Below, piece after piece: positions 1-64,000 of a DNA stretch of 64,000 nucleotides. Source of the stretch: a bacterium (GTDB lineage: Bacteria > Patescibacteriota > Minisyncoccia > Phycocordibacterales > UBA6899); NCBI GenBank assembly GCA_043756865.1, contig JAYUQG010000019.1, positions 101,467 to 165,466 on the forward strand, in the 5' to 3' direction. A model generated the notes under the pieces. The model did no database searches. It had not been told where the DNA came from and was given only the letters and a program-made list of their open reading frames with translations. Position 1 is the stretch's first letter. The number at the start of each line of letters is the position of its first letter. A program made the position numbers and the translations under genes.

Positions 1-2
1 AT

Positions 3-2537
3 GATGGCGACAATCTCATAGACCTCGCTGACTCTAACTGTGCGCAATACAAGCCAACACTTACGGTAAAAAAACATGTTGATGGCGGTCCAATGTCTCC
101 AGAAAACTTTCTACTTCACGTAAACAGTGGAGATGGGTTTCTTGGAAGCGAAACTGGTACAAGTTTCACATATAATTCCTCTACTCAATACTCAGTCACT
201 GAAGATCAGGCAGCAGATTATGTGCCTTCATTTGATGGCTGTTCAGGAACGGTAAATGCTGGAGATGCTGCAACATGCACGGTCACAAATCATTATGACC
301 TTTGCTTGAACATAGAAGGCTATCAATCTCAGGTTCCTTCGGGACATGAACGCTCGAGTGGCAACTGTACACCTCTGAATGACACCCCACCATTATGTGA
401 AGCGAATGTTTCAACAATCACTCGCGTTTCAAACACAACTAACGTAAATGTTGGATCAGTGGGCGGTGACGATGCGGTACTTGTAGATTTTGACACGGTC
501 ACAATCGGTCAGCAGGTGCACATTGATTGGAATGCAAGTATCGCGGGTGCACAGTGGATTTGGGGCGAAAATCCAGTTGCCACTCCACAGAGTGAGCTTA
601 CTGAATCTTTCTTTGACGTTTTCACGGTTGTGGGTACTCCGACCGGTGGAACACTGGAGATTGCAGCTGATAATAGTTATGTCGTAAAATTAAACGGCAT
701 CGAAGTCGGAGCGGATATATCAGGCAATAACTACAATTCAACTGGACAGGACTTGATTACTATTCCTGCAAATAAATTTGTTGCAGGATCCAATACACTT
801 GAAATTATTGTAAAAAATTGGGCCTACGATACAACAGATCCCCAAGTAAACCCCGCAGGACTCCTTTACAGCCTTACTATCAACAAGAATTCATGCGTTC
901 CTGTTGTGGCACCGGTATGTGAGCCACAGGTGAACCTTGTAGAGAATGGTGGATTTGAAAATCCTGTACTTAACGCAACAAGCTATCAAGATGCTTGGGA
1001 TATCGTTCCATTCACGGACAGCGCACTGAAGTGGCTTGGTGAGTTTGTTACTGCAGGAGGTGCAGGACGACTCGGACTTGAGGTGCAAACCAGCGCGGCA
1101 GTCCCTTTGGCATCTCTTCCTTACTCTGGAACCCAGCTCGCAGAGCTTGATGGTGATCATCTAACGCGCATCTATCAGGATGTTATAACTATTCCCGGAC
1201 ATGACTACTCCCTTAAATATTACTTCTCACCTCGCCCCAGCCAACCAGCTTCTGAAAATATTCTCGAAGTAGCACTTGGAGGAGGTGTCGTCGACACACA
1301 CACCGGAGCAGGAGGTTCAGTAACTAGCTGGACGCCATATACCAAGACATTTGTCGCAACTGCTACTGTAACCCGTGTATCATTCGCAGATATCGGCAAC
1401 GATGACAACGGTTCGACAGGTGGAGTCGGTTCATATCTGGATGACGTCAGTTTCTCTTGCGTTGGCCCACACGTCGAAGTACCACCCACAACACCCGAGA
1501 ATACTCCTCAGCTCTGCAACGATCAGCTTGATAACGACAATGACAACCTGATTGACGGGCATGATTCGGACTGTAAACCCACACTGACGGTCACGAAGAA
1601 TGTCGTAAACAATAATGGCCTTTCAAAATCTGCATCTCAATTCAATCTGCATGTGAATGAAGACCAGTGCACCAATATTCTGGGCATGCAGTCCACTGTC
1701 CCAGTGGGAATGTATCAGGAGGGTAGCTACTGTGAAGAGTACGGACTTGAAACTCTGAACACAATTTTTGACTTCTTCTCCCCCAAGGTTGCGTTCGCAG
1801 TTGCGCAGTTGATTGCACCAGCAAGTTTTGTTGGAAACGAACAGGGTACAACCGTCTACTTTGACGAGCCATCTGATTACACCGTAACCGAAGATGCCGA
1901 TGGTCAGTACACCACAACTTACGGCGACGGTTGCACAGGCTCTATCGGCTGGGGTGAACACAAAACTTGTGTTGTCACCAACGACGACATTCAGCAAGGT
2001 GGTGGGGGGGGAGGAAGCTCATCATTCGACCACTGGGGTTGTACGAACCCTGCAGCAACCAACTTCAACTCGCTTTCCAATCGCGATGACGGCTCATGCC
2101 AGCTTCCTGGTGGAAATGGCGGAACTCCACAGGGAGAAGTCTTGGGTGCAGCAACAACAGTGTCAGAGCCAGAAATGCCTCTCCCTGCAGCATGTGCAGC
2201 GAACCCCTACCTTCTTGACTACATGAAGATGGGTAAGAAGAATGATGTAGAGCAGGTCAAACTTCTTCAGACATTCCTGAATGAATTCTTGGGTACAAAT
2301 ATCCCCGTCACAGGAATCTTCGGACCGCGCACAAAGGCTGCAGTCAAAAAACTCCAGAAGGACAATCATGCCGCAATCATCCAACCTTGGATTGACGCAG
2401 GATTTAGTGCAGCAAGCTTGAAGGAGGGGACAGGAGTCGTTTACAAGACCACCAAATACTTCATCAACAAGAAGAAGTGCGTGGAAATGACCGAGACACT
2501 TCCAAACCTTACAAATGACACAGGACTGACGAACTAA
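3..2537 (+). CDS. Large secreted cell-surface protein, 5' partial. Contains Asp-rich Ca-binding-like motifs, beta-sandwich repeats with a KPTLTVTKxVxNxxG...FxLHVN signature, and a C-terminal PG_binding_1-type domain.
   Basis: Frame 3 is open from nt 3, and the upstream residues DGDNLIDLADSNCAQYKPTLTVKKHVDGG repeat the internal motif NDNDNLIDGHDSDCKPTLTVTKNV, so the gene starts outside the window. C-terminal LPAACAANPYLLDYMKMGKKNDVEQVKLLQTFLNEFLG...GIFGPRTKAAVKKLQKD matches the peptidoglycan-binding domain 1 pattern. Low-complexity Gly/Ser/Thr linkers are present. Confidence 0.6.
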   Translation, partial: DGDNLIDLADSNCAQYKPTLTVKKHVDGGPMSPENFLLHVNSGDGFLGSETGTSFTYNSSTQYSVTEDQAADYVPSFDGCSGTVNAGDAATCTVTNHYDLCLNIEGYQSQVPSGHERSSGNCTPLNDTPPLCEANVSTITRVSNTTNVNVGSVGGDDAVLVDFDTVTIGQQVHIDWNASIAGAQWIWGENPVATPQSELTESFFDVFTVVGTPTGGTLEIAADNSYVVKLNGIEVGADISGNNYNSTGQDLITIPANKFVAGSNTLEIIVKNWAYDTTDPQVNPAGLLYSLTINKNSCVPVVAPVCEPQVNLVENGGFENPVLNATSYQDAWDIVPFTDSALKWLGEFVTAGGAGRLGLEVQTSAAVPLASLPYSGTQLAELDGDHLTRIYQDVITIPGHDYSLKYYFSPRPSQPASENILEVALGGGVVDTHTGAGGSVTSWTPYTKTFVATATVTRVSFADIGNDDNGSTGGVGSYLDDVSFSCVGPHVEVPPTTPENTPQLCNDQLDNDNDNLIDGHDSDCKPTLTVTKNVVNNNGLSKSASQFNLHVNEDQCTNILGMQSTVPVGMYQEGSYCEEYGLETLNTIFDFFSPKVAFAVAQLIAPASFVGNEQGTTVYFDEPSDYTVTEDADGQYTTTYGDGCTGSIGWGEHKTCVVTNDDIQQGGGGGGSSSFDHWGCTNPAATNFNSLSNRDDGSCQLPGGNGGTPQGEVLGAATTVSEPEMPLPAACAANPYLLDYMKMGKKNDVEQVKLLQTFLNEFLGTNIPVTGIFGPRTKAAVKKLQKDNHAAIIQPWIDAGFSAASLKEGTGVVYKTTKYFINKKKCVEMTETLPNLTNDTGLTN

Positions 2538-2560
2538 GGTTCTCTAAATCTTAGCATTCA

Positions 2561-2600
2561 AAAACCCAGCAATATGCGGGGTTTTTGGTTTTTCCTACGA
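2561..2600 (+). terminator. Rho-independent terminator downstream of the surface-protein gene
   Basis: Hairpin cccagca..tgcgggg followed by gtttttggttttt. Confidence 0.5.
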
Positions 2601-2688
2601 ACGAATAATTAAGAATTTGCTTCTATATTCGATATTATCTTGCCATTTTGCTAATCTATTGTGCATTTATTGATTTTATGCTATAATT

Positions 2689-3786
2689 ATGTGCATGTTG
2701 CAGTGGCTTAAAAATCACTTCATCCCACACGAAGCAAATGGTTTTGCTCCATACGTACTTCGCATGAAAATTGCGATGCTGTTTTTTGCCCTTATCGCAC
2801 TCATCGAACTGGTGTACCTCGCAAACACATTGTTTGTGCTTCCGAGAAGTGATTACTTTGCGGCAATTTTTGCTACTGTGCTTGTCGACCAGACAAACAA
2901 AGAACGCGATACCGCCGCACTGCGCACACTCACTTCGAATCCAAAACTCGAAATAGCAGCACAACTGAAAGCCGACGACATGGCTGCGAAAGGTTACTTC
3001 GCGCACAATGCCCCCGACGGCACCACGCCATGGCATTGGTTTGCGCAAGCGGGTTATGATTTCGCCGCCGCAGGAGAAAACCTCGCAGTGAATTTTACTG
3101 ATTCGAAGGACGTCACCGAGGCATGGATGCGCTCTCCAACGCACCGCGCAAATATCATGAGTGGTAACTACACCGAAATTGGTATTGCTACGGCGCGCGG
3201 AATGTACAAAGGAAAGGAAGCCATTTTTGTTGTTCAAAAGTTTGGCCGACCATCCATTATCGCACGCCAATTACCAAGCGCCTCAAGCACGGTAAGTACT
3301 CTTGCGAATCTTTTACCTACAACAGTTCTCGGCGCTACCACCATTACAAAGAAACCTGCTCCAACCATTACGGTGACCCGCCCAGTTTCAACACCCCAAC
3401 CTACGCCTCCAACACCCGTCATCACGGAAACTCCCAAACCACAGGCACCCATCATCACCACACTACTCCCCGTCACGACAGTGGTCGCTGGTGCGGAAGC
3501 ACTTAAGCTCCCCATAGAGAATGAGATTGTACTTCCTGAAACCGCGCCACAACAAGCAGCACCGCTTGGTTATTGGGCGAGAATATTTTCTGCACCACGG
3601 CAGTTGGTTACTTTCCTGTTCCTCGGCTTGGGGGCACTTATGCTTATTGCACTCCTCCTCAACGTATTTATTAGGGTTCGCGTCCAGCATCCACACCTCA
3701 TTCTCAATGGACTACTCTTGATTGCTGTCGTAAGCTCACTGATAATGTTAAACACCGTCATCGGTGTTACGCAGGGGGTGATTTAG
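2689..3786 (+). CDS. CAP/SCP/PR-1-like (YkwD-type) domain protein with an N-terminal TM segment, a Pro/Thr-rich linker and C-terminal TM segments
   Basis: GYFAHNAPDGTTPWHWFAQAGYDFAAAGENLAVNFTDSKDVTEAWMRSPTHRANIMSGNYTEIGIA matches the CAP-domain signature. Paralog of 40074..40682. A TGCTATAAT extended -10 lies immediately upstream, so the real start may be the second ATG at 2695 on a leaderless transcript. Confidence 0.75.
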   Translation: MCMLQWLKNHFIPHEANGFAPYVLRMKIAMLFFALIALIELVYLANTLFVLPRSDYFAAIFATVLVDQTNKERDTAALRTLTSNPKLEIAAQLKADDMAAKGYFAHNAPDGTTPWHWFAQAGYDFAAAGENLAVNFTDSKDVTEAWMRSPTHRANIMSGNYTEIGIATARGMYKGKEAIFVVQKFGRPSIIARQLPSASSTVSTLANLLPTTVLGATTITKKPAPTITVTRPVSTPQPTPPTPVITETPKPQAPIITTLLPVTTVVAGAEALKLPIENEIVLPETAPQQAAPLGYWARIFSAPRQLVTFLFLGLGALMLIALLLNVFIRVRVQHPHLILNGLLLIAVVSSLIMLNTVIGVTQGVI

Positions 3787-3817
3787 TTTATTATTTATAC
3801 TTATTTTTAGAATTTTT

Positions 3818-5017
3818 ATGCCCACAAAACAGCTTGCATTGGGGATTGGTGGAATCATCGTGGTGGCTATTATCGGATGGATTGTATTTGCTCCCAAAGA
3901 AACGGTAGCACCTGTGATTAGTGACGGCACCACTCCTATTGTCGAAGAACAACCACCAGAAGTACCCGTAACGCCATCTGCACCTACACCAAGCACGCCC
4001 GCAGGAGCAAATTCGGGCACTCCCACTCCTGTTGCAAATACTCCCACACCACTCAAAGGCAGCATGGCTCCAGAGTTTAAATTACCCTCCGGGTACACCA
4101 ATGCTGATCCATTTTTGATGCAAAGCCTAATTGGAAAGCAGGTTGTACTTGTACAATTCTGGGCGTACACGTCGGTGAATTCCATGCGCACTTTCCCATA
4201 TGTTAATCAATGGAACGAAAAATACAAACGCAAAGGACTGACCATTGTTTCTGTTCACACTCCACGATTCTCTTTCGAGAAACAAAAAGACAATGTTGAC
4301 AAAGCCGCCTTCACAAGCAACATCCTCAATCCCATTGTACTAGACAATCAATATGGCACATGGGACTCGTGGGGCAACAAACACTGGCCGACTATGTACT
4401 TGGTCGACATCAACGGACGCATTGTGTACAGCCAGAAAGGAGAAGGTAACTACGCAGCCACAGAAGCGAAAATTCAGGAGCTGCTCGTCGCACGCGCAGC
4501 AAAACTAGGTACCACCAAAGACGTGTATGCACCGTTCGAGATTCCCGGAGGAGTGCAGCCCATTGACCCCCTACTCGTCCGAAGTGCAGAAACATACTTC
4601 GGTTCTGCGCGTAACACCACTCTCGCAAACGGCACACAACTCACCGTTGGAATTCAGTACATGAAGCCTATTACTGAAATCAAACCCAATATGCTCTACC
4701 TCAAGGGAGTCTGGGACATTCAGGGTGAATATGCACGCAGTTCAACCGAGGGGTCTGGTTTCATACATCGCTATAACGCAAAGAATGCATACCTCATTTT
4801 GGGTGCGAGCGGTATAAACAAAGTGAAGGTAACACTCGATGGGAAACCACTTGGAGCTCAGGCAGGAAAAGACATCCGCGAGGAGAAAGGCGAGAGTTAC
4901 CTCTATGTATCCGACGAGCGCGTGTACGAGATTGTGAAGGGCTCAACGTACGGCGAGCACACACTCGAGGTCACCGCGGAGACCAATGCACTTCAAGTAT
5001 ACAGCCTCATGTTCTAG
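3818..5017 (+). CDS. Membrane-anchored thioredoxin-fold (TlpA/redoxin-like) protein with no cysteines (SxxS in place of CxxC) and a C-terminal extension domain
   Basis: LIGKQVVLVQFWAYTSVNSMRTFPYVNQWNEKYKRKGLTIVSVHTP...WPTMYLVDINGRIV has the redoxin-fold layout, but the CxxC position reads YTSVNS. The whole 399-aa protein contains no Cys. N-terminal TM helix followed by a Pro/Thr linker. Confidence 0.6.
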   Translation: MPTKQLALGIGGIIVVAIIGWIVFAPKETVAPVISDGTTPIVEEQPPEVPVTPSAPTPSTPAGANSGTPTPVANTPTPLKGSMAPEFKLPSGYTNADPFLMQSLIGKQVVLVQFWAYTSVNSMRTFPYVNQWNEKYKRKGLTIVSVHTPRFSFEKQKDNVDKAAFTSNILNPIVLDNQYGTWDSWGNKHWPTMYLVDINGRIVYSQKGEGNYAATEAKIQELLVARAAKLGTTKDVYAPFEIPGGVQPIDPLLVRSAETYFGSARNTTLANGTQLTVGIQYMKPITEIKPNMLYLKGVWDIQGEYARSSTEGSGFIHRYNAKNAYLILGASGINKVKVTLDGKPLGAQAGKDIREEKGESYLYVSDERVYEIVKGSTYGEHTLEVTAETNALQVYSLMF

Positions 5018-5024
5018 AGTTAGG

Positions 5025-5062
5025 ACACGCAAATAACCGCTTACAAGAGCGGTTATTTGCAT
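5025..5062 (+). terminator. Rho-independent terminator
   Basis: ataaccgc ttacaaga gcggttat followed by ttgc. Perfect 8-bp stem. Confidence 0.55.
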
Positions 5063-5095
5063 AACTCTATGAGCAATCAGTAGTATTTCAGCATG

Positions 5096-5210
5096 TGGCT
5101 TGTGTACTTCCCGCGCGAGGCGCCTACATCTAGTACGTAGCGCCCGAGATAGTGAGCCTTCGAGCGACAACGTCAAAAAGACAACGCCAGATAGCCGGTT
5201 TTTGTATTCT
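5096..5210 (+). ncRNA. Conserved intergenic element, copy A. Candidate structured RNA or 5' leader upstream of the DUF805 gene.
   Basis: About 110 nt sharing conserved blocks with 24177..24286: CCCGCGCGA(G/A)GCGCCT, AGT(G/A)AG(C/T)CTTCGAGCGACAA, and a (C/G)GG(T/C)TTTTTGT tail. A hairpin following GCGCCT carries a base change matched by a compensating change in the other copy. No ORF is conserved between the two copies. Confidence 0.3.
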
Positions 5211-5283
5211 ACAAACGCATTTGCACCTCCCACTCACCATGCTATGCTTTCGGAAGCGTTCCGTATATCAAAAGGAGAATCTC

Positions 5284-5673
5284 ATGCTCGATTGGATCAA
5301 AGCGTCCTATAGAGGACGTGTGGGAAGAAAGCACTTCGCCATGTTGTTAGTACTGCTTCTCTTGCTTACCATTGTTGCCATGCCGTTGCTTGGTGCACTC
5401 AAACACTTTGGGTTGTTCATTGGCGGGCTATTGTCCATCGTGTTTGGAGTAGTGTTTAACATCTTGACCCTACACATTTACGTGCGAAGACTGCACGACC
5501 TAGACCTGACTGGATGGCTCATACTGTTAACATTTGTTCCTGTGGTCGGACCATATGTTGGACTTGCTATGGCTGCCGGCTTGCTGTTCTGGCCGGGCGA
5601 TCGTGACGCGAACACATATGGCGCCCCGCCTAATGCAGATCGCACACTTCGTGACGTAGTGTTTCACCCTTGA
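5284..5673 (+). CDS. DUF805 (YhaI-like) family inner-membrane protein
   Basis: RRLHDLDLTGWLILLTFVPVVGPYVGLAMAAGLLFWPGD is the DUF805 hallmark (RRLHDxxxSGW). RBS aaaaggagaatctcATG. The N-terminus fits the family (YRGRVGRKHF). Confidence 0.7.
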   Translation: MLDWIKASYRGRVGRKHFAMLLVLLLLLTIVAMPLLGALKHFGLFIGGLLSIVFGVVFNILTLHIYVRRLHDLDLTGWLILLTFVPVVGPYVGLAMAAGLLFWPGDRDANTYGAPPNADRTLRDVVFHP

Positions 5674-5732
5674 TTTGAGTATTGCACACAAACCTCATGG
5701 CAACATGTGGTTTTTTTGTTAGAATATATATC

Positions 5733-6311
5733 ATGTCTACAGAACAATTGTCGGGATACGTCTCGGAAGAACGTGTGCGTGGCGTCACTGATGACGCAAT
5801 CAAAGCAGCATTACTCGAGAAAGGGTGGAAAGAAGCGGACGTCGTGGCAGCACTGGGCGTGGGAGGTGTCGGTGTTGGAGTATCTGCACATCAAGGTATG
5901 TGGAGTGGCCGCCTCGACAAAAGTGGTTATCTCAAAATCGTGCTATTAGGAGTCGGGTTTATCGCGCTTATCGTTGTAGCGGCTTTCGGTGTGGGATATA
6001 CCGCTTTTGATTATCAAGAAACCGATATAGCCAACGAAGGCACACTTTTCTATCTTGGAATATTCATTGGTGCATTGTTTTTTCTCGCGTACTCCATTGT
6101 CGGACTAGGCGCAGGAATTCGTCGACTCCACGACATCGGTCAGTCTGGGTGGTGGATATGCATTGGATTTATTCCATACTTGGGTAGCCTCCTTTCTCTC
6201 GCACTCACAATATACCTGTGCGTGAAAGACGGCGTACCCACGGCGAATCAGTGGGGTGGGGTACCAAGAAAAGACCTTACACTCTGGCAGTCATTGCGTG
6301 GCCGTGAATAA
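5733..6311 (+). CDS. Second DUF805 family membrane protein with an N-terminal soluble extension. The start is uncertain, with alternatives at 5697 (ATG) and 5682 (TTG).
   Basis: GIRRLHDIGQSGWWICIGFIPYLGSLLSLALTIYLCVKDGVP...WGGVP. A TAGAATATATA box sits directly 5' of the ATG at 5733. Confidence 0.65.
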   Translation: MSTEQLSGYVSEERVRGVTDDAIKAALLEKGWKEADVVAALGVGGVGVGVSAHQGMWSGRLDKSGYLKIVLLGVGFIALIVVAAFGVGYTAFDYQETDIANEGTLFYLGIFIGALFFLAYSIVGLGAGIRRLHDIGQSGWWICIGFIPYLGSLLSLALTIYLCVKDGVPTANQWGGVPRKDLTLWQSLRGRE

Positions 6312-6395
6312 GGGTTTTTGAGTAGTCCACAATTTATTAACAGGTTACTACCTTTTTTAAATGGCTTTGTTATAATGTTCGTACAACCAAATAGT

Positions 6396-6557
6396 GCGTT
6401 TATCGAGAGTACGGAGTAGGGAATTGGCCCGATGATACCGTCAGCAACCACCTCTGGAGAGGAGCGGTGCTAAATCCAATCCCTTATAGGGGAGATGAAT
6501 GTGGTTGGAGGAATAATGGCAACCAAAAAAGTCTTTCCCAAACGGAAGGCTTTTTTG
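6396..6557 (+). promoter_or_regulatory. SAM-I (S-box) riboswitch with a terminator-type expression platform, upstream of metK
   Basis: UUUAUCGAGAG..GGAGUAGGGAAUUGGCCCGAUGAUACC..CAGCAACC...GGUGCUAAAUCC...CCCUUAUAGGGG..GAUGAA matches the SAM-I conserved cores (GAGGGAnnGGCCCGAUGA, GCAACC, GGUGCUAAAUCC). P1 pairs UUUAUC with GAUGAA. Downstream hairpin gtctttcc..ggaaggc followed by ttttttg. A TGTTATAAT -10 lies about 20 nt upstream at 6371-6379. Confidence 0.75.
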
Positions 6558-6646
6558 TATCAATTGTAATTTAACCCAACAAGTATTCGTTCGATTCTCG
6601 GAAAGCATAAAGGTTGTGCATTATTCGTTTTTCAAATAAATAATTT

Positions 6647-7699
6647 ATGCAACGCATTCAGCAAACACACACTGTCGAGAGTGTGACCGCAGGTCATCCG
6701 GACAAAGTGTGTGACCAGATATCAGATGCCATTTTAGATGCATGCCTCACACAAGACCCGAAATCGAGAGTCGCCATTGAAAGTTTCGGTGCACACGGAC
6801 TGTTGGTTATTGGGGGCGAGCTCACGACTGACGCACGTATCGATGCATCAGCAATTGCGCGCAAAGTTTATCGCGACATCGGATACGACAACGAACTTGA
6901 AATCATCGAGCGCATTGTGACACAGTCTCCCGATATTGCGATGGGCGTGGACCAAGATGGTGCAGGCGATCAAGGTATTATGTATGGCTATGCCACAAAC
7001 GAAACTGAAGAATATCTCCCGCGTGGCATTACCCTTGTACACAAGCTTACAAAGGGACTCGAAGACTTACGGAAAAGCGGAAAAATTAACTGGCTGCGTC
7101 CTGATGGCAAGGCACAAGTGACCATTTCTGACGGCAAAGTCCGCACGGTGCTTGTGTCTACGCAACATGCTGATGGCATACAGCATAGCGAAATCCGAGA
7201 AGCCATCATCGACGAACTCATCCGGCCTATTATTGGCGACATTGGGCGCACCGAAATACTCGTGAACCCCACAGGACGCTTCGTGCAAGGCGGATTTGAG
7301 GCTGACACTGGGCTCACGGGGCGCAAGCTGATGGTAGATACCTACGGCGGACTCATAGCGCACGGTGGAGGGGCATTTTCGGGCAAAGACGCAACCAAGG
7401 TAGACCGCTCGGGTGCATACATGTGCCGCTATGTAGCGAAAAATCTCGTGGCAAACAAACTCGCGAAGGAAGCGACCGTGTCAGTTGCCTACGCCATCGG
7501 GCACCCCGAACCGCTCATGGTCGCAGCGGTTGACGAGAATGGTGAGGACCTCTTCGATGTTGTGCGCAATCGGTTTGACTTTCGTCCCAAGTCCATCATT
7601 CAGCAACTCGATTTGCGAAAACCTATTTTCGCACAAACAGCGGCTTACGGTCACTTCGGAAAGGCAGGCTTACCTTGGGAAACCGTTATACAAATATAA
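6647..7699 (+). CDS. metK: S-adenosylmethionine synthetase
   Basis: ESVTAGHPDKVCDQISDAILDACL, GDQGIMYGYATNETEEYLP, LVNPTGRFVQGGFEADTGLTGRKLMVDTYGG, HGGGAFSGKDATKVDRSGAYMCRYVAKN. Confidence 0.92.
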   Translation: MQRIQQTHTVESVTAGHPDKVCDQISDAILDACLTQDPKSRVAIESFGAHGLLVIGGELTTDARIDASAIARKVYRDIGYDNELEIIERIVTQSPDIAMGVDQDGAGDQGIMYGYATNETEEYLPRGITLVHKLTKGLEDLRKSGKINWLRPDGKAQVTISDGKVRTVLVSTQHADGIQHSEIREAIIDELIRPIIGDIGRTEILVNPTGRFVQGGFEADTGLTGRKLMVDTYGGLIAHGGGAFSGKDATKVDRSGAYMCRYVAKNLVANKLAKEATVSVAYAIGHPEPLMVAAVDENGEDLFDVVRNRFDFRPKSIIQQLDLRKPIFAQTAAYGHFGKAGLPWETVIQI

Positions 7700-7790
7700 G
7701 GATGCAGCCCAAACTCTGAAATTGTATTGAGGGGGTTGCAGTTCCTAACTGAAACAACCCCCGTACCGATTGCCTTGTCTGCAAGGCTAG

Positions 7791-7829
7791 ACACTTCGGG
7801 AAAAAGGGATTACCTTGGGAAGCCGTCAT
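7791..7829 (+). repeat. Direct duplicate of the last roughly 39 nt of metK (7651..7689), 140 bp downstream
   Basis: acacttcgggaaaaagggattaccttgggaagccgtcat versus tcacttcggaaaggcaggcttaccttgggaaaccgttat. The second copy would encode GLPWEAVIAL against GLPWETVIQI at the metK C-terminus. Confidence 0.6.
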
Positions 7830-7871
7830 TGCTCTAGATTTTGCAGAAGAAAAGAATTTTGCAGAAGAAAA

Positions 7872-7893
7872 GACCCGCGCACGCGGGTCTTTT
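7872..7893. terminator. Bidirectional rho-independent terminator between metK and the convergent membrane-protein gene
   Basis: gacccgcg cac cgcgggtc followed by tttt. Perfect 8-bp stem, preceded by a duplicated ttgcagaagaaaaga motif. Confidence 0.7.
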
Positions 7894-7898
7894 GATAT

Positions 7899-8447
7899 CT
7901 ACGAGCGAACACGTCGTGGAAAGAGTCGCCCAAGTATTGCGGCGACACTACGCTCTTTGGGAGGAAATCGATCGGGGTCACAGGCATCCAGCACGAGACA
8001 AAGCCAGAACAAAAAAAATGATAAGGTGCATGTGCCTACGTATGCGAGCACGCCAATATCGAGCGCTTTTGCTGTTGTGGTCATGGCAAACGCTCCATAG
8101 GACAACAACGGTGCAACTGCGTACATGAGCATCATCGCGCGCATATAGAAATACAGACGCGTTGCTTTCATCGGATTCACGAAGCCTTGTTGCACACGAA
8201 CACGTGCGCGCATTTCTGCTTTGTCTGCGTACCAAAATGAGAGATAGAAGAATAGCGCCACGCAAATAAGTGACAAGGTCTTTGCGACTACAGATGTTTG
8301 AAGATGCAGAATTTCAACCAACCCGACAAAGAGTACAAGAAACACTGCATATGCTCCAGAGAACAGTCTGAACCAAAAGTAGTTTGTCTTCCCCGTCAAA
8401 CGTTCGAAGCGCTGGCAAAGGCTTTCGATGAAAAGTATTAGGTACAT
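7899..8447 (-). CDS. Hypothetical polytopic membrane protein
   Basis: Multiple hydrophobic helices. The track ORF starts at a TTG at 8543. The first ATG at 8447 (MYLILFIESL...) is preferred because the longer form would overlap the divergent gene. Confidence 0.5.
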   Translation of the reverse strand: MYLILFIESLCQRFERLTGKTNYFWFRLFSGAYAVFLVLFVGLVEILHLQTSVVAKTLSLICVALFFYLSFWYADKAEMRARVRVQQGFVNPMKATRLYFYMRAMMLMYAVAPLLSYGAFAMTTTAKALDIGVLAYVGTCTLSFFLFWLCLVLDACDPDRFPPKERSVAAILGRLFPRRVRS

Positions 8448-8568
8448 ATCGAGCGAAGAAAGCTGCCTCAAGGTGCAACTCCTTTCCTTTGAAATCTCTA
8501 TATTTGATAGCACGCCCAGCACGCCTGTCAACTGCAAGCACAACCCTGATTGGTGTAGAATCTACGCT

Positions 8569-9072
8569 ATGTCAAAAAAATCACACCATGAACACGCTGC
8601 TAGGCAAAAGAAGCGTGTGATAAAAGCGAGCGCAAGTTGGGTTATAGGTGTCGCAATTGTCGCAGCTATAGTGTACTTCGTGGCCACCGCGCCTAAGGTA
8701 CCTGCAAGCGAATACCTTTCCACCACAGGATTGCACTATCATCCGCACCTCGTCATAACCGTCAATGGAGAAAACGTACCCATCCCAGCAAACATTGGGC
8801 TTGCGGGCACAGTACACAATCCCATTCACACCCACGAAACAGACAATATTGTTCATCTGGAGTTCGAAGGAAAGGTAAAGAAATCTGACACCGACCTTGG
8901 AGAGTTTTTTGCACTCTGGGGAAAGGAGTGGACAGCGACGTCATTTATGGGACTCCCCATCGATGCGACACACACACTCACGATGAAAGTTGACGGCGTT
9001 GAATCGACCGAATACGGTAATCTGTTCATGAAGGACAAGCAGGAGATAGAGCTTATCTATCAAACACTCTAA
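8569..9072 (+). CDS. Hypothetical membrane-anchored protein with a His-rich motif (HYHPHLV...HNPIHTHETD). Possible metal-binding periplasmic domain.
   Basis: MSKKSHHEHAARQKK, then a TM helix (WVIGVAIVAAIVYFVA), then a soluble domain. The start is moved from the track's 8428 to the internal ATG at 8569 to avoid overlap with the divergent gene. Confidence 0.5.
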   Translation: MSKKSHHEHAARQKKRVIKASASWVIGVAIVAAIVYFVATAPKVPASEYLSTTGLHYHPHLVITVNGENVPIPANIGLAGTVHNPIHTHETDNIVHLEFEGKVKKSDTDLGEFFALWGKEWTATSFMGLPIDATHTLTMKVDGVESTEYGNLFMKDKQEIELIYQTL

Positions 9073-9096
9073 ATAGCCTATCCAATTTCCGTATAC

Positions 9097-9127
9097 AAAA
9101 AAGAGCCGAATGTTCGGCTCTTTGTGT
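9097..9127. terminator. Bidirectional terminator
   Basis: aaaaaagagccgaa tgt tcggctctttgtg. 9-bp stem flanked by A-run and T-run. Confidence 0.65.
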
Positions 9128-10627
9128 TTAGAGTACCTTGACCGCGTACTCCGCGAGCGGGGAACGCTCAACGCGGGAGAGGGTTACATGACCGAAGTGT
9201 GACCAGCCTGAATCGCCCTTGAATCGGTCGACCAAATACGCCAATCCAGACGAAGTTTCCGTGAGATACGGGGTGTCAATCTGCCCAAGGTTTCCGAGAC
9301 AGATAATCTTCGTTCCGGGTCCCGCACGGGTCACCAATGTCTTCATCTGCTTTGGCGTCAGATTTTGCGCCTCGTCGATGATAACGAACTTGCGCAGGAA
9401 CGTACGTCCACGCCAGAAGTTCATCGCCTTGATGGAAATTTCTTTTCTCAGTTTTGACACAAGGAAAAGATTGCTGACTTCGTCTGTGGTGTTAGCACCG
9501 CCGAACTTGTTCTTCAGGCGCTTGGCCGGATCATTTTCTGTGCCCAGTGCCTCCGCAATCACCTCGAGGTTATCGTCGAGTGCACCCATCCATGCACCAA
9601 TCTTGTCTTCTTCCGTCCCAGGAAGATAGCCAATATCTTCACCGACTGGAATTGGCGCGCGAGTCATGATGATTCCGGTGTACATACCCGCACCTTTGAG
9701 GGCGAGCGCAGCCGCGATGGTGAGCAACGTCTTGCCTGTACCTGCACCGCCAAGAATGCTGACGAGGTGGATGTTCTCGTCCATCAAGAGATTCATCAGA
9801 AACAGTTGCTCAAGGTTTCGGGTGTTGATGCCGGAAACGATTTGCCGCTCGTAATTCATACAATGCTTAAAGGCAATTTTGCCGTCAGCCAAGCCGACCA
9901 CAATAGACGGACTAGGCCCCACACCATTTGCAGTGATGAGCTGGTTCAAGAAGAGCGGTGTATTACGTGGTTGTGCAATTTCGTAGCGCGCAGAGTTGAC
10001 TTCGCCGTGAGGCGGTTGCACTTGCGACAAGCTTGCCCACGCCGACGCAGGGAGTTCGGTCATACCCGTGTAGATTCCCTTGTCGGAATCAGTCTCCACC
10101 AAATCATTGGTGTAGTCTTCCGCATTGAGCCCGCGAGAGCGCGCTTTGATACGTACGTTGATGTCCTTGGTCACCAAGATCACTTCAACGTAGCGATCGT
10201 TCCGCTTCTCTTTGAGCATCCGCGCGGCGGCAATGATGTGATTGTCGGGAACCGACCGTTCGTATTCCGACAGGCGTGTCGCCGCCTCAAAGACTTCTTG
10301 CTCGGTCTGAATAAAAAGTCGGCCCATACCTTTGACGCCACCGGCGGCATGTTCGAGCGGAAGTCCTTGTTCCAGCTTCCAGTTTGCATGCTTCTTTTCC
10401 ATGAACTGAATCAACGCCTCGATAAACCGCGTGGTTTCTCGGGAATTCCGAGCGACGTCGGTCGAACCCTTCTTGTTGTTGTCGAGTTCTTCGAGTACGG
10501 TCGACGGAATGAAGATGTCGTGCTCTTTGAATCGCAGAAGGGAGGTCGGGTCGTGCATCAGCACGTTGGTGTCAAATACGAACATCTTGAGCGTGTTCCG
10601 CGCCTTGGCGGCGGGTTCTTTTTTCAT
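9128..10627 (-). CDS. PhoH-like ATPase with an N-terminal PIN domain (PhoH2/YlaK-type)
   Basis: N-terminal FVFDTNVLMHDPTSLLRFKEHDIFIPSTVLEELD is a PIN domain. LVSILGGAGTGKTLLTIAAAL is the P-loop, and DEAQNLTPKQMKTLVTRAGPGTKIICLGN is the PhoH motif. The ATG at 10627 is preferred over the GTG at 10636. Confidence 0.85.
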   Translation of the reverse strand: MKKEPAAKARNTLKMFVFDTNVLMHDPTSLLRFKEHDIFIPSTVLEELDNNKKGSTDVARNSRETTRFIEALIQFMEKKHANWKLEQGLPLEHAAGGVKGMGRLFIQTEQEVFEAATRLSEYERSVPDNHIIAAARMLKEKRNDRYVEVILVTKDINVRIKARSRGLNAEDYTNDLVETDSDKGIYTGMTELPASAWASLSQVQPPHGEVNSARYEIAQPRNTPLFLNQLITANGVGPSPSIVVGLADGKIAFKHCMNYERQIVSGINTRNLEQLFLMNLLMDENIHLVSILGGAGTGKTLLTIAAALALKGAGMYTGIIMTRAPIPVGEDIGYLPGTEEDKIGAWMGALDDNLEVIAEALGTENDPAKRLKNKFGGANTTDEVSNLFLVSKLRKEISIKAMNFWRGRTFLRKFVIIDEAQNLTPKQMKTLVTRAGPGTKIICLGNLGQIDTPYLTETSSGLAYLVDRFKGDSGWSHFGHVTLSRVERSPLAEYAVKVL

Positions 10628-10729
10628 TCGATGCACCTCTGGGTTGAGTTAAGGAACTCCTGTCATTAAACTACAACTGTTTCTAGTTTGCGCAAGGGAA
10701 AGCTGTGTTACAATAAAGCTTGCACGAAT

Positions 10730-12544
10730 ATGGAGCAAGAACCACTACAAGCAGGGAAGAGGATTCTCAAAGAAGCGGGGATACCCCACGGCGGTAAAGT
10801 ATTTCTTTTATTGCTTCCGACCATGCTTATCGCCGGAGCAATTGGCTTGGGATGGCTCGCATACTGGCTTCCGCAAACGACATACGCAGCATATACCTAT
10901 CAGGTAATTGCCGGACTTGGACTTATCGAGGCGATTATTATATCTGCAATGCTTTTTGTTATCCTTCCGGGGTATCTCCGTTTTACTGACAGTGCTAGTG
11001 AGGCCGTTAATACTACCGCCTCGAAAGGCGAGCGTTATGTCGCCGCACTTGTAGGCTCGGGGCTCGGTTTTTGGGAATACGATATAGCCAAAAGTGAAGT
11101 CTTTTTTTCAGGGAGTATGTGTGCGATGCTTGGCTATGCAGATCACGACAAAGTGAGCCCAATGAGTTTCTGGTGGGATTCCGTACATCCCGAAGACCGC
11201 GAGGGAATGAGGCGGAGCATGGAATACAGCATGGAGAAACGCACACCTGACTACTCCATCGAATACCGCATAAAAAAGTTTAATGGTGAATACATGTGGG
11301 TTGCCGATAAAGGAAAAGTGGTGGTTGACCACACAGGAACTGCAGTACAACTTGCGGGTGTTACACAGGATGTTTCTAATATCAAACGCGTGCAAGAGGT
11401 ACTCGAAAGTCGTACGCTCGAGCTAGAAGATGCCACGAACAAAATTGAGCAGGAAATTCAGAATGTGCGTAAATTCCAAAAAGCCGTTGATTCGTCCACG
11501 GAGGCTGTTTCGATTACCACCCCTGACGGCGCCATCGTGTACGTCAACCCTGCATGGTCAGTACTCAATGGATACACTGAAGCTGAGGCTCTTGGTAGAA
11601 ACCCGAAGTTACTCAAAAGCGGGGAATCGAAGCCCGAAACGTTCATCGCCATGTGGGAGAAGATTGTCGCAGGGGTTCCATTTCGCACCGAGGACGTATT
11701 CAATCGTCGCAAAGATGCTTCGACCTACCAAGGTGAACTCTCAATTTTCCCCATCCGAGAGGGGAACCAGACACTTTTCTACGTGTCGCTCTGCCAAGAC
11801 ATCACCTTGCGCAAGGAGGTTGATCGCGCGAAGACCGAATTTGTTTCACTGGCATCACATCAATTACGCACACCACTTTCCGCAATTCGCTGGTACTCGG
11901 AGATGCTACTTTCCAAATATGTGGGTGAACTTAACGACAAACAGCGTCAATATGTAAAGGAGATTTATGCAGGAAATCTACGTATGGTTGAGCTCGTCAA
12001 CGCACTATTAAATGTTTCCCGTATCGACCTTGGCACCTTTGCGGTTGAACCAGAGCCGGTTGATTTGGTTGAAATTTGCGAAAGTGTGCTTTCCGAACTC
12101 GCACCGCAAATTATCGAAAAGAAGCAGACTGTCGACAAGATATTCAACAGCGCACCAAAAACATACAGTGCGGATCAAAAACTTATTCGTATTGTATTCC
12201 AGAACTTCCTTTCAAACTCGGTAAAATATACGCAACCAGAAGGCCATATCACCGTAGAAATCAGTACACGCGATAACAACCTCTACATTCGTGTCTCAGA
12301 CAACGGGTACGGTATACCAAAGAGTCAACACGGCAAAATCTTTGAGAAGCTCTTCCGTGCCGACAACGTACGCCAAAAGGATACCGAAGGTACAGGACTC
12401 GGTATATATATCGTAAAAGCCATTGTGGAGTCCTCTGGAGGCAAGATTTGGTTCGAATCCGAGGAGAACCAAGGGACAACATTCCACGTATTGATGCCTC
12501 TATCAGGTATGCCAAAGAAATCAGGGGTAAAGGGCTTGGCATAG
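10730..12544 (+). CDS. Membrane sensor histidine kinase with two N-terminal TM helices, PAS domains, HisKA and HATPase_c
   Basis: FVSLASHQLRTPLSAIRWYSEMLL is the H-box. GTGLGIYIVKAIVESSGGKIWFESEENQGTTFHVLMPL is the G2 box. PAS-like segments precede. The track ORF begins at a TTG at 10688, and the first ATG is at 10730. Confidence 0.85.
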   Translation: MEQEPLQAGKRILKEAGIPHGGKVFLLLLPTMLIAGAIGLGWLAYWLPQTTYAAYTYQVIAGLGLIEAIIISAMLFVILPGYLRFTDSASEAVNTTASKGERYVAALVGSGLGFWEYDIAKSEVFFSGSMCAMLGYADHDKVSPMSFWWDSVHPEDREGMRRSMEYSMEKRTPDYSIEYRIKKFNGEYMWVADKGKVVVDHTGTAVQLAGVTQDVSNIKRVQEVLESRTLELEDATNKIEQEIQNVRKFQKAVDSSTEAVSITTPDGAIVYVNPAWSVLNGYTEAEALGRNPKLLKSGESKPETFIAMWEKIVAGVPFRTEDVFNRRKDASTYQGELSIFPIREGNQTLFYVSLCQDITLRKEVDRAKTEFVSLASHQLRTPLSAIRWYSEMLLSKYVGELNDKQRQYVKEIYAGNLRMVELVNALLNVSRIDLGTFAVEPEPVDLVEICESVLSELAPQIIEKKQTVDKIFNSAPKTYSADQKLIRIVFQNFLSNSVKYTQPEGHITVEISTRDNNLYIRVSDNGYGIPKSQHGKIFEKLFRADNVRQKDTEGTGLGIYIVKAIVESSGGKIWFESEENQGTTFHVLMPLSGMPKKSGVKGLA

Positions 12545-12603
12545 ATGCTAATTCTGACTTATCCCTATTCTCAGTCCTTAAAAGGTGTTACGATAATAAT
12601 TAC

Positions 12604-13008
12604 ATGGAAGACAAGAAACAGCGCACAATATTGGTACTTGAGGATGAACGGCAGCTCGCAAAGGCAGTACGGGAGGCCTTTATTGAACGGGGCTTTGACC
12701 CCATCGTTGTTTCCACTGTGGATGACGGCATCAAACAGCTGGAAAACTTAAAGACTGTAGACGTAATCTGGCTCGACCACTACCTACTAGGTACGGGCAA
12801 TGGGCTCGATTTTGTTGTACAATTAAAGAATCACGCTGAATGGAAAAACATTCCTATTTTTGTGGTTTCCAATACCGCTTCAACGACAAACATCCGCTCC
12901 TATATCCAGCTTGGCGTTTCAAACTATTACACCAAAGCTGACTACGATATCACCCAAATTATTAACGACATTGAGTACGCGCTCACACAGCAGAAACAAA
13001 ACAACTAA
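12604..13008 (+). CDS. Single-domain CheY-like response regulator receiver
   Basis: RTILVLEDERQLAKAV...VDVIWLDHYLLGTGNGLDFVVQLK...IPIFVVSN. The track ORF's N-terminus overlaps the HK gene, so the start is placed at the internal ATG. Confidence 0.75.
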   Translation: MEDKKQRTILVLEDERQLAKAVREAFIERGFDPIVVSTVDDGIKQLENLKTVDVIWLDHYLLGTGNGLDFVVQLKNHAEWKNIPIFVVSNTASTTNIRSYIQLGVSNYYTKADYDITQIINDIEYALTQQKQNN

Positions 13009-13014
13009 AACACC

Positions 13015-13404
13015 ATGCCCGGAACGATTGACAAAAAAATACTGATAGTTGAAGACGAAACACCGTTGCGCAATGCGGTCTCTGATATTCTTACCTTTGA
13101 GGGATTTACTGTATTTCAGGCAAAGAATGGTCAGGAAGGACTCGATATCTCACTCAAGGAACATCCCGACCTCATTCTCCTCGACCTCATGATGCCCGTC
13201 ATGGATGGCCTCACCATGCTCGAGAAACTCCGCCAAGACCAAGACTTCGGCAAAAGCGCTGCGGTCATACTCCTCACTAATATCAATGATCCTGAGAAAG
13301 TTGCTCAGGCCACCGAAGCAGGTTCGTATGACTTTCTTGTGAAGTCGGACTGGAACATTGAGGATGTAGTGAAGAAAATCAAAGGCAGGCTCGCAATCGA
13401 ATAG
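13015..13404 (+). CDS. Single-domain CheY-like response regulator receiver
   Basis: KILIVEDETPLRNAVSDIL...PDLILLDLMMPVMDGLTMLEKLR...AAVILLTN...YDFLVKS. Confidence 0.8.
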   Translation: MPGTIDKKILIVEDETPLRNAVSDILTFEGFTVFQAKNGQEGLDISLKEHPDLILLDLMMPVMDGLTMLEKLRQDQDFGKSAAVILLTNINDPEKVAQATEAGSYDFLVKSDWNIEDVVKKIKGRLAIE

Positions 13405-13430
13405 CTAAAAATACGGCCTTAAACGAAAAT

Positions 13431-13460
13431 TTTCCAAAGAGTCCCTTTGGGAATTTTTTG
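13431..13460 (+). terminator. Rho-independent terminator
   Basis: ttccaaag agtccc tttggga followed by attttttg. Confidence 0.6.
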
Positions 13461-13537
13461 TATCAGAATCATATTTGACACTATGTCTTATGATTAGTAA
13501 TTTGATATCCAGAGATACTGACACAAAAGGAGTGACC

Positions 13538-14173
13538 ATGCGCATCATCGGTGCCGTTCACATGCTTGGAGAAGGCTCGCTCGGAGTGCTCGCTTCCGAG
13601 TATGCAAATACAGACAACTTAACGTTGGTAATATTTTGTCCGACCAACCTCTCCCCAAGCAAAGAGGTGTCACTCTTGTTTGGTCGCGAAACAATCGAAG
13701 CGTTCTTTCAAAAAGCTACTTGGGTGAGGCCAATCACGCAAAGCGATGCAATGACGCTTCGCGTACTTGCACTTGATGAAGCAACACGGAAGGTTTATTT
13801 GACTACCAAAGAAATGCCGCATGAATTGCGCCAGCAGCAGCACCGCATGATTTCACCAAGTGAAATACCGCGCGGTGCAGTACTCTCTCCGTGGGCAGAC
13901 CACTATGCACACTTTGCCCACGTCGCAAGCCGCATGGTCGGCAGTGGCGGAATCGCACCCTCCGCAAATCACGCAACTCTTACGCTTCCCGTGGACCCAA
14001 AAACTGACTTAGTAGCGTTGCTCATGCGATTCGGCTTTAACGACGGACTGAGAGATATGCTCATTCAGGGTACTGCGCAAGCAGACCCACTAGTTGCACG
14101 ACAGCAGTTCGAGAAGATGTTTGAACTTCGCAGACGAGTAAATCGTATCAACTGGAACAAGCAAACTGCCTGA
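13538..14173 (+). CDS. Hypothetical protein
   Basis: Sigma70-like promoter (TTGACA at 13475, 17-nt spacer, TAATTT) and a strong RBS aaaaggagtgaccATG at 13538. The track ORF begins at a TTG that lies inside this promoter. Confidence 0.55.
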   Translation: MRIIGAVHMLGEGSLGVLASEYANTDNLTLVIFCPTNLSPSKEVSLLFGRETIEAFFQKATWVRPITQSDAMTLRVLALDEATRKVYLTTKEMPHELRQQQHRMISPSEIPRGAVLSPWADHYAHFAHVASRMVGSGGIAPSANHATLTLPVDPKTDLVALLMRFGFNDGLRDMLIQGTAQADPLVARQQFEKMFELRRRVNRINWNKQTA

Positions 14174-14187
14174 CGTAAACCCAGTCT

Positions 14188-14215
14188 CCCACCTACCTCG
14201 CGTAGGTGGTTTTTT
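14188..14215 (+). terminator. Rho-independent terminator
   Basis: cccacctac ctcgc gtaggtgg followed by tttttt. Confidence 0.7.
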
Positions 14216-14285
14216 CATTCCCTCTAATTTGTAATGAAAATAACACGCTTTTGCCTTACTACTTTCTAGTTGTGACTCTTGCCTT

Positions 14286-14573
14286 GTGACTAGTTACTTC
14301 CTGCTTGTTTCTTGTCTCTTGTTACTTTATACTGTTTTCACTATGTTTAAAGAATTTCTTATACGCAAACTTATTGCGTCCAAATTAAAAGACCTACCCA
14401 AAGATCAGCAGGAAAAGATTATTGCTGTCGTCACAAAGCACCCCAAGTTGTTCGAGGAGATAGCAATGAAAATCAAGAAACGCACCGACGCTGGGGCCGA
14501 GCAGATGGCTGCCACCATGACGGTTATGAAAGAGTACCAACCCCAGATTCAGAAGCTCATGAGCGAGGACTAA
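14286..14573 (+). CDS. Small hypothetical protein, possibly N-terminally TM-anchored. The start is uncertain, with a GTG at 14286 or an ATG at 14343.
   Basis: The hydrophobic N-terminus YFLLVSCLLLLYTVF is present only with the GTG start. The C-terminus is K/E-rich. Followed by the hairpin taagacccc gaga ggggtctta. Confidence 0.4.
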   Translation: MTSYFLLVSCLLLLYTVFTMFKEFLIRKLIASKLKDLPKDQQEKIIAVVTKHPKLFEEIAMKIKKRTDAGAEQMAATMTVMKEYQPQIQKLMSED

Positions 14574-14624
14574 ATTTTCCAAGTATATAAGACCCCGAGA
14601 GGGGTCTTATAATATAGAACCAAA

Positions 14625-14891
14625 ATGAATAAATACGCCCGACAACCAGACGCAGTCATTGACTTGCATGGACACACCACAAATGAAGCTGGTACAATTC
14701 TTGACACACTGTTTTCGGAAGCACATACACACGTACGTATTATTGTTGGAAAAGGAAACCGCAGTAAAGATGGTCCCATTTTGCCTAATTTTGTTAAGCA
14801 TTATCTGAATTCGCGAGATATAGACTTTAGCCAATCAAAACTTATGGATGGAGGCGAGGGGGCCCTAGAGGCATACCCATCAACACCGTAA
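14625..14891 (+). CDS. Stand-alone Smr (small MutS-related) domain protein
   Basis: AVIDLHGHTTNEAGTILDTLFSEAHTHVRIIVGKGNRSKDGPILPNFVKHYL fits the Smr pattern (LDLHG...hIIhGKG.hS...L). Confidence 0.75.
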   Translation: MNKYARQPDAVIDLHGHTTNEAGTILDTLFSEAHTHVRIIVGKGNRSKDGPILPNFVKHYLNSRDIDFSQSKLMDGGEGALEAYPSTP

Positions 14892-14927
14892 TTAAATAGT
14901 GCAAATCATGCGTGCAGGAGCACCGAT

Positions 14928-17432
14928 CTACATACCGTCCTTTCGCAACAGTGCCGCTGGGGATAGCGTCGTGAATCTTCGAGCAAAAAAGAAAGCGGTC
15001 AAAAGTGTAAATGCGAGTACCACAAGAAAAAGATATATATTTTCACCTGCAAAGTAAAAACCCGTAAAGTCAAACACGTAATAATTCAGCGCATATATTC
15101 CAATATGTGATATGAGTACAGCAAATAACCCAGAAATTACCACTACTGCACTTGATTCAATCAAGAAAAGCTTAAACAATAGCCGCATGCGAGCACCATG
15201 TGCGGTGAAAACGAGCATATCGTTCGCGCGTTCTCTCGCCGAAATTGCAAGCATTGCAATAATAAGCATAAGCCCAAGAAACAGTGCCGGTATTGCTGTA
15301 GCAACTACCGCCGCAGACAATGCAGCAACAATCTTTCGTGCCGCATCAATAATCTGTGTTGTCGGAATCGACGTAATATTGGGGTAGGTAATTGCAAGTG
15401 TATTTTGCAAAACAGGAATTTTATCACTCGGTACGTAGGCGTAACCAAAGCTTGTGCGCGGAATTTGCTCAAGTAGATCTGGACTGAAAACTAAGTAAAA
15501 AAATGGGAGACCATTGGTGGCAATGACCTCTCGAATCGAAGTCACTTTTGCTTCTATGGTGTACCCCGAAATAGTAAACTCGACAATGCTTCCCAGCTTG
15601 AGCTTTGCACGCTCGGCAAAACTTTTTTCAACTGAAACTTCTTTGGTGTGTTCAGCTCCATGCCAAACTCCCGCTATCAGCTTTTCGCCGTCGATGAGCA
15701 CTGCGGACGAAGTTATATTGAATTCGCGTCGCATTTCTTCATCCTCCGTACTCAGATTTTCCTGAATATTATACCCATCACGGGTAGTGAAGCGCGCACG
15801 CGCTGTGGAAAATTCCTTCCACGTTGTTCCCATGATACTTTTTACACCCTCAAGTTGGTCTTGTTGGACATCAATCAAGTAAATATTGGGTGCATCTGCC
15901 TTAAACTCTATGTTAAGGTTTCCAAGCATGTTCTTTTCAAGCAAAGCTATTGCAAACACGCTTGCGAGTGCCACGGTGAGTGAGGCGATTGCTGTTGTGC
16001 CAATCAAGCCCTGATGCTTTAGAAAATTCATGATACATCTCTGTGGAAATGAGAGTGAGAATCGCACGCGGTGACCGAACAATATCACGCCTCGAGATAT
16101 AAGAAATAGAACTACAAATACTCCGGTAATACTGCCGACTGCAATCAGTGCGACGTGGGCAGTTTCAGTTAAGTAGTATACAACCGCATAGAATCCGGCG
16201 AGAGTGAAAAGGAGCATGGGTAATTCCTTTGCCAATAGCACAAATCCTCCATGCTCCGAGCCATATCCATGTAACAGCATTTTTGGCTCTATCGCGAGTA
16301 CTCGCGTAAGAAATCCAAGTGCTGAGAAAAGGCAGAGGAGAAATGTAAACAGCGTAACAACAAAGACATTTTCATAAAGTGCCACCGAAGGAAGGGCACT
16401 TCCCACAAATTTTTCTGCGTATGGAAGCGCAGCATTGGCAAGTAAATTTCCTAGCATTGCTCCTACTGCGCTCGCTACGACAGCAAGAGTACTCAGTAGT
16501 GAAACAAAGAGTAGAAGAAGCTGACCTCTTGGCATACCTAAAGAGCGAATAATAGCAATCGTCTTTTGAAATGCAGCGATGAAATAGGTGAGGTTGAGTC
16601 GGATATTTACTACCACCAAAAATAGTGCGAGCACTATCATGGAGAAGAAAAAACGCTCAGCTGAGTCCAGAATGCGCAACAGTGATGTCGGTCCGTCTGC
16701 TGCTACTGAGATGCGATACTTCGGTCTTTCAAATTCGCGTTTGAGGTCTTGGGTTGCGAGCGTCCCATCGCTTGCGGTAAATGTATCAGGATACCGAATA
16801 GAAAGCATGTAGTCGGCGCGACTTTGTTTTCCATCAAGTCCTGTCCGTGCCCATCCGGCCTGAGAAATTATAAGCAAAGGTCCAAGTCGAAAGCTTCCGC
16901 CGATGCGGTCTGGTTCACTGGTGACGACATTTTGTATGAGAAACTGCTCACTTCCTATTGTGAGTTTTTCTCCAATTGCGAGATTCATGCGAACAAGCAT
17001 ATCTTCCGCAATAAATACCTCATTTTCGTTTGGGACGCTTGGGCCAGTTTCCCTGAGACCGAGTGCGCCATACAGTGGATACTGTGCATCTACCACCTTT
17101 ACTGTTACAAGCAGGCTTGAAAGGGCAGTTGTGATTTGCGGTTTGCTCGACTGCACAACAACCAGTGTGTCAGTGCGCCATGAAAGGGTTGCACCGCGTT
17201 CACGCAAAAGATTGAGTGCTGGTTGTGCGCTATCGACTGCGGTATTACTTTCGATTGTCACATCTCCGCCCAGTAGCGTACGCGACTCAGAAATGAAAAA
17301 ACGTTGCACACTGCCAATCAATCCGAGTACTGCAGCAAGAGTGAGCGCACCGAGAATGAGGCTGAAAAATGCCAGATACAAGCGTACCCCGCTCCGCCTC
17401 ATAATTCGCGGAAGAAGTGTGGTGATAATCAT
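14928..17432 (-). CDS. ABC transporter permease of the FtsX/MacB-like family with two FtsX modules (YbbP-like)
   Basis: 834 aa. Two groups of 3-4 TM helices, each following a large extracytoplasmic loop. Positioned immediately downstream of an ABC ATPase and opposite a tesA-like gene, as in the E. coli tesA / ybbA-ybbP arrangement. Confidence 0.8.
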   Translation of the reverse strand: MIITTLLPRIMRRSGVRLYLAFFSLILGALTLAAVLGLIGSVQRFFISESRTLLGGDVTIESNTAVDSAQPALNLLRERGATLSWRTDTLVVVQSSKPQITTALSSLLVTVKVVDAQYPLYGALGLRETGPSVPNENEVFIAEDMLVRMNLAIGEKLTIGSEQFLIQNVVTSEPDRIGGSFRLGPLLIISQAGWARTGLDGKQSRADYMLSIRYPDTFTASDGTLATQDLKREFERPKYRISVAADGPTSLLRILDSAERFFFSMIVLALFLVVVNIRLNLTYFIAAFQKTIAIIRSLGMPRGQLLLLFVSLLSTLAVVASAVGAMLGNLLANAALPYAEKFVGSALPSVALYENVFVVTLFTFLLCLFSALGFLTRVLAIEPKMLLHGYGSEHGGFVLLAKELPMLLFTLAGFYAVVYYLTETAHVALIAVGSITGVFVVLFLISRGVILFGHRVRFSLSFPQRCIMNFLKHQGLIGTTAIASLTVALASVFAIALLEKNMLGNLNIEFKADAPNIYLIDVQQDQLEGVKSIMGTTWKEFSTARARFTTRDGYNIQENLSTEDEEMRREFNITSSAVLIDGEKLIAGVWHGAEHTKEVSVEKSFAERAKLKLGSIVEFTISGYTIEAKVTSIREVIATNGLPFFYLVFSPDLLEQIPRTSFGYAYVPSDKIPVLQNTLAITYPNITSIPTTQIIDAARKIVAALSAAVVATAIPALFLGLMLIIAMLAISARERANDMLVFTAHGARMRLLFKLFLIESSAVVVISGLFAVLISHIGIYALNYYVFDFTGFYFAGENIYLFLVVLAFTLLTAFFFARRFTTLSPAALLRKDGM

Positions 17433-18094
17433 AAGGAAATCTCGGACACTGCGCCTTCGTTAATCAAAAGTGTCCGATCCATGAGTCTTGCTATTTCTTT
17501 GTCATGAGTAATGATCACCAGTGTGCGCGTCTTACCACTTGCAGCATCTTTGATTAGCTTGAGCACTTGCGCCCCCGTTGTGGGGTCGAGGTTTCCCGTT
17601 GGTTCATCCGCAAACAAAATTTTAGGGTCTTGTGCCAATGCTCGAGCGATGGCGACACGCTGCTCTTCTCCACCTGAGAGCATGGACGGGAGATGCGCTC
17701 CTCGGTGCGAAAGACCAACTTGAGAAAGTGCAGTAGCAGCAATTGCTCTTCCATCTTTCTGTGCAATATCGAGAGGTAACATGACGTTTTCAAGGGCAGT
17801 AAAAGAAGGGACCAGTTCAAATGACTGAAAAATTATTCCAATTTCTGTGTTGCGCAAGTGAGAAAGCTCAACCTCAGAAAGCTGTGAAATATCTTTTCCA
17901 TTAATTGCAATCACCCCTTGGTCTGCGGAGTCCATGCCAGACATGAGCGCGAGCAGTGTAGATTTCCCAGAACCTGACGGGCCAATAATTGCGACGTGCT
18001 CGCCATCAGCAATTTTGAGACTAATATCATGCAGTACGGGAATTATCGTACCTCCTTGGGTGTATGACTTTGAGACATGAGTAAGTTCGATCAT
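17429..18094 (-). CDS. ABC transporter ATP-binding protein (YbbA/LolD-like)
   Basis: [11 protein letters not shown]...[32 protein letters not shown] (Walker A). [15 protein letters not shown] (signature). [12 protein letters not shown] (Walker B). Overlaps the permease gene by 4 nt. The ATG at 18094 is preferred over the TTG at 18130. Confidence 0.9.
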
Positions 18095-18118
18095 AGAACC
18101 CCATGGTATCATCTGAGC

Positions 18119-18880
18119 ATGTCTTCTCAAAACGAAACTGCAGACACTTTTCGCTTGCTGAAATTAATGCTTAGCGTGCTCACCGTTGTGCTGCTTCTCT
18201 TTATTATTTTCATCTGGAATTCACCTAAACAGACAGCACAAACAGAGCTGGTGGCACCCAGTATCGCAACAAGTACAGTTGACACTTCTGTGCCGGCCAC
18301 CACCACCACCACCACCACCTTGCGAGACCCAGAGCTAATAATTGTTGCATTTGGGGACAGTATTACTGCGGGTTACGGCCTCGCTATTTCTGAAGCGTAT
18401 CCGCAAATTTTACAGAGTAAGCTGCGTGCAGAAAAGAAAAATGTAACTGTGGTCAATGCGGGAGTAACTGGTGAAACAAGTGCCGGTGGACTAAGGCGTG
18501 CAGAGTTCATTGTGGCACAAAAGCCCGATATTGTTATCCTCGCACTTGGTGGAAACGATGTATTGCGCGGCATACCACCTGCTTCGGTGAAAGAAAACCT
18601 TGGCGGGATAATCACCATCTTTCAGCAAGCAAATATCCGTGTCATCTTGGCGGGGATGAGAGCCCCCACTAATTTGGGGCCAACCTATGTTGCTGAGTTC
18701 GATGCAATTTACCCCGCACTTGCGCGCAAGCACTCTCTTGCTCTCGTTCCTTTTCTTCTTCAGAATGTTGCACTTGTGCCAAATATGAACCAACCCGATG
18801 GAATACACCCAAATAGTCTTGGTGTAAAAATTATCGTTGAGCAGAATATTTTGCCCGTACTACTACCGCTCCTCGACTAG
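18119..18880 (+). CDS. SGNH/GDSL-family esterase (TesA / lysophospholipase L1-like) with an N-terminal TM or signal segment
   Basis: IIVAFGDSITAGYGL (GDS block). ILALGGNDVLRG (block III). DGIHPN (block V). Divergent from the ybbA/ybbP-like pair. Confidence 0.85.
   Translation: MSSQNETADTFRLLKLMLSVLTVVLLLFIIFIWNSPKQTAQTELVAPSIATSTVDTSVPATTTTTTTLRDPELIIVAFGDSITAGYGLAISEAYPQILQSKLRAEKKNVTVVNAGVTGETSAGGLRRAEFIVAQKPDIVILALGGNDVLRGIPPASVKENLGGIITIFQQANIRVILAGMRAPTNLGPTYVAEFDAIYPALARKHSLALVPFLLQNVALVPNMNQPDGIHPNSLGVKIIVEQNILPVLLPLLD
18296..18320 (+). repeat. (CCA)n trinucleotide microsatellite of about 8 units inside the tesA-like CDS, encoding a poly-Thr run
   Basis: gccaccaccaccaccaccaccaccttg, translated ATTTTTTTL. 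Confidence 0.8.
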
Positions 18881-18903
18881 TGGCGCGCAACGGGAGATAC
18901 GCT

Positions 18904-20322
18904 CTAAACTGTTTGTATGACCAGCGCATTGGTGCCTCCTCTCCGGTCGAAGGGGATGCCAGCGACCAGCAGAAATACGTCGCCTTTTTGTGCGAGTTTT
19001 GCGCGCACGAGTTCTCTCCGCGCCAATGTAAGCGCGTCGGTGATGTTGTGTACACTTTTTGTCATACTTGCTGAAATCCCGTAGGTGAGTGCGAGCTGAC
19101 GATGTGTCTCTGCAATATGCGTTAGCGCCAATATCGGAGCACTGGGTTTGTGTCGCGACACCATGCGCGGAGTGAACCCCGATTCTGTCAGTGCGACGAT
19201 GGCCACTGCGCCTGAAGTTAGTATACTCTGTGCTACCGCTGAGGATACCGTGTCGACAACACCAATCGCCGCTCCTCGGTGCCGAACTACCTCATCCCGA
19301 TAAAGCTGACTTTGTTCCGTGTGGAGCGCAATGGAGGCCATTGTGGCAACCACATGCACAGGGTCAACCCCGATTGAGGTCTCCTGAGAAAGCATCACCG
19401 CGTCTGTGCCGTCGAAGATTGCATTTGCAACATCGTTAATTTCCGCGCGTGTGGGTGTGGATTCAGTAGTCATGGAATCGAGCATCTGTGTTGCGGTAAT
19501 TACCGTCTTTCCCGCGACGTTAGCTGCGCGGATGATACGCTTCTGAGCGAGCGGCACATCAGCGCGGTCTATCTCGACTGCCAAGTCACCCCGCGCAACC
19601 ATGACTCCTCGAGCAGCATGAATAATTTCTTCGATACGGTCCATTGCACCGCTTGTTTCAATTTTTGCAATAATCCCAGCACTGGACTTTTTCTCGATGA
19701 GTATATTGCGGAGCTTAAGTACATCCCTTTCGTGTCGCACAAACGAGAGTGCGAAAAAATCGACTCCTTGTGCTACACCGAAGTTAATATCCCGCATATC
19801 TTTTGCGCTGATTGCAGAAATGGAAAGCTTGGCGCTCGGAACATTCACCCCGCGTCGGCCACGTATCGTGCCACCAATTTCCACTCGGGTTTCGATTTCA
19901 GTACCGCGCACACGCTCTACGCAGAGCGACAGCTTGCCGTCATCCAGCAGCAAGTGCATGCCCTTACTGACTTCGCGGGGGAGTGCTTTGTAGTTCACGC
20001 TTACCATCCGTGTGTCACCGCGCATTTGTTTTGTTGTGAGTGTAAACAGCTGCCCCTTCTTGAGCGTAACCATTTCTTCAGTAAAATCGCCTATACGGAT
20101 TTTTGGGCCACTCAAGTCCAGCAATATCGCAACGTTGGCATGTTCCTTTTTTGCAGCGCTGCGCACTTCTTGTATCTGTGCAAGGTATTCTCCTTGTGTT
20201 CCATGCGAGCAGTTAATACGCGCGACATTCATTCCCGCCTTTATCATTTTGCGCATTGTAGACTCAGTCATTGTTGCAGGACCCAGCGTTGCAACAATCT
20301 TTGTTTTCTTTTGATAATTCAT
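18904..20322 (-). CDS. pyk: Pyruvate kinase
   Basis: KTKIVATLGPAT...MNVARINCSHG...LLDLSGPKIRIG...MVARGDLAVEI. Confidence 0.92.
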   Translation of the reverse strand: MNYQKKTKIVATLGPATMTESTMRKMIKAGMNVARINCSHGTQGEYLAQIQEVRSAAKKEHANVAILLDLSGPKIRIGDFTEEMVTLKKGQLFTLTTKQMRGDTRMVSVNYKALPREVSKGMHLLLDDGKLSLCVERVRGTEIETRVEIGGTIRGRRGVNVPSAKLSISAISAKDMRDINFGVAQGVDFFALSFVRHERDVLKLRNILIEKKSSAGIIAKIETSGAMDRIEEIIHAARGVMVARGDLAVEIDRADVPLAQKRIIRAANVAGKTVITATQMLDSMTTESTPTRAEINDVANAIFDGTDAVMLSQETSIGVDPVHVVATMASIALHTEQSQLYRDEVVRHRGAAIGVVDTVSSAVAQSILTSGAVAIVALTESGFTPRMVSRHKPSAPILALTHIAETHRQLALTYGISASMTKSVHNITDALTLARRELVRAKLAQKGDVFLLVAGIPFDRRGGTNALVIQTV

Positions 20323-20344
20323 CCAGCCATCATACTTTTTTATA

Positions 20345-20392
20345 TTGAATTTTCAATCGCTCATTATGCGCAATTGTACACAATCGCATAAT
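20345..20392. promoter_or_regulatory. Two palindromes in the pyk upstream region (candidate operator sites)
   Basis: attgaa tt ttcaat is a perfect 6-bp inverted repeat. attatgcg caattgtacacaat cgcataat has perfect 8-bp arms with a 14-bp spacer. The right arm overlaps a CATAAT box when read on the pyk strand. Confidence 0.35.
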
Positions 20393-21096
20393 TCGCCTCT
20401 TGACGAGTAATCTGATTGCTATGTGTAATATTTTTTTACTAAACAGGGGTTATTTGTTTTCAATGCACAGAAAAGGAGTAGGCCGAGGAAAGACAGTAGC
20501 GTTCTTACACAACCAAGGAGTTGGGCATGATTCCAATCATGCTGGATCCCAAGGGATACCCTCGGCCGATGCTTGTGTGCAGCGGTGGTATATCACTGAA
20601 TGGGGAGTGGCGCTTCGCGTTCAACAATATTGGCTGCGTTCCAATCCGCGTCGTTCAATGACACCGACAATCGGGTCAGAGTTTTCGAATTCTGTGCTGA
20701 TGATTCCTTCATGCACACCATTTCCTTGGTCAGGTCAACGCGTCCTCTCGAGTAGTTCCCTAAAGAGGGAATTGCGTGCAAGTGCGTAATACCCAACTCA
20801 AGTTTTTTTGCGGCTTTATCTATTTCACTTTTGGTTAACAAGGAGCGCATACCTAAGTCAAAATGTGCGCTTATTTTTTGAAACCGCAACGAATAACAAC
20901 ACGTTTTCTGTATGTCGCAATCATGTGGAGAGGATATATTCTATTAAACACATTGCGTCCATCGTAAGTGAGTACAATGTCTGTAATAATTTCCATTGCT
21001 AAACGGCATAAGTACTAATGGGCTCTAGGCACGCCGTATTATCTCGGAGCAGTGTAGGTGCACACGAGGTGCACAACGTGTTAAATTAAAGAAATC

Positions 21097-21885
21097 ATGA
21101 AACAAACACAAATTTACATCATACTTGGAATACTTGCACTGTTATTTATCGGACTTTTCTTGGCCATCCCAAAAGAGCCTGAACTCTCAGAGCCAAACAT
21201 AGCTGCGTGTACTAAGGAGGCGAAAATTTGTCCTGACGGTAGTGCAGTAGGACGCACGGGCACCATCTGCGCATTTGCAACGTGCCCATCATTGGCAGCT
21301 ACATCCACCCCCGATATGCCAAAAGTTGTTGCGTACGGTGACGTGATGCTGTTCGCAGGGGAGACTGCCAACTTTCCCGACGTCGCACTTACGCTACTGC
21401 GCGTAACCGAAGACAGTCGCTGTGCTACTGATGTCACTTGTATTTGGGCAGGTACACTGAAAGCAGAGTTTCAACTTGTCACCCCCCAAATGAAAAGCAC
21501 CTCTACGATTGAGCTCAACAAATCCATTACTGTAGGAGGGTTTGTAGTCTCACTTACTGGTGTAGCTCCCTATCCAAAATCTTTAACTCAAATTACCCCC
21601 GACGCTTATCGCCTCACGATGAAAGTAGAAAAGGTGGGCAGCACAAATCCAAAACCAACAGCGACATCTACTGCCCCGAAACCTACTCAAGCAGGATGTT
21701 ATGTAGGGGGTTGCTCGGGAGAAATTTGTTCCGACAAACCAGACATTGTTTCCACCTGCATGTATCGAGAAGAATACGCATGTTACCGTAGCGCCACCTG
21801 TGCGCGTCAGACTAGCGGTGCATGTGGCTGGACTGAAACTCCTGCCCTCAAGGCGTGCCTCATGAATCCGACACAAGCGCAATAA
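21097..21885 (+). CDS. Secreted or TM-anchored cysteine-rich protein with a C-terminal 8-Cys module
   Basis: N-terminal hydrophobic helix. N-proximal motif CTKEAKICPDGSAVGRTGTICAFATCPS. C-terminus GCYVGGCSGEICSDKPDIVSTCMYREEYACYRSATCARQTSGACGWTETPALKACL. Paralog of 50867..51268, with identical Cys spacing. Confidence 0.6.
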   Translation: MKQTQIYIILGILALLFIGLFLAIPKEPELSEPNIAACTKEAKICPDGSAVGRTGTICAFATCPSLAATSTPDMPKVVAYGDVMLFAGETANFPDVALTLLRVTEDSRCATDVTCIWAGTLKAEFQLVTPQMKSTSTIELNKSITVGGFVVSLTGVAPYPKSLTQITPDAYRLTMKVEKVGSTNPKPTATSTAPKPTQAGCYVGGCSGEICSDKPDIVSTCMYREEYACYRSATCARQTSGACGWTETPALKACLMNPTQAQ

Positions 21886-22069
21886 ATATTTTTTAGCGTG
21901 TTTTCAGAGCGAATACGCCAGAAAAAACACGCCGATGTGGGCGTGGTTGATAAATAAGTTGTAAGAAGGTGGTGAAGTGACCACTGGCCTAGGATGGGGC
22001 TTTCAATATAGGCGAGCATTCCATGTGCGCACAAGTCATTGAGATGTGCAGCCTCTAATTTACTAAAAA

Positions 22070-22675
22070 TTACTTTTTTCCAAACAATTTACGGAAACCC
22101 TTGAGTATTGGTCCAGCATCATTCATTTTTGTTTTCGCATCTTGGGCTGCCAAACTGGCAGTATGTCTCGCGTTGCGGTACTGGTTTACTGCTGTGGCTA
22201 GTTTTTGCGCATCACCGCTCTCAATAGCTGACGCAATTTCGGGCGTATCATACTCTCCCGTCTTACCAATCTCATCAACCATTTGCCGCACAATTCCAGG
22301 GCGTGCTTCATCGGTGCTGTACATGAGGTCACCATATAAATTTCCGACTTTTGCATCAGCGTTACGTTTTGACGCGCTTACCTCCTCTTCAGTTGGTGGG
22401 ATCTCAGATGCTGCTTCGAAATTGCTTAATATCGCTGATTTAAGGTCCCCTTCAAGCTCTGCCACTTCTTGCGCATGAGACACTTCCGCGGCTACTGCGG
22501 AATCATTCGCTTCGGCGATATTTGCTTCCATGGCGGCAGCAGCTTCTGCTTCGCCTTCCGCATTCACGTCGGCGGGAGAGGTCTCTCCGTCTTCGCCCAA
22601 CTTTTCTGTTTCTGGATTCATAAATATAATTGTAACCATAAAAGCATTTTTCGCAAGCATTTTAAAGTGCCACAT
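22070..22675 (-). CDS. Acidic Ala/Glu-rich hypothetical protein
   Basis: RBS gaggacacATG at 22675. Low-complexity acidic middle region and basic C-terminus (ILKGFRKLFGKK). Confidence 0.5.
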   Translation of the reverse strand: MWHFKMLAKNAFMVTIIFMNPETEKLGEDGETSPADVNAEGEAEAAAAMEANIAEANDSAVAAEVSHAQEVAELEGDLKSAILSNFEAASEIPPTEEEVSASKRNADAKVGNLYGDLMYSTDEARPGIVRQMVDEIGKTGEYDTPEIASAIESGDAQKLATAVNQYRNARHTASLAAQDAKTKMNDAGPILKGFRKLFGKK

Positions 22676-22729
22676 GTGTCCTCAATTCGACTGCTTGATA
22701 CTCGTCATTCGATACTCTATACTCACCCT

Positions 22730-23827
22730 ATGTCATTATCTGTAGGTATCGTGGGACTTCCCAACGTGGGGAAATCGACTCTCTTTAAAGCGCTTACGAA
22801 AAAGGCTGTGCTTATTGCGAATTACCCATTTGCAACAATCGACCCATCAGTCGGAGTCGTTGAGGTGCCCGATGAGCGCCTGAAGACGCTCAGCGATTTT
22901 TCGCATTCTAAGAAAACGGTTCCCGCCATTGTGGAATTCGTCGACATCGCGGGGCTCGTAAAGGGTGCGTCAGAAGGTGAAGGTCTCGGAAATAAATTCC
23001 TCGCAAATATCCGCGAAACTGATGCAATTGGCGAAGTGGTGCGTATTTTTGACGACTCTGACATCATCCATGTCGATGGCAAAATCGACCCACTTTCTGA
23101 CGTAATTACCATCAACCTCGAACTCACTATCGCCGACCTTCAAACCGTAGAAAAACGGACTGACTCGATAGTGCGCGATGTAAAGCGGGGCGACAAGGAC
23201 GCAGCGAAAGAACACGCAGTCTTGGTGAAGCTACTCGCTGTACTAGAAAAGGGTGAAATGGCAAGCCGTGCAGTACTCGATGCAGAAGAACGCATGGTCG
23301 CAAAAAGCTTGAATCTCATGACCATCAAGCCAATTCTCTATATCCTAAACAAAAAAGCTGGAGCGAAAAATCTCGATGAAATAAATGACGAGCGTTATCA
23401 AAAACTTATTGCCTACTTCAAGGAGAATGGTGACCAGTATGTTATTGTCGATGCAAAAATCGAAGAAGAGTTAAGTGAGTTTGAGGGGGATGAAAAGAAA
23501 ATGTTTGCCAAAGAACTCGGTGCAAAAGGAGACGGTATAGACGACCTTATTGTTGCGGCATACAAACTTCTCGGACTTATGACCTACTTCACGACAGGCG
23601 AAGACGAGACACGGGCATGGACAATCAAAGTCGGATCAACTGCACCCGTTGCAGGTATGGCCATTCATACTGATTTCAAAGAAAAGTTTATCCGTGCAGA
23701 AGTGGTCAACTGGAAGGCACTCCTCGAGGCTGGTTCTTACGGAGCGGCACGCGAAAAAGGCCTCGTGAAGACAGAAGGGAAGGAATATATCGTCAAAGAG
23801 GGGGATGTCATCGAGTTTAAGATATAA
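22730..23827 (+). CDS. ychF: Ribosome-binding ATPase YchF (Obg-family GTPase)
   Basis: MSLSVGIVGLPNVGKSTLFKALT...FATIDP...EFVDIAGLVKGASEGEGLGNKFLANIRETDAI...TYFTTGEDETRAWTI...DFKEKFIRAEV. The start is moved from the track's upstream M to the conserved N-terminus at 22730. Confidence 0.92.
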   Translation: MSLSVGIVGLPNVGKSTLFKALTKKAVLIANYPFATIDPSVGVVEVPDERLKTLSDFSHSKKTVPAIVEFVDIAGLVKGASEGEGLGNKFLANIRETDAIGEVVRIFDDSDIIHVDGKIDPLSDVITINLELTIADLQTVEKRTDSIVRDVKRGDKDAAKEHAVLVKLLAVLEKGEMASRAVLDAEERMVAKSLNLMTIKPILYILNKKAGAKNLDEINDERYQKLIAYFKENGDQYVIVDAKIEEELSEFEGDEKKMFAKELGAKGDGIDDLIVAAYKLLGLMTYFTTGEDETRAWTIKVGSTAPVAGMAIHTDFKEKFIRAEVVNWKALLEAGSYGAAREKGLVKTEGKEYIVKEGDVIEFKI

Positions 23828-23867
23828 GGTGTCTAAAAATAAACCCCGCGTATTTGCGAGGTGAGAA

Positions 23868-24104
23868 TTAGCCTTGGTTGCGAGCTCTACTTTCTTTGGG
23901 CGGCTTCTGTCTTCCCGCAATGCGCTTTGCCCAGTCGGCGAATTCACGAGCGCTGGTGTTCTGCGCGTTAGTGCTTGCGCCTTCTGCAAAGACCACTTGG
24001 ACGGGGTGCCCCTGCGCGTTTTGAGACAAACTGACGATGGTTCGCGTCGTGTTCTTCTTGTGACCCTCATACGATTTGCCTGTTTCGAGTTCAGTTACCT
24101 TCAT
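23868..24104 (-). CDS. Small hypothetical protein (78 aa) with a basic C-terminus
   Basis: ATG at 24104 preceded by gaaaggtagaac. No TM segment. No recognisable domain. Confidence 0.4.
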   Translation of the reverse strand: MKVTELETGKSYEGHKKNTTRTIVSLSQNAQGHPVQVVFAEGASTNAQNTSAREFADWAKRIAGRQKPPKESRARNQG

Positions 24105-24176
24105 GTTCTACCTTTCAGTGAATACCAGTTTGCTACGATAACTCAAAAATGTTTTCTGCACAAGGTTAAGTAAGTA

Positions 24177-24286
24177 TGGTGGCTCAATCAATACCCGCGC
24201 GAAGCGCCTGCATTGGCGCGCAGTGCAGGAAAGTAAGTCTTCGAGCGACAAATGCCAAATAGTGGGGCTTTTTGTTTGTTTATACT
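24177..24286 (+). ncRNA. Conserved intergenic element, copy B, homologous to 5096..5210
   Basis: tggtggctcaatcaataCCCGCGCGAAGCGCCTgcattggcgcgcagtgcaggaaAGTAAGTCTTCGAGCGACAAatgccaaatagtGGGGCTTTTTGTttgtttatac. Lies between two small minus-strand genes, so its functional strand is unresolved. Confidence 0.3.
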
Positions 24287-24318
24287 TTTTATCCTGCAAA
24301 TTCACGTACAAAGAAGTT

Positions 24319-24347
24319 CAGCCCACGAAACCTTGGTTTCGTGGGCT
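24319..24347. terminator. Strong hairpin. Likely terminator of the minus-strand 35-codon ORF or 3' end of element B.
   Basis: cagcccacgaaacc ttgg ggtttcgtgggctg: 12-14-bp perfect stem. On the minus strand it is followed by the U-rich tract aacttctttg. Confidence 0.55.
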
Positions 24348-24366
24348 GTATTGTCGGGGGAGATGT

Positions 24367-24474
24367 TCACTCGCCCCGCAGGTGTTCGTCAGCGTTGCCG
24401 AAGACGATGCGGCCGATGCCCATAAAGCAGAGCAAGAGGGCGGTCATGAAGAAATCCTCGATTACTTTGGTCAT
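24367..24474 (-). CDS. Small hydrophobic peptide of 35 aa, below the ORF-track length cutoff
   Basis: MTKVIEDFFMTALLLCFMGIGRIVFGNADEHLRGE. Strong SD gaaggagctgaaATG with 6-nt spacing. Its own near-consensus promoter lies upstream and the hairpin lies downstream. Confidence 0.5.
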   Translation of the reverse strand: MTKVIEDFFMTALLLCFMGIGRIVFGNADEHLRGE

Positions 24475-24511
24475 TTCAGCTCCTTCGGGTTGATGAACGA
24501 ATTACGTTTTT

Positions 24512-24558
24512 ATTATAGCATGTTCACAACTTATTGTAAATAGCTTCATTATTTACAA
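24512..24558 (-). promoter_or_regulatory. Sigma70-type promoter on the minus strand (TTACAA, 16-nt spacer, extended TGCTATAAT) with a perfect 9-bp inverted repeat overlapping the -35
   Basis: Plus-strand ttgtaaata gcttcat tatttacaa at 24534-24558. The minus-strand reading is ttacaa-N16-tgctataat at 24539..24512. Drives the 35-codon ORF. Confidence 0.5.
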
Positions 24559-24573
24559 TTGTTGATAAAAGAA

Positions 24574-24600
24574 AAAGCCCCAAGGGGCATTTGTTTTTGA
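24574..24600. terminator. Terminator-like hairpin with a T-run
   Basis: aaaaagcccc aa ggggcatttgttttt. Confidence 0.45.
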
Positions 24601-24608
24601 GAGAAGGG

Positions 24609-24818
24609 TCAGTCTTGTCGTAAGTCGTACCAGAACCAGATCGACACGATGACTGCCGAAATTCCTGAGAGGTACAGGTACCACCGAAATTCGGTCCAGA
24701 GTATGTACACCGCACTCCCAGCGAGTGCGAGCGTGCACATGAGCACCATGAGGCTTGTCAGCAACTCTACATACGGGTTGTGGCGGATCCATTCCGCCAA
24801 ATCATCTTTGCGGGACAT
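24609..24818 (-). CDS. Small membrane protein of 69 aa with two predicted TM helices
   Basis: LTSLMVLMCTLALAGSAVYILW and LYLSGISAVIVSIWFWY. RBS aggggtgtgccATG. Confidence 0.5.
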   Translation of the reverse strand: MSRKDDLAEWIRHNPYVELLTSLMVLMCTLALAGSAVYILWTEFRWYLYLSGISAVIVSIWFWYDLRQD

Positions 24819-24827
24819 GGCACACCC

Positions 24828-25025
24828 CTAGTTGTACGGCGTGTAATTGGGGTCGGACATCGCCCGCTTCGCGATGTTCTCGGCGTGATCGTCGAGCGTA
24901 CCGCCATGATCGGAATGCGTGTCCTTCTCTGGGAGCACCGGCGGCTTCCTGAAGTGGAAGTAGGCTGCCCCCGCAAGTAGGGCAATGAGTGCAATCATTC
25001 CCCACATGATGTAATGCGCGTTCAT
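24828..25025 (-). CDS. Small membrane protein of 65 aa with one TM helix
   Basis: MNAHYIMWGMIALIALLAGAAYFHF. RBS ggagaaaacATG. Tandem with the preceding small gene, with a 9-nt gap. Confidence 0.5.
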   Translation of the reverse strand: MNAHYIMWGMIALIALLAGAAYFHFRKPPVLPEKDTHSDHGGTLDDHAENIAKRAMSDPNYTPYN

Positions 25026-25233
25026 GTTTTCTCCAGTCTAAATGTTAGGTACTCGCCAAAAGTCGAAGCGGCGCTTCGCCTTGACAACTCTGAAATCTTG
25101 ATGAGTTCTATCATGTTTCATTCATGTTGTAAATAAGTACAGAGTTCAGCATGCACGTACCCGACACCAACAACTGAGATACTGCCCACACTATTGCGAA
25201 TCAAAGGTGAATTGGCATATTATGAGTAGCTAA

Positions 25234-28125
25234 ATGAAGGAATACGACCCAAGCAAAATAGAAAAGAAGTGGCAGAAAGACTGGGGCACTATGGGTGCGT
25301 TTCGCACCACAGAAGACCCCACAAAGCCAAAGTGCTATGTACTCGACATGTTTCCGTACCCCTCCGGTGACGGCTTGCACGTTGGTCACCCGAAGGGATA
25401 CATCGCGACGGATGTGTACTCACGATACAAGCACATGATGGGTCACGACATTCTTCATCCCATGGGCTGGGATGCGTTTGGGCTACCCGCAGAGCAGTAT
25501 GCTATCAAGAACAAAGTGCATCCAAGAATTGCCGTTGAGAAAAATGTTGCGCGCTTCAAAGACCAACTTTCACATCTCGGATTCAACTACGATTGGTCAC
25601 GTGAAGTGAATACCACTGACCCGAGTTTCTATAAATGGACACAGTGGATTTTTAAACAGCTGTACAAAAAAGGCCTCGCGTACGAGAGCTTTGAGCCTAT
25701 CAATTGGTGCCCCGTCGACAAGACAGGACTTTCCAATGAAGACCTTGAAAATGGGAAGTGTGAACGGTGTGGTAGTCCTGTAGAAAAAAAAGCAATCCGA
25801 CAATGGGTGCTCAAGATTACTGCGTATGCAGACCGGATGCTTGCCGATTTAGATGGACTTAACTGGCCCGAGCATATCAAGGAGAGTCAGCGCAATTGGA
25901 TTGGCAAAAGTGAAGGCGCTGAAATTGAGTTTACACTTTCGGGATTTTCCGGACAGGACGACGGAACGCACAAGGTCAAAGTATTCACCACCCGTCCCGA
26001 TACGCTCTTCGGTGCAACCTACCTCGCTATTTCAGCAGAACTCGCACGCAAGTGGCTTTCCATCGGATGGGAAACCGCCGATGCAGTCAAAAACTTTGTC
26101 GCCGAGCTTGAGCAAGAAGAAAAAGACGGGGCATTTGATTTCAAAGAAGTCGCTCTGAAAAAAGGGATAGACACGGGAATAATCGCAACTAATCCCGCAA
26201 ATGGTGCGAAGATTCCTGTCTGGATTGCGAATTACGTCCTTTCTGGCTATGGCACTGGAGCAATCATGGCCGTACCCGCGCACGACGAACGCGACAATGA
26301 GTTTGCAGCAAAGTACGGAATCCCCATTATTGACGTCATTGCCAAGAAATACGTCGGGGAAGGTATACATGCCGAGCGGACAGGCGTAGAAACGGTTACC
26401 CGAAAGGTTGTAGATCCAATACTCCGAGACAAAGAGGGTAACTTTTATCTCATCAAGGAGGACGAGGCTCATGTGCATTTCGCGGGTGGGGGAATCGATG
26501 AGGGGGAGAGTGATATAGAAGCGGCGGGACGCGAGATAACCGAAGAAACAGGATTCACTGACTTTACCATCGCAAGAAAAGTTGCTCCCTCTATTGCGTG
26601 TTTTGGATACCGCCACACGAGAAACAGAAACCAGCGCTCGCTTGGCACGACCTATGAAGTGGTACTCAACTCCGATGCGCGAGTGCACTGCGAAGTTGAT
26701 GAAGGAAAACACGAGTTGATAAAAGTGCGGGGCGAGCACATGCTCAGCACCATCACTTGGCCGCACCACCAGTATCTCTTTGCACAGTACTTAGAGAACA
26801 GCCCAGCATACACGGGGAGCGGTATACTTTTTAACTCTGGAAAATTTGACGGCATGGAGAGCGAAGAAGCCAAAGCAGCGATTACTGAGTTTGTCGGAGG
26901 AAAGCTCGTCTCACAGTACCGTTTGAAAGAATGGGTGTTTGCGCGACAACGTTATTGGGGCGAACCGTTTCCTGTTGTCTTCGACAGTGCGCGCAAACCA
27001 TATATGGTTGCAGACAGTGAACTACCAGTTGTGCTTCCCAACGTTGAGAGCTACGAACCCACCGATACGGGGGAGAGTCCGCTTGCAAATATACGCGAGT
27101 GGGTGGAAGTATGCGGGTACATCAACGCCGATAACGAATTTGTTTCCTGTGACAAAAGCGATGCGCGGGCAAGCCGTTTTGAGCGTGAGACAAATACCAT
27201 GCCACAGTGGGCAGGTTCTTCGTGGTACTACCTCCGCTATATCGACCCGACCAACGCCACGGCACTCGTTGACAAGGAAAAGGAGCGCATGTGGTCGCCT
27301 GTGGATTTTTATGTCGGTGGTGCAGAGCATGCGACACGGCATCTTATCTACGCGCGGTTTTGGCATAAATTCCTTTTTGATATTGGTGTAGTGAATTACC
27401 CCGAGCCGTTCTTGCGTTTGCAAAACGTCGGGCTCATTATGGCAGACGATGGAAGGAAAATGTCGAAACGCTACGGTAATGTCATCAACCCCGACGACGT
27501 AGTCGCGACATACGGAGCAGACTCACTACGTGTCTACGAAATGTTTATGGGGCCCTTCGACCAGTCGATTGCTTGGTCGACAGACAACATGATAGGTGCG
27601 CGCCGATTTATCGAACGAGTATGGAGGTCAGCGCAGCGGGTTAGCGCAGATGCACCGCTTGTAAAAGAAACCGAACTCTTGCTCCACCAGACTATTAAGA
27701 AAGTGGGCGAGGACATAGAAAGCTTCAGTTTTAATACGGCGATATCCCAACTCATGATACTCCAGAATCATCTCGAGAAACTCGAGCAAATTCCGAAGGA
27801 AGCATATATGACGCTGCTCAAACTCTTCGCACCTTTCGCACCCCACGTCACTGATGAGCTGTGGTCGTCTCAAGGAGAAACGGAAATACTCTACAATACC
27901 GCATGGCCAGTATTTGATGCGGAGAAGATGGTTTCAGATACACTCACAATTGCAATCCAAGTGAATGGCAAGCTTCGAGATACGTTCACAATTGCATCCG
28001 GAACCGATGAAGAATCCGTGAAAAATACCGCACTTTCCCGACCGTCAGTTGCGAAGTGGTTGGAAGGAAAAGCTCCAAAAAAAGTCATTTACGTCGCAGG
28101 TAAAATAGTCAATATTGTGTTTTAA
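25234..28125 (+). CDS. leuS: Leucyl-tRNA synthetase carrying an inserted Nudix-hydrolase-like domain (about aa 375-530)
   Basis: N-terminal PYPSGDGLHVGHPKGYIATDVYSRY (HIGH region). Editing domain. C-terminal KMSKRYGNV (KMSKS). The insertion at nt 26350-26815 contains GGGIDEGESDIEAAGREITEETGF, a perfect GX5EX7REUXEEXGU Nudix box. 963 aa, compared with about 800-880 for typical bacterial LeuS. Confidence 0.9.
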   Translation: MKEYDPSKIEKKWQKDWGTMGAFRTTEDPTKPKCYVLDMFPYPSGDGLHVGHPKGYIATDVYSRYKHMMGHDILHPMGWDAFGLPAEQYAIKNKVHPRIAVEKNVARFKDQLSHLGFNYDWSREVNTTDPSFYKWTQWIFKQLYKKGLAYESFEPINWCPVDKTGLSNEDLENGKCERCGSPVEKKAIRQWVLKITAYADRMLADLDGLNWPEHIKESQRNWIGKSEGAEIEFTLSGFSGQDDGTHKVKVFTTRPDTLFGATYLAISAELARKWLSIGWETADAVKNFVAELEQEEKDGAFDFKEVALKKGIDTGIIATNPANGAKIPVWIANYVLSGYGTGAIMAVPAHDERDNEFAAKYGIPIIDVIAKKYVGEGIHAERTGVETVTRKVVDPILRDKEGNFYLIKEDEAHVHFAGGGIDEGESDIEAAGREITEETGFTDFTIARKVAPSIACFGYRHTRNRNQRSLGTTYEVVLNSDARVHCEVDEGKHELIKVRGEHMLSTITWPHHQYLFAQYLENSPAYTGSGILFNSGKFDGMESEEAKAAITEFVGGKLVSQYRLKEWVFARQRYWGEPFPVVFDSARKPYMVADSELPVVLPNVESYEPTDTGESPLANIREWVEVCGYINADNEFVSCDKSDARASRFERETNTMPQWAGSSWYYLRYIDPTNATALVDKEKERMWSPVDFYVGGAEHATRHLIYARFWHKFLFDIGVVNYPEPFLRLQNVGLIMADDGRKMSKRYGNVINPDDVVATYGADSLRVYEMFMGPFDQSIAWSTDNMIGARRFIERVWRSAQRVSADAPLVKETELLLHQTIKKVGEDIESFSFNTAISQLMILQNHLEKLEQIPKEAYMTLLKLFAPFAPHVTDELWSSQGETEILYNTAWPVFDAEKMVSDTLTIAIQVNGKLRDTFTIASGTDEESVKNTALSRPSVAKWLEGKAPKKVIYVAGKIVNIVF

Positions 28126-28291
28126 TGTGTGAGAGTAAAAAATACCATACAAACAAAGGGTTATTTGGCAGTGGAAAAACACCTCACAAGCACTTGACAT
28201 TGTTTGTTGTAATGCTAAAACTATAAATAACCGAGTATTGGAGGGAAACTGTCAATACCTGTTAATTATTTTTCGCGTTATTTTATTTCTT

Positions 28292-29326
28292 ATGAGCACA
28301 ACGAGCATTGCATTCAAACCAAAGGTCGTCACCAAGCATTTTCTTTCTGTGCTCCCAAAGCGCGCACAGGATGTGATTGCAAAGCGCTACGGTCTAGGCA
28401 TGGAGACCAAGAAGATGACCCTCGAGGCCATCGGAGAAACATATGGCATAACGCGTGAGCGCGTACGCCAGATTGAGAACTTCGCACTCACCACGATTCG
28501 CAAGTCCGATGCCTTCAAAGAGGAGGCTCCTGCATTCGCAGAACTCCGTGAAGCAATGGTGAAACTCGGTGGACTCGTTCCCGAAGAAGACTTTCTCACG
28601 AAAGTCTCCTCCGAGAAATCAACACAAAACCACATTCACTTTCTACTCGTGCTTGGTGAGCTATTTATCAAACACAAAGAGGACGACGACTTCGGCCACC
28701 GATGGAGTACCGACCCCGAGGTCGCAGAAAAAGTGCATGATTCCCTCCGTAAACTCTACTCCTCGCTTTCCGATGAAGAACTCATCGAAGAATCAAAAAT
28801 GATTGAGAAGTTCCTGAATCATCTCAAAGATGTTTCAGAGGAATACAAGAACGAAGAAATCCTTCGCCGCTGGCTCTCACTCTCAAAAAAGATGGGCAAG
28901 AATCCATTGGGAGAGTGGGGTGTCGCGCATTCACCAAACGTCTCAGCACGCGGTGTCCGTGATTACGCATTTCTCGTACTTCGCAAGCACGGTTCACCCA
29001 TGCACTTCACTGAAGTTGCGAGCGCAATCGGTGAACACTTCGACAAGCGCGCACATGTAGCAACAACACACAACGAACTTATCAAGGACAAACGTTTCGT
29101 CCTCGTTGGCCGCGGTCTCTACGCACTCTCAGAGTGGGGTTACTCTACCGGAGTCGTACGTGACGTGATTGCAGATATTCTCAAGAAGAGCGGACCTTTG
29201 ACACGTGAGGATGTCGTCGAGAAGGTGATGCGCGAGCGCTATGTGAAGCCAAACACAATTCTCGTCAATTTACAGAACCCCAAGTACTTCAAGAAGAACA
29301 AAGAGGGGAAGTACGTGGCAGCATAA
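28292..29326 (+). CDS. Protein with an N-terminal sigma-70 region-4-like HTH and a C-terminal HARE-HTH-like domain (resembling the RNAP delta N-terminus)
   Basis: LPKRAQDVIAKRYGLGMETKKMTLEAIGETYGITRERVRQIENFAL matches the sigma r4 pattern. The C-terminus FTEVASAIGEHF...DKRFVLVGRGLYALSEWGY resembles HARE-HTH. The start is placed at the internal ATG at 28292. Confidence 0.55.
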   Translation: MSTTSIAFKPKVVTKHFLSVLPKRAQDVIAKRYGLGMETKKMTLEAIGETYGITRERVRQIENFALTTIRKSDAFKEEAPAFAELREAMVKLGGLVPEEDFLTKVSSEKSTQNHIHFLLVLGELFIKHKEDDDFGHRWSTDPEVAEKVHDSLRKLYSSLSDEELIEESKMIEKFLNHLKDVSEEYKNEEILRRWLSLSKKMGKNPLGEWGVAHSPNVSARGVRDYAFLVLRKHGSPMHFTEVASAIGEHFDKRAHVATTHNELIKDKRFVLVGRGLYALSEWGYSTGVVRDVIADILKKSGPLTREDVVEKVMRERYVKPNTILVNLQNPKYFKKNKEGKYVAA

Positions 29327-29355
29327 CAGTCACAAGACTCAAAAATCAGAAAAAA

Positions 29356-29386
29356 CTGCACCATCTTCTGATGGTGCAGTTTTTTT
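29356..29386 (+). terminator. Rho-independent terminator
   Basis: ctgcaccatc ttct gatggtgcag followed by ttttttt. Perfect 10-bp stem. Confidence 0.75.
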
Positions 29387-29471
29387 GTCAAAATCTTCAC
29401 CTTGAAATTGGTGACTTGCGTCCTCCTACTTATCCTTTGTACTCATAACTTCATGCTATATACTTGTACTT

Positions 29472-30698
29472 ATGTTTGAACCGTTCACGAGTTTTTTCAA
29501 TAAGCCCATATTTCATGTCATGGGACAGATTTATGACATGTTTGCGCTTTTGTCATTCATCTGGGGACCGATTCTCCTCGTATGGCTGGCGCAAAAACTG
29601 TGGCTGGAGTACGTCCGTATCGCGTTCATCAGAAAAAACTACGAATTTATCCTTCTTGAAATCAAGCTTCCCCGCACTATAGATAAAACCCCGATGGCGA
29701 TGGAGCTCGTACTGCAGGCACTCCATCAAGGCGGTACGGGGAACTGGTATGACCGTTGGTGGGGCGGAAAAGTAAAACCGTGGTTCTCTTTGGAGATTGT
29801 TTCCATTGAAGGAAACGTAAAATTCCTCCTACGCACTCCGTCTAAATTCAAGAAGCTTATCGAAAGCCACATCTATGCGCAGTATCCCGCCATCGAAGTG
29901 GTCGAAGTGCAGGACTACATCTCGCTCGCTCCATACATTCATGAAAAAAATGAGTGGAGTATCTGGGGCTGTGAGTTTGCGCTGACAAAACCCGATCCAT
30001 TTCCAATCAAAACCTACGTGGACTATGGTCTCGACAAAGCGGGTACAAAAGAAGAGTTCAAGAGCGATCCCATTACATCAATGATTGAGTTCTTGGGTTC
30101 GATTGGTCGCGGACAGCAAATCTGGATGCAAATATTGACGCAGGCAAATGGAGAGCGCTATGCAACACCGGGAAAGTGGTTTAGCAAGCACGACTGGAAA
30201 GATGAAGGGAAACGGCTGATAAAGGAGATACAGGCAAAGTATGCAGCCCCAGACGGCCCCAAGCCATCCAAAGGTGAGATGGAGTCCATCGCCGCGGTCG
30301 AACGCTCACTTTCAAAGATTGGATTTGATTGTGGAATTCGCGCGATTTACATTGCGAAGAAAGAAAATTTTGACCCTTCAAACATAGCCGGTATTACGGG
30401 GGCATTTCGCCAATATAGTTCACCGACGCTGAATGGCTTCAAGCCCACAAACACAACCGGATTCGATTATCCTTGGCAGGATTACCACGACATCCGACTC
30501 AATAAAAAGAAGAAGAAAATTTTTGATGCATACGTGCGACGCTCATACTTCTATGCACCATACAAGAAAAAGCCTTTTGTATTGAATAGTGAAGAGCTCG
30601 CTACGATTTATCATTTCCCTGGTGGTGTGGCGGAGACTCCAACCTTTACACGCATCGAATCACGCAAGGGCGAACCTCCTGCAAACCTCCCCATTTAA
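29472..30698 (+). CDS. Hypothetical membrane protein with one N-terminal TM segment and a large soluble domain
   Basis: ALLSFIWGPILLVWLAQKLW helix. No recognised catalytic motif. Preceded by a CATGCTATATA extended -10-like box about 12 nt from the ATG. Confidence 0.55.
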   Translation: MFEPFTSFFNKPIFHVMGQIYDMFALLSFIWGPILLVWLAQKLWLEYVRIAFIRKNYEFILLEIKLPRTIDKTPMAMELVLQALHQGGTGNWYDRWWGGKVKPWFSLEIVSIEGNVKFLLRTPSKFKKLIESHIYAQYPAIEVVEVQDYISLAPYIHEKNEWSIWGCEFALTKPDPFPIKTYVDYGLDKAGTKEEFKSDPITSMIEFLGSIGRGQQIWMQILTQANGERYATPGKWFSKHDWKDEGKRLIKEIQAKYAAPDGPKPSKGEMESIAAVERSLSKIGFDCGIRAIYIAKKENFDPSNIAGITGAFRQYSSPTLNGFKPTNTTGFDYPWQDYHDIRLNKKKKKIFDAYVRRSYFYAPYKKKPFVLNSEELATIYHFPGGVAETPTFTRIESRKGEPPANLPI

Positions 30699-30699
30699 A

Positions 30700-31707
30700 A
30701 TGGAAGAAGAGCCTGTCGATTTACGAGAACAGAAGATTACCGTCTCACGCAAACCCAAAAGAGCGCGGGCGATATTTCTCTTTGTGTTGGTCAGCGTAAT
30801 TTTTGGCGGGTTTGCCTTTCTTTGGAATGAAACACGCCCACCCACAATATTTCCAGCGAGTGTCATTGTGGAAATACCTGCAGGAACTTCAGTGCGGGGC
30901 ATAGCGGAAATACTGCAATACAACGGGATTATTCATTCACCGACACTTTTTCGAATGCTAATCATACTTTCAGGTAAAGAGTCGGGCATACAGTCCGGTG
31001 CGTACTTGTTTTCTGAGCAGATGGATTTGTCGCAAGTCACTCGCAAGATGCTCACCACGGATCGCGGAATCGAACGCATACGCCTCACGATCCCCGAAGG
31101 TCTCACTTTAAGACAAACTGCAACACTAGTCGCCAAGGGGTTACCTGCAACTTCTGAAACTGATTTCTTAGCGTTATCCAAGGGCAAAGAGGGATATCTC
31201 TTTCCTGATACATATTTTTTCTTATCAAATGCAACAACCGGTCCAGTGGCTCTCGCAATGTCAGAGAATTTCATCACGAAAACTGCTACGCTGAAACAAG
31301 AAGCAACTGAGCTAGGCAAAGAATGGTCAGATATCGTTACGATGGCGTCTATTATCGAAGAAGAGACAGTCTCTGACTTCGATCAGCGTCTCGTTTCTGG
31401 AGTACTGTGGAATCGTATTAAAATTGGCATGCGGCTTCAGGTGGACGCTTCGTTTGCATACTTACTCGGAAAACCGTCGAGTGAAATTACCGTCACCGAC
31501 CTCGAACTGGATTCGCCATATAACACGTATCGCTATGCAGGATTACCTCCCGCTCCCATCGCAAACCCTGGGCTACGCGCACTGTCTGCCGCACTGTATC
31601 CCACTGCAAATAGTTATTTATATTATCTTTCCGATGCCGATGGCGTACTTCACTATGCGAAGACCTTTGAGGAGCACAAAGCGAACAAAGAGAAGTACCT
31701 AAGATAG
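30700..31707 (+). CDS. mltG: Endolytic murein transglycosylase MltG (YceG family)
   Basis: N-terminal TM. LTIPEGLTLRQTA...ASIIEEET...LQVDASFAYLLG...YNTYRYAGLPPAPIANPG. The start ATG abuts the stop of the preceding gene. Confidence 0.85.
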   Translation: MEEEPVDLREQKITVSRKPKRARAIFLFVLVSVIFGGFAFLWNETRPPTIFPASVIVEIPAGTSVRGIAEILQYNGIIHSPTLFRMLIILSGKESGIQSGAYLFSEQMDLSQVTRKMLTTDRGIERIRLTIPEGLTLRQTATLVAKGLPATSETDFLALSKGKEGYLFPDTYFFLSNATTGPVALAMSENFITKTATLKQEATELGKEWSDIVTMASIIEEETVSDFDQRLVSGVLWNRIKIGMRLQVDASFAYLLGKPSSEITVTDLELDSPYNTYRYAGLPPAPIANPGLRALSAALYPTANSYLYYLSDADGVLHYAKTFEEHKANKEKYLR

Positions 31708-31741
31708 CCCGTGGCGTCAAATATTTGGCGGGATAAAAAAA

Positions 31742-33139
31742 ATGCGCTATGGTAGTTTCATGCAACTGCAGATCGCAAATATTTCCAAGGCGTATTTTGT
31801 CGGTGTGGGTGGAATTGGCGTTTCCGCCATCATGCGCTATTTTGCGAAACAAGGTATTACACTCGTGGGCTCCGACATTGTACTTCCGCGGGCAGGATAC
31901 CTCCCCGAAGGAACGTATTACGAGGGTCCGCACCGCGACCATGTGCCCGCTGACTCATCGGTCTTGATTTATTCTCCCGCCGTACCTGAAACCAACGTGG
32001 AGCGCGTACGCGCACGCGAAATCGGCATACCTGAACTTTCTTACCCTGAGGCGCTCGCACTGGTGACTCATCCTCACCCCACAATGGCAATTTCAGGTAC
32101 CCACGGCAAATCGACCACAACAGCTCTTGCGGGAAAACTTTTTGAGTCAGGGAAGCTTGATGCAACTGTGATTGTCGGTGCAGACGTACCCGGATGGGAC
32201 AATAATTTTCATGAGGGGAAAGGGGATATGTTTATTGTTGAAGCATGCGAATATCGTCGCCATATGATGCATCTTTCGCCACAGGCAATTGTCCTCACCA
32301 ATCTGGAGCTTGACCACCCCGACTACTACCACGACCTCGCAGATATCAAACAAGCGTTTCGGGAGTACATCGGCAAGCTCTCAGGTGAAGACTTACTCAT
32401 CATCAACAACGATGATGCGAATATTCGCGACATCACGCGCGATTTCGACGCTATCATAGTACGATTCGGCGTCGGAGGTGGGGCAGACCTTGTTGCAAAA
32501 AATATTAAGCAGCTCGAAATGGAGCAACAGTTCGATTTGGAGTGGAAAGGCACAACCATAGGCACCTTCACCACACACTTACCGGGCCTCTACAATATTT
32601 ACAACATACTTGCAGCGACCGCCCCATACCTTGCATATGGAGGACCCCAGCAGGCCATACAAGGTGTACTCAGCGCATTTTATGGAGTGGGCAGGCGCTT
32701 TGAAGTACTCGGTGAGCGTGAAGGTACAATCATCGTCTCTGACTACGCGCATCACCCCACCGCACTGCGCGCTGTCTATGACGCAGCTTCGGCACGATAT
32801 GCCGGAAAAAACATCCTCACGGTATTTCGACCGCACCACCGCGAGCGCACAATAAAACTGTTTGACCAATTTATAGAAACATTCCTCGCAATTCCGCACA
32901 CCATACTTATAGAGATATATGACGTAGCAGGAAGAGAAGAAGAAACTCCAATTAGCTCGCGCGATGTTATCACCAAGGTGCTCGAACACGACCCGAGAAA
33001 GGATATCCTATTTGCAAAAGACATGAAGGATGCAGAGGAAAAGGTGAAATCAATGGCACACCTCTTTGATGTTATCCTTATTGTAGGAGCAGGCGATGCA
33101 GACCAGCTCGCAAAAAAAATGATAACTACTAACGCATAA
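31742..33139 (+). CDS. murC: UDP-N-acetylmuramate--L-alanine ligase (Mur ligase family, MurC-like)
   Basis: YFVGVGGIGVSAIMRYFAKQGITLVGSD. MAISGTHGKSTTTALAGKLF. TNLELDHPDYY. Confidence 0.8.
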   Translation: MRYGSFMQLQIANISKAYFVGVGGIGVSAIMRYFAKQGITLVGSDIVLPRAGYLPEGTYYEGPHRDHVPADSSVLIYSPAVPETNVERVRAREIGIPELSYPEALALVTHPHPTMAISGTHGKSTTTALAGKLFESGKLDATVIVGADVPGWDNNFHEGKGDMFIVEACEYRRHMMHLSPQAIVLTNLELDHPDYYHDLADIKQAFREYIGKLSGEDLLIINNDDANIRDITRDFDAIIVRFGVGGGADLVAKNIKQLEMEQQFDLEWKGTTIGTFTTHLPGLYNIYNILAATAPYLAYGGPQQAIQGVLSAFYGVGRRFEVLGEREGTIIVSDYAHHPTALRAVYDAASARYAGKNILTVFRPHHRERTIKLFDQFIETFLAIPHTILIEIYDVAGREEETPISSRDVITKVLEHDPRKDILFAKDMKDAEEKVKSMAHLFDVILIVGAGDADQLAKKMITTNA

Positions 33140-33150
33140 CTTGTTACGTC

Positions 33151-33708
33151 ATGAAAAATCTTAAACTCGCATTTGTTGATCTTGAAACCACCGGATTAGA
33201 CCCAATGAACCACGAAGTGATCGAGATCGGAATAGTGATTGCCGAGCAAGTACAGGGTGCAAATGGAAAACAGACACTCAACTTACTCTCCGAACACAAT
33301 ATTCAACTCCTGCCCACACATATCGAGAACGCCGACCCCAAGGGTCTTGAGGTAAACAAATATTACAAACGCGACTGGAGTGCCGCCGTACCACAACAAG
33401 AAGGCCTTGCAGCAGCCGCGAAGTTATTTGGCGGGGCTGTGTTTATCGCACAGAACGTGGGTGGAGATTGGGCGTTTCTACTCAAGGCTGGTGCTGACCA
33501 CGGAGTGAAGTTTGAGGGGACGGTGCATTACCACAAGCTCGACCTTGCTTCGATGGCATTCGGGAAACTCTATCATGAGCCGAAACTCTTCAAGTTTAGC
33601 CTGCGAGAACTCACAGAATATTTCGAAGTGACAAATCAGGACGCACATACCGCACTTGCTGACGCGCGGGCGACGTACGAAGTTTGCAAAAAATTGCTGG
33701 AACTGTAG
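33151..33708 (+). CDS. DEDDh 3'-5' exonuclease (DnaQ / Pol III epsilon-like)
   Basis: FVDLETTGLDPMNHEVIEIG (Exo I). HTALADARATYEV (Exo III). Confidence 0.8.
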   Translation: MKNLKLAFVDLETTGLDPMNHEVIEIGIVIAEQVQGANGKQTLNLLSEHNIQLLPTHIENADPKGLEVNKYYKRDWSAAVPQQEGLAAAAKLFGGAVFIAQNVGGDWAFLLKAGADHGVKFEGTVHYHKLDLASMAFGKLYHEPKLFKFSLRELTEYFEVTNQDAHTALADARATYEVCKKLLEL

Positions 33709-33736
33709 GATTTCCTAAGAACAACAGGGGGCGCAG

Positions 33737-33979
33737 TTGCACGACTACAGTAGACAGAATCTCATGGGTACGTTTGATTTGAATATCGGGCGTCTGACCG
33801 ACATGCTTGCGCGTTATTTCAATCATGACGACACGTACATGCTGGTGGACTTCACGCTCCACGACGGAAGTGTTGTCGAAGGAGTTCCCATCATGAACCT
33901 CACCACCGTGTGCCTCTATGCTGGTATGCAAGTTTTCAGCGAGCAGGACGTTCTGTCACTTGCGCCCACGCCACGCTAA
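33737..33979 (+). CDS. Small hypothetical protein (80 aa)
   Basis: ORF followed directly by a strong terminator. Confidence 0.4.
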   Translation: MHDYSRQNLMGTFDLNIGRLTDMLARYFNHDDTYMLVDFTLHDGSVVEGVPIMNLTTVCLYAGMQVFSEQDVLSLAPTPR

Positions 33980-33984
33980 ATAAC

Positions 33985-34010
33985 AACATCCGCCTGAGGC
34001 GGATGTTTTG
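33985..34010. terminator. Bidirectional rho-independent terminator
   Basis: acatccgcc tga ggcggatgt followed by tttt. Confidence 0.75.
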
Positions 34011-34053
34011 TAAATGCGTTTCGCCACCAAGTAGGATAATGGTGGGCATGTGC

Positions 34054-34419
34054 TTATTGTTCGGTGGGTGCCTGCGCATTCCACGTATCAAAGATTGCGT
34101 TCACGATCGCAATGCTGATGTCCGCACGCAACAAGGACGGAGTTGCCAAGCAGATTTTCGTGATGATACCAGAAAGCGTATCGTCAGAAACGTGCTCAAT
34201 CAAAAGTTGGATATTTACCTCGGCAAAACCGTGCGTAGTCAAATGATCGAAGACCACCATGCGCACGACGTCGCCCATTTTGATTACGTCGAATGACGGA
34301 GATGTCACGAGGTATTTCTCGAATCGACTGAGGCCAGCATCAGTCATTCCTTTGTCGAGCACGTTTGTGAGGTACTGTAACTGAGCTTCAGGAGAGGCGA
34401 AAACAAGGTGGGGGATCAT
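34054..34419 (-). CDS. Hypothetical protein (121 aa)
   Basis: ORF with no identifiable motifs. Ends at the bidirectional terminator. Confidence 0.45.
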   Translation of the reverse strand: MIPHLVFASPEAQLQYLTNVLDKGMTDAGLSRFEKYLVTSPSFDVIKMGDVVRMVVFDHLTTHGFAEVNIQLLIEHVSDDTLSGIITKICLATPSLLRADISIAIVNAIFDTWNAQAPTEQ

Positions 34420-34528
34420 CAGCAGTTCTTTCTCGGTTGAATGTATGAAGTTTGCAGAAACCTAGAATAGTTTTTATTATATAAATCTTCAAATGTCAAG
34501 TGAAAAATGTTGCAAATACTGATTTTGA

Positions 34529-34972
34529 TCAACTATCGAGCGGTGATGCCTGTTGCTCTGTGAGTTCTTCTGTTGGTGCTAAACAATTTTTTATTTTCTC
34601 GATAACGTTTTCCATAGTGAAATCTGATTTGATGAGGTAGTACGATGGCTCGTCTTTTGTGACACCACCCATAATTTTGTCATCAGCACTCAGATTGGTG
34701 AGCAATATCACGGATACGTGTTTCCCATATATACCTGACGTGCGTAGTTTTGCGAGCATGGTCATACCGTCTATGATGGGCATATCAATATCAAGAAGCA
34801 CGAGGTCTGGTTTTTCTGCGAGTATGAGCGCGAGACCGCTTTCCCCGTCAAATGCTTGGAGTACACGAAATCCCGTGTCCGCAAGTGCTCCCGCGAGCGA
34901 TTTGGAGATTACATGGTCATCCTCAATGATTGCTACTTTGTATTTTTTTGCGTCAAATTTTTCCTTTGTCAT
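34529..34972 (-). CDS. Single-domain CheY-like response regulator receiver
   Basis: KVAIIEDDHVISKSL...PDLVLLDIDMPIIDGMTMLAKLR...VILLTN...YLIKS. Paralog of 13015..13404. Confidence 0.8.
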   Translation of the reverse strand: MTKEKFDAKKYKVAIIEDDHVISKSLAGALADTGFRVLQAFDGESGLALILAEKPDLVLLDIDMPIIDGMTMLAKLRTSGIYGKHVSVILLTNLSADDKIMGGVTKDEPSYYLIKSDFTMENVIEKIKNCLAPTEELTEQQASPLDS

Positions 34973-34998
34973 GAGTGTGTTTGCGTAATTGTTACGGG

Positions 34999-35400
34999 CT
35001 ATTTGTTGGTAAAATATACTCGCACTTTTTCCATAATTTCTGGAAGTGCATGTTGTGATTTCACTATGTAGTCACTGGCACCCAGGGAGAGCCCGCGCTC
35101 GACGTCGTCGTTGCTACCCAGCATCGTGAGCATAAAAACGGGAATATGCTTTGTTTTTGCATTCTTTTTGAGTGCTTCGAGCACGTCAAAACCATTTTTT
35201 TTGGGCATTAGGAGATCAAGCAAGATTAAGTTTGGCTGCTGTGCATTCGCCAATCGCAAACCATCCTCCCCGTCATATGCACAAAATGTTTCAAAGCCGG
35301 AATCGTTGAGTTCCTCAGAAAGCACTTTTGAGAGTACGGCATCGTCTTCAACGAGAAGAATTTTTATTTTAGACTCTGAATTTAATTCTATGACTTTCAT
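34999..35400 (-). CDS. Single-domain CheY-like response regulator receiver
   Basis: KILLVEDDAVLSKVLSEEL...PNLILLDLLMPKKNGFDVLEALK...IPVFMLT...ASDYIVKS. Confidence 0.8.
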   Translation of the reverse strand: MKVIELNSESKIKILLVEDDAVLSKVLSEELNDSGFETFCAYDGEDGLRLANAQQPNLILLDLLMPKKNGFDVLEALKKNAKTKHIPVFMLTMLGSNDDVERGLSLGASDYIVKSQHALPEIMEKVRVYFTNK

Positions 35401-35468
35401 GTGTTGATATTGATATTGATAGAGACGCAGCTTGCGTAGATTAATATAATGCAGGAAGTGTTGTGTGA

Positions 35469-36851
35469 CTATTGTGTCCTGTGTCCAATTTGGGGTACAA
35501 GGGCAACCGGCAATTCAACGTAAAACCTGGAACCCGCATTGTCATCGCCGTCTGCGAACGCACTCTTGTTTGTTATCCTGATCGGTGACTCAAACCAAAT
35601 CTTCCCACCCAAGAGGTATGTGGCGCGTTCCGCAATGAAAAGTCCAATACCTGTGCCGTCTGTTTTATAAAGCTTTGCATTGCTCGCCCGCACAAATTTC
35701 TCAAAAATTCTCGATTGCTCCGATATTGGAATACCAATACCCGTATCCTCAATTTCAATCCGAAACGTGTTGCTTTGTATTTTTAAGACAATAGTAATAC
35801 TCCCCCCCACTCCTGTGTACTCAATAGCGTTCGAGACGAGGCTTTGGATAATATTGTGTAATGAGTTTTTATCCGTCATCACGTGGAGTTCGTTTGGGTG
35901 ATTGTCAAAAATCAATTTCAACCCTTTCTTGTCGAGCAGTGGGCGGCATTCTTCGATATAGTTTCTAATAAAGCCAATAACCTCAATAGGTTCTTGAGAG
36001 AGTACCACTCGACCAGCTTCGATGCGTGACAAGTTCAGTAATAAATCCACCATTTCTGTGAGTCGTTTTGCAGACACATGGATATCATTCAGGTACTCTA
36101 CTCCCTTTGGCGTTAGTTTTTCTTTTTTAGTAAATCTCTCAATAACCCACTGAATACCGGTTAGGGGAGTACGAAGTTGATGTGAAGCAATTGAGATAAA
36201 TTCTCCTTTTATACGATCAAGCTCTTTTTCTTTCGTGGTATCTCGGAATACTTCAACCACGCCGATTAACTCGGTGCCCACGACGATGGGTGCGATGGTG
36301 AGTGATACCGGGAAAGATAACCCATCTTTGCGCTCAAATATCGCCGCTGTAGCAATCGCAGTTACCTGTGTTTGACCCTTAAGGATTTTTGTAGATAATC
36401 GTTCGGCATCGGGAATCCTTCTTCCGTTCTCATCCGACATATATACCATTTCAATCAGCGGTTGGCCCTTAACTTCAGACTCTCTCCAGCCCAGCATTTT
36501 CTCGAAAGCACCGTTTACCATGGTGATGTTCCCATCTCGATCAGTAGCAACGAGTCCGTCACCGATACTCGCGAGCACGGCAGCGTCCTTGGCTTTTGCT
36601 TCTATCAATTTCTCGCGCTCCTGTTCAAGGTCATCGAGTAGGTTCGTGGTAGCCTTGCGTGTACTCTTGAGCTCTTCCTGCTCACGCTCAAGATCTTCCC
36701 ATAGATTGAAGGACGCCCTGCGCAAGTCATCAAGCTCCGTGACCCGTTCGGCGAGTACTCGCGTGAGTGCGGAAACTTGCTGTTCTAGTGCACTTATTGG
36801 CGCACCAGGTGGCGACCCGATACCCTTTTTTTTCTTGTCTAATTTGGTCAT
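35469..36851 (-). CDS. Soluble sensor histidine kinase with an N-terminal coiled coil, PAS domain, HisKA and HATPase_c
   Basis: FISIASHQLRTPLTGIQWVIERF (H-box). DGTGIGLFIAERATYLLGGKIWFESP (G-box). No TM segment. The ATG at 36851 is preferred, since the track ORF starts at a TTG overlapping the upstream gene. Confidence 0.85.
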   Translation of the reverse strand: MTKLDKKKKGIGSPPGAPISALEQQVSALTRVLAERVTELDDLRRASFNLWEDLEREQEELKSTRKATTNLLDDLEQEREKLIEAKAKDAAVLASIGDGLVATDRDGNITMVNGAFEKMLGWRESEVKGQPLIEMVYMSDENGRRIPDAERLSTKILKGQTQVTAIATAAIFERKDGLSFPVSLTIAPIVVGTELIGVVEVFRDTTKEKELDRIKGEFISIASHQLRTPLTGIQWVIERFTKKEKLTPKGVEYLNDIHVSAKRLTEMVDLLLNLSRIEAGRVVLSQEPIEVIGFIRNYIEECRPLLDKKGLKLIFDNHPNELHVMTDKNSLHNIIQSLVSNAIEYTGVGGSITIVLKIQSNTFRIEIEDTGIGIPISEQSRIFEKFVRASNAKLYKTDGTGIGLFIAERATYLLGGKIWFESPIRITNKSAFADGDDNAGSRFYVELPVALVPQIGHRTQ

Positions 36852-36873
36852 TGCAAAATGTGCGGGATTATAC

Positions 36874-38073
36874 CTAGCCTTGAGTGCCGGACTTTGCCTT
36901 AAGTAGTGCAATTTCTTCTTTCAGCTCTATCATTTTGAGCTCTCGTCCCGTCATCATTTTGTTTAATTTTTCGAGTCCTTCTAGATATGCCGCAGCTTTT
37001 TTCTCAGCGAATTTTCTATCGCCGATATCTCGTATGTTGCATTGTATCATTTCTGTGCCATCAGTGAGCGGATAACGATTACTCACAAACTCAACCTGAT
37101 GTTCTAGGCCATCTTTTGACTTAATAGGGAGGTCGTCATAGCGTACATACCCTTTTGTCTGCAATTCCTCGAACATCATCTTGGCATACTTAATATCGGG
37201 AACCGCGCCGATTTCCCAGAGTTTTTTGCCAATTATTTCAGCTAGTGAGTATCCCATCAGTTCAAGTAAAAATGGGTTAGCGTCAACTATCTTTTCGGTT
37301 GCAGGGTCAATAAGCAGGACGCCATCTTTCGCGGTTTCAAAAAGTTTTCTATATTGTACTTCAGAAATAAGGAGCTTGCGTCGCACGCTTTCTTTCTCCT
37401 CCGCTGTTACTGCTAATTGTCGCGCGGTAGCCGCCAATTTGTTTCTCACGCTCTCTTTCTCCTTCGCAGCCGTCGCGAGTTTTCGGGCGGTAACTGCTAG
37501 CTTGCGTCGCACACTCTCTTTCTCGTCTGCAGTAGCCGCAAGTTTTTTTGCTTTAATATGCAGTTTTTCTGCGGTGATCGCAAGTTTGCGCCGCACACTC
37601 TCTTTTTCACCTGCCGTAACAGCAAGCTTGCGTGCAGTAACCGCAAGTTTGTTGCGCACACTCTCTTTTTCTCGAGCAGTGACGGCGAGTTGCCGTGCAG
37701 TAACGGCAAGTTTACGTCGCACGCTCTCTTTCTCCTTCGCTGTCACTGCAAGCTGTCGCGCGGTTACTGCAAGTTTACGTCGCACGCTCTCTTTCTCCTT
37801 CGCGGTCACTGCAAGCTGTCGTGCGGTTACGGCAAGTTTGTTGCGCACACTCTCTTTCTCCTTCGCGGTGACAACAAGTTTGCGTCGCACGCTCTCTTTC
37901 TCCTTCGCGGTCACTGCAAGCTGTCGTGCGGTTACGGCAAGTTTGTTGCGCACACTCTCTTTTCTCTTCGCGGTTACAACGAGCTTGCGTCGCACACTCT
38001 CTTTCTTCTCAGCTGTTACCTTGAGCTTGAGTGCGGTGCTATTTAAGGCCGTTGTGAAATTGTTTTTGTTCAT
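36874..38073 (-). CDS. Cytoplasmic protein with a tandem 21-aa repeat array (KEKESVRRKLAVTARQLAVTA, about 10 units), a PAS domain and a C-terminal coiled-coil signalling-type helix. No output domain.
   Basis: The repeat array covers aa 20-230. Then a PAS-like segment (LLIDPATEKIVDANPFLLELMGYSLAEIIGKKLWEIG). The C-terminus MTGRELKMIELKEEIALLK. Located between the ECF sigma gene and the HK gene. Confidence 0.7.
   Translation of the reverse strand: MNKNNFTTALNSTALKLKVTAEKKESVRRKLVVTAKRKESVRNKLAVTARQLAVTAKEKESVRRKLVVTAKEKESVRNKLAVTARQLAVTAKEKESVRRKLAVTARQLAVTAKEKESVRRKLAVTARQLAVTAREKESVRNKLAVTARKLAVTAGEKESVRRKLAITAEKLHIKAKKLAATADEKESVRRKLAVTARKLATAAKEKESVRNKLAATARQLAVTAEEKESVRRKLLISEVQYRKLFETAKDGVLLIDPATEKIVDANPFLLELMGYSLAEIIGKKLWEIGAVPDIKYAKMMFEELQTKGYVRYDDLPIKSKDGLEHQVEFVSNRYPLTDGTEMIQCNIRDIGDRKFAEKKAAAYLEGLEKLNKMMTGRELKMIELKEEIALLKAKSGTQG
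37375..38030 (-). repeat. Tandem 63-bp (and 42-bp variant) coding repeats of about 10 units
   Basis: cgcacgctctctttctccttcgcggtcactgcaagctgtcgtgcggttacggcaagtttgttg is reiterated with point variants. These generate the spurious plus-strand ORFs 37181..38122 and 37558..38046. Confidence 0.85.
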
Positions 38074-38087
38074 AATATTTTGGTACT

Positions 38088-38609
38088 TTATTGTTGCAAG
38101 GCAGGTTCATAGAGTAATTTAAGTTTTTCGAGTCCACGGTGTACCTGTACGGCTATGGCGTTCTTTGTTTGACCAGTACAGAGTGCAATCTCTGCAAGCG
38201 AGAGGTCTTCCACGTAGCGCATGTGCACAACCTTTTTATATCGTTCAGGTAACTGCGCTATCAAGAGCACCGCCGTCTCTCCATCTAATATGTCAAACAA
38301 CCGTGAGGAAAAACCGGTTGTTGGTTCGTATCCTTTTTCAATAAGCAAATCAAGCGAAACCGTTTTGCCTTTACGGTACTCGTCAATTACGAGATTGTTC
38401 AATACGTGGTAGAGAAAGGCCTTCATCAGGTCGATTCTCCCTCCTTTTACGAGGTATGCCCACGTTTTTAAGAATGTGTCTTGTACAAGGTCCTCACTCG
38501 TATCCCGATTGTTTGTCTTAAAGTAAGCATGAACCTTCATTCCTTTTCCGTAGTCTTGATGTGCTACGGTAAGTAACTTACGTTGTTTTATGGTTTGTAA
38601 TGGACTCAT
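38088..38609 (-). CDS. ECF-type RNA polymerase sigma factor (sigma-70 regions 2 and 4)
   Basis: DLVQDTFLKTWAYL (region 2). LPERYKKVVHMRYVEDLSLAEIALCTGQTKNAIAVQVHRGLEKLK (region 4). Confidence 0.85.
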   Translation of the reverse strand: MSPLQTIKQRKLLTVAHQDYGKGMKVHAYFKTNNRDTSEDLVQDTFLKTWAYLVKGGRIDLMKAFLYHVLNNLVIDEYRKGKTVSLDLLIEKGYEPTTGFSSRLFDILDGETAVLLIAQLPERYKKVVHMRYVEDLSLAEIALCTGQTKNAIAVQVHRGLEKLKLLYEPALQQ

Positions 38610-38728
38610 ACCTTTAGTTAGCTATTACAAGGAGCATAGTCCTCACCCATCTTAAGATGTAATAAGACAAATTTGATCAATTTTTAGATGAAAAAATGTT
38701 CTATAATTTCCTGAGAAAGTAGGGTTAT

Positions 38729-40075
38729 TTACGTATGTGCCCCAAGATAGAGCGGGTTTATTTTGAGTGACTGTGTCGTGAGTATGAAAAAATCCTTGAT
38801 CCCGGTTTCTACGGCAATATTTTTTCTAATCGCGTCGGCAATATTATAGAGCTTTTTCCAATCAAATCGCGCTTCCGCGTCCATTAGTTCAGAGATCTCA
38901 GAAAACTGCCAGTCATTCTGTGTTGCGTCGTCGTCATGAAAAATAACACGAAGTAAGCCGTATTGCCTGCTAAATTTTTGTATCTTTATCTCGCTTGCGC
39001 CGACATGGAGTATTCCATTTTCTTGATCAAACGAAGCGGTAGATACGGTTTCACCTCGTTCGACGTGTTTTGCGTCGCGTTTCATAAGGATCTTGTTCAG
39101 ATGTTCCAGCTCAGCGGTATTCGTCCGATAAAGGTCTTCGACGAGCTTAAGCTTTGTGACGTCAACGATAACACCCTGCACTGAGCGCTTCCCTTGGTAG
39201 ACAAACGGACTGGATGCTATTTCGACATCGCGCACTTCGCCACCAAGTGTGATGATTTTATACGGCACCAGCGGAGTATTGATATTTTCGGTTACCACCG
39301 CATTTATTTGCTTGCGCACTTGGTCATGAAAATCCTCGTGAATAAAATTCAGTAGAGGCTTTCCAATAATCTCTTCCATTTGCTGACATCCGAATAGTTT
39401 GACCGCGGCGGTGTTTAAGAATCGAAACGCGCCATCGTTGTGTACAAAAAGTGCGTGAGGGGAGAACTCTACGATTCTTTTATAGTGCTCCTCATTTTCT
39501 GCGATTATTCGTGCTGCATTGGCGTGTACGGAAATATCCACCCAAGAGCCAATAATTTCTGCAGTACTCTCGTCAGTGGCCTTGATATAGTTCGCACAAT
39601 CGATAAACCAATGATACGTCTCATCCTTGTGGAGCCAGCGATAGGTCATCTCAATAGCCTGCATACTTCCTTGCTCAAGTTGTATAAGCTTTTCAATAAC
39701 TTCGAGCTTGTCTCTGGGGTGTAGGCGGTCTGCCCAAAAAGTGCGGTCACGCCCAAAGTCATTGAACTCGAATCCGGTACTCTGAACGAAGTTTGGCCCC
39801 ATCCACAGCACCTCCCAGCCCCGCCTCTCGGTGTTGAATTTTTGCTTATAGAGCACCGCAGGAGGAAAATAAAATGTTTTCTGGTCCATTACCACAACCC
39901 CTTCTACTTTGTTGAGTTTTCCTTTTTTAACCATACTGGAGAGGATAGCACCTATATTTGTGAAACTATCATAAAAAATAGCCGACGACAATGAATTGCC
40001 TTGTGCGGGCACTGTCTTAAGAAAGTCTTTGTATTTCTTAAGAGTGGTACGGAATACGATTTGTTGTATGAACAT
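38729..40075 (-). CDS. Tandem PAS/PAC-domain protein without an output domain. The start is uncertain, with an internal ATG around 39934 possible.
   Basis: Two PAS-like blocks (MQAIEMTYRWLHKDETYHWFIDCANY... and HALFVHNDGAFRFLNTAAVKLFG...VPYKIITLGGEVRDVEI). The annotated 5' end overlaps the start of the divergent CAP gene. Confidence 0.6.
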   Translation of the reverse strand: MFIQQIVFRTTLKKYKDFLKTVPAQGNSLSSAIFYDSFTNIGAILSSMVKKGKLNKVEGVVVMDQKTFYFPPAVLYKQKFNTERRGWEVLWMGPNFVQSTGFEFNDFGRDRTFWADRLHPRDKLEVIEKLIQLEQGSMQAIEMTYRWLHKDETYHWFIDCANYIKATDESTAEIIGSWVDISVHANAARIIAENEEHYKRIVEFSPHALFVHNDGAFRFLNTAAVKLFGCQQMEEIIGKPLLNFIHEDFHDQVRKQINAVVTENINTPLVPYKIITLGGEVRDVEIASSPFVYQGKRSVQGVIVDVTKLKLVEDLYRTNTAELEHLNKILMKRDAKHVERGETVSTASFDQENGILHVGASEIKIQKFSRQYGLLRVIFHDDDATQNDWQFSEISELMDAEARFDWKKLYNIADAIRKNIAVETGIKDFFILTTQSLKINPLYLGAHT

Positions 40076-40682
40076 GCAACGAAAAGTGTTGAGTCACGGA
40101 ACAGCATATGGTGGGACACTCTTTCACCGCGCAATCATTATACTTGGTATATGCACAATGTTTGTAAGTGTTTTGCTTTTACACACAAACGTAGCAAGTG
40201 CCAGAACCGTGTACCAAACGCCCGATATTGACGCAGTCGACACACGCGACGGTTTTTCCCCGTTACACACTATTACTGTGGAGGAATTACTTGACCTCAC
40301 AAACAAGGATCGCGTGGATGCTGGACTTCCTGTGCTTACAATAAATCAGGAGCTCGTTAATTCGTCTGAACTTAAGGTAAAAGATATGGCAACGAGGGGG
40401 TACTTTGCTCACGTGACACCGGAAGGGAAAAGTCCATGGTATTGGTTTGCTTTGGCAGGATATAACTATCACTCAGCCGGCGAGAATCTTGCAGTAGATT
40501 TTATTGGTTCTTCCGCGATAGAAGATGCGTGGATGAAGTCACCAAGCCACCGAAAAAATATCCTGAACTCGAAATATACAGAAATTGGAATCTCACTTTC
40601 ATCAGGTTACTTCAAGGGTCGCCACACCATCTTTGTTGTTGAGCATTTTGGAAACCGACGGACGAGCCACTTTCAATTCTAA
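40074..40682 (+). CDS. CAP/SCP/PR-1-like (YkwD-type) domain protein with a signal peptide or N-terminal TM
   Basis: GYFAHVTPEGKSPWYWFALAGYNYHSAGENLAVDFIGSSAIEDAWMKSPSHRKNILNSKYTEIGIS. Paralog of 2689..3786. Confidence 0.75.
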   Translation: MQRKVLSHGTAYGGTLFHRAIIILGICTMFVSVLLLHTNVASARTVYQTPDIDAVDTRDGFSPLHTITVEELLDLTNKDRVDAGLPVLTINQELVNSSELKVKDMATRGYFAHVTPEGKSPWYWFALAGYNYHSAGENLAVDFIGSSAIEDAWMKSPSHRKNILNSKYTEIGISLSSGYFKGRHTIFVVEHFGNRRTSHFQF

Positions 40683-40869
40683 ATAATGTCGTAGCAGGAA
40701 TTTGCCCAAATGCATAAACGGGGTACAGTAAATGCAGAGGAAGGTCTGCAATGAAATGGGTCCCCACATGCTGGTAGCAATGTTGCTCAACAGAAAGGCA
40801 AAACACGCATATATTACACTCTTTCAACACACACTGTAATCAATTGGCTCCTGAAACGGCGATACGTAC

Positions 40870-41460
40870 ATGGATACCGCAAACACAAACACCGGGCATG
40901 GGCATAAACAAGAGGGGTCAGATTTTTTTGATCGCTTATGGGAAGAGAGCTGGACGCTCATCAAGACGGTTGTTGATGTCGTCAGAGAGCCCATGTTGAT
41001 ACTTGATAAAGAACTTCGCGTGATGGCGGCAAACGAGTCGTTCTACCGTACGTTTCAAGTGGAACAAAAAGACACTGAGGGCAAGATCGTGTATGAATTA
41101 GGAGACGGACAGTGGGGAATACCTGCGCTCCGCAAGCTTCTCGAAGATATTCTCCCCAAAAATACATTTTTTAAGGGCTTTGAGGTCGCTCATGATTTCC
41201 CGTCCATCGGACGCAAGGTCATGATACTGAATGGTCGGCAGATTCACTGCAAAGAGAACTCTACTTCAAAACTCTATTCGCCGATTATTTTGTTGGCACT
41301 GGAAGATGTCACTGATATGATGATGATTGCACAAAAGCTCGCAAATCACACAAATCAATTTGAAGAAAAAATAAGCGAACGAACACAATACACGGAAATG
41401 CAAATCAATAAATTAGAAAAAGAAATCAATGAGTTAAAAATGAAATCACAAAACTCCTGA
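40870..41460 (+). CDS. PAS-fold protein with a C-terminal coiled coil
   Basis: ILDKELRVMAANESFYRTFQVEQKDTEGKIVYELGDGQWGIPALRKLLEDI. C-terminus EKISERTQYTEMQINKLEKEINELKMK. Confidence 0.5.
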   Translation: MDTANTNTGHGHKQEGSDFFDRLWEESWTLIKTVVDVVREPMLILDKELRVMAANESFYRTFQVEQKDTEGKIVYELGDGQWGIPALRKLLEDILPKNTFFKGFEVAHDFPSIGRKVMILNGRQIHCKENSTSKLYSPIILLALEDVTDMMMIAQKLANHTNQFEEKISERTQYTEMQINKLEKEINELKMKSQNS

Positions 41461-41499
41461 TTAATCACTTAGCCGCTTAATTTATCATAAAAAATATAT

Positions 41500-42759
41500 A
41501 TGAAAATAATTCACACATCAGCACGTTTCTCAGTTTTAGTAGTTGGACTCATGCTTGGCTTTGCGGGACCAGTCGCTGTCTTTGCCGCAAGTCCTGCAGC
41601 TATCAATCTCGGCGCGGCAGGTAATTATGCTATCCTTGCAAAAACAGGTATCTCAACAACGGGCGCAACCGCAGTAGTCGGAGACCTTGGTATTAGCCCT
41701 GCTGCCTCAACGTACATTACGGGATTTGCACTCACTCTCCCTTCAGCGAGTGCATATTCAACCTCCGCGCTTGTCACTGGGAAGGTGTATGCACCAGGAT
41801 ACGCTGATCCGACTACGTCGAACCTGACAACAGCGGTGCTTGATATGCAAAATGCATATACTGATGCAATGGGGCGCGCAGCGGGCGTCACGGAGCTCGG
41901 AGCAGGCAATATTGGAGGACTCACCCTTACGTCAGGTGTCTACAAGTGGGGAACAGGAGTTCTTGTGCCTACAAACGTGACGCTTTCAGGCAGCGCAAAC
42001 GATGTATGGATTTTCCAAATCGCGCAAAACCTTAATCTGAGTTCAGGTGTGCAAATAGTGCTTTCGGGCGGTGCACAGGCGAGCAATGTCTTCTGGGCAG
42101 TTGCAGGTCAGACGACGCTTGGCACAACTGCGGTCATGAACGGAACCGTGCTTGATCAAACGGCAATTGTGTTGAATACCGGAGCAGTGTTAAATGGACG
42201 CGCGCTTGCTCAAAGCGCAGTGACACTTGATGCAAGCACGGTGACCCTCTCAAGTGCATCTGCAGTACCGGCTGTGCCAGCAACTCCTGCGACTCCCGCA
42301 GTGCCAACCGTCACACCTCCCGTATCGGCGACACCTGCTACTCCTGCAGTTTCAAGCAGTGGCGGAAGTTCAGTTTCATCACAAAGTGGAGTTGCCCCTG
42401 TTTCGGAAGAAGCAAAGGCACGTATGCAAGTGCAGATCGCAGAGCTTTCCGTCACACTTGAAGCACTTCGTGCCCAACGCACAATGCCTGCAGCTTCTGC
42501 ATTTGGACAACAAGTGCGCTCCATCGCGACTGACTTCAAAGTGGGAAGCAGGGGAGCAAACGTGAGTGTACTTCAGCGGTTCCTCATGGAACAGGGTAAG
42601 GGTTCTGCCGCTCGCGCACTTGCTACTCATGGTTCCACAACATACTTTGGTCCGCTCACGCGAGCCGCACTCGCAGAGTTTCAAGCAAGCGTCGGTATCA
42701 GCCCCGCACTTGGCAACTTCGGCCCTATTACTAGAGCATATGTCAGCACGCATTTCTAA
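41500..42759 (+). CDS. Secreted DUF3494 (ice-binding-like fold) protein with a Pro/Thr/Ala linker and a C-terminal PG_binding_1 domain
   Basis: Signal peptide. AINLGAAGNYAILAKTGISTTGATAVVGDLGISPAA...NVFWAVAGQTTLGTTAVMNGTVLDQTAIVLNTGAVLNGRALAQSAVTL. C-terminus GANVSVLQRFLMEQG...YFGPLTRAALAEFQASVGI. Confidence 0.75.
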   Translation: MKIIHTSARFSVLVVGLMLGFAGPVAVFAASPAAINLGAAGNYAILAKTGISTTGATAVVGDLGISPAASTYITGFALTLPSASAYSTSALVTGKVYAPGYADPTTSNLTTAVLDMQNAYTDAMGRAAGVTELGAGNIGGLTLTSGVYKWGTGVLVPTNVTLSGSANDVWIFQIAQNLNLSSGVQIVLSGGAQASNVFWAVAGQTTLGTTAVMNGTVLDQTAIVLNTGAVLNGRALAQSAVTLDASTVTLSSASAVPAVPATPATPAVPTVTPPVSATPATPAVSSSGGSSVSSQSGVAPVSEEAKARMQVQIAELSVTLEALRAQRTMPAASAFGQQVRSIATDFKVGSRGANVSVLQRFLMEQGKGSAARALATHGSTTYFGPLTRAALAEFQASVGISPALGNFGPITRAYVSTHF

Positions 42760-42783
42760 TCATTGTTCGATAACGCACATCTT

Positions 42784-44580
42784 ATGAATTACAAAAACAA
42801 ATTATTGACCTCGCTTGGTATTGCACTGCTCGTTGTGGTGTCAGGTCCACAGATTGCGAGTGCGGCATCAACTCCGTCACTCGGTACAGCTGGCACGTAC
42901 AGTATTCTCTCCAGCACTTTTACTCGTAATATTGCGGTAACAACCATTACTGGAAACCTTGGGTACACCACCTTAAGTGGTGGGGGGTCACACACGGTCA
43001 ATGGTATTACCAATACTCCTGCTCCTGCTCAATCGGGGATAGACCAGAATAGTGCATCAACTACTCTTGCTTCAGAGCCATGCACATTTACTTTTGCACC
43101 AGGAGCGATTGACCTCTCGACGGATACCACGCACGGTCCAATAGGAGTTTATACACCAGGAGTCTACTGTACTGCAGCATCGAGTGCCGCTTCAATCGGG
43201 ACAGCAGGGTTGACTCTCTCTGGCGCAGGAACTTATATTTTTAGGATCTTTGGCGCGCTCACTTCAGCAGCAAACTCGCAAGTCAGACTAGCTAATGGGG
43301 CATCATCGTGTGACGTTTTCTGGTCTCCCGCAGCTGCGACAACCCTTGGGGCAAATACCATATTCGTGGGTACGGTTATTGATGATGCAGGTATTACTGT
43401 TGGCAATACCACCTCATGGTTTGGACGAGCCTTGGCATTTGGTGGAACTGTAACGACTGACACAGATATTATTAACTCGTCTTGTATTACTGGCGCGTTC
43501 CCGAGCGCAGTACCTATTGCCACTATCAATGTTGTTAAAGTGGTCGTGAATGATGGCGGTGGAACTAAAACCGTTGCAGACTTTCCGCTCTTCGTTAACG
43601 GTACGCCGGTTTCTTCGGGTGTGACCAATACTTTTCCCGCACCTGCTCCTCGGTATCAGATCTCCGAAACGTACGATTCTTCAAAGTACTCACAGAGCTT
43701 CTCCGGTGATTGTGGCTTAAATGGTGGAATGAGCCTTGTCCCGGGTGACAACAAGTTCTGCATCATCACGAACAACGACATAAAAGCACCCATTGTTCCT
43801 GTTGTTCCGCCATTGATCAAGGTATTGAAGGTGGCCAGCCCCCTTTCCCTCCCGCTCGGCCCTGGACCAGTTACGTACACCTATACGGTCAAGAATATTG
43901 GAACGGTCCCAGTGACCAACGTCACGATGGTCGGTGACACCTGCGCTCCGATCATTTTAGTCGCCGGTGACGTAAATGCCGACTCAAAGATCGATGTGGG
44001 TACGACATGGACGTTTCGCTGCACCACAACACTCGCGAAAACACACACAAACACCGTCGTTGCGACTGGATGGGCGAATGGCATTTCCGCAGTTGATATT
44101 GCAAGTGCCACTGTTGTTGTTGGTGCACCAATAGTGCCACCACTGATACACATTACAAAGACTCCAAGTCAGTTCACACTTGGGGTCGGTGGGGGATTTG
44201 TAACATACACCAAAATGGTCCATAACCCTGGGACGGTCCCGCTTGCCAATGTTCGCCTCACGGACAATGACTGCAACCCAATTTCTGGCCCCTTCGGTGA
44301 CGCAAATAAGAACAGCCTACTTGACCCAAGTGAGTCATGGGCATACGCCTGCCGAACGAATCTCAGTAAAACAACAACTAACACTGTTTTTGTAACTGGC
44401 GAAGCCAATGGCCTGATCGCAAGAGACTTCGCGATTGCAACTGTCGTTGTTGCTGTGCCAAAATTGCCAAATACGGGAATCGCTCCTGATGAGCAAAACA
44501 TTCTATGGCCAATCTTGATTGGACTCTCCGTCTTTGCTGTGGGACTGCTCTCCATAGTTGGAATAAAAAAGGCACTATAG
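42784..44580 (+). CDS. Secreted DUF3494-like protein with three beta-sandwich repeats (VxNDGGGTxxxxDFxLxVNG type) and a C-terminal LPNTG sortase signal
   Basis: Signal peptide. SLGTAGTYSILSSTFTRNIAVTTITGNLGYTT...DVFWSPAAATTLGANTIFVGTVID. Repeats INVVKVVVNDGGGTKTVADFPLFVNG. C-terminus KLPNTGIAPDEQNILWPILIGLSVFAVGLLSIVGIKKAL (LPXTG, hydrophobic stretch, basic tail). The start is placed at the ATG at 42784, since the track begins at a TTG. Confidence 0.75.
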   Translation: MNYKNKLLTSLGIALLVVVSGPQIASAASTPSLGTAGTYSILSSTFTRNIAVTTITGNLGYTTLSGGGSHTVNGITNTPAPAQSGIDQNSASTTLASEPCTFTFAPGAIDLSTDTTHGPIGVYTPGVYCTAASSAASIGTAGLTLSGAGTYIFRIFGALTSAANSQVRLANGASSCDVFWSPAAATTLGANTIFVGTVIDDAGITVGNTTSWFGRALAFGGTVTTDTDIINSSCITGAFPSAVPIATINVVKVVVNDGGGTKTVADFPLFVNGTPVSSGVTNTFPAPAPRYQISETYDSSKYSQSFSGDCGLNGGMSLVPGDNKFCIITNNDIKAPIVPVVPPLIKVLKVASPLSLPLGPGPVTYTYTVKNIGTVPVTNVTMVGDTCAPIILVAGDVNADSKIDVGTTWTFRCTTTLAKTHTNTVVATGWANGISAVDIASATVVVGAPIVPPLIHITKTPSQFTLGVGGGFVTYTKMVHNPGTVPLANVRLTDNDCNPISGPFGDANKNSLLDPSESWAYACRTNLSKTTTNTVFVTGEANGLIARDFAIATVVVAVPKLPNTGIAPDEQNILWPILIGLSVFAVGLLSIVGIKKAL

Positions 44581-44664
44581 TCCGTCGATCTGTTTGCAAA
44601 TGAAGAAAAAAGAGAGCCAGATAAATTTGTCTGGCTCTTACGGCACGGCAAATATTAGAAATCT

Positions 44665-45543
44665 ATGAAATCAAAAAACATATTTGGGCAGATGTTGCTC
44701 ATTGTCAGCCTTATCAGCCTTGGAGTGTTTGCGACAGCCCCAACTTTAGTGTTAGCCTCCACATTCATAACAAACCTCCAACTGGGCAGCAATGAGGCCG
44801 GTGTAAAAGATCTGCAAATGCTCTTGAACATGAGCACTGACACACAAGTTGCAGTAGTGGGTGCCGGATCACCGGGTAATGAAACAACATACTTCGGACA
44901 AGCAACAAAAGCTGCGGTTATTAAATTCCAAAACAAATATGCCCTAGAGATTCTTACGCCAGCTGGCTTAACTAAGGGCACCGGCTTTGTCGGTAAACTC
45001 ACTCGCGTAAAGTTGGGCATGATGAACAGACCAGTACAGCTGATTGAAAACGTCGTCATGCTCCCCAAACAAGAACCTGTAAGTATCGGGTTGCCGACGC
45101 GACTCAAAATTCCCTCACTCGCCATCGACACTTCTTTCGAGTTTGCCGGTCTTACGCCAGAGGGAGCAATGGATGCGCCGAAGGGTCCTACTGCTGTGGC
45201 GTGGTTTAAACTCGGTCCGCGACCAGGAGATGCGGGCAGTGCTGTAATTTCCGGACACTATGGCTGGAAAAATAGCATACCTGCGGTATTTGATAATTTG
45301 CACACGTTGGTAAAAGGAGACAAACTCTACGTTCTCGATGAACGCGGGGCGACCACTACTTTCATCGTGCGCGAATTGCGAACCTACGGGGCGCAAGACG
45401 ATGCCTCGGACGTGTTTGGTTCTAGTGACGGGAAGTCACATCTAAATCTCATTACCTGTAAGGGAATTTGGAACAAGAATGAAAAAAGTTACTCGGAGCG
45501 ACTCGTCGTATTTGCTGATAAAAATATAGATGAGAGTTTGTAG
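44665..45543 (+). CDS. Sortase (transpeptidase) with an N-terminal TM segment and a PG_binding_1 domain
   Basis: [20 protein letters not shown]...[17 protein letters not shown] is a PG-binding domain. Catalytic region AVISGHYGW...[17 protein letters not shown]...HLNLITCKG (TLXTC-type Cys). Confidence 0.8.
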
Positions 45544-46056
45544 AGAGTAAAACCTGACTCAACATAAGCTTGTTTTCTTGCTTCTCTAGAAGGGTGAGCG
45601 GATGCTTCTTTGTTCCTTTTGTCGATGCACGCATTGGGGTGTTGTTTTTCGATACAGCGAAATCCCGTATACCCACACACCAACTAATCGGTGGAATAGC
45701 GAGGAAGAGCGGTTCCTTGTTGGTCAGCTGCTTGTCATGTCACCTTCCTGCTTTGGTGGAAGACATCCAGAGGTTGCGGTTCGTGTTTAGCTGAGGATAC
45801 ATGCGCATTCGCGAGGTAGGCGAGGCTTCTCCAGTTTTGGATAGACAAAGTATCCAGCGTATCTGTGGCGGAACGGACAGACTGCCCACTGGAGTGAATA
45901 TGCGACCACCGCGATAAGAAGTGTGAGCACAACCCAGGAAAAATAAGAGTCCGGATAATTACCTCATCATGCTCAAATTTCGTTGTTTGTCCAAGTAGTC
46001 TGGGAAGTTTTTACCATACTTGAGACACCTGCTCGAGCATGTTAGTCTGGGCGCAC

Positions 46057-47163
46057 ATGGGCCAGCAGAAACAGAAAGTATTTGTCGGAATGTCGGGTGG
46101 GGTAGACTCATCTGTATCTGCGGCGCTCCTACTGGAACAAAACTACGAAGTGGTGGGAGTGTTCATCAAGGTGTGGCAGGCTGATTTTCTTCCATGCACT
46201 TGGAGAGAAGAGCGTCGCGAGGCAATGCGCGCTGCAGCACACCTCGAAATTCCATTTCTCACGCTTGACCTTGAAAAGGAATACAAGGAAGAAGTGGTGG
46301 ACTACATGATACGTGAATACGGTGCAGGACGTGTGCCGAATCCGGACGTTATGTGCAACAAGCATGTGAAGTTTGGTGCGTTTCTCGACTTCGCAAAAAA
46401 GAACGGCGCTGATTGTATCGCGACCGGCCACTATGCACGCATCACACATGTACAAAGTCCGTCTTTGTACACTCTGCTTGCGGGGACAGATAAAGAGAAA
46501 GACCAGTCTTACTTCTTGTGGACACTGGCGCAAGCACAGTTGCAACACACACTTTTCCCTGTTGGTCACCTCAAGAAGCCTGATGTACGCGCACTAGCAA
46601 AAAAATTTGGCCTCCCTAATGCAGAAAAGAAAGACAGCCAAGGGCTCTGCTTTATGGGCGCAGTGGATATGAAAGAATTTTTGAAACACTACCTTGATAC
46701 AAAACCCGGCAAGGTGCTCGGTGCGGGCGGTACGGTAATGGGGGAGCATGACGGAGCGATGCTCTACACCATCGGGCAACGTCATGGTTTTCATACTACA
46801 AAACATACAGCAGACGCAGACCCCCTTTTCGTACTTTCCAAAGATATCGCAGCAAACACCATCACCGTGGGCAACCATGCGGAAAGCGTTTCTGCGGGTG
46901 CACACGAAGTCACCGTAGATGAAATTAATGACCCGTCGCTTACACTGCGCCGAGCAAGTGCCTCTGGAGAAATTATTTCTGCTCGCATTCGCTATCGTGG
47001 CGGCCTTTTTGACACGCAAGTGCATCTCACAACAGCAACAACAGCTCGGATAGTATTTTCACAGCCAGTTGAAGATATCGCCACAGGTCAGTCTATTGTG
47101 TTTTATCTTGGAGACGCGTGTGTTGGCGGTGGAGTTATTGCGCATGTTAGGGCTCGTACGTAA
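46057..47163 (+). CDS. mnmA: tRNA-specific 2-thiouridylase
   Basis: KVFVGMSGGVDSSVSAALL (PP-loop). ADCIATGHYARI. GLCFMG. Confidence 0.9.
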   Translation: MGQQKQKVFVGMSGGVDSSVSAALLLEQNYEVVGVFIKVWQADFLPCTWREERREAMRAAAHLEIPFLTLDLEKEYKEEVVDYMIREYGAGRVPNPDVMCNKHVKFGAFLDFAKKNGADCIATGHYARITHVQSPSLYTLLAGTDKEKDQSYFLWTLAQAQLQHTLFPVGHLKKPDVRALAKKFGLPNAEKKDSQGLCFMGAVDMKEFLKHYLDTKPGKVLGAGGTVMGEHDGAMLYTIGQRHGFHTTKHTADADPLFVLSKDIAANTITVGNHAESVSAGAHEVTVDEINDPSLTLRRASASGEIISARIRYRGGLFDTQVHLTTATTARIVFSQPVEDIATGQSIVFYLGDACVGGGVIAHVRART

Positions 47164-47330
47164 ATAGCTTCCTCAGATGGGGTGGAGTGCGCCCCGAATA
47201 CGGACACTGCAACCGAGCAAAATGTTAAATCATACTGTAAGTATGGTGCGAAATTTTGTGACCGAGTAGTGACTGTAATCGGGGATGCAGTGCGCGTCAG
47301 ATGGGGGAGTTATTTACGTACGAGCCCTTA
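47148..47330. repeat. Element bounded by 20-bp perfect inverted repeats (agggctcgtacgtaaata / tatttacgtacgagccct). The left arm is the last codons plus stop of mnmA.
   Basis: Arms at 47148-47167 and 47311-47330. The roughly 143-bp interior contains the direct sub-repeats tcagatgggg(t/g)g(ag). Confidence 0.6.
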
Positions 47331-47369
47331 GCTTGCAGTAGACGCGGTACATGCCGTATCATTATGTAA

Positions 47370-47852
47370 ATGGATAACAAGCATATCAGTAGAGACTTGT
47401 TAATTGTGCTTAGTATCGTACTCGCGGGAGCCGCCCTGTTGTACATGTATACACCCGAGGAGGAATCACCCACAGCAACCACACTCGAGAATTCAAACTT
47501 AACAACCCAAGAACCAACTATGCAAGAATCAGATCTTAAAGTCGAAGTTACAAAGCAAGGAGCAGGCGAGCCTGCGGTGAATGGAAAAACACTACTTGTG
47601 CACTACACGGGAACACTGCAGGACGGGACAGTCTTTGATTCGAGTATTCCACGAGGACAGCCGTTCCCCGTAAACTTGGGATCTGGAGAGGTTATTCGTG
47701 GATGGGAGCTTGGTCTCCTCGGCATGAAAGTGGGAGAAGAACGCACGCTGACAATCCCCCCTGAATTGGGCTATGGCAAGGATGGTTTTCCGGGAGTGAT
47801 TCCACCGAACGCAACGCTCATATTTACCGTATCGCTCCTTGGTATCAAATAA
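47370..47852 (+). CDS. FKBP-type peptidyl-prolyl cis-trans isomerase, N-terminally membrane-anchored
   Basis: GKTLLVHYTGTLQDGTVFDSS...PFPVNLGSGEVIRGWELGLLGMKVGEERTLTIPPELGYG...IPPNATLIFTVSLLGI. Confidence 0.88.
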   Translation: MDNKHISRDLLIVLSIVLAGAALLYMYTPEEESPTATTLENSNLTTQEPTMQESDLKVEVTKQGAGEPAVNGKTLLVHYTGTLQDGTVFDSSIPRGQPFPVNLGSGEVIRGWELGLLGMKVGEERTLTIPPELGYGKDGFPGVIPPNATLIFTVSLLGIK

Positions 47853-47857
47853 ACGCC

Positions 47858-48307
47858 ATGACAAAGTGGATTCTCATTATTGTGGTACTTATCTCGGGCG
47901 GCATCATGGGATACCTGTATGTTGATTTACAGCGCATGGAACAAAACATCACAACGTTGCCCGCTCCTGATGCACCGAATACCATTCGTATCGTCCACGC
48001 ATTCAAAGATGGAGTACATCGCTTTTCAGGGCAAATAAAACTTCCACACTCCTGCTATGCAGTACAAACGAACGCACTAAGAGACCCCGTAAACGCACCA
48101 CTTGAGCTGACTATTGCAGTTACCACCAAGAACAATTTGCTTGAGCAGGCAATATGTTCACAAATCACCACCCGATATCCGATCGAGGTTATTGCCGAAG
48201 CGCCAGAAAATGTGGTCAGCACTCTTCGTATTGACGATGTAGAACACCCCGTACGATTTGTGGAATCGACTTGGCAAAGCAGCGGTGGTGCCACAATGTC
48301 ACAATGA
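47858..48307 (+). CDS. Hypothetical membrane-anchored protein
   Basis: N-terminal TM (WILIIVVLISGGIMGYLYV), then a soluble domain. Confidence 0.5.
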   Translation: MTKWILIIVVLISGGIMGYLYVDLQRMEQNITTLPAPDAPNTIRIVHAFKDGVHRFSGQIKLPHSCYAVQTNALRDPVNAPLELTIAVTTKNNLLEQAICSQITTRYPIEVIAEAPENVVSTLRIDDVEHPVRFVESTWQSSGGATMSQ

Positions 48308-49155
48308 AGTCCGTCTATATTATTAAAATGTCCGGAGAGAAGGAGCTCTGGGACCCACGTAAACTTGAGCGTTCGTTACGCGCCGCAAAAGCAAACACCA
48401 AGCTCACGGGTGAGATACTGTCTCACATAGAAAAAGATCTCCGCGACGGCATGCGCACAGAAGATATCTACACACATGCATTTGTGTTACTCAAAGAATA
48501 CGACCGGCCAGCGGCAGCACAATACAGCCTGCGTAAAGCAATTATGCAGCTCGGACCGTCGGGCTTTCCGTTTGAGCGATTTGTCGCACAAATTTTAGCC
48601 GCGCAGGGGTTTCAAACAAAAGTGGGGACGCTGGTGCGAGGAGCTTGTGTAGAACACGAGGTTGATGTCGTGGCAGAAAAGGAAGATGAGCGTATTCTTG
48701 TCGAAGCAAAGTTTCATAATTCGCCTGAAACCAAGTCTGACGTGAAGGTGGCACTCTATGTGCATGCGCGTTTTCAGGATATTCAGAAGCGCATTGAAAG
48801 CCAAGGAGACAATAGGCACTTCAACCGTGCATGGCTCATCACTAATACGAATTTCACTTCACAGGCTATTCAATACGGAAGCTGTGCGGGACTCTCGCTC
48901 ACGGGATGGAACTATCCCAAAGGCCGCACACTGCAAGACTTAATTCAATCTACCCAAACACACCCAGTCACCTGTCTCACCACCCTTTCCGACCCTCAAA
49001 AGAACCGCCTACTTGAAAGTGGGGTGATTCTTTGTACCGATGTCATGAAGAATACCGAGACACTTCGGCGCATCGGGGTGAGCAACTCAAACATCAACGC
49101 TGTCGTCAAGGAGGGCGCACTACTTTGCCCGCTACCCGAGGTCGTGCCCGATTAG
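48304..49155 (+). CDS. ATP-cone domain protein fused to an Mrr-cat-like restriction-endonuclease-fold domain
   Basis: YIIKMSGEKELWDPRKLERSL...IEKDL fits the ATP-cone pattern. Central GFPFERFVAQILAAQGFQTKVGTLVRGACVEHEVDVVAEKEDERILVEAKFH resembles the Mrr-cat (D-ExK) core. ATGA start/stop overlap with the previous gene. Confidence 0.6.
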   Translation: MKSVYIIKMSGEKELWDPRKLERSLRAAKANTKLTGEILSHIEKDLRDGMRTEDIYTHAFVLLKEYDRPAAAQYSLRKAIMQLGPSGFPFERFVAQILAAQGFQTKVGTLVRGACVEHEVDVVAEKEDERILVEAKFHNSPETKSDVKVALYVHARFQDIQKRIESQGDNRHFNRAWLITNTNFTSQAIQYGSCAGLSLTGWNYPKGRTLQDLIQSTQTHPVTCLTTLSDPQKNRLLESGVILCTDVMKNTETLRRIGVSNSNINAVVKEGALLCPLPEVVPD

Positions 49156-49193
49156 GTTTGCTGATAACGCTTCAACAAGTATAATTCCTACAT

Positions 49194-49709
49194 ATGGAAC
49201 TCTTTGCAGTATCAGAGTGGGAGATTATTACACGTCTGACCGTTGCAGTCATTCTCGGTCTCTTGGTTGGAGCAGAACGCTCGCGTGTGGGAAAGCGTGC
49301 CGGTATGCGTACTTATGCACTTGTTTCACTTGGTGCCGCGCTTTTTATTGCAGTCGCGGGTATGGTGTCGTTTAAATATGCAGATACGTTTGTGTTTGAC
49401 CCGCTTCGCGTTGCTTCGCAGGTGGTGGTGGGAATTGGATTTTTGGGTGCAGGCGTTATTTTTGTGCAACGACAAGTTTTAACCGGTCTTACTACCGCTG
49501 CGGGACTTTGGGTTGTCGCTGGCATTGGCGCGGCGTGTGGCTACGGACTCTATGTCATTGCGGCATACGTTACATTTCTCACATTGGTTATTTTTGAAGT
49601 CCTTTGGTACGTCGAAGAGCGGTTTGTGCGTACAGCGCGTACGGAACTCGAAGAAGGATTTATCCAAAGCGCACGCCACCACCGCCAGCATTTTGAAGAC
49701 GAAGGATAA
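49194..49709 (+). CDS. MgtC/SapB family membrane protein
   Basis: LTVAVILGLLVGAERSRVGKRAGMRTYALVSLGAALF. Confidence 0.8.
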   Translation: MELFAVSEWEIITRLTVAVILGLLVGAERSRVGKRAGMRTYALVSLGAALFIAVAGMVSFKYADTFVFDPLRVASQVVVGIGFLGAGVIFVQRQVLTGLTTAAGLWVVAGIGAACGYGLYVIAAYVTFLTLVIFEVLWYVEERFVRTARTELEEGFIQSARHHRQHFEDEG

Positions 49710-49756
49710 ATTCGGTAGCTATTTATTTGCCCCCAATCAGTTGTAATTCATATAAC

Positions 49757-50632
49757 ATGCAGCCAACAAAACAAAAAATTAGAAAAGCCATCATCGCCGT
49801 CGCAGGAAGTGGAACGCGTTTTCTTCCCGCAACAAAAGCACAACCAAAGGAAATGCTTCCTATTGTAGACAAACCTATTGTGCAATATGTCGTAGAGGAA
49901 CTTGTAGAATCCGGCATCGAAGATATTATCCTCGTCACCAAGTGGGACAAGAAAACGCTTGAAGACCATTTCGACCGCTCGTTTGAGCTTGAACACTCGC
50001 TAGAGCAAGCAGGGAAGCTCAAGGTGCTCGGTGAGATACGGAAAATTTCATCCATGGCGAACTTCATTTATGTACGCCAAAAGGGCCCGTATGGAAACGG
50101 CACACCAATCCTCTCGGCCGCAAGTCTCTTGCACGGAGAACCGTTTGTGTTTGCGTGGGGCGACGACCTTGTCCTTTCTAAGACGCCGTTCACAAAAAAA
50201 CTTATTGAGAACTATTATACGCACGGCGCACCCGTCATTGGTGTGCAAAAGGTTCCCAAAAGTCATGTTGACCGATATGGGATTGTGAAACTCAAGGCGG
50301 GCACGCGCGAAATGGAACACGTTGTCGAGAAGCCACACATAGATAAAGCACCATCACAACTCGCGCAATTTGGAAGAATGGTACTTACACCAGAAATCGT
50401 AGCAATTCTGGGCGAAACAAGGCTTGGAAAAGGCGGCGAACTTTGGGTGACGGATGCTATCAGCGAGTATGTCAAACGGGGCGGAAAATTCATGGTTGAG
50501 GAAGTCGAAGACGGTAAGTGGCTCACCACTGGTGACCCACTCAACTACCTGAAGGCGATGATTGACTACGCACTCGAACGCGAAGATATCGGTGACGACT
50601 TCCGCAAGCACCTGAAAGGGCTTGCACTCTAG
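49757..50632 (+). CDS. galU: UTP--glucose-1-phosphate uridylyltransferase
   Basis: KAIIAVAGSGTRFLPATKAQPKEMLPIVDKPIVQYVVEE. The start is placed at the ATG at 49757, since the track begins at a TTG. Confidence 0.88.
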   Translation: MQPTKQKIRKAIIAVAGSGTRFLPATKAQPKEMLPIVDKPIVQYVVEELVESGIEDIILVTKWDKKTLEDHFDRSFELEHSLEQAGKLKVLGEIRKISSMANFIYVRQKGPYGNGTPILSAASLLHGEPFVFAWGDDLVLSKTPFTKKLIENYYTHGAPVIGVQKVPKSHVDRYGIVKLKAGTREMEHVVEKPHIDKAPSQLAQFGRMVLTPEIVAILGETRLGKGGELWVTDAISEYVKRGGKFMVEEVEDGKWLTTGDPLNYLKAMIDYALEREDIGDDFRKHLKGLAL

Positions 50633-50642
50633 CTCGCGTCCC

Positions 50643-50822
50643 AAGGGCTCTTCCATTAATAACTTACCTGTCTCGCTTCCATATTTACCCCATCTTCAAC
50701 TTTTCTTCAATCTCAAAATCTTCATCGTAACTCGGCTACGTTTCAGCTTTTGCTCAATCAGCAAAGTCGAATCTGTAGCAAATCTGAAACCGAGTCCAAG
50801 CAAGTTATTAATGGAAGTGCCC
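50643..50822. repeat. Element of about 180 bp bounded by 26-bp near-perfect terminal inverted repeats, enclosing nested hairpins
   Basis: gggctcttccattaataacttacctg at 50643-50668 against caagcaagttattaatggaagtgccc at 50797-50822, with 23 of 26 positions complementary. An internal imperfect inverted repeat pairs actcggctacgtttcag with ctgaaaccgagt, and a smaller one pairs ttttgct with agcaaag. Confidence 0.6.
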
Positions 50823-50866
50823 TAAGAATTACTGATATACTGGAGAGACGAAACTGCATACTGCTT

Positions 50867-51268
50867 ATGGAACAATACGCAAACAAAAAATATTATGGGC
50901 CGCTGGGTGCAATGCTTGTACTCCTCGTGGTTTTTGTGCTCTCGGGGATACTTTTCTTTACGCCAAGCAAAACCCCACCAAGTCCGGTGGTCACCCCCAC
51001 TGCAACAACTACCGCACCCACAGACGACATCGCAACGGCAACACCCGTCGTCGTGGAAAGCGATGACCTGAATATTAAAAAGGCACCAAAGTGCGTTATT
51101 TCCGGCTGTAGTGCGCAAATTTGCGGGGAAACAGAGATGATGTCCTCGTGTGAGTATCGCGAAATCTATCAATGCTACAAAACCGCACGCTGTGAACGCA
51201 ATACGAACGGACAGTGTGGCTGGGTAGAAGACAGTACGCTGCGCGGGTGTCTCGATTCTTATCAATAG
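50867..51268 (+). CDS. Secreted or TM-anchored cysteine-rich protein sharing the 8-Cys C-terminal module with 21097..21885
   Basis: N-terminal TM (LGAMLVLLVVFVLSGILFF). Pro/Thr linker. C-terminus KCVISGCSAQICGETEMMSSCEYREIYQCYKTARCERNTNGQCGWVEDSTLRGCL. The start is moved to the ATG after the inverted-repeat element. Confidence 0.6.
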   Translation: MEQYANKKYYGPLGAMLVLLVVFVLSGILFFTPSKTPPSPVVTPTATTTAPTDDIATATPVVVESDDLNIKKAPKCVISGCSAQICGETEMMSSCEYREIYQCYKTARCERNTNGQCGWVEDSTLRGCLDSYQ

Positions 51269-51277
51269 TTATCGCTC

Positions 51278-52723
51278 ATGGGTGCTCTACTAAAAAAATT
51301 CGGCAAGTTGTTGTTGGTTGTCATAGTATTCACGGGGTCATATCAATGGTGGAAACCCACTCCGGACTTTCTTTTAGTTGCCGATCGCACATACCTCGTC
51401 CCGGAGCGTGGCGTCACATTCTATGCAGACACAACATTCGTCGACGGAGAGGGCAAGCGGCAAATGCAGCAACAGATTTGGGACCGAGTATTCACGCTTA
51501 TCGATAACGCAGAACACTATATTCTTGCCGATGTTTTCTTGTTTAATAACTTCCAAGGAAAGACCCCAGAAACACACCGCGCCCTTTCTGGTGAGTTGGC
51601 GCAGAAACTTATAGAAAGTCGCGCAGCAAATCCCCATATTGCAATCACACTTGTGACGGACCCAATCAACACCGTGTATGAGGGAGTGGTGACTCCGAGC
51701 ATGGATGCGCTCCGCAAAGCAGGAATTGCAATCGTCGAAACAAATCTTATTCCACTTCGCGACTCAAACTTGTTGTGGAGTTCCATCTGGCGACCGTTTT
51801 TTTCTTGGTTTGGAAATTCCACTGAGGGTGGATGGCTTCCTCACCCATTTCAGGCTGACGGACCTAAAGTCTCATTGCGTTCATGGGCTGCATTACTCAA
51901 CTTTAAAGCGAATCACCGCAAGATTATTGTCGCTGACCAGCCAGATGGGAAAATGGTGACCTTTGTGACATCTGCAAATCCTCACGATGGGTCTAGCGCG
52001 CACGGCAATGTTGCACTGGAGGTTGACGACTCCATATGGAAAAGCGTAACTGAAAGCGAAAACTTGGTTGCACGTCTTCGTGACGGAGGTGTCGTGAATT
52101 ATGATGCAGGTAAAATCAAAGACGAAACAGGACTCATTACTGTGCAGCTTCTTCGCGAACAAGCTATTAAAACCAAAGTGCTCGAAACACTCAAGGGGGC
52201 GAGGCGAGGCGACTCTTTCCAACTTGCGATGTTCTACTTGAGTGACCGTACGATTATAAACAGTCTTATTGATGCGGCGAATTCCGGAGCGGATATTCGC
52301 GTCATACTTGACCCCAACAGAGATGCGTTCGGATTTGAAAAGAATGGAATACCAAATCGACCAGTTGCAAAAGAACTCGTAAGACGCTCGGGGGGAGATA
52401 TTAAAATTCGCTGGTGCGACACACACGGAGAGCAGTGCCACGCAAAACTATTTATGGGAACCACGGCAACCTCAAGTTTTATGATTGTTGGGTCTGCGAA
52501 CTTTACGCGAAGAAATCTCGATAACCACAATCTCGAAGCATCTATTATCGCTTCCGCCCCAGAGCAATTTTCGGCGCGCACTGATGCCCTCGCATATTTT
52601 AACAACATATGGGAAAACAAGGGCGGCACGTTCACGGTGGAGTATGGAAATTACGAGGACACCACATGGTGGAAATCTCCCATATACCGAATGCAGGAAC
52701 GTTCGGGTATATCATCCTTCTAA
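51278..52723 (+). CDS. Phospholipase D-family protein with two HKD motifs (cardiolipin-synthase-like) and an N-terminal TM
   Basis: NHRKIIVAD...FVTSANPHD. HAKLFMGTTATSSFMIVGSANFTRRN. Confidence 0.8.
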   Translation: MGALLKKFGKLLLVVIVFTGSYQWWKPTPDFLLVADRTYLVPERGVTFYADTTFVDGEGKRQMQQQIWDRVFTLIDNAEHYILADVFLFNNFQGKTPETHRALSGELAQKLIESRAANPHIAITLVTDPINTVYEGVVTPSMDALRKAGIAIVETNLIPLRDSNLLWSSIWRPFFSWFGNSTEGGWLPHPFQADGPKVSLRSWAALLNFKANHRKIIVADQPDGKMVTFVTSANPHDGSSAHGNVALEVDDSIWKSVTESENLVARLRDGGVVNYDAGKIKDETGLITVQLLREQAIKTKVLETLKGARRGDSFQLAMFYLSDRTIINSLIDAANSGADIRVILDPNRDAFGFEKNGIPNRPVAKELVRRSGGDIKIRWCDTHGEQCHAKLFMGTTATSSFMIVGSANFTRRNLDNHNLEASIIASAPEQFSARTDALAYFNNIWENKGGTFTVEYGNYEDTTWWKSPIYRMQERSGISSF

Positions 52724-52800
52724 TATCTACCCATAGAGGTGCAGCTAGAATAACAGTGAAATTTTGAGGCTTCACATGAAGTGCTATATACTCTCTGTAT

Positions 52801-53505
52801 ATGAGATTACTTATCAAATTGTCGGGAGAAAGCTTAAGTGCCACAACTCGTGAGGGCGACCGACGGTATGACGAAGCGACCCTCGGGAGTATCGTCGCAC
52901 AAATAAAATCACTACAGGAGGCAAAGCATCAAGTCGCGCTTGTCGTCGGAGGAGGAAATCTTTTTCGTGGACACGAACTCACGGGGAAACTTTCTATCGA
53001 ACGCCCGACCGCCGACTACATCGGAATGCTCGCCACAGTGCAGAACGCGCTCGTGTTACGAGACTATTTTATTTCAAAAGGAGTAGAAACTCGTGTCTCA
53101 TCTGCAATAACTATGCCCCAAATCTGTGAAGGATACATGCCGCGGCGCGCACTCCGACACCTCGAGAAGGGTCGGGTGGTTATTTTTGCCGCAGGACTGG
53201 GTGTGCCGTACTTCACTACTGACTCCACCTCTGTACAACGCGCGCTTGAAATGAAAGCGGACTTACTCGTCATGGCAAAAAATGGAGTAAATGGACTATA
53301 TACGGGTGACCCTGACACCGACCCAAAAGCAGAGTTCATAAAAAGAATTACTGCGGCAGAAGTGCTGGAGAAGAACCTCAAGGCTGCAGACCAGTCCGCA
53401 ATCGCTCTTGCGAAAGAACACAATCTCACCATTAAAATTGTCGGTGTGCCGGACATCGCACATGCCCTTGATGCTTCTATCGGCTCAATTATTTCACCAA
53501 ACTAA
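52801..53505 (+). CDS. pyrH: UMP kinase
   Basis: LIKLSGESL...ALVVGGGNLFRG...RVVIFAAGLGVPYFTTDSTSVQRALEMKADLLVMAKNGVNGLYTGDP. Confidence 0.92.
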   Translation: MRLLIKLSGESLSATTREGDRRYDEATLGSIVAQIKSLQEAKHQVALVVGGGNLFRGHELTGKLSIERPTADYIGMLATVQNALVLRDYFISKGVETRVSSAITMPQICEGYMPRRALRHLEKGRVVIFAAGLGVPYFTTDSTSVQRALEMKADLLVMAKNGVNGLYTGDPDTDPKAEFIKRITAAEVLEKNLKAADQSAIALAKEHNLTIKIVGVPDIAHALDASIGSIISPN

Positions 53506-53510
53506 ATACT

Positions 53511-53945
53511 ATGCCAAAAGCACAAGAATCAAAACCGACGTCTGATTATACGCCAGAGTATATGCCCACCAAAGAAACGCAGCGCGCAATATATCTCGCT
53601 GGCCTGCATGATATGGAAACGTACCTAGGGGGGCTTGAAAAGAAAATAATGGGCGACATTGAAGGTGCGCTCCCAACAATTGGTGCGGTTGAGCTTGCGC
53701 CACTTATCAAGCGTGCGCGAACAATTATTCATGAACTCTCAAGCGACGAACATATCGTAGGAGAGCTTGAATTAGCACTCAGCACAGAACTCAATGATGT
53801 CACGCAAGATATAGCTTTCAAAACAACACAGTGGGCTAGGCAACAAAACGAGAGGGTTGTCGGTGCGATTTTTGGCAATGAACCAGTGACGACTGAATCT
53901 TCGGTCGTTATTCCGCCGGATTGGGATAAAGAAGCGAAACAATAA
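53511..53945 (+). CDS. Hypothetical protein, located where frr usually follows pyrH
   Basis: No similarity to the ribosome recycling factor consensus. Acidic helical protein. Confidence 0.5.
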   Translation: MPKAQESKPTSDYTPEYMPTKETQRAIYLAGLHDMETYLGGLEKKIMGDIEGALPTIGAVELAPLIKRARTIIHELSSDEHIVGELELALSTELNDVTQDIAFKTTQWARQQNERVVGAIFGNEPVTTESSVVIPPDWDKEAKQ

Positions 53946-53949
53946 CAAT

Positions 53950-54489
53950 ATGGACGAAGCAGCAGAGCACATTATGCAAGGTGGAGTGGGAGTTCTCCCT
54001 ACTGATACACTTTACGGACTCGTAGGTTCAGCGCTCGACCCCGACGCGGTTGACCGTATATTTCACCTGAAAGAGCGTGACCCGAAAAAACCGCTTATTG
54101 TGTTGATTTCTCAATTTGATCAACTCGAACAATTCGGTGTCGTGATTTCGGAAAGTATGCGTACGCAACTCGAACAATATTGGCCCGGACCATATTCAAT
54201 TATTCTTCCTATCGTTGACGAGCAATTTGAATACATCGACAGGGGAGAAATGGCGATTGCATTTCGTATGCCGGATAACTCCGAATTATGTAACCTTATC
54301 GACACCACCGGTCCGATTGTTGCACCTTCTGCAAATCCCGAAGGAAGACCACCTGCAAGAAATGTTGCTGAAGCGAAAGCGTATTTTGGCACTGACGTCG
54401 ACTTCTACGTCGAAGGTGATGACCTCGACGGCCCACCGTCAACCCTGATTGCACTCGATGGAGATTCGGTGAACACCTTACGCGGTTAA
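53950..54489 (+). CDS. tsaC: L-threonylcarbamoyladenylate synthase (YrdC/TsaC family)
   Basis: GGVGVLPTDTLYGLVGSALDPDAVDRIFHLKERDPKKPLIVL...GPIVAPSANPEG. Confidence 0.85.
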   Translation: MDEAAEHIMQGGVGVLPTDTLYGLVGSALDPDAVDRIFHLKERDPKKPLIVLISQFDQLEQFGVVISESMRTQLEQYWPGPYSIILPIVDEQFEYIDRGEMAIAFRMPDNSELCNLIDTTGPIVAPSANPEGRPPARNVAEAKAYFGTDVDFYVEGDDLDGPPSTLIALDGDSVNTLRG

Positions 54490-54597
54490 CAATCCACTAT
54501 TCTACTTTTTGAAGTTTCGTGAGCCTCGCTATTCTAAAAGGCGAGCAAATATTGTCATAATTTTGTGAAATTTGAGGAAATCGCTATAATCTCCTTT

Positions 54598-56418
54598 ATG
54601 TTAACTTCATCCGAAATTCGTTCGCGATTTCTCGCTTTTTTCAAAAAACGCGGACATGCAATCATTCCGAGTGCATCACTGGTTCCACTCAATGATCCGT
54701 CGGTGCTTTTTAACACTGCAGGTATGCAGCCTTTGGTTCCATATCTGCTGGGCGAACCACACCCAGCAGGAGTTCGTCTTGCTGACTCACAAAAGTGTGT
54801 CCGCACCCAGGACATCGAGGAAGTGGGGGACAACACTCACGACACATTCTTTGAAATGCTTGGAAACTGGTCGCTTGGTGACTACTTCAAGAAGGAGGCA
54901 ATAGAGTGGAGTTATGAATTCCTCACATCAAAAGACGAAGGGCTCGGGCTCGACCCAAACAGACTTTACATAACTGTATTTGGTGGCAATCAGGACGCGC
55001 CAAAAGACGATGAGGCATATGCGACCTGGAAAGCTATTTTTGACACGGCTGGCATAAATGGTGAGCACATCTATTGGATGGATGGCGACCTCGCAAAAAA
55101 GAACTGGTGGAGTGCGGGCGAAAATGGACCTTGCGGTCCAGACACTGAAATGTTTTACGACGTCACCGGTAAGCTCAATGAGGGCATGACACGCGATGAA
55201 TATTTGGCAGCAGACGACAAGCAGCAGGTTGTCGAGATTTGGAACGATGTTTTTATGGAGTACCTCAAAGAGGGTGGGGTGGTCACAGGCAAACTGAAAA
55301 AACAGAATGTAGATACTGGTTCGGGCCTCGAGCGCATCGTCATGGTGGTCCAAGGAAAAGACAATATTTTTGCAACTGACATGTTCTCTGGAATGATGAA
55401 AATCATTGCCGACAACACAACCACATATGAAGAGCGCGCAGCGCGTATTGTTGCTGACCACGTTCGCACATCGATATTCATAATTGCCGACGGGGTCACA
55501 CCATCAAATACCGATCAAGGGTACATTTTGCGAAGACTCTTACGTCGTGCAGTGCGCTACTCAGACGTCCTTGGACTCAAGGGGGGATTTGATGTGCTCA
55601 TCGATGAGGTGTCGAAAACATATGAGGGGGTATATGAAAATGTTTCCGCCAATCTCACGCAGATAAAAAAGGAGGTTAAGGACGAGGAGGAACGATTCCG
55701 AAAAACCATTAGCGCTGGAATGAAAGAATTTGAACGTTTTTCAAAGAACGGCTCTATTTCAGGCATGGATGCATTTCTTCTACTAACCACGTACGGTTTT
55801 CCGTTTGAACTCACCAAGGAACTTGCACAGGAAAGGGGAATTTCTGTTCACGAAGAGCTTGTATTTCATCAAAAAATCAAAGAGCACCAAGACCTCTCCC
55901 GTGCGGGAGCGGCGCAGAAGTTTGCGGGAGGCCTCGCCGACCATTCAGTAGAAACAGTGCGCCTGCACACCGCGCACCATTTGCTGCTACGTGCGCTTCA
56001 GATTGTACTTGGTCCCGAAGTGCACCAGCGTGGTTCCAACATCACGGCTGAGCGACTGCGCATTGACTTCGCATATCCACAAAAAATGACCGATGAACAG
56101 AAAAGTGAAGTAGCGCGTATCGTAAACGAGAGAATCACAGAAGATCTGCCCGTCCTGCGCACTGAAATGAGTCTTGAAGATGCGGAGAAACTCGGAGCGG
56201 AACACGAATTCGGCGCAAAATACCCCGAGCGTGTTTCTGTATATTCTGTCGGACCGAAAGATGCATCACAGGAGAACCCGCAATACGACAAGCGTTTTTC
56301 GATTGAATTCTGTGGTGGCCCTCATGTCACCCACACCGGTGAACTTTCTAAATTCCACATCCTAAAAGAAGAGGCTGTTGCACAAGGTGTGCGCCGCATA
56401 AAAGCAGTGCTCGAATAG
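54598..56418 (+). CDS. alaS: Alanyl-tRNA synthetase, compact form lacking the C-Ala domain. Catalytic core plus an editing-like HxxxH...CGGTH region.
   Basis: SSEIRSRFLAFFKKRGHAIIPSASLVPLNDPSVLFNTAGM. FFEMLGNWSLGDYFK. C-terminus HTAHHLLLRALQ...FCGGPHVTHTG...GVRRIKAV. Total about 606-617 aa, compared with about 870 in typical bacteria. Confidence 0.88.
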   Translation: MLTSSEIRSRFLAFFKKRGHAIIPSASLVPLNDPSVLFNTAGMQPLVPYLLGEPHPAGVRLADSQKCVRTQDIEEVGDNTHDTFFEMLGNWSLGDYFKKEAIEWSYEFLTSKDEGLGLDPNRLYITVFGGNQDAPKDDEAYATWKAIFDTAGINGEHIYWMDGDLAKKNWWSAGENGPCGPDTEMFYDVTGKLNEGMTRDEYLAADDKQQVVEIWNDVFMEYLKEGGVVTGKLKKQNVDTGSGLERIVMVVQGKDNIFATDMFSGMMKIIADNTTTYEERAARIVADHVRTSIFIIADGVTPSNTDQGYILRRLLRRAVRYSDVLGLKGGFDVLIDEVSKTYEGVYENVSANLTQIKKEVKDEEERFRKTISAGMKEFERFSKNGSISGMDAFLLLTTYGFPFELTKELAQERGISVHEELVFHQKIKEHQDLSRAGAAQKFAGGLADHSVETVRLHTAHHLLLRALQIVLGPEVHQRGSNITAERLRIDFAYPQKMTDEQKSEVARIVNERITEDLPVLRTEMSLEDAEKLGAEHEFGAKYPERVSVYSVGPKDASQENPQYDKRFSIEFCGGPHVTHTGELSKFHILKEEAVAQGVRRIKAVLE

Positions 56419-56615
56419 AGCATCCTGACTCCAAAGTGCTAAAAGAAGTGCCACTTTCTGAGGTGACGCATTTCGTACGTTATGTGTCTCCACGCAAGCT
56501 GCGCGAGGAGTGCAAAGAATCAAGGCGGTACTCGAATAATCAAACGAATGTTTTGACATATTCGTGGTTACTCTGTATAACACAGGTGGATTCACACTCA
56601 TAGCAAAGGGTTTAT

Positions 56616-57014
56616 ATGGGCAAACTGAAGAATCTCGCAGGTGCAGTAGAAACAATCATGGGCGATATCACCGACGCACTCAGAACTCTGCAGAATAAAG
56701 AATTGCCAAATTGCAGTGTCATTTACGTCGGAGAGGACTGCGAGATCGAGGAAGCGCAAGTGCTCGCTTCATCAGGCACGAAGAGCAAACCGCGTCCGCG
56801 CTTACTCTTGCGAGGCGACCGAATCGTTTTTGCCTCAGGCAATGACTTGGCCGTCACCATTGAGTGCAGACACAAACTGACTTCTGGGGATACGCAGAGA
56901 GATGTGCTGCTCATTAGTGCTAAGGAATGGCTTGACCTTGTGCGTATGGCAACGCACGACTGGAAAAATCAAAAAGCGCTTGCCACACTGCACAAGCGCC
57001 AAGGTCACGCGTAA
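56616..57014 (+). CDS. Hypothetical protein (132 aa)
   Basis: ORF only. The 3' end overlaps the N-terminal extension of the next track ORF. Confidence 0.4.
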   Translation: MGKLKNLAGAVETIMGDITDALRTLQNKELPNCSVIYVGEDCEIEEAQVLASSGTKSKPRPRLLLRGDRIVFASGNDLAVTIECRHKLTSGDTQRDVLLISAKEWLDLVRMATHDWKNQKALATLHKRQGHA

Positions 57015-57072
57015 ATCGACAACCCACAGTTTTGTGGGTTTTTGTTTGGCCTACAAATGGTATAATTTATCA

Positions 57073-58266
57073 ATGCGTTTATTGCAGAGGAAACAAAAAG
57101 CGGGGCAACACTTCATTATCATTTTTGACATTGGGAGTGCATCAATTGGTGGTGCTTTCGCAAGTGTCGACGGTTCACGTATTCCTGAAATTATTTTTAC
57201 CACAAGAAGGGATATTCCATTTCAGGAAAAACTCAACTTCCAACGATTTCTTGACTCCATGATTAAAACACTGGAGGAAATGTTTGTATCCATGCAAAAA
57301 GCGGGGGGTGGGGTCCGCGTAAGCCGCGCTTTCTGCGTACTGGCATCACCATGGTATGCATCTCAAACACGTCTTGTGCACTATGAGCAGCCTGCGCCCT
57401 TTACCGTCACCGAGAAGGGCTTGAGCAAGCTTATTCAGAAGGAAATCGACCTGTTTCGCGACTCCAAGCTTTTCTCTCGCTCCAAGGTAGGTGATGCACT
57501 TCCGGAAATAATGGAGTCCAAAAACATTCAAATGAAACTGAATGGCTATGAAGTGCAGACGCCATTCGGCAAAAAAGCGTCCGAGCTGGAGGTCGCCCTC
57601 TATATCAGCATGATTCCCGCAAATATTCATCGCTCGATTAATGAATCAATTGTAAAATTTTGGCACACTCCGACTGTGCACTTTTCTTCTTTTTCTTTCT
57701 GCGCCTTCGATACTATTCGTGACATATTTACTGACGAGTCATCTTTCCTCTTTATGGATATTTCCGGAGAGGTTACCGATATCTCCCTCGCGAAAGACAA
57801 CGTACTACTGGAATCCATCTCATTTCCCGCCGGAAAAAACATGCTCATCCGCGCGCTGGTGAAGGGAATGAAGTCCACTCCAGCGGTCGCTATTTCAGAA
57901 ATGAACCTCTATCTTGAGGGCAAAGCTACCCGCGAACACGCAAAACAGGTTGAGGAGATCCTCAACGAGGAAAGCAAAGAATGGTTATTATTCTTTGAGG
58001 ACGCCCTATCACAGTTTGCTACGGAATTCCCCATTCCCCGCACTATCTTCTATACGGCTGACGATTCTGTGACAAAATGGTTTGAAGGTGCTCTCCACGA
58101 TGCAAATTTTTCTAGATTTTCTCAGGAAGAAGGGCAATTTATGATTCGCTCACTGGGTAATACCTTCCTCAATAAGTTTGTCCAAGTAGATGAACCAAAC
58201 TTCCAAGACCCATTCCTCGCCATTGAAACTATCTTTGCGAATAAGTTCACCAATCTGGTAAAATAA
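57073..58266 (+). CDS. Actin-like ATPase (ASKHA fold, PilM/FtsA-like)
   Basis: HFIIIFDIGSASIGGAFASVDG resembles the phosphate-1 motif of FtsA/PilM. A TGGTATAAT box ends 7 nt before the ATG at 57073, suggesting a leaderless start. Confidence 0.5.
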   Translation: MRLLQRKQKAGQHFIIIFDIGSASIGGAFASVDGSRIPEIIFTTRRDIPFQEKLNFQRFLDSMIKTLEEMFVSMQKAGGGVRVSRAFCVLASPWYASQTRLVHYEQPAPFTVTEKGLSKLIQKEIDLFRDSKLFSRSKVGDALPEIMESKNIQMKLNGYEVQTPFGKKASELEVALYISMIPANIHRSINESIVKFWHTPTVHFSSFSFCAFDTIRDIFTDESSFLFMDISGEVTDISLAKDNVLLESISFPAGKNMLIRALVKGMKSTPAVAISEMNLYLEGKATREHAKQVEEILNEESKEWLLFFEDALSQFATEFPIPRTIFYTADDSVTKWFEGALHDANFSRFSQEEGQFMIRSLGNTFLNKFVQVDEPNFQDPFLAIETIFANKFTNLVK

Positions 58267-58272
58267 ACCCAC

Positions 58273-59814
58273 ATGGCTAAATATCTCATTCAAGACATCA
58301 TTCCTAAGGAAAAAAAACGCATTACAAAGACCATCACGTCGACGGCTCACACCGTGCACAAGCGCGGCCCCAGACCAAGCCTGCCGACTCATGAGACTCT
58401 GGTACACCCCGAGGAGCACCGTACACCACTCCATCATGTTGTGCCCCCCCCTAACGAAATAGATGCGACGCCCGAAGACCCGCGCACTATTATTTCTCGG
58501 GAGATCGAGAAAGCAGAAGTTTACACACCCACGACACTTTTAACCCACAAAGAGCTAGAGACGCCCAAATTATCCAGTGAGGGTGAATGGCCATACAACA
58601 ACCCCAGAGGAACAACAAATTCATTTGTACACAAAATTGACACTGATGATGATACCAAAGGATTCTGGGGTAGCTGGATACCATGGATTGTTATTTCGGC
58701 TATCATCCTAATAGGTGCCGCTTTTGCATTTAATGCCTTTGCGCAATCGTCAATCTCAGTCATTCCAAAACGTGACATCATTCCGATGGACCAGATGTTG
58801 AGTGCATCGAAAACACCCGCAGAGGGAGCATTGGGATTTGCGGTGATGAAAATCGCCTCAAGCGAAACGCGCGAGGTCGCTGCCACGGGGGAAAAAGCGG
58901 TTACCGCAAAAGCATCAGGACGCATTGTCATTTACAATGAACAAACCACTACCCAACGACTTATCAAGAACACGAGGTTCCAAAGTCCGTCAGGAAAAAT
59001 TTACCGCATAAATGAGTCCATAAACGTTCCCAAGGCCACAGTAAAATCAGGCAAAGCAGCACCTGGCACCTTTGAAATTACAGTGTACGCAGACGAAGCT
59101 GGAACAGAGTACAACTCTGAGCCTGTTGACTTTACTGTTCCAGGACTCAAGGGGTCAGCAATTTACGAGAAGGTCTATGCGCGATCCAAGGGTCCACTCA
59201 CTGGTGGTGCGTCGGGTACAATCAAGTCTGTTTCTGATGCAGATCTCAAGCAGGCAGGAGAGGACTTACGTATCCAACTTGAAACAGCACTTCGGACCAA
59301 GGCACGAGGTGACCTCGCGCCGAGCCAAATTGCTTATGACGGGGGAATAGTCCTCAAGCTGAGCCAAGCAGCCCTATCTAAGGCACCCGCCTCCAGTGCA
59401 GAGAAAGCTGTCGTTGCGAGCGACGGAGAAATTTATCTTGTCACCTTTGACCGCGAGTCGCTCACCAAGGCAATTATGCGCACTTTGGTACCAACGTATG
59501 CCGGTGAGCCTATTGTTATCAAAAATCTTGAATCATTTAGCATCACAATTGCCAAAATGACGGCCGAGGAGCTCTGGAGCAAGGATGAACTTGAGTTTTT
59601 CATCAAAGGAACACCCGAGGTTGAGTGGGTTATTAACACTGCGGAAATCACCAACGCACTGCTTGGCACCCCAAAAGACAGCTTTAATGCCACTCTTTCA
59701 AAATTCAAGACAATTGAACGAGCGAAAGCCAACGTGAGACCACGCTGGAAAAGTGTATTTCCTAGTGAACCCGAGCAAATTACCGTCGAAATCGTTGAAT
59801 CTATTCCCAAATAA
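58273..59814 (+). CDS. Hypothetical bitopic membrane protein. Cytoplasmic N-terminal domain of about 140 aa and extracytoplasmic domain of about 350 aa.
   Basis: Single TM (WIPWIVISAIILIGAAFAFNAF). Follows the actin-like ATPase gene with a 6-nt gap. Confidence 0.5.
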   Translation: MAKYLIQDIIPKEKKRITKTITSTAHTVHKRGPRPSLPTHETLVHPEEHRTPLHHVVPPPNEIDATPEDPRTIISREIEKAEVYTPTTLLTHKELETPKLSSEGEWPYNNPRGTTNSFVHKIDTDDDTKGFWGSWIPWIVISAIILIGAAFAFNAFAQSSISVIPKRDIIPMDQMLSASKTPAEGALGFAVMKIASSETREVAATGEKAVTAKASGRIVIYNEQTTTQRLIKNTRFQSPSGKIYRINESINVPKATVKSGKAAPGTFEITVYADEAGTEYNSEPVDFTVPGLKGSAIYEKVYARSKGPLTGGASGTIKSVSDADLKQAGEDLRIQLETALRTKARGDLAPSQIAYDGGIVLKLSQAALSKAPASSAEKAVVASDGEIYLVTFDRESLTKAIMRTLVPTYAGEPIVIKNLESFSITIAKMTAEELWSKDELEFFIKGTPEVEWVINTAEITNALLGTPKDSFNATLSKFKTIERAKANVRPRWKSVFPSEPEQITVEIVESIPK

Positions 59815-59970
59815 GAATGAATAATTCATGACTCGACAAGTTGCCATGACTATGTCTAAATTTGTATTTTTAGATGACTTTGGGCTTAAGCAAATCTCAT
59901 CCACACATTTTGGCACAAACGGGGTTGACCGACCTTGTAGCCTTTGCTAGTATCTGGAAACCTTTTTGAC

Positions 59971-60192
59971 ATGAGTGAAGACAAGACAAAAGATGCCCAG
60001 CAGATCATAGGAACGATAACGGAAGCGTTGCCGAATACTATGTTCAGAGTTAAAGCAGAGAACGGCCAAGAATTACTTGCCTATCTTTCTGGAAAAATGC
60101 GTATCCATCGTATTAAGGTCTTGGTGGGTGATAAGGTGTCGCTTGAAGATAATCCATACGGAGGAAAGCTCCGAATCGTCAAGCGAATGTAA
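59971..60192 (+). CDS. infA: Translation initiation factor IF-1
   Basis: GTITEALPNTMFRVKAENGQELLAYLSGKMRIHRIKVLVGDKVSLE. Confidence 0.92.
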   Translation: MSEDKTKDAQQIIGTITEALPNTMFRVKAENGQELLAYLSGKMRIHRIKVLVGDKVSLEDNPYGGKLRIVKRM

Positions 60193-60265
60193 GTAGTTCT
60201 ATAAATGTGGAATGATCTCGTGTGGTTTTTAGGCCACGACGAGAATTGTTTTTATTCTATCTATC

Positions 60266-60379
60266 ATGCGCGTAAAAGCATCCGTAAAAAAAATTTGTGC
60301 GAAATGTAAATCCGTTCGTCGACACGGGGTTCTTTATGTCATTTGCGCAAATCCGCGCCATAAGCAGAAGCAGGGCTAA
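60266..60379 (+). CDS. rpmJ: 50S ribosomal protein L36. 37 aa, so absent from the ORF track.
   Basis: [37 protein letters not shown] matches the L36 consensus MKVRASVKKIC..CK...R.G...VIC.NPKHKQRQG. Confidence 0.9.
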
Positions 60380-60390
60380 TTTTTTTCATC

Positions 60391-60771
60391 ATGCGTATCC
60401 TTGGTATCACCGTTCCGGAAAATAAGCAGTTGTGGGTAGGACTCACAGTCTTTTATGGCATTGGTTTCACTACCGCAAAGAAGATCCTCAAAGAAGCAGG
60501 GGTGCCCGAGACAAAAAAGCCGGCTGAAATTTCAACCGACGAAGAGACAAAAATCAGAAAGCAGATCGAGGGTATGAAAATCGAAGGAGATCTGAAGCGT
60601 GAGAAGATTGCAAATATCAAGCGCCTCAAGGATATCAAGTCATACCGTGGCATGCGTCACGCACGAGGACTACCAGCTCGAGGTCAACGCACGAAGACCA
60701 ACTCACGTACCGTGCGTGGTAACGTGCGCAAGACGATGGGTAGCGGTCGTCGTAAGCTCGAGAAGAAATAA
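60391..60771 (+). CDS. rpsM: 30S ribosomal protein S13
   Basis: MRILGITVPENKQLWVGLTVFYGIG...YRGMRHARGLPARGQRTKTNSRT. Confidence 0.93.
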   Translation: MRILGITVPENKQLWVGLTVFYGIGFTTAKKILKEAGVPETKKPAEISTDEETKIRKQIEGMKIEGDLKREKIANIKRLKDIKSYRGMRHARGLPARGQRTKTNSRTVRGNVRKTMGSGRRKLEKK

Positions 60772-60803
60772 TCACCTGTAATTAACAACGTAAGCAACGC
60801 ACA

Positions 60804-61238
60804 ATGGGTAAGAAACGAATAGTCAAAAAAGCAGGGGGTAGTGTCGACCAAGGATTGAAAGCTCGGTCACTTTCGCGTGTTCCCAAAAAGAAGATTACGC
60901 ATGCCGTCTTGCACATCCAGTCAACATACAACAACACCATCGTGTCGCTTTCGGACACTGAGGGCAGGGTGCTCATGTGGTCTACATCAGGCTCACTCGG
61001 CTTTAACGGCGCCAAGAAGGGTACTCCATTCGCAGCTGCGAAAATAGGGGAGCTTCTTGCAGAGAAGGCCCAGCTTATGGGACTCAAGTCGGTTGATGCG
61101 ATAGTCAAGGGCGTAGGGAGTGGACGCGAGTCAGCCATACGCGCGTTTATCGCAAAGGGGGTCGAAATCCAGTCAATCAAAGACAAGACACCAGTTCCAC
61201 ACAACGGTCCTCGACCAAAGAAACCTCGACGCATTTAA
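60804..61238 (+). CDS. rpsK: 30S ribosomal protein S11
   Basis: AVLHIQSTYNNTIVSLSDTEGRVLMWSTSGSLGFNGAKKGTPFAA...GVGSGRESAIRA. Confidence 0.93.
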   Translation: MGKKRIVKKAGGSVDQGLKARSLSRVPKKKITHAVLHIQSTYNNTIVSLSDTEGRVLMWSTSGSLGFNGAKKGTPFAAAKIGELLAEKAQLMGLKSVDAIVKGVGSGRESAIRAFIAKGVEIQSIKDKTPVPHNGPRPKKPRRI

Positions 61239-61256
61239 TTATTTCAAGAAGAACAT

Positions 61257-61883
61257 ATGTCTGATCCAAAATGTAAAATTTGCCGACGTGCGGGTGAAAA
61301 ACTCTTCTTGAAGGGAGATAAATGCTTTACCCCAAAGTGTATTTTTGAAAAACGCCCCACACCTCCGGGCAAGCCAATCAGCGAGCGCAAGCACCGCAGT
61401 ATGGTCACTGAATATGGTATTCAACTCAAGGAGAAGCAGAAAATTCGCAATGTCTACGGTGTTTCGGAAAGGCAGTTCCGTGCATACGTAAAGAAGGCCA
61501 GCGAAGAGAAGGGTTCTCCTGTTGACCACTTATTCGAGCACCTCGAGCGCAGACTCGACAATGTCGTATTCAGACTCGGACTCGCTGCAAGTCGCACGCA
61601 AGCACGCCAGATGGTATCTCATGGGCACTTTGTCATCGGAAAGCGCAAGATCACCATCCCATCCTATCGCGTATCAGAGGGAGAAGTAATCATTGTGCGC
61701 GAAGGAAGCCGCACCTCACCACTTTTCACTGGTGCACAGGAGAAACTCACAAAGAACCCTTCTCCAACGTGGATAAGTGTTGACCCTGTCAAACTCTCTG
61801 CCGAAATTAAAGGGGCACCAAAATTTGACCGAAACCTGCTTTCATTTAATGTTCAGACGGTCATCGAGTTCTATAGTCGCTAG
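61257..61883 (+). CDS. rpsD: 30S ribosomal protein S4
   Basis: CKICRRAGEKLFLKGDKCFTPKC zinc ribbon. S4 domain VVFRLGLAASRTQARQMVSHGHFVIGKRKITIPSYRV. Confidence 0.93.
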   Translation: MSDPKCKICRRAGEKLFLKGDKCFTPKCIFEKRPTPPGKPISERKHRSMVTEYGIQLKEKQKIRNVYGVSERQFRAYVKKASEEKGSPVDHLFEHLERRLDNVVFRLGLAASRTQARQMVSHGHFVIGKRKITIPSYRVSEGEVIIVREGSRTSPLFTGAQEKLTKNPSPTWISVDPVKLSAEIKGAPKFDRNLLSFNVQTVIEFYSR

Positions 61884-61951
61884 CAGTATCGGTTCGAATG
61901 TTGTATAATTTTTGAAGTTTACGTTGTTATTAAGCCATAATCGCAATCGCC

Positions 61952-62926
61952 ATGCCTGACTATAATGTCGCCCTGCCATCGAAGCCGAAGCCCGTCCACG
62001 AAGAAGGGTCGATGGGTGTCTATGAAATCGAAGGTCTGTATCCTGGTTACGGACACACGCTAGGAAATTCTTTGCGCCGCATCATATTGTCTTCCTTGCC
62101 GGGAGCTGCTATGACGTCGCTCAAAATTGACGGTGTATTGCATGAGTTTTCAACTGTTGAAGGCATGAAGGAGGATGTCATAACATTCATCCTCAACCTG
62201 AAGAAGGTTCGCCTCAAGATGCATGCCGATGAGCCTCAGACAATCACACTTTCAATCAAGGGCGCTCAAAAGGTCACCGCAAGCGACATCAAGAATGGGG
62301 GACAAGTAGAGGTGCTCAACCCAGACCAATTCATCTGCGAGATGACCGATAAAAATGCTTCGCTTGAAGTAGAAATGAAGGTAGAGATGGGCTTGGGGTA
62401 CCTCGCAAAGGAGGCGATTCAGAAAGAGAAGGTGGAAATTGGAAGCATTGCACTTGATGCAGCATTTACACCTATTCGCCGGGTGAACTACGAAGTAGAG
62501 ACAATGCGTGTCGGTGACCGGACAGACTACAACCGTCTCAAGATTACTATTGAGACAGACGGCACACTCACACCTCGTGCAGCAATAGAGAACGCGATTG
62601 AGATTATGATTCACCAGCTCAAAGCTATCGTCGGATTCAAGGAAGAGGAACTCATCAAAGAAGAGGCTCCCATGGAAATGACCGCGGAAGAGGCTGGGCT
62701 TGAAACAGATGGTGAGGTTGATACAGAGTTTTTAAAGACTCGTATTGACTCACTCGACCTTTCTGCACGCACACAAAACGCACTTACTACCGCAAACATT
62801 CGCACCGTGGGTGGCTTGGTCCGCAAGAAGGAAGAGGATCTCTTGGGACTCGATGGTCTTGGTGAGAAGGGTCTTCAGGAAATCAGGCGCGCACTTTCGA
62901 ATTTTGGAGTTACCTTAAAGCAATAA
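61952..62926 (+). CDS. rpoA: DNA-directed RNA polymerase subunit alpha
   Basis: GYGHTLGNSLRRIILSSLPGAAMTSLKIDGVLHEFSTVEGMKEDV. C-terminal domain LDLSARTQNALTTANIRTVGGLV. Confidence 0.93.
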   Translation: MPDYNVALPSKPKPVHEEGSMGVYEIEGLYPGYGHTLGNSLRRIILSSLPGAAMTSLKIDGVLHEFSTVEGMKEDVITFILNLKKVRLKMHADEPQTITLSIKGAQKVTASDIKNGGQVEVLNPDQFICEMTDKNASLEVEMKVEMGLGYLAKEAIQKEKVEIGSIALDAAFTPIRRVNYEVETMRVGDRTDYNRLKITIETDGTLTPRAAIENAIEIMIHQLKAIVGFKEEELIKEEAPMEMTAEEAGLETDGEVDTEFLKTRIDSLDLSARTQNALTTANIRTVGGLVRKKEEDLLGLDGLGEKGLQEIRRALSNFGVTLKQ

Positions 62927-62948
62927 TAGTCATTTATTCACTACGCGC

Positions 62949-63308
62949 ATGAGACACCACAACAAAAACAAGAAGTTCGGCAGACAAAAGGGGGAGCGAG
63001 AGGCGTTGATGCGCTCCTTGGTGGTTTCGCTTATTACGCACGAAAAGATCATGACGACCGAAGCTAAGGCAAAAGCACTTCGCCCCGCCATTGAGAAGAT
63101 GGTCACTCGCGCGCGCGGAGGTGCGATTGCCGATGTGCGCCTCATCAAATCTCGCCTCAACAACAATACTGCTATTGCGAACAAGCTCGTGAAAGAGATA
63201 GCACCAAAGTATAAAGATGCAAAGGGAGGTTATACTCGTATCACCAAGCTCGGCGCACGAAGCGGACGAGGAGATGCGAGCCCACTTGCAACCATTGAAT
63301 TTATTTAA
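62949..63308 (+). CDS. rplQ: 50S ribosomal protein L17
   Basis: MRHHNKNKKFGRQKGEREALMRSLVVSLITHEKIMTTEAKAKALRP. Confidence 0.93.
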   Translation: MRHHNKNKKFGRQKGEREALMRSLVVSLITHEKIMTTEAKAKALRPAIEKMVTRARGGAIADVRLIKSRLNNNTAIANKLVKEIAPKYKDAKGGYTRITKLGARSGRGDASPLATIEFI

Positions 63309-63334
63309 TCACTATTCTCACCAAAAGAACCACC

Positions 63335-63679
63335 ATGGAACACGTCATTGATGCAAAAGGAAAAGCGCTGGGACGCGTCGCGAGCGAGGCGGCAAGTATC
63401 CTTTTGGCGAAGAATACAACTACGGTAAAGAAGAACGCGGTCGCTAATGTGACGGTGCGTGTCAAAAACGCATCTGGACTTTCTATTACCGAGAAGAAAC
63501 TGGTACAAAAGAAGTACCACAGCCACAGTGGATACTTGGGATCGGACCGTTCTCTTTCGCTTAAACACATTATCGAGAAGAAAGGACACGGAGAGGCAAT
63601 CAAGCGTGCAGTGAGGGGAATGCTTCCCACAAATACACTTCGCGACAAACGACTCAAACATTTAATTATCGAGGATTAA
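63335..63679 (+). CDS. rplM: 50S ribosomal protein L13
   Basis: IDAKGKALGRVASEAASILLAK...KKYHSHSGYLG...AVRGMLPTNTLRDKRLKHL. Confidence 0.9.
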   Translation: MEHVIDAKGKALGRVASEAASILLAKNTTTVKKNAVANVTVRVKNASGLSITEKKLVQKKYHSHSGYLGSDRSLSLKHIIEKKGHGEAIKRAVRGMLPTNTLRDKRLKHLIIED

Positions 63680-63683
63680 TCAT

Positions 63684-64000
63684 ATGACCACAGCAACGAA
63701 ACCAAAGGTAGCAAAGAAAGGTGATGTGTACATGGAAGCAGTAGGCCGCAGAAAAACGGCGATTGCACGTGTGCGAGCTTCTATTGCAACAAAAAACTCT
63801 GTCACTGTTAACGATCGCACCATCGAAGTGTATTTTGGTACACGTGAACTCCGCGCAATTGTCATGGCGCCCTTGGATCGCGAGGGCTTTCCTGGAAAGT
63901 ATTCCATCTCTGCAAAGGTCTCAGGAGGAGGTGTGCATGCACAGGCAGAAGCTATCCGTCACGGTCTCTCACGTATTCTCGTAAAAGAAGATGCGCTCCA
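63684..64000 (+). CDS. rpsI: 30S ribosomal protein S9, 3' partial at the window edge
   Basis: YMEAVGRRKTAIARVRA...YFGTRELRAIVMAPL...ISAKVSGGGVHAQAEAIRHGLSRIL. Confidence 0.9.
   Translation, partial: MTTATKPKVAKKGDVYMEAVGRRKTAIARVRASIATKNSVTVNDRTIEVYFGTRELRAIVMAPLDREGFPGKYSISAKVSGGGVHAQAEAIRHGLSRILVKEDAL

Follow-up and report, generated by a model that had tools for sequence, protein, structure and literature searches.

Three consecutive plus-strand genes, in the order g1, g2 and g3, occupy positions 41500-45543 of the 64-kb window (the whole stretch of DNA that was analyzed), and their open reading frames bear out the arrangement proposed in an earlier note on this DNA (Table 1). The g2 frame is open from a TTG at 42763 (42763-44580); its true start is likely the ATG at 42784, since this position agrees with the public gene call and with the N-termini of homologs. 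The g3 start at 44665 is likewise backed by homolog N-termini, in contrast to a public call of 283 aa. In the spacer between g2 and g3, a hairpin without a plus-strand T-tract may contribute to partial termination or to mRNA stability.

Two neighboring genes are possible regulators of the three-gene cassette. Homologs of the upstream PAS-like protein, which in some genomes is a conserved neighbor of the cassette, lie at the equivalent position in loci L085 and L002 (68-70% identity), and homologs of the divergently oriented ECF-type sigma factor (60-64% identity) adjoin the cassette in L002, L003 and L085. The two CAP-domain proteins named in the earlier note were recovered by domain search. 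A 5′-partial protein at 3-2537, said there to share both a PG-binding C-terminus and a repeat type with g2, does have a PG_binding_1 anchor (33.2 bits), but its stalk domain is DUF7601 and not CLIPPER_2; weak similarity of this domain to the CnaB-like domain of g2 (E 0.004) suggests that the two proteins share a CnaB-like domain type.

Table 1. Features of the cassette and its surroundings in the window.
Feature	Position	Strand	Description
CAP-domain proteins (two)	2689-3786 and 39996-40682		Found by domain search
ECF-type sigma-70 family factor	38088..38609	-	Sigma70_r2/r4 domains; divergent orientation
PAS-like protein	40870..41460	+	196 aa, cytoplasmic, directly upstream of g1; weak PAS matches
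g1	41500..42759	+	419 aa; secreted DUF3494 (Ice_binding) protein with C-terminal PG_binding_1
g2	42784..44580	+	598 aa; DUF3494 head, three-domain stalk, LPNTG sorting signal
g2 DUF3494/IBP-1-fold head	42907..43473	+	aa 42-230; Pfam Ice_binding 83 bits
g2 stalk domain 1, CnaB/SpaA_2-like beta-sandwich	43513..43788	+	aa 244-335; weak SpaA_2 match
g2 stalk domain 2, CLIPPER_2 (DUF7507) no. 1	43816..44124	+	aa 345-447
g2 stalk domain 3, CLIPPER_2 (DUF7507) no. 2	44146..44454	+	aa 455-557; Pfam DUF7507 43 bits
g2 cell-wall sorting signal	44464..44577	+	LPNTG 44464-44478, hydrophobic helix, KK-containing tail
g2-g3 spacer hairpin	44613..44638	.	9-bp stem
g3	44665..45543	+	292 aa; class-F-like sortase and PG_binding_1-like domain
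g3 PG_binding_1-like helical domain	44761..45030	+	aa 33-122; disordered linker aa 123-139
g3 sortase catalytic beta-barrel	45082..45531	+	aa 140-289
g3 catalytic residues	45256-45258; 45457-45459; 45499-45501	+	His198; Cys265; Arg279

DUF3494 Proteins with Distinct Predicted Anchors

In g1, a signal peptide precedes a DUF3494 domain at aa 45-249 (Pfam Ice_binding at 236.9 bits, E 2.4e-70); a linker rich in Pro, Thr and Ala and a short helical segment lead on to the C-terminal PG_binding_1 domain that had been attributed to the protein (aa 351-409; 24.3 bits, with the cut-off at 23). In three other loci (L003, L087 and L088), orthologs built in the same way are encoded upstream of the sortase. 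Attachment to the wall via PG_binding_1 is probably noncovalent, and the DUF3494 head, paralogous to that of g2, would be displayed through the flexible Pro/Thr-rich linker.

As a whole protein, g2 matched Ice_binding (82.9 bits), DUF7507/CLIPPER_2 (43 bits, in two stretches), TIGR01451 (36.5 bits) and, weakly, SpaA_2 (16.4 bits). Its AF2 model (pLDDT 88.5) found its best Foldseek matches among ice-binding proteins, with target-normalised TM-scores of 0.75-0.81; the head, which gave a PDB profile match to 5uyt (E 8.7e-39), is modeled as a beta-solenoid flanked by a helix (aa 82-97).

The stalk had been described as three beta-sandwich repeats. Three domains are indeed present, but they are not equal repeats: the first is CnaB/SpaA_2-like, an assignment supported by detection of SpaA_2 in g2 homologs, and the second and third, which share 49% identity, are CLIPPER_2 domains. 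Candidate isopeptide triads and Cys pairs were located in each domain: K252/E295/N330 with C310/C326 in the first, K349/D385/N423 with C387/C413 in the second, and K459/D494/N533 with C497/C523 in the third. The three Lys/(Asp or Glu)/Asn triads and five Cys pairs of the stalk were invariant in all 47 aligned sequences, and the triads agree with the Lys/Asp/Asn and CnaB-like isopeptide definitions published for the CLIPPER_2 and CnaB-like families (PMC12617251). In each stalk domain, an isopeptide bond within the chain and a disulfide probably lock the fold. At the sequence level, g2 is a typical fibrillar adhesin-like protein, because its stalk combines a CnaB-like domain and two CLIPPER_2 domains with invariant triads and conserved Cys pairs.

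The g2 C-terminus reads PK-LPNTG-IAPDEQNILWPILIGLSVFAVGLLSIVGIKKAL, and in the AF2 model the LPNTG motif is disordered and a TM helix spans aa 574-597. The g2 family includes >1,600 proteins, and its specific motif is P-[KGA]-LPNTG-x-x-P; among its 120 best members, 118 carry the sorting motif (LPNTG in 60), which in 112 is followed by a TM segment and a basic tail. The hydrophobic stretch and basic tail, on which the reading of LPNTG as a sorting signal had been made to depend, are also kept in all orthologs adjoining sortases. In the 64-kb window, g2 is the sole plausible LPXTG-type substrate.

Class F-Like Sortase with a Fused Domain

The g3 protein matched Pfam Sortase (70.1 bits) and, among sortase classes, scored best with NCBIfam class_F_sortase at 113.5 bits, below the curated cut-off of 166 bits, with other classes at 29 bits or less; its close homologs are labelled "class F sortase" by NCBI. 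The catalytic residues His198, Cys265 and Arg279 were invariant in 33/33 aligned sequences. Structure prediction, recommended in the earlier note, returned two confident domains (AF2 pLDDT 84, pTM 0.60) after an N-terminal hydrophobic segment (aa 10-32), and the catalytic barrel matched solved sortases in Foldseek (E 1e-10). A characterized class F sortase is known from Cutibacterium acnes. Apart from its score below the cut-off, g3 resembles this class (NCBIfam NF033748) in its best class score, its anchor at the N-terminus only, its His/Cys/Arg triad and its LPXTG-type substrate, but differs in having an extra PG_binding_1-like domain of ~90 residues and a linker.

This N-terminal domain, claimed earlier as PG_binding_1, scored 21.9 bits in g3 (aa 47-95), just below the Pfam cut-off of 23; of the 33 fusion homologs in the alignment, 30 yielded a PG_binding_1 match, at best with E 2.3e-12. 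Domain searches thus supported the earlier DUF3494, Sortase, PG-binding and TIGR01451 assignments, that of PG_binding_1 in g3 through its homologs. The domain gave a profile match to the PG-binding domain of 1LBU (E 1.4e-3), is modeled at pLDDT >90 with helices at aa 45-54, 79-96 and 111-120, and contains a conserved GxGSxGNET insertion missing from the Pfam model. It shares 60-75% identity with the N-termini of S-layer-like giant proteins of ~1,100 aa. We infer that it is a putative wall binder of a divergent PG_binding_1 subtype.

Alternatively, rather than bind peptidoglycan, the domain could serve as a spacer, regulate the active site in the manner of a pro-domain or lid, or provide a dock for the substrate or S-layer. 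The score under the gathering threshold and the insertion outside the Pfam model are consistent with such a role, as are the flexible linker, which would permit the domain to fold back, the pTM of 0.60, at which the relative position of the two domains is not fixed by the model, and the use of the PG_binding_1 fold as the pro-domain of matrix metalloproteinases. This alternative is unlikely, though not negligibly so, given the matches in 30/33 homologs and to 1LBU, and given that like domains terminate other secreted proteins of this genome and lineage where an anchor is expected (the C-terminus of g1, the 3-2537 protein and the N-terminus of the S-layer-like giants).

The description of the fusion as unusual holds with respect to characterized sortases, a PG_binding_1-like domain being found on no sortase in the retrieved literature or PDB matches, but not within the lineage: 46 of the 121 nearest g3 clusters carry the fusion, with two domain subtypes, and fused and unfused sortases sit at one shared chromosomal locus. 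Judging from these clusters, the fusion is recurrent and common in this lineage.

Conservation of the Cassette

An LPXTG DUF3494/CLIPPER_2 protein adjoins an orthologous sortase in 11/11 independent contexts (the window, L082, L083, L085, L087, L088, L001/2, L003, L090, L091 and L092), so the synteny check proposed in the earlier note found the adjacency kept throughout. The source is a Paceibacteria-type Patescibacterium, close homologs carrying names such as Patescibacteria, Paceibacterota and Yonathbacteria. Dedicated pairs of a sortase and a single substrate include SrtB-IsdC and the class GN "marine" sortase and its target. As in such pairs, the sortase gene adjoins between one and three cognate substrates that bear a motif specific to their family; in the present case, however, the substrate family is DUF3494/CLIPPER_2, the taxon is different and the sortase has a fused domain.

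The isopeptide domains of g2, which are of the CnaA/CnaB type found in Gram-positive pilins, raise the question of whether g3 is a pilin-polymerising sortase that joins g2 subunits head to tail into a covalent pilus instead of anchoring them singly, and the g3 catalytic domain does find its best Foldseek matches among pilus sortases of class C, for example SrtC2 of A. oris (8t28, E 1e-10). However, no YPK(N)-type pilin motif was found in g2, and g3, read directly from its sequence, has neither a DP[WFY] lid motif nor a C-terminal membrane helix. HMM classification favors class F over class C by ~86 bits, and a second (housekeeping) sortase or minor pilin occurs in none of the 11 loci. Pilus assembly is thus highly improbable.

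Proposed Surface Display and Adhesion

Sortase-dependent fibrillar adhesins of Gram-positive bacteria combine an adhesive head, an isopeptide-bonded CnaA/CnaB stalk and LPXTG (PMC8286594, PMC12617251). The framework of PMC8286594 counts Ice_binding among adhesive domains, PF19403 among stalk domains, and both LPXTG and PG_binding_1 among anchors. The g2 protein conforms to this plan in its signal peptide, N-terminal head of a listed adhesive class, SpaA_2/CLIPPER_2 stalk with isopeptide triads, LPXTG motif with TM segment and basic tail, and adjacent sortase. In contrast to these adhesins, its stalk is very short (three domains versus tens of repeats), its host is an ultra-small Patescibacterium, and its neighboring sortase is predicted to be dedicated and to have a wall-binding domain of its own. 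The g2 head is also as conserved as the stalk (mean pairwise identity 0.63 versus 0.63-0.75), unlike usual host-specific adhesins under diversifying selection, which counts against an adhesive function of the cassette.

Genuine ice binding, with g2 as an ice adhesin that keeps the cell attached to ice and g1 as a wall-bound antifreeze or recrystallisation inhibitor, would accord with the NCBI name "ice-binding family protein" and with strong homology and fold matches to characterized proteins (5uyt, FfIBP, ColAFP and SfIBP_1). The last of these, from the Gram-negative psychrophile Shewanella frigidimarina, has a lipid-anchored N-terminus and a C-terminal head. SfIBP_1 (PDB 6bg8) is a proposed ice adhesin with DUF3494 on tandem Ig-like domains, and g2, whose DUF3494 domain is homologous to that of SfIBP_1 (E 3.7e-15), likewise places its head on tandem beta-sandwich domains tethered to the envelope; in g2, however, the head is N-terminal, the anchor is a C-terminal LPXTG, and the lineage extends beyond cold habitats. 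Related loci with the cassette or with its PG-binding module were found in many Patescibacteria MAGs, and several of these bear groundwater or aquifer names (NC_groundwater, RIFCSP), suggesting unfrozen habitats. Scores for g1 and g2 (215 and 30 bits) fall far short of the 400-bit cut-off of the NCBIfam IBP equivalog, and the FfIBP marker motif T-A/G-x-T/N, a weak criterion, occurs once in g1 and not in the g2 head. Moreover, the IBP-1-like fold is documented in non-ice adhesion (bioRxiv 10.1101/2023.03.06.531300). Organisms that never encounter ice use such a beta-solenoid as a domain for adhesion or surface display, namely in choice-of-anchor A/pAdhesive_15 (PF20597) proteins, whose bacterial members have LPXTG, PEP-CTERM or T9SS anchors, and in diatom Trailins, although PF20597 has little similarity in sequence to PF11999, the separate Pfam family of which g1 and g2 are true members. 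Ice binding is therefore distinctly unlikely, and the likeliest role of the heads is adhesion, through binding of a surface or polymer; the earlier note's adhesion to a host or episymbiont may be a form of it.

In the proposed mechanism for surface display, g2 would be exported through its signal peptide, and its C-terminal helix and basic tail would keep it in the membrane. With Cys265 as nucleophile, together with His198 and Arg279, g3 would cut g2 between Thr and Gly of LPNTG and transfer it onto a peptidoglycan precursor or the wall, yielding a short fibril with a DUF3494 beta-solenoid tip on a stalk of one CnaB-like and two CLIPPER_2 domains. The PG_binding_1-like domain of g3, set with a flexible linker of ~15 residues between the hydrophobic segment and the catalytic barrel, would act as a wall-targeting module, as at the N-terminus of the S-layer-like giants, keeping the enzyme at the wall, where substrate meets acceptor. 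Thus, with a probability of roughly 0.7 for the full proposal, including anchoring and adhesion, the three genes would make up a cassette for cell-surface display that is conserved in Paceibacteria-type Patescibacteria.

Gene organization of the surface cassette

Three adjacent plus-strand genes encode a DUF3494 protein ending in a PG_binding_1 domain (g1), a DUF3494 protein with a stalk and an LPNTG sorting signal (g2), and a sortase (g3), with spacers of 24 nt between g1 and g2 and of 84 nt between g2 and g3. The ATG start of g2 at 42784 agrees with the public gene call and with the N-termini of homologs. For g3, the start at 44665 chosen in the earlier note is preferred over the public call P0001 (283 aa), which begins 9 codons 3′ of that ATG (44665-44691), since the homologs retain a basic MKSK-like N-terminus and this basic n-region favours the longer form. 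A 9-bp hairpin lies inside the g2-g3 spacer; an intrinsic terminator at this position was considered and rejected, because the hairpin is not accompanied by a T-tract on the coding strand. Within the approximately 500 nt downstream of the sortase gene (45544-46038), no tRNA, no Rfam family above threshold, and no convincing ORF were found.

Coordinates of the cassette genes and of other features in the window
Feature	Position	Strand	Description
g1	41500-42759	+	419-aa ORF
g2	42763-44580 (ORF)	+	first in-frame start TTG; ATG at 42784 gives 598 aa
g3	44665-45543	+	292-aa ORF
ECF-type sigma factor	38088-38609		divergently oriented
PAS-like protein	40870-41460		196 aa
Regulatory block	34529-40075	-	dense; divergent from the surface genes
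Surface protein	3-2537	+	5′-partial
SAM riboswitch	6397-6501	+	RF00162, 57.4 bits
ORF downstream of riboswitch	6647-7699		resembles S-adenosylmethionine synthetase
ORF with cysteine-rich C-terminus	21097-21885	+	no Pfam match
ORF with cysteine-rich C-terminus	50750-51268	+	no Pfam match

The predicted sortase substrate: head, stalk, and anchor

The g2 protein matches the Ice_binding family (DUF3494, PF11999) with 82.9 bits (Pfam gathering cut-off 28.7), as do all 47 members of its aligned family, and a TIGR01451 match is also present. Its AlphaFold (AF2) model (pLDDT 88.5) begins with a signal-peptide helix, continues with a beta-solenoid flanked by a helix and then with three beta-sandwiches, and ends in a membrane helix preceded by a disordered region bearing LPNTG. 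The head, modelled with pLDDT above 90, has the IBP-1 fold, defined as a right-handed beta-solenoid with a long helix packed alongside (here aa 82-97); it aligns with solved DUF3494 ice-binding proteins in Foldseek at target-normalised TM-scores of 0.75-0.81, and its sequence profile matches 5uyt (E 8.7e-39).

Two stretches of the stalk match DUF7507 (CLIPPER_2, PF24346; 43 bits vs cut-off 27), and these two domains are 49% identical to each other. The remaining stalk domain, a beta-sandwich in the AF2 model, is SpaA_2-like; its match to SpaA_2 (PF19403) is weak (16.4 bits vs cut-off 25), only 4/47 g2 homologs match at an E of 1e-3 or better, and precomputed matches are found in orthologs as well. 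A 2025 survey, in which DUF11 and DUF7507 were renamed CLIPPER and CLIPPER_2, predicted isopeptide triads of the Lys/Asp/Asn type in these families and of the Lys/Glu/Asn type in CnaB-like ones, SpaA_2 and DUF7601 among them (PMC12617251). Candidate triads, placed in g2 by conservation and spacing only, are K252/E295/N330 in the SpaA_2-like domain and K349/D385/N423 and K459/D494/N533 in the CLIPPER_2 domains, all invariant in the 47-sequence alignment. The CLIPPER_2 spacing (+36, +74) resembles that of the reference triad K72/D112/N152 (+40, +80); the g2 sequence profile gave no match to the solved CLIPPER structure 9IFR at an E of 1 or better. The same alignment contains five Cys pairs with complete or almost complete conservation, of which the head has two and every stalk domain one; disulfides often co-occur with isopeptide domains of this kind (PMC12617251).

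A sorting signal was recognized as LPXTG followed by a hydrophobic segment of about 20 residues and a basic tail at the extreme C-terminus. In g2, 33 residues come after PK-LPNTG, among them a predicted helix and a tail with KK, and no other credible sorting signal was found among the ORFs of the 64-kb window. The earlier note had made its reading of this C-terminus depend on the same arrangement in orthologs, and there it is conserved: among the best 120 g2 homologs (about 600 aa, 55-74% identical), 118 carry [LFV]Px[TSA]G within the last 70 residues (LPNTG in 60), 112 of these 118 also have the hydrophobic segment and basic tail, so that 112/120 have all three elements, and in one of the 120 a PG_binding_1-like end replaces the motif. 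In orthologs adjoining sortases, the common motif extends to P-[KGA]-LPNTG-x-x-P. The automatic names of these 120 relatives are 'ice-binding family protein' or 'LPXTG-motif cell wall-anchored protein', and the family as a whole numbers more than 1,650 relatives, a lower bound. A published definition of fibrillar adhesins counts PF11999 among the adhesive domains, PF19403 among the stalk domains, and LPXTG and PG_binding_1 among the anchors (PMC8286594); by that definition, g2 is a predicted fibrillar adhesin-like protein.

The upstream paralog g1 matches PF11999 more strongly (236.9 bits vs cut-off 28.7), and its C-terminal PG_binding_1 domain (PF01471) scores marginally above threshold (24.3 bits vs cut-off 23). 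This C-terminal sequence is conserved in the orthologs of three comparison loci (L003, L087, and L088). The g1 product would thus be a second DUF3494 head, bound to the wall non-covalently.

Surface or polymer adhesion is favoured over ice binding as the function of both heads. On the curated ice-binding equivalog NF045625 (IBP_CFB), g1 scores 215 and g2 only 30 bits, missing the cut-off of 400 widely, and the FfIBP-type motif is nearly absent from the heads. In addition, there are documented cases of the IBP-1 fold serving in non-ice adhesion, and loci with the cassette or with the PG-binding module come from many MAGs, several of them named as groundwater or aquifer, suggesting unfrozen habitats. 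The g2 head is as conserved as the stalk, which argues for a conserved ligand rather than a strain-specific host receptor.

A class-F-like sortase with a fused, putative wall-binding domain

Sortases were recognized by a domain match together with the catalytic His, TLxTC-type Cys, and Arg. The g3 protein matches Sortase (PF04203) with 70.1 bits (cut-off 26.6), and His198, Cys265 (in HLNLITC), and Arg279 are invariant in 33/33 aligned homologs. It is filed as class-F-like on its HMM scores: the class F model (NCBIfam NF033748, class_F_sortase) gives 113.5 bits, which is under the cut-off of 166 yet by far the best, the next class reaching 28.8 bits. Close homologs lacking the extra domain are named class F by NCBI.

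The additional N-terminal domain falls just below threshold in g3 itself (PG_binding_1, 21.9 bits vs cut-off 23) and is detected in 30 of the 33 aligned fusion-type homologs (best E 2.3e-12), all of which match Sortase. The domain assignments of the earlier note stand for DUF3494, the sortase, and the g1 PG_binding_1 domain, all above cut-off; for the putative wall-binding domain of g3, the matches above come from its homologs. Residues 32-127 of the g3 family profile also match the peptidoglycan-binding N-domain of 1LBU, a Streptomyces Zn DD-carboxypeptidase (E 1.4e-3). The PG-binding fold expected of this family has three helices. The AlphaFold model of g3 (pLDDT 84) comprises a helical domain (33-122, pLDDT above 90) and a sortase barrel (140-289), joined by a disordered linker (125-137); with a pTM of 0.60, the relative placement of the two domains is undefined.

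The barrel resembles solved sortases, most closely class C enzymes of Actinomyces oris (Foldseek, E 1e-10). A pilus, in which a class C sortase would act on a pilin, was considered and rejected: g2 has no YPKN-like pilin motif, the g3 sequence has neither the DP[WFY] lid motif nor a C-terminal membrane helix, the HMM scores favour class F, and no second sortase was found in any of the 11 loci compared.

More than 4,100 relatives of g3 were identified. Of the 121 nearest sortase clusters, 46 have the extra domain, 29 of them in a long subtype with an 8-residue insertion, as in g3, and 17 in a short subtype that resembles the C-terminal domain of g1. Proteins of approximately 1,100-1,200 aa in dozens of Patescibacteria genomes have an N-terminus to which the long subtype is 60-75% identical. 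They have no Pfam match outside the PG_binding_1-like domain; one of them consists of a signal peptide and a body that lacks cysteine and is rich in Thr, Ser, Asn, Gly, and Val. By composition, these large proteins look S-layer-like, and the sharing of their N-terminus suggests that the fused domain is a generic wall-targeting module of the lineage. Such ORFs lie at L004:6908-10093 and L033:6755-10297, with equivalents in most of the comparison loci L004-L080 and none within the window.

Conservation of the predicted substrate-sortase pair

Synteny in related genomes, which the earlier note had proposed as a check, bears out the pairing: in 11/11 independent contexts, including the window, the gene for an LPXTG Ice_binding/CLIPPER_2 protein sits immediately upstream of the orthologous sortase gene or is separated from it by no more than one small gene. 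Flanking genes differ in most of these contexts. Sortases with the fused domain occur in L082, L083/84, L085/86, L087, and L088/89, and unfused enzymes in L001/2, L003, L090, L091, and L092; several contexts also contain a g1-like paralog, with or without PG_binding_1. Close g2 and g3 homologs come from Patescibacteria MAGs, including Paceibacterota, Yonathbacteria, Jorgensenbacteria, Doudnabacteria, and Uhrbacteria. The contig of L001 (JBFYZC010000427.1), titled 'Bacillota bacterium', has a Patescibacteria-type cassette whose protein ends are identical to those of L002 ('bacterium' PPR_0483), and this contig was probably misbinned or mislabelled.

The fused-sortase locus L082 shares LepA and DivIC upstream with the unfused locus L092, and DHH and RNase H upstream with the unfused locus L091; a release factor and FtsE lie downstream in all three, with FtsX too in L082 and L091. 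These common flanks indicate that fused and unfused enzymes are orthologs at one locus. In a neighbour-joining tree of the 121 catalytic domains, which is crude and without branch support, the two types are interleaved. A single origin of the fusion was not upheld, and from this tree only a patchy distribution is claimed; better evidence against a single origin comes from the existence of two subtypes of the domain and from the chromosomal locus that fused and unfused forms have in common. Taken with the tree, the common locus points to repeated gain, loss, or replacement of the fused domain. A split counterpart is seen at L003:6821-8298, where an unfused sortase is followed by a 221-aa protein with PG_binding_1 (40.4 bits) and the fibronectin-like Pur_ac_phosph_N domain.

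Proposed mechanism

The evidence supports a standard-type sorting pathway for g2 via g3. The substrate would be exported and then retained by its C-terminal helix; the sortase would cleave it at LPNT|G and transfer it to the wall, and the fused domain would keep the enzyme against the wall. The predicted outcome is a covalently anchored fibril with a DUF3494 head on a reinforced three-domain stalk. The pair would work like known dedicated sortases with fibrillar adhesin-like substrates, and differs from them by the predicted wall-binding domain on the enzyme.

A further-reaching reading concerns the N-terminus of g3, which has a basic start, a hydrophobic core of about 13-16 residues, a Pro, and then VLA|S, the same pattern as in the g1 and g2 signal peptides. 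It is closer to these cleavable signals than to the 20-22-residue anchors of many unfused orthologs. By crude measures that give a trend only, hydrophobic runs of 20 or more are found in 9/41 fused vs 29/73 unfused sortases, and an AxA pattern in 12/41 fused and 11/73 unfused sortases and in 64/106 secreted controls. Were the g3 N-terminus cleaved, the enzyme would be released and retained at the wall through a module that it has in common with an S-layer-like protein. We consider it rather unlikely that the fused-lineage sortase is no longer a membrane protein, being cleaved, held at the wall only by the PG_binding_1-like module, and acting on mature peptidoglycan rather than on lipid II, and that with the highly conserved DUF3494 fibril it forms a Patescibacteria-specific attachment apparatus.

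Genomic neighbourhood

An ECF-type sigma factor and a PAS-like protein encoded upstream of g1 are also found beside the cassette in L002, L003, and L085 (60-70% identity) and may regulate it; since they are absent from the other contexts, they are listed as possible parts only. By sequence, the regulatory block contains two response-regulator-like ORFs, a histidine-kinase-like ORF, a 399-aa ORF, the ECF-type sigma factor, and a 448-aa PAS protein.

In the 5′-partial surface protein at the start of the window, DUF7601, which is one of the CnaB-like isopeptide families, is accompanied by a DUF642-like region, by one or more additional CnaB-like segments showing a K/E/N pattern (aa ~525-665), and by PG_binding_1 (aa 750-788). 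Its domains identify it as a putative second wall-bound, non-LPXTG stalked protein. Elsewhere, the SAM riboswitch lies upstream of an ORF that looks like S-adenosylmethionine synthetase, and the two ORFs with similar cysteine-rich C-termini share the pattern C-x-YRE-x-Y-x-CY-x4-C-x-R-x4-G-x-CGW-x9-11-CL, which may represent a paralogous small secreted domain.

Significance

Much of bacterial diversity falls within the Patescibacteria, whose cultivated representatives grow attached to other microbes. Apart from type IV pili, essentially no attachment machinery is known in the phylum, and its surface biology is largely unexplored. The cassette genes are already public, with identical proteins in NCBI on a 187-kb contig under automatic names. 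In the open-access literature, searched for DUF3494 in Patescibacteria, for sortases in the Candidate Phyla Radiation, and for sortases fused to PG_binding_1, no paper was found that describes the cassette, DUF3494/sortase pairing in Patescibacteria, or a PG_binding_1-sortase fusion, an absence that is weak evidence since the search was limited to open-access papers.

The widespread and well-conserved cassette is a second candidate surface structure of Patescibacteria, distinguished by the predicted wall-binding domain on its sortase, and its parts are readily testable: an LPNTG substrate, its own sortase, and stalk domains predicted to be locked by isopeptide bonds. It also suggests that, in these genomes, the 'ice-binding' annotation in its most common form denotes a fibril anchored to the cell wall and need not mean an antifreeze protein. 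An orthologous sortase that has repeatedly gained or lost a putative wall-binding domain would constitute a natural experiment on how the enzyme is positioned with respect to the wall.
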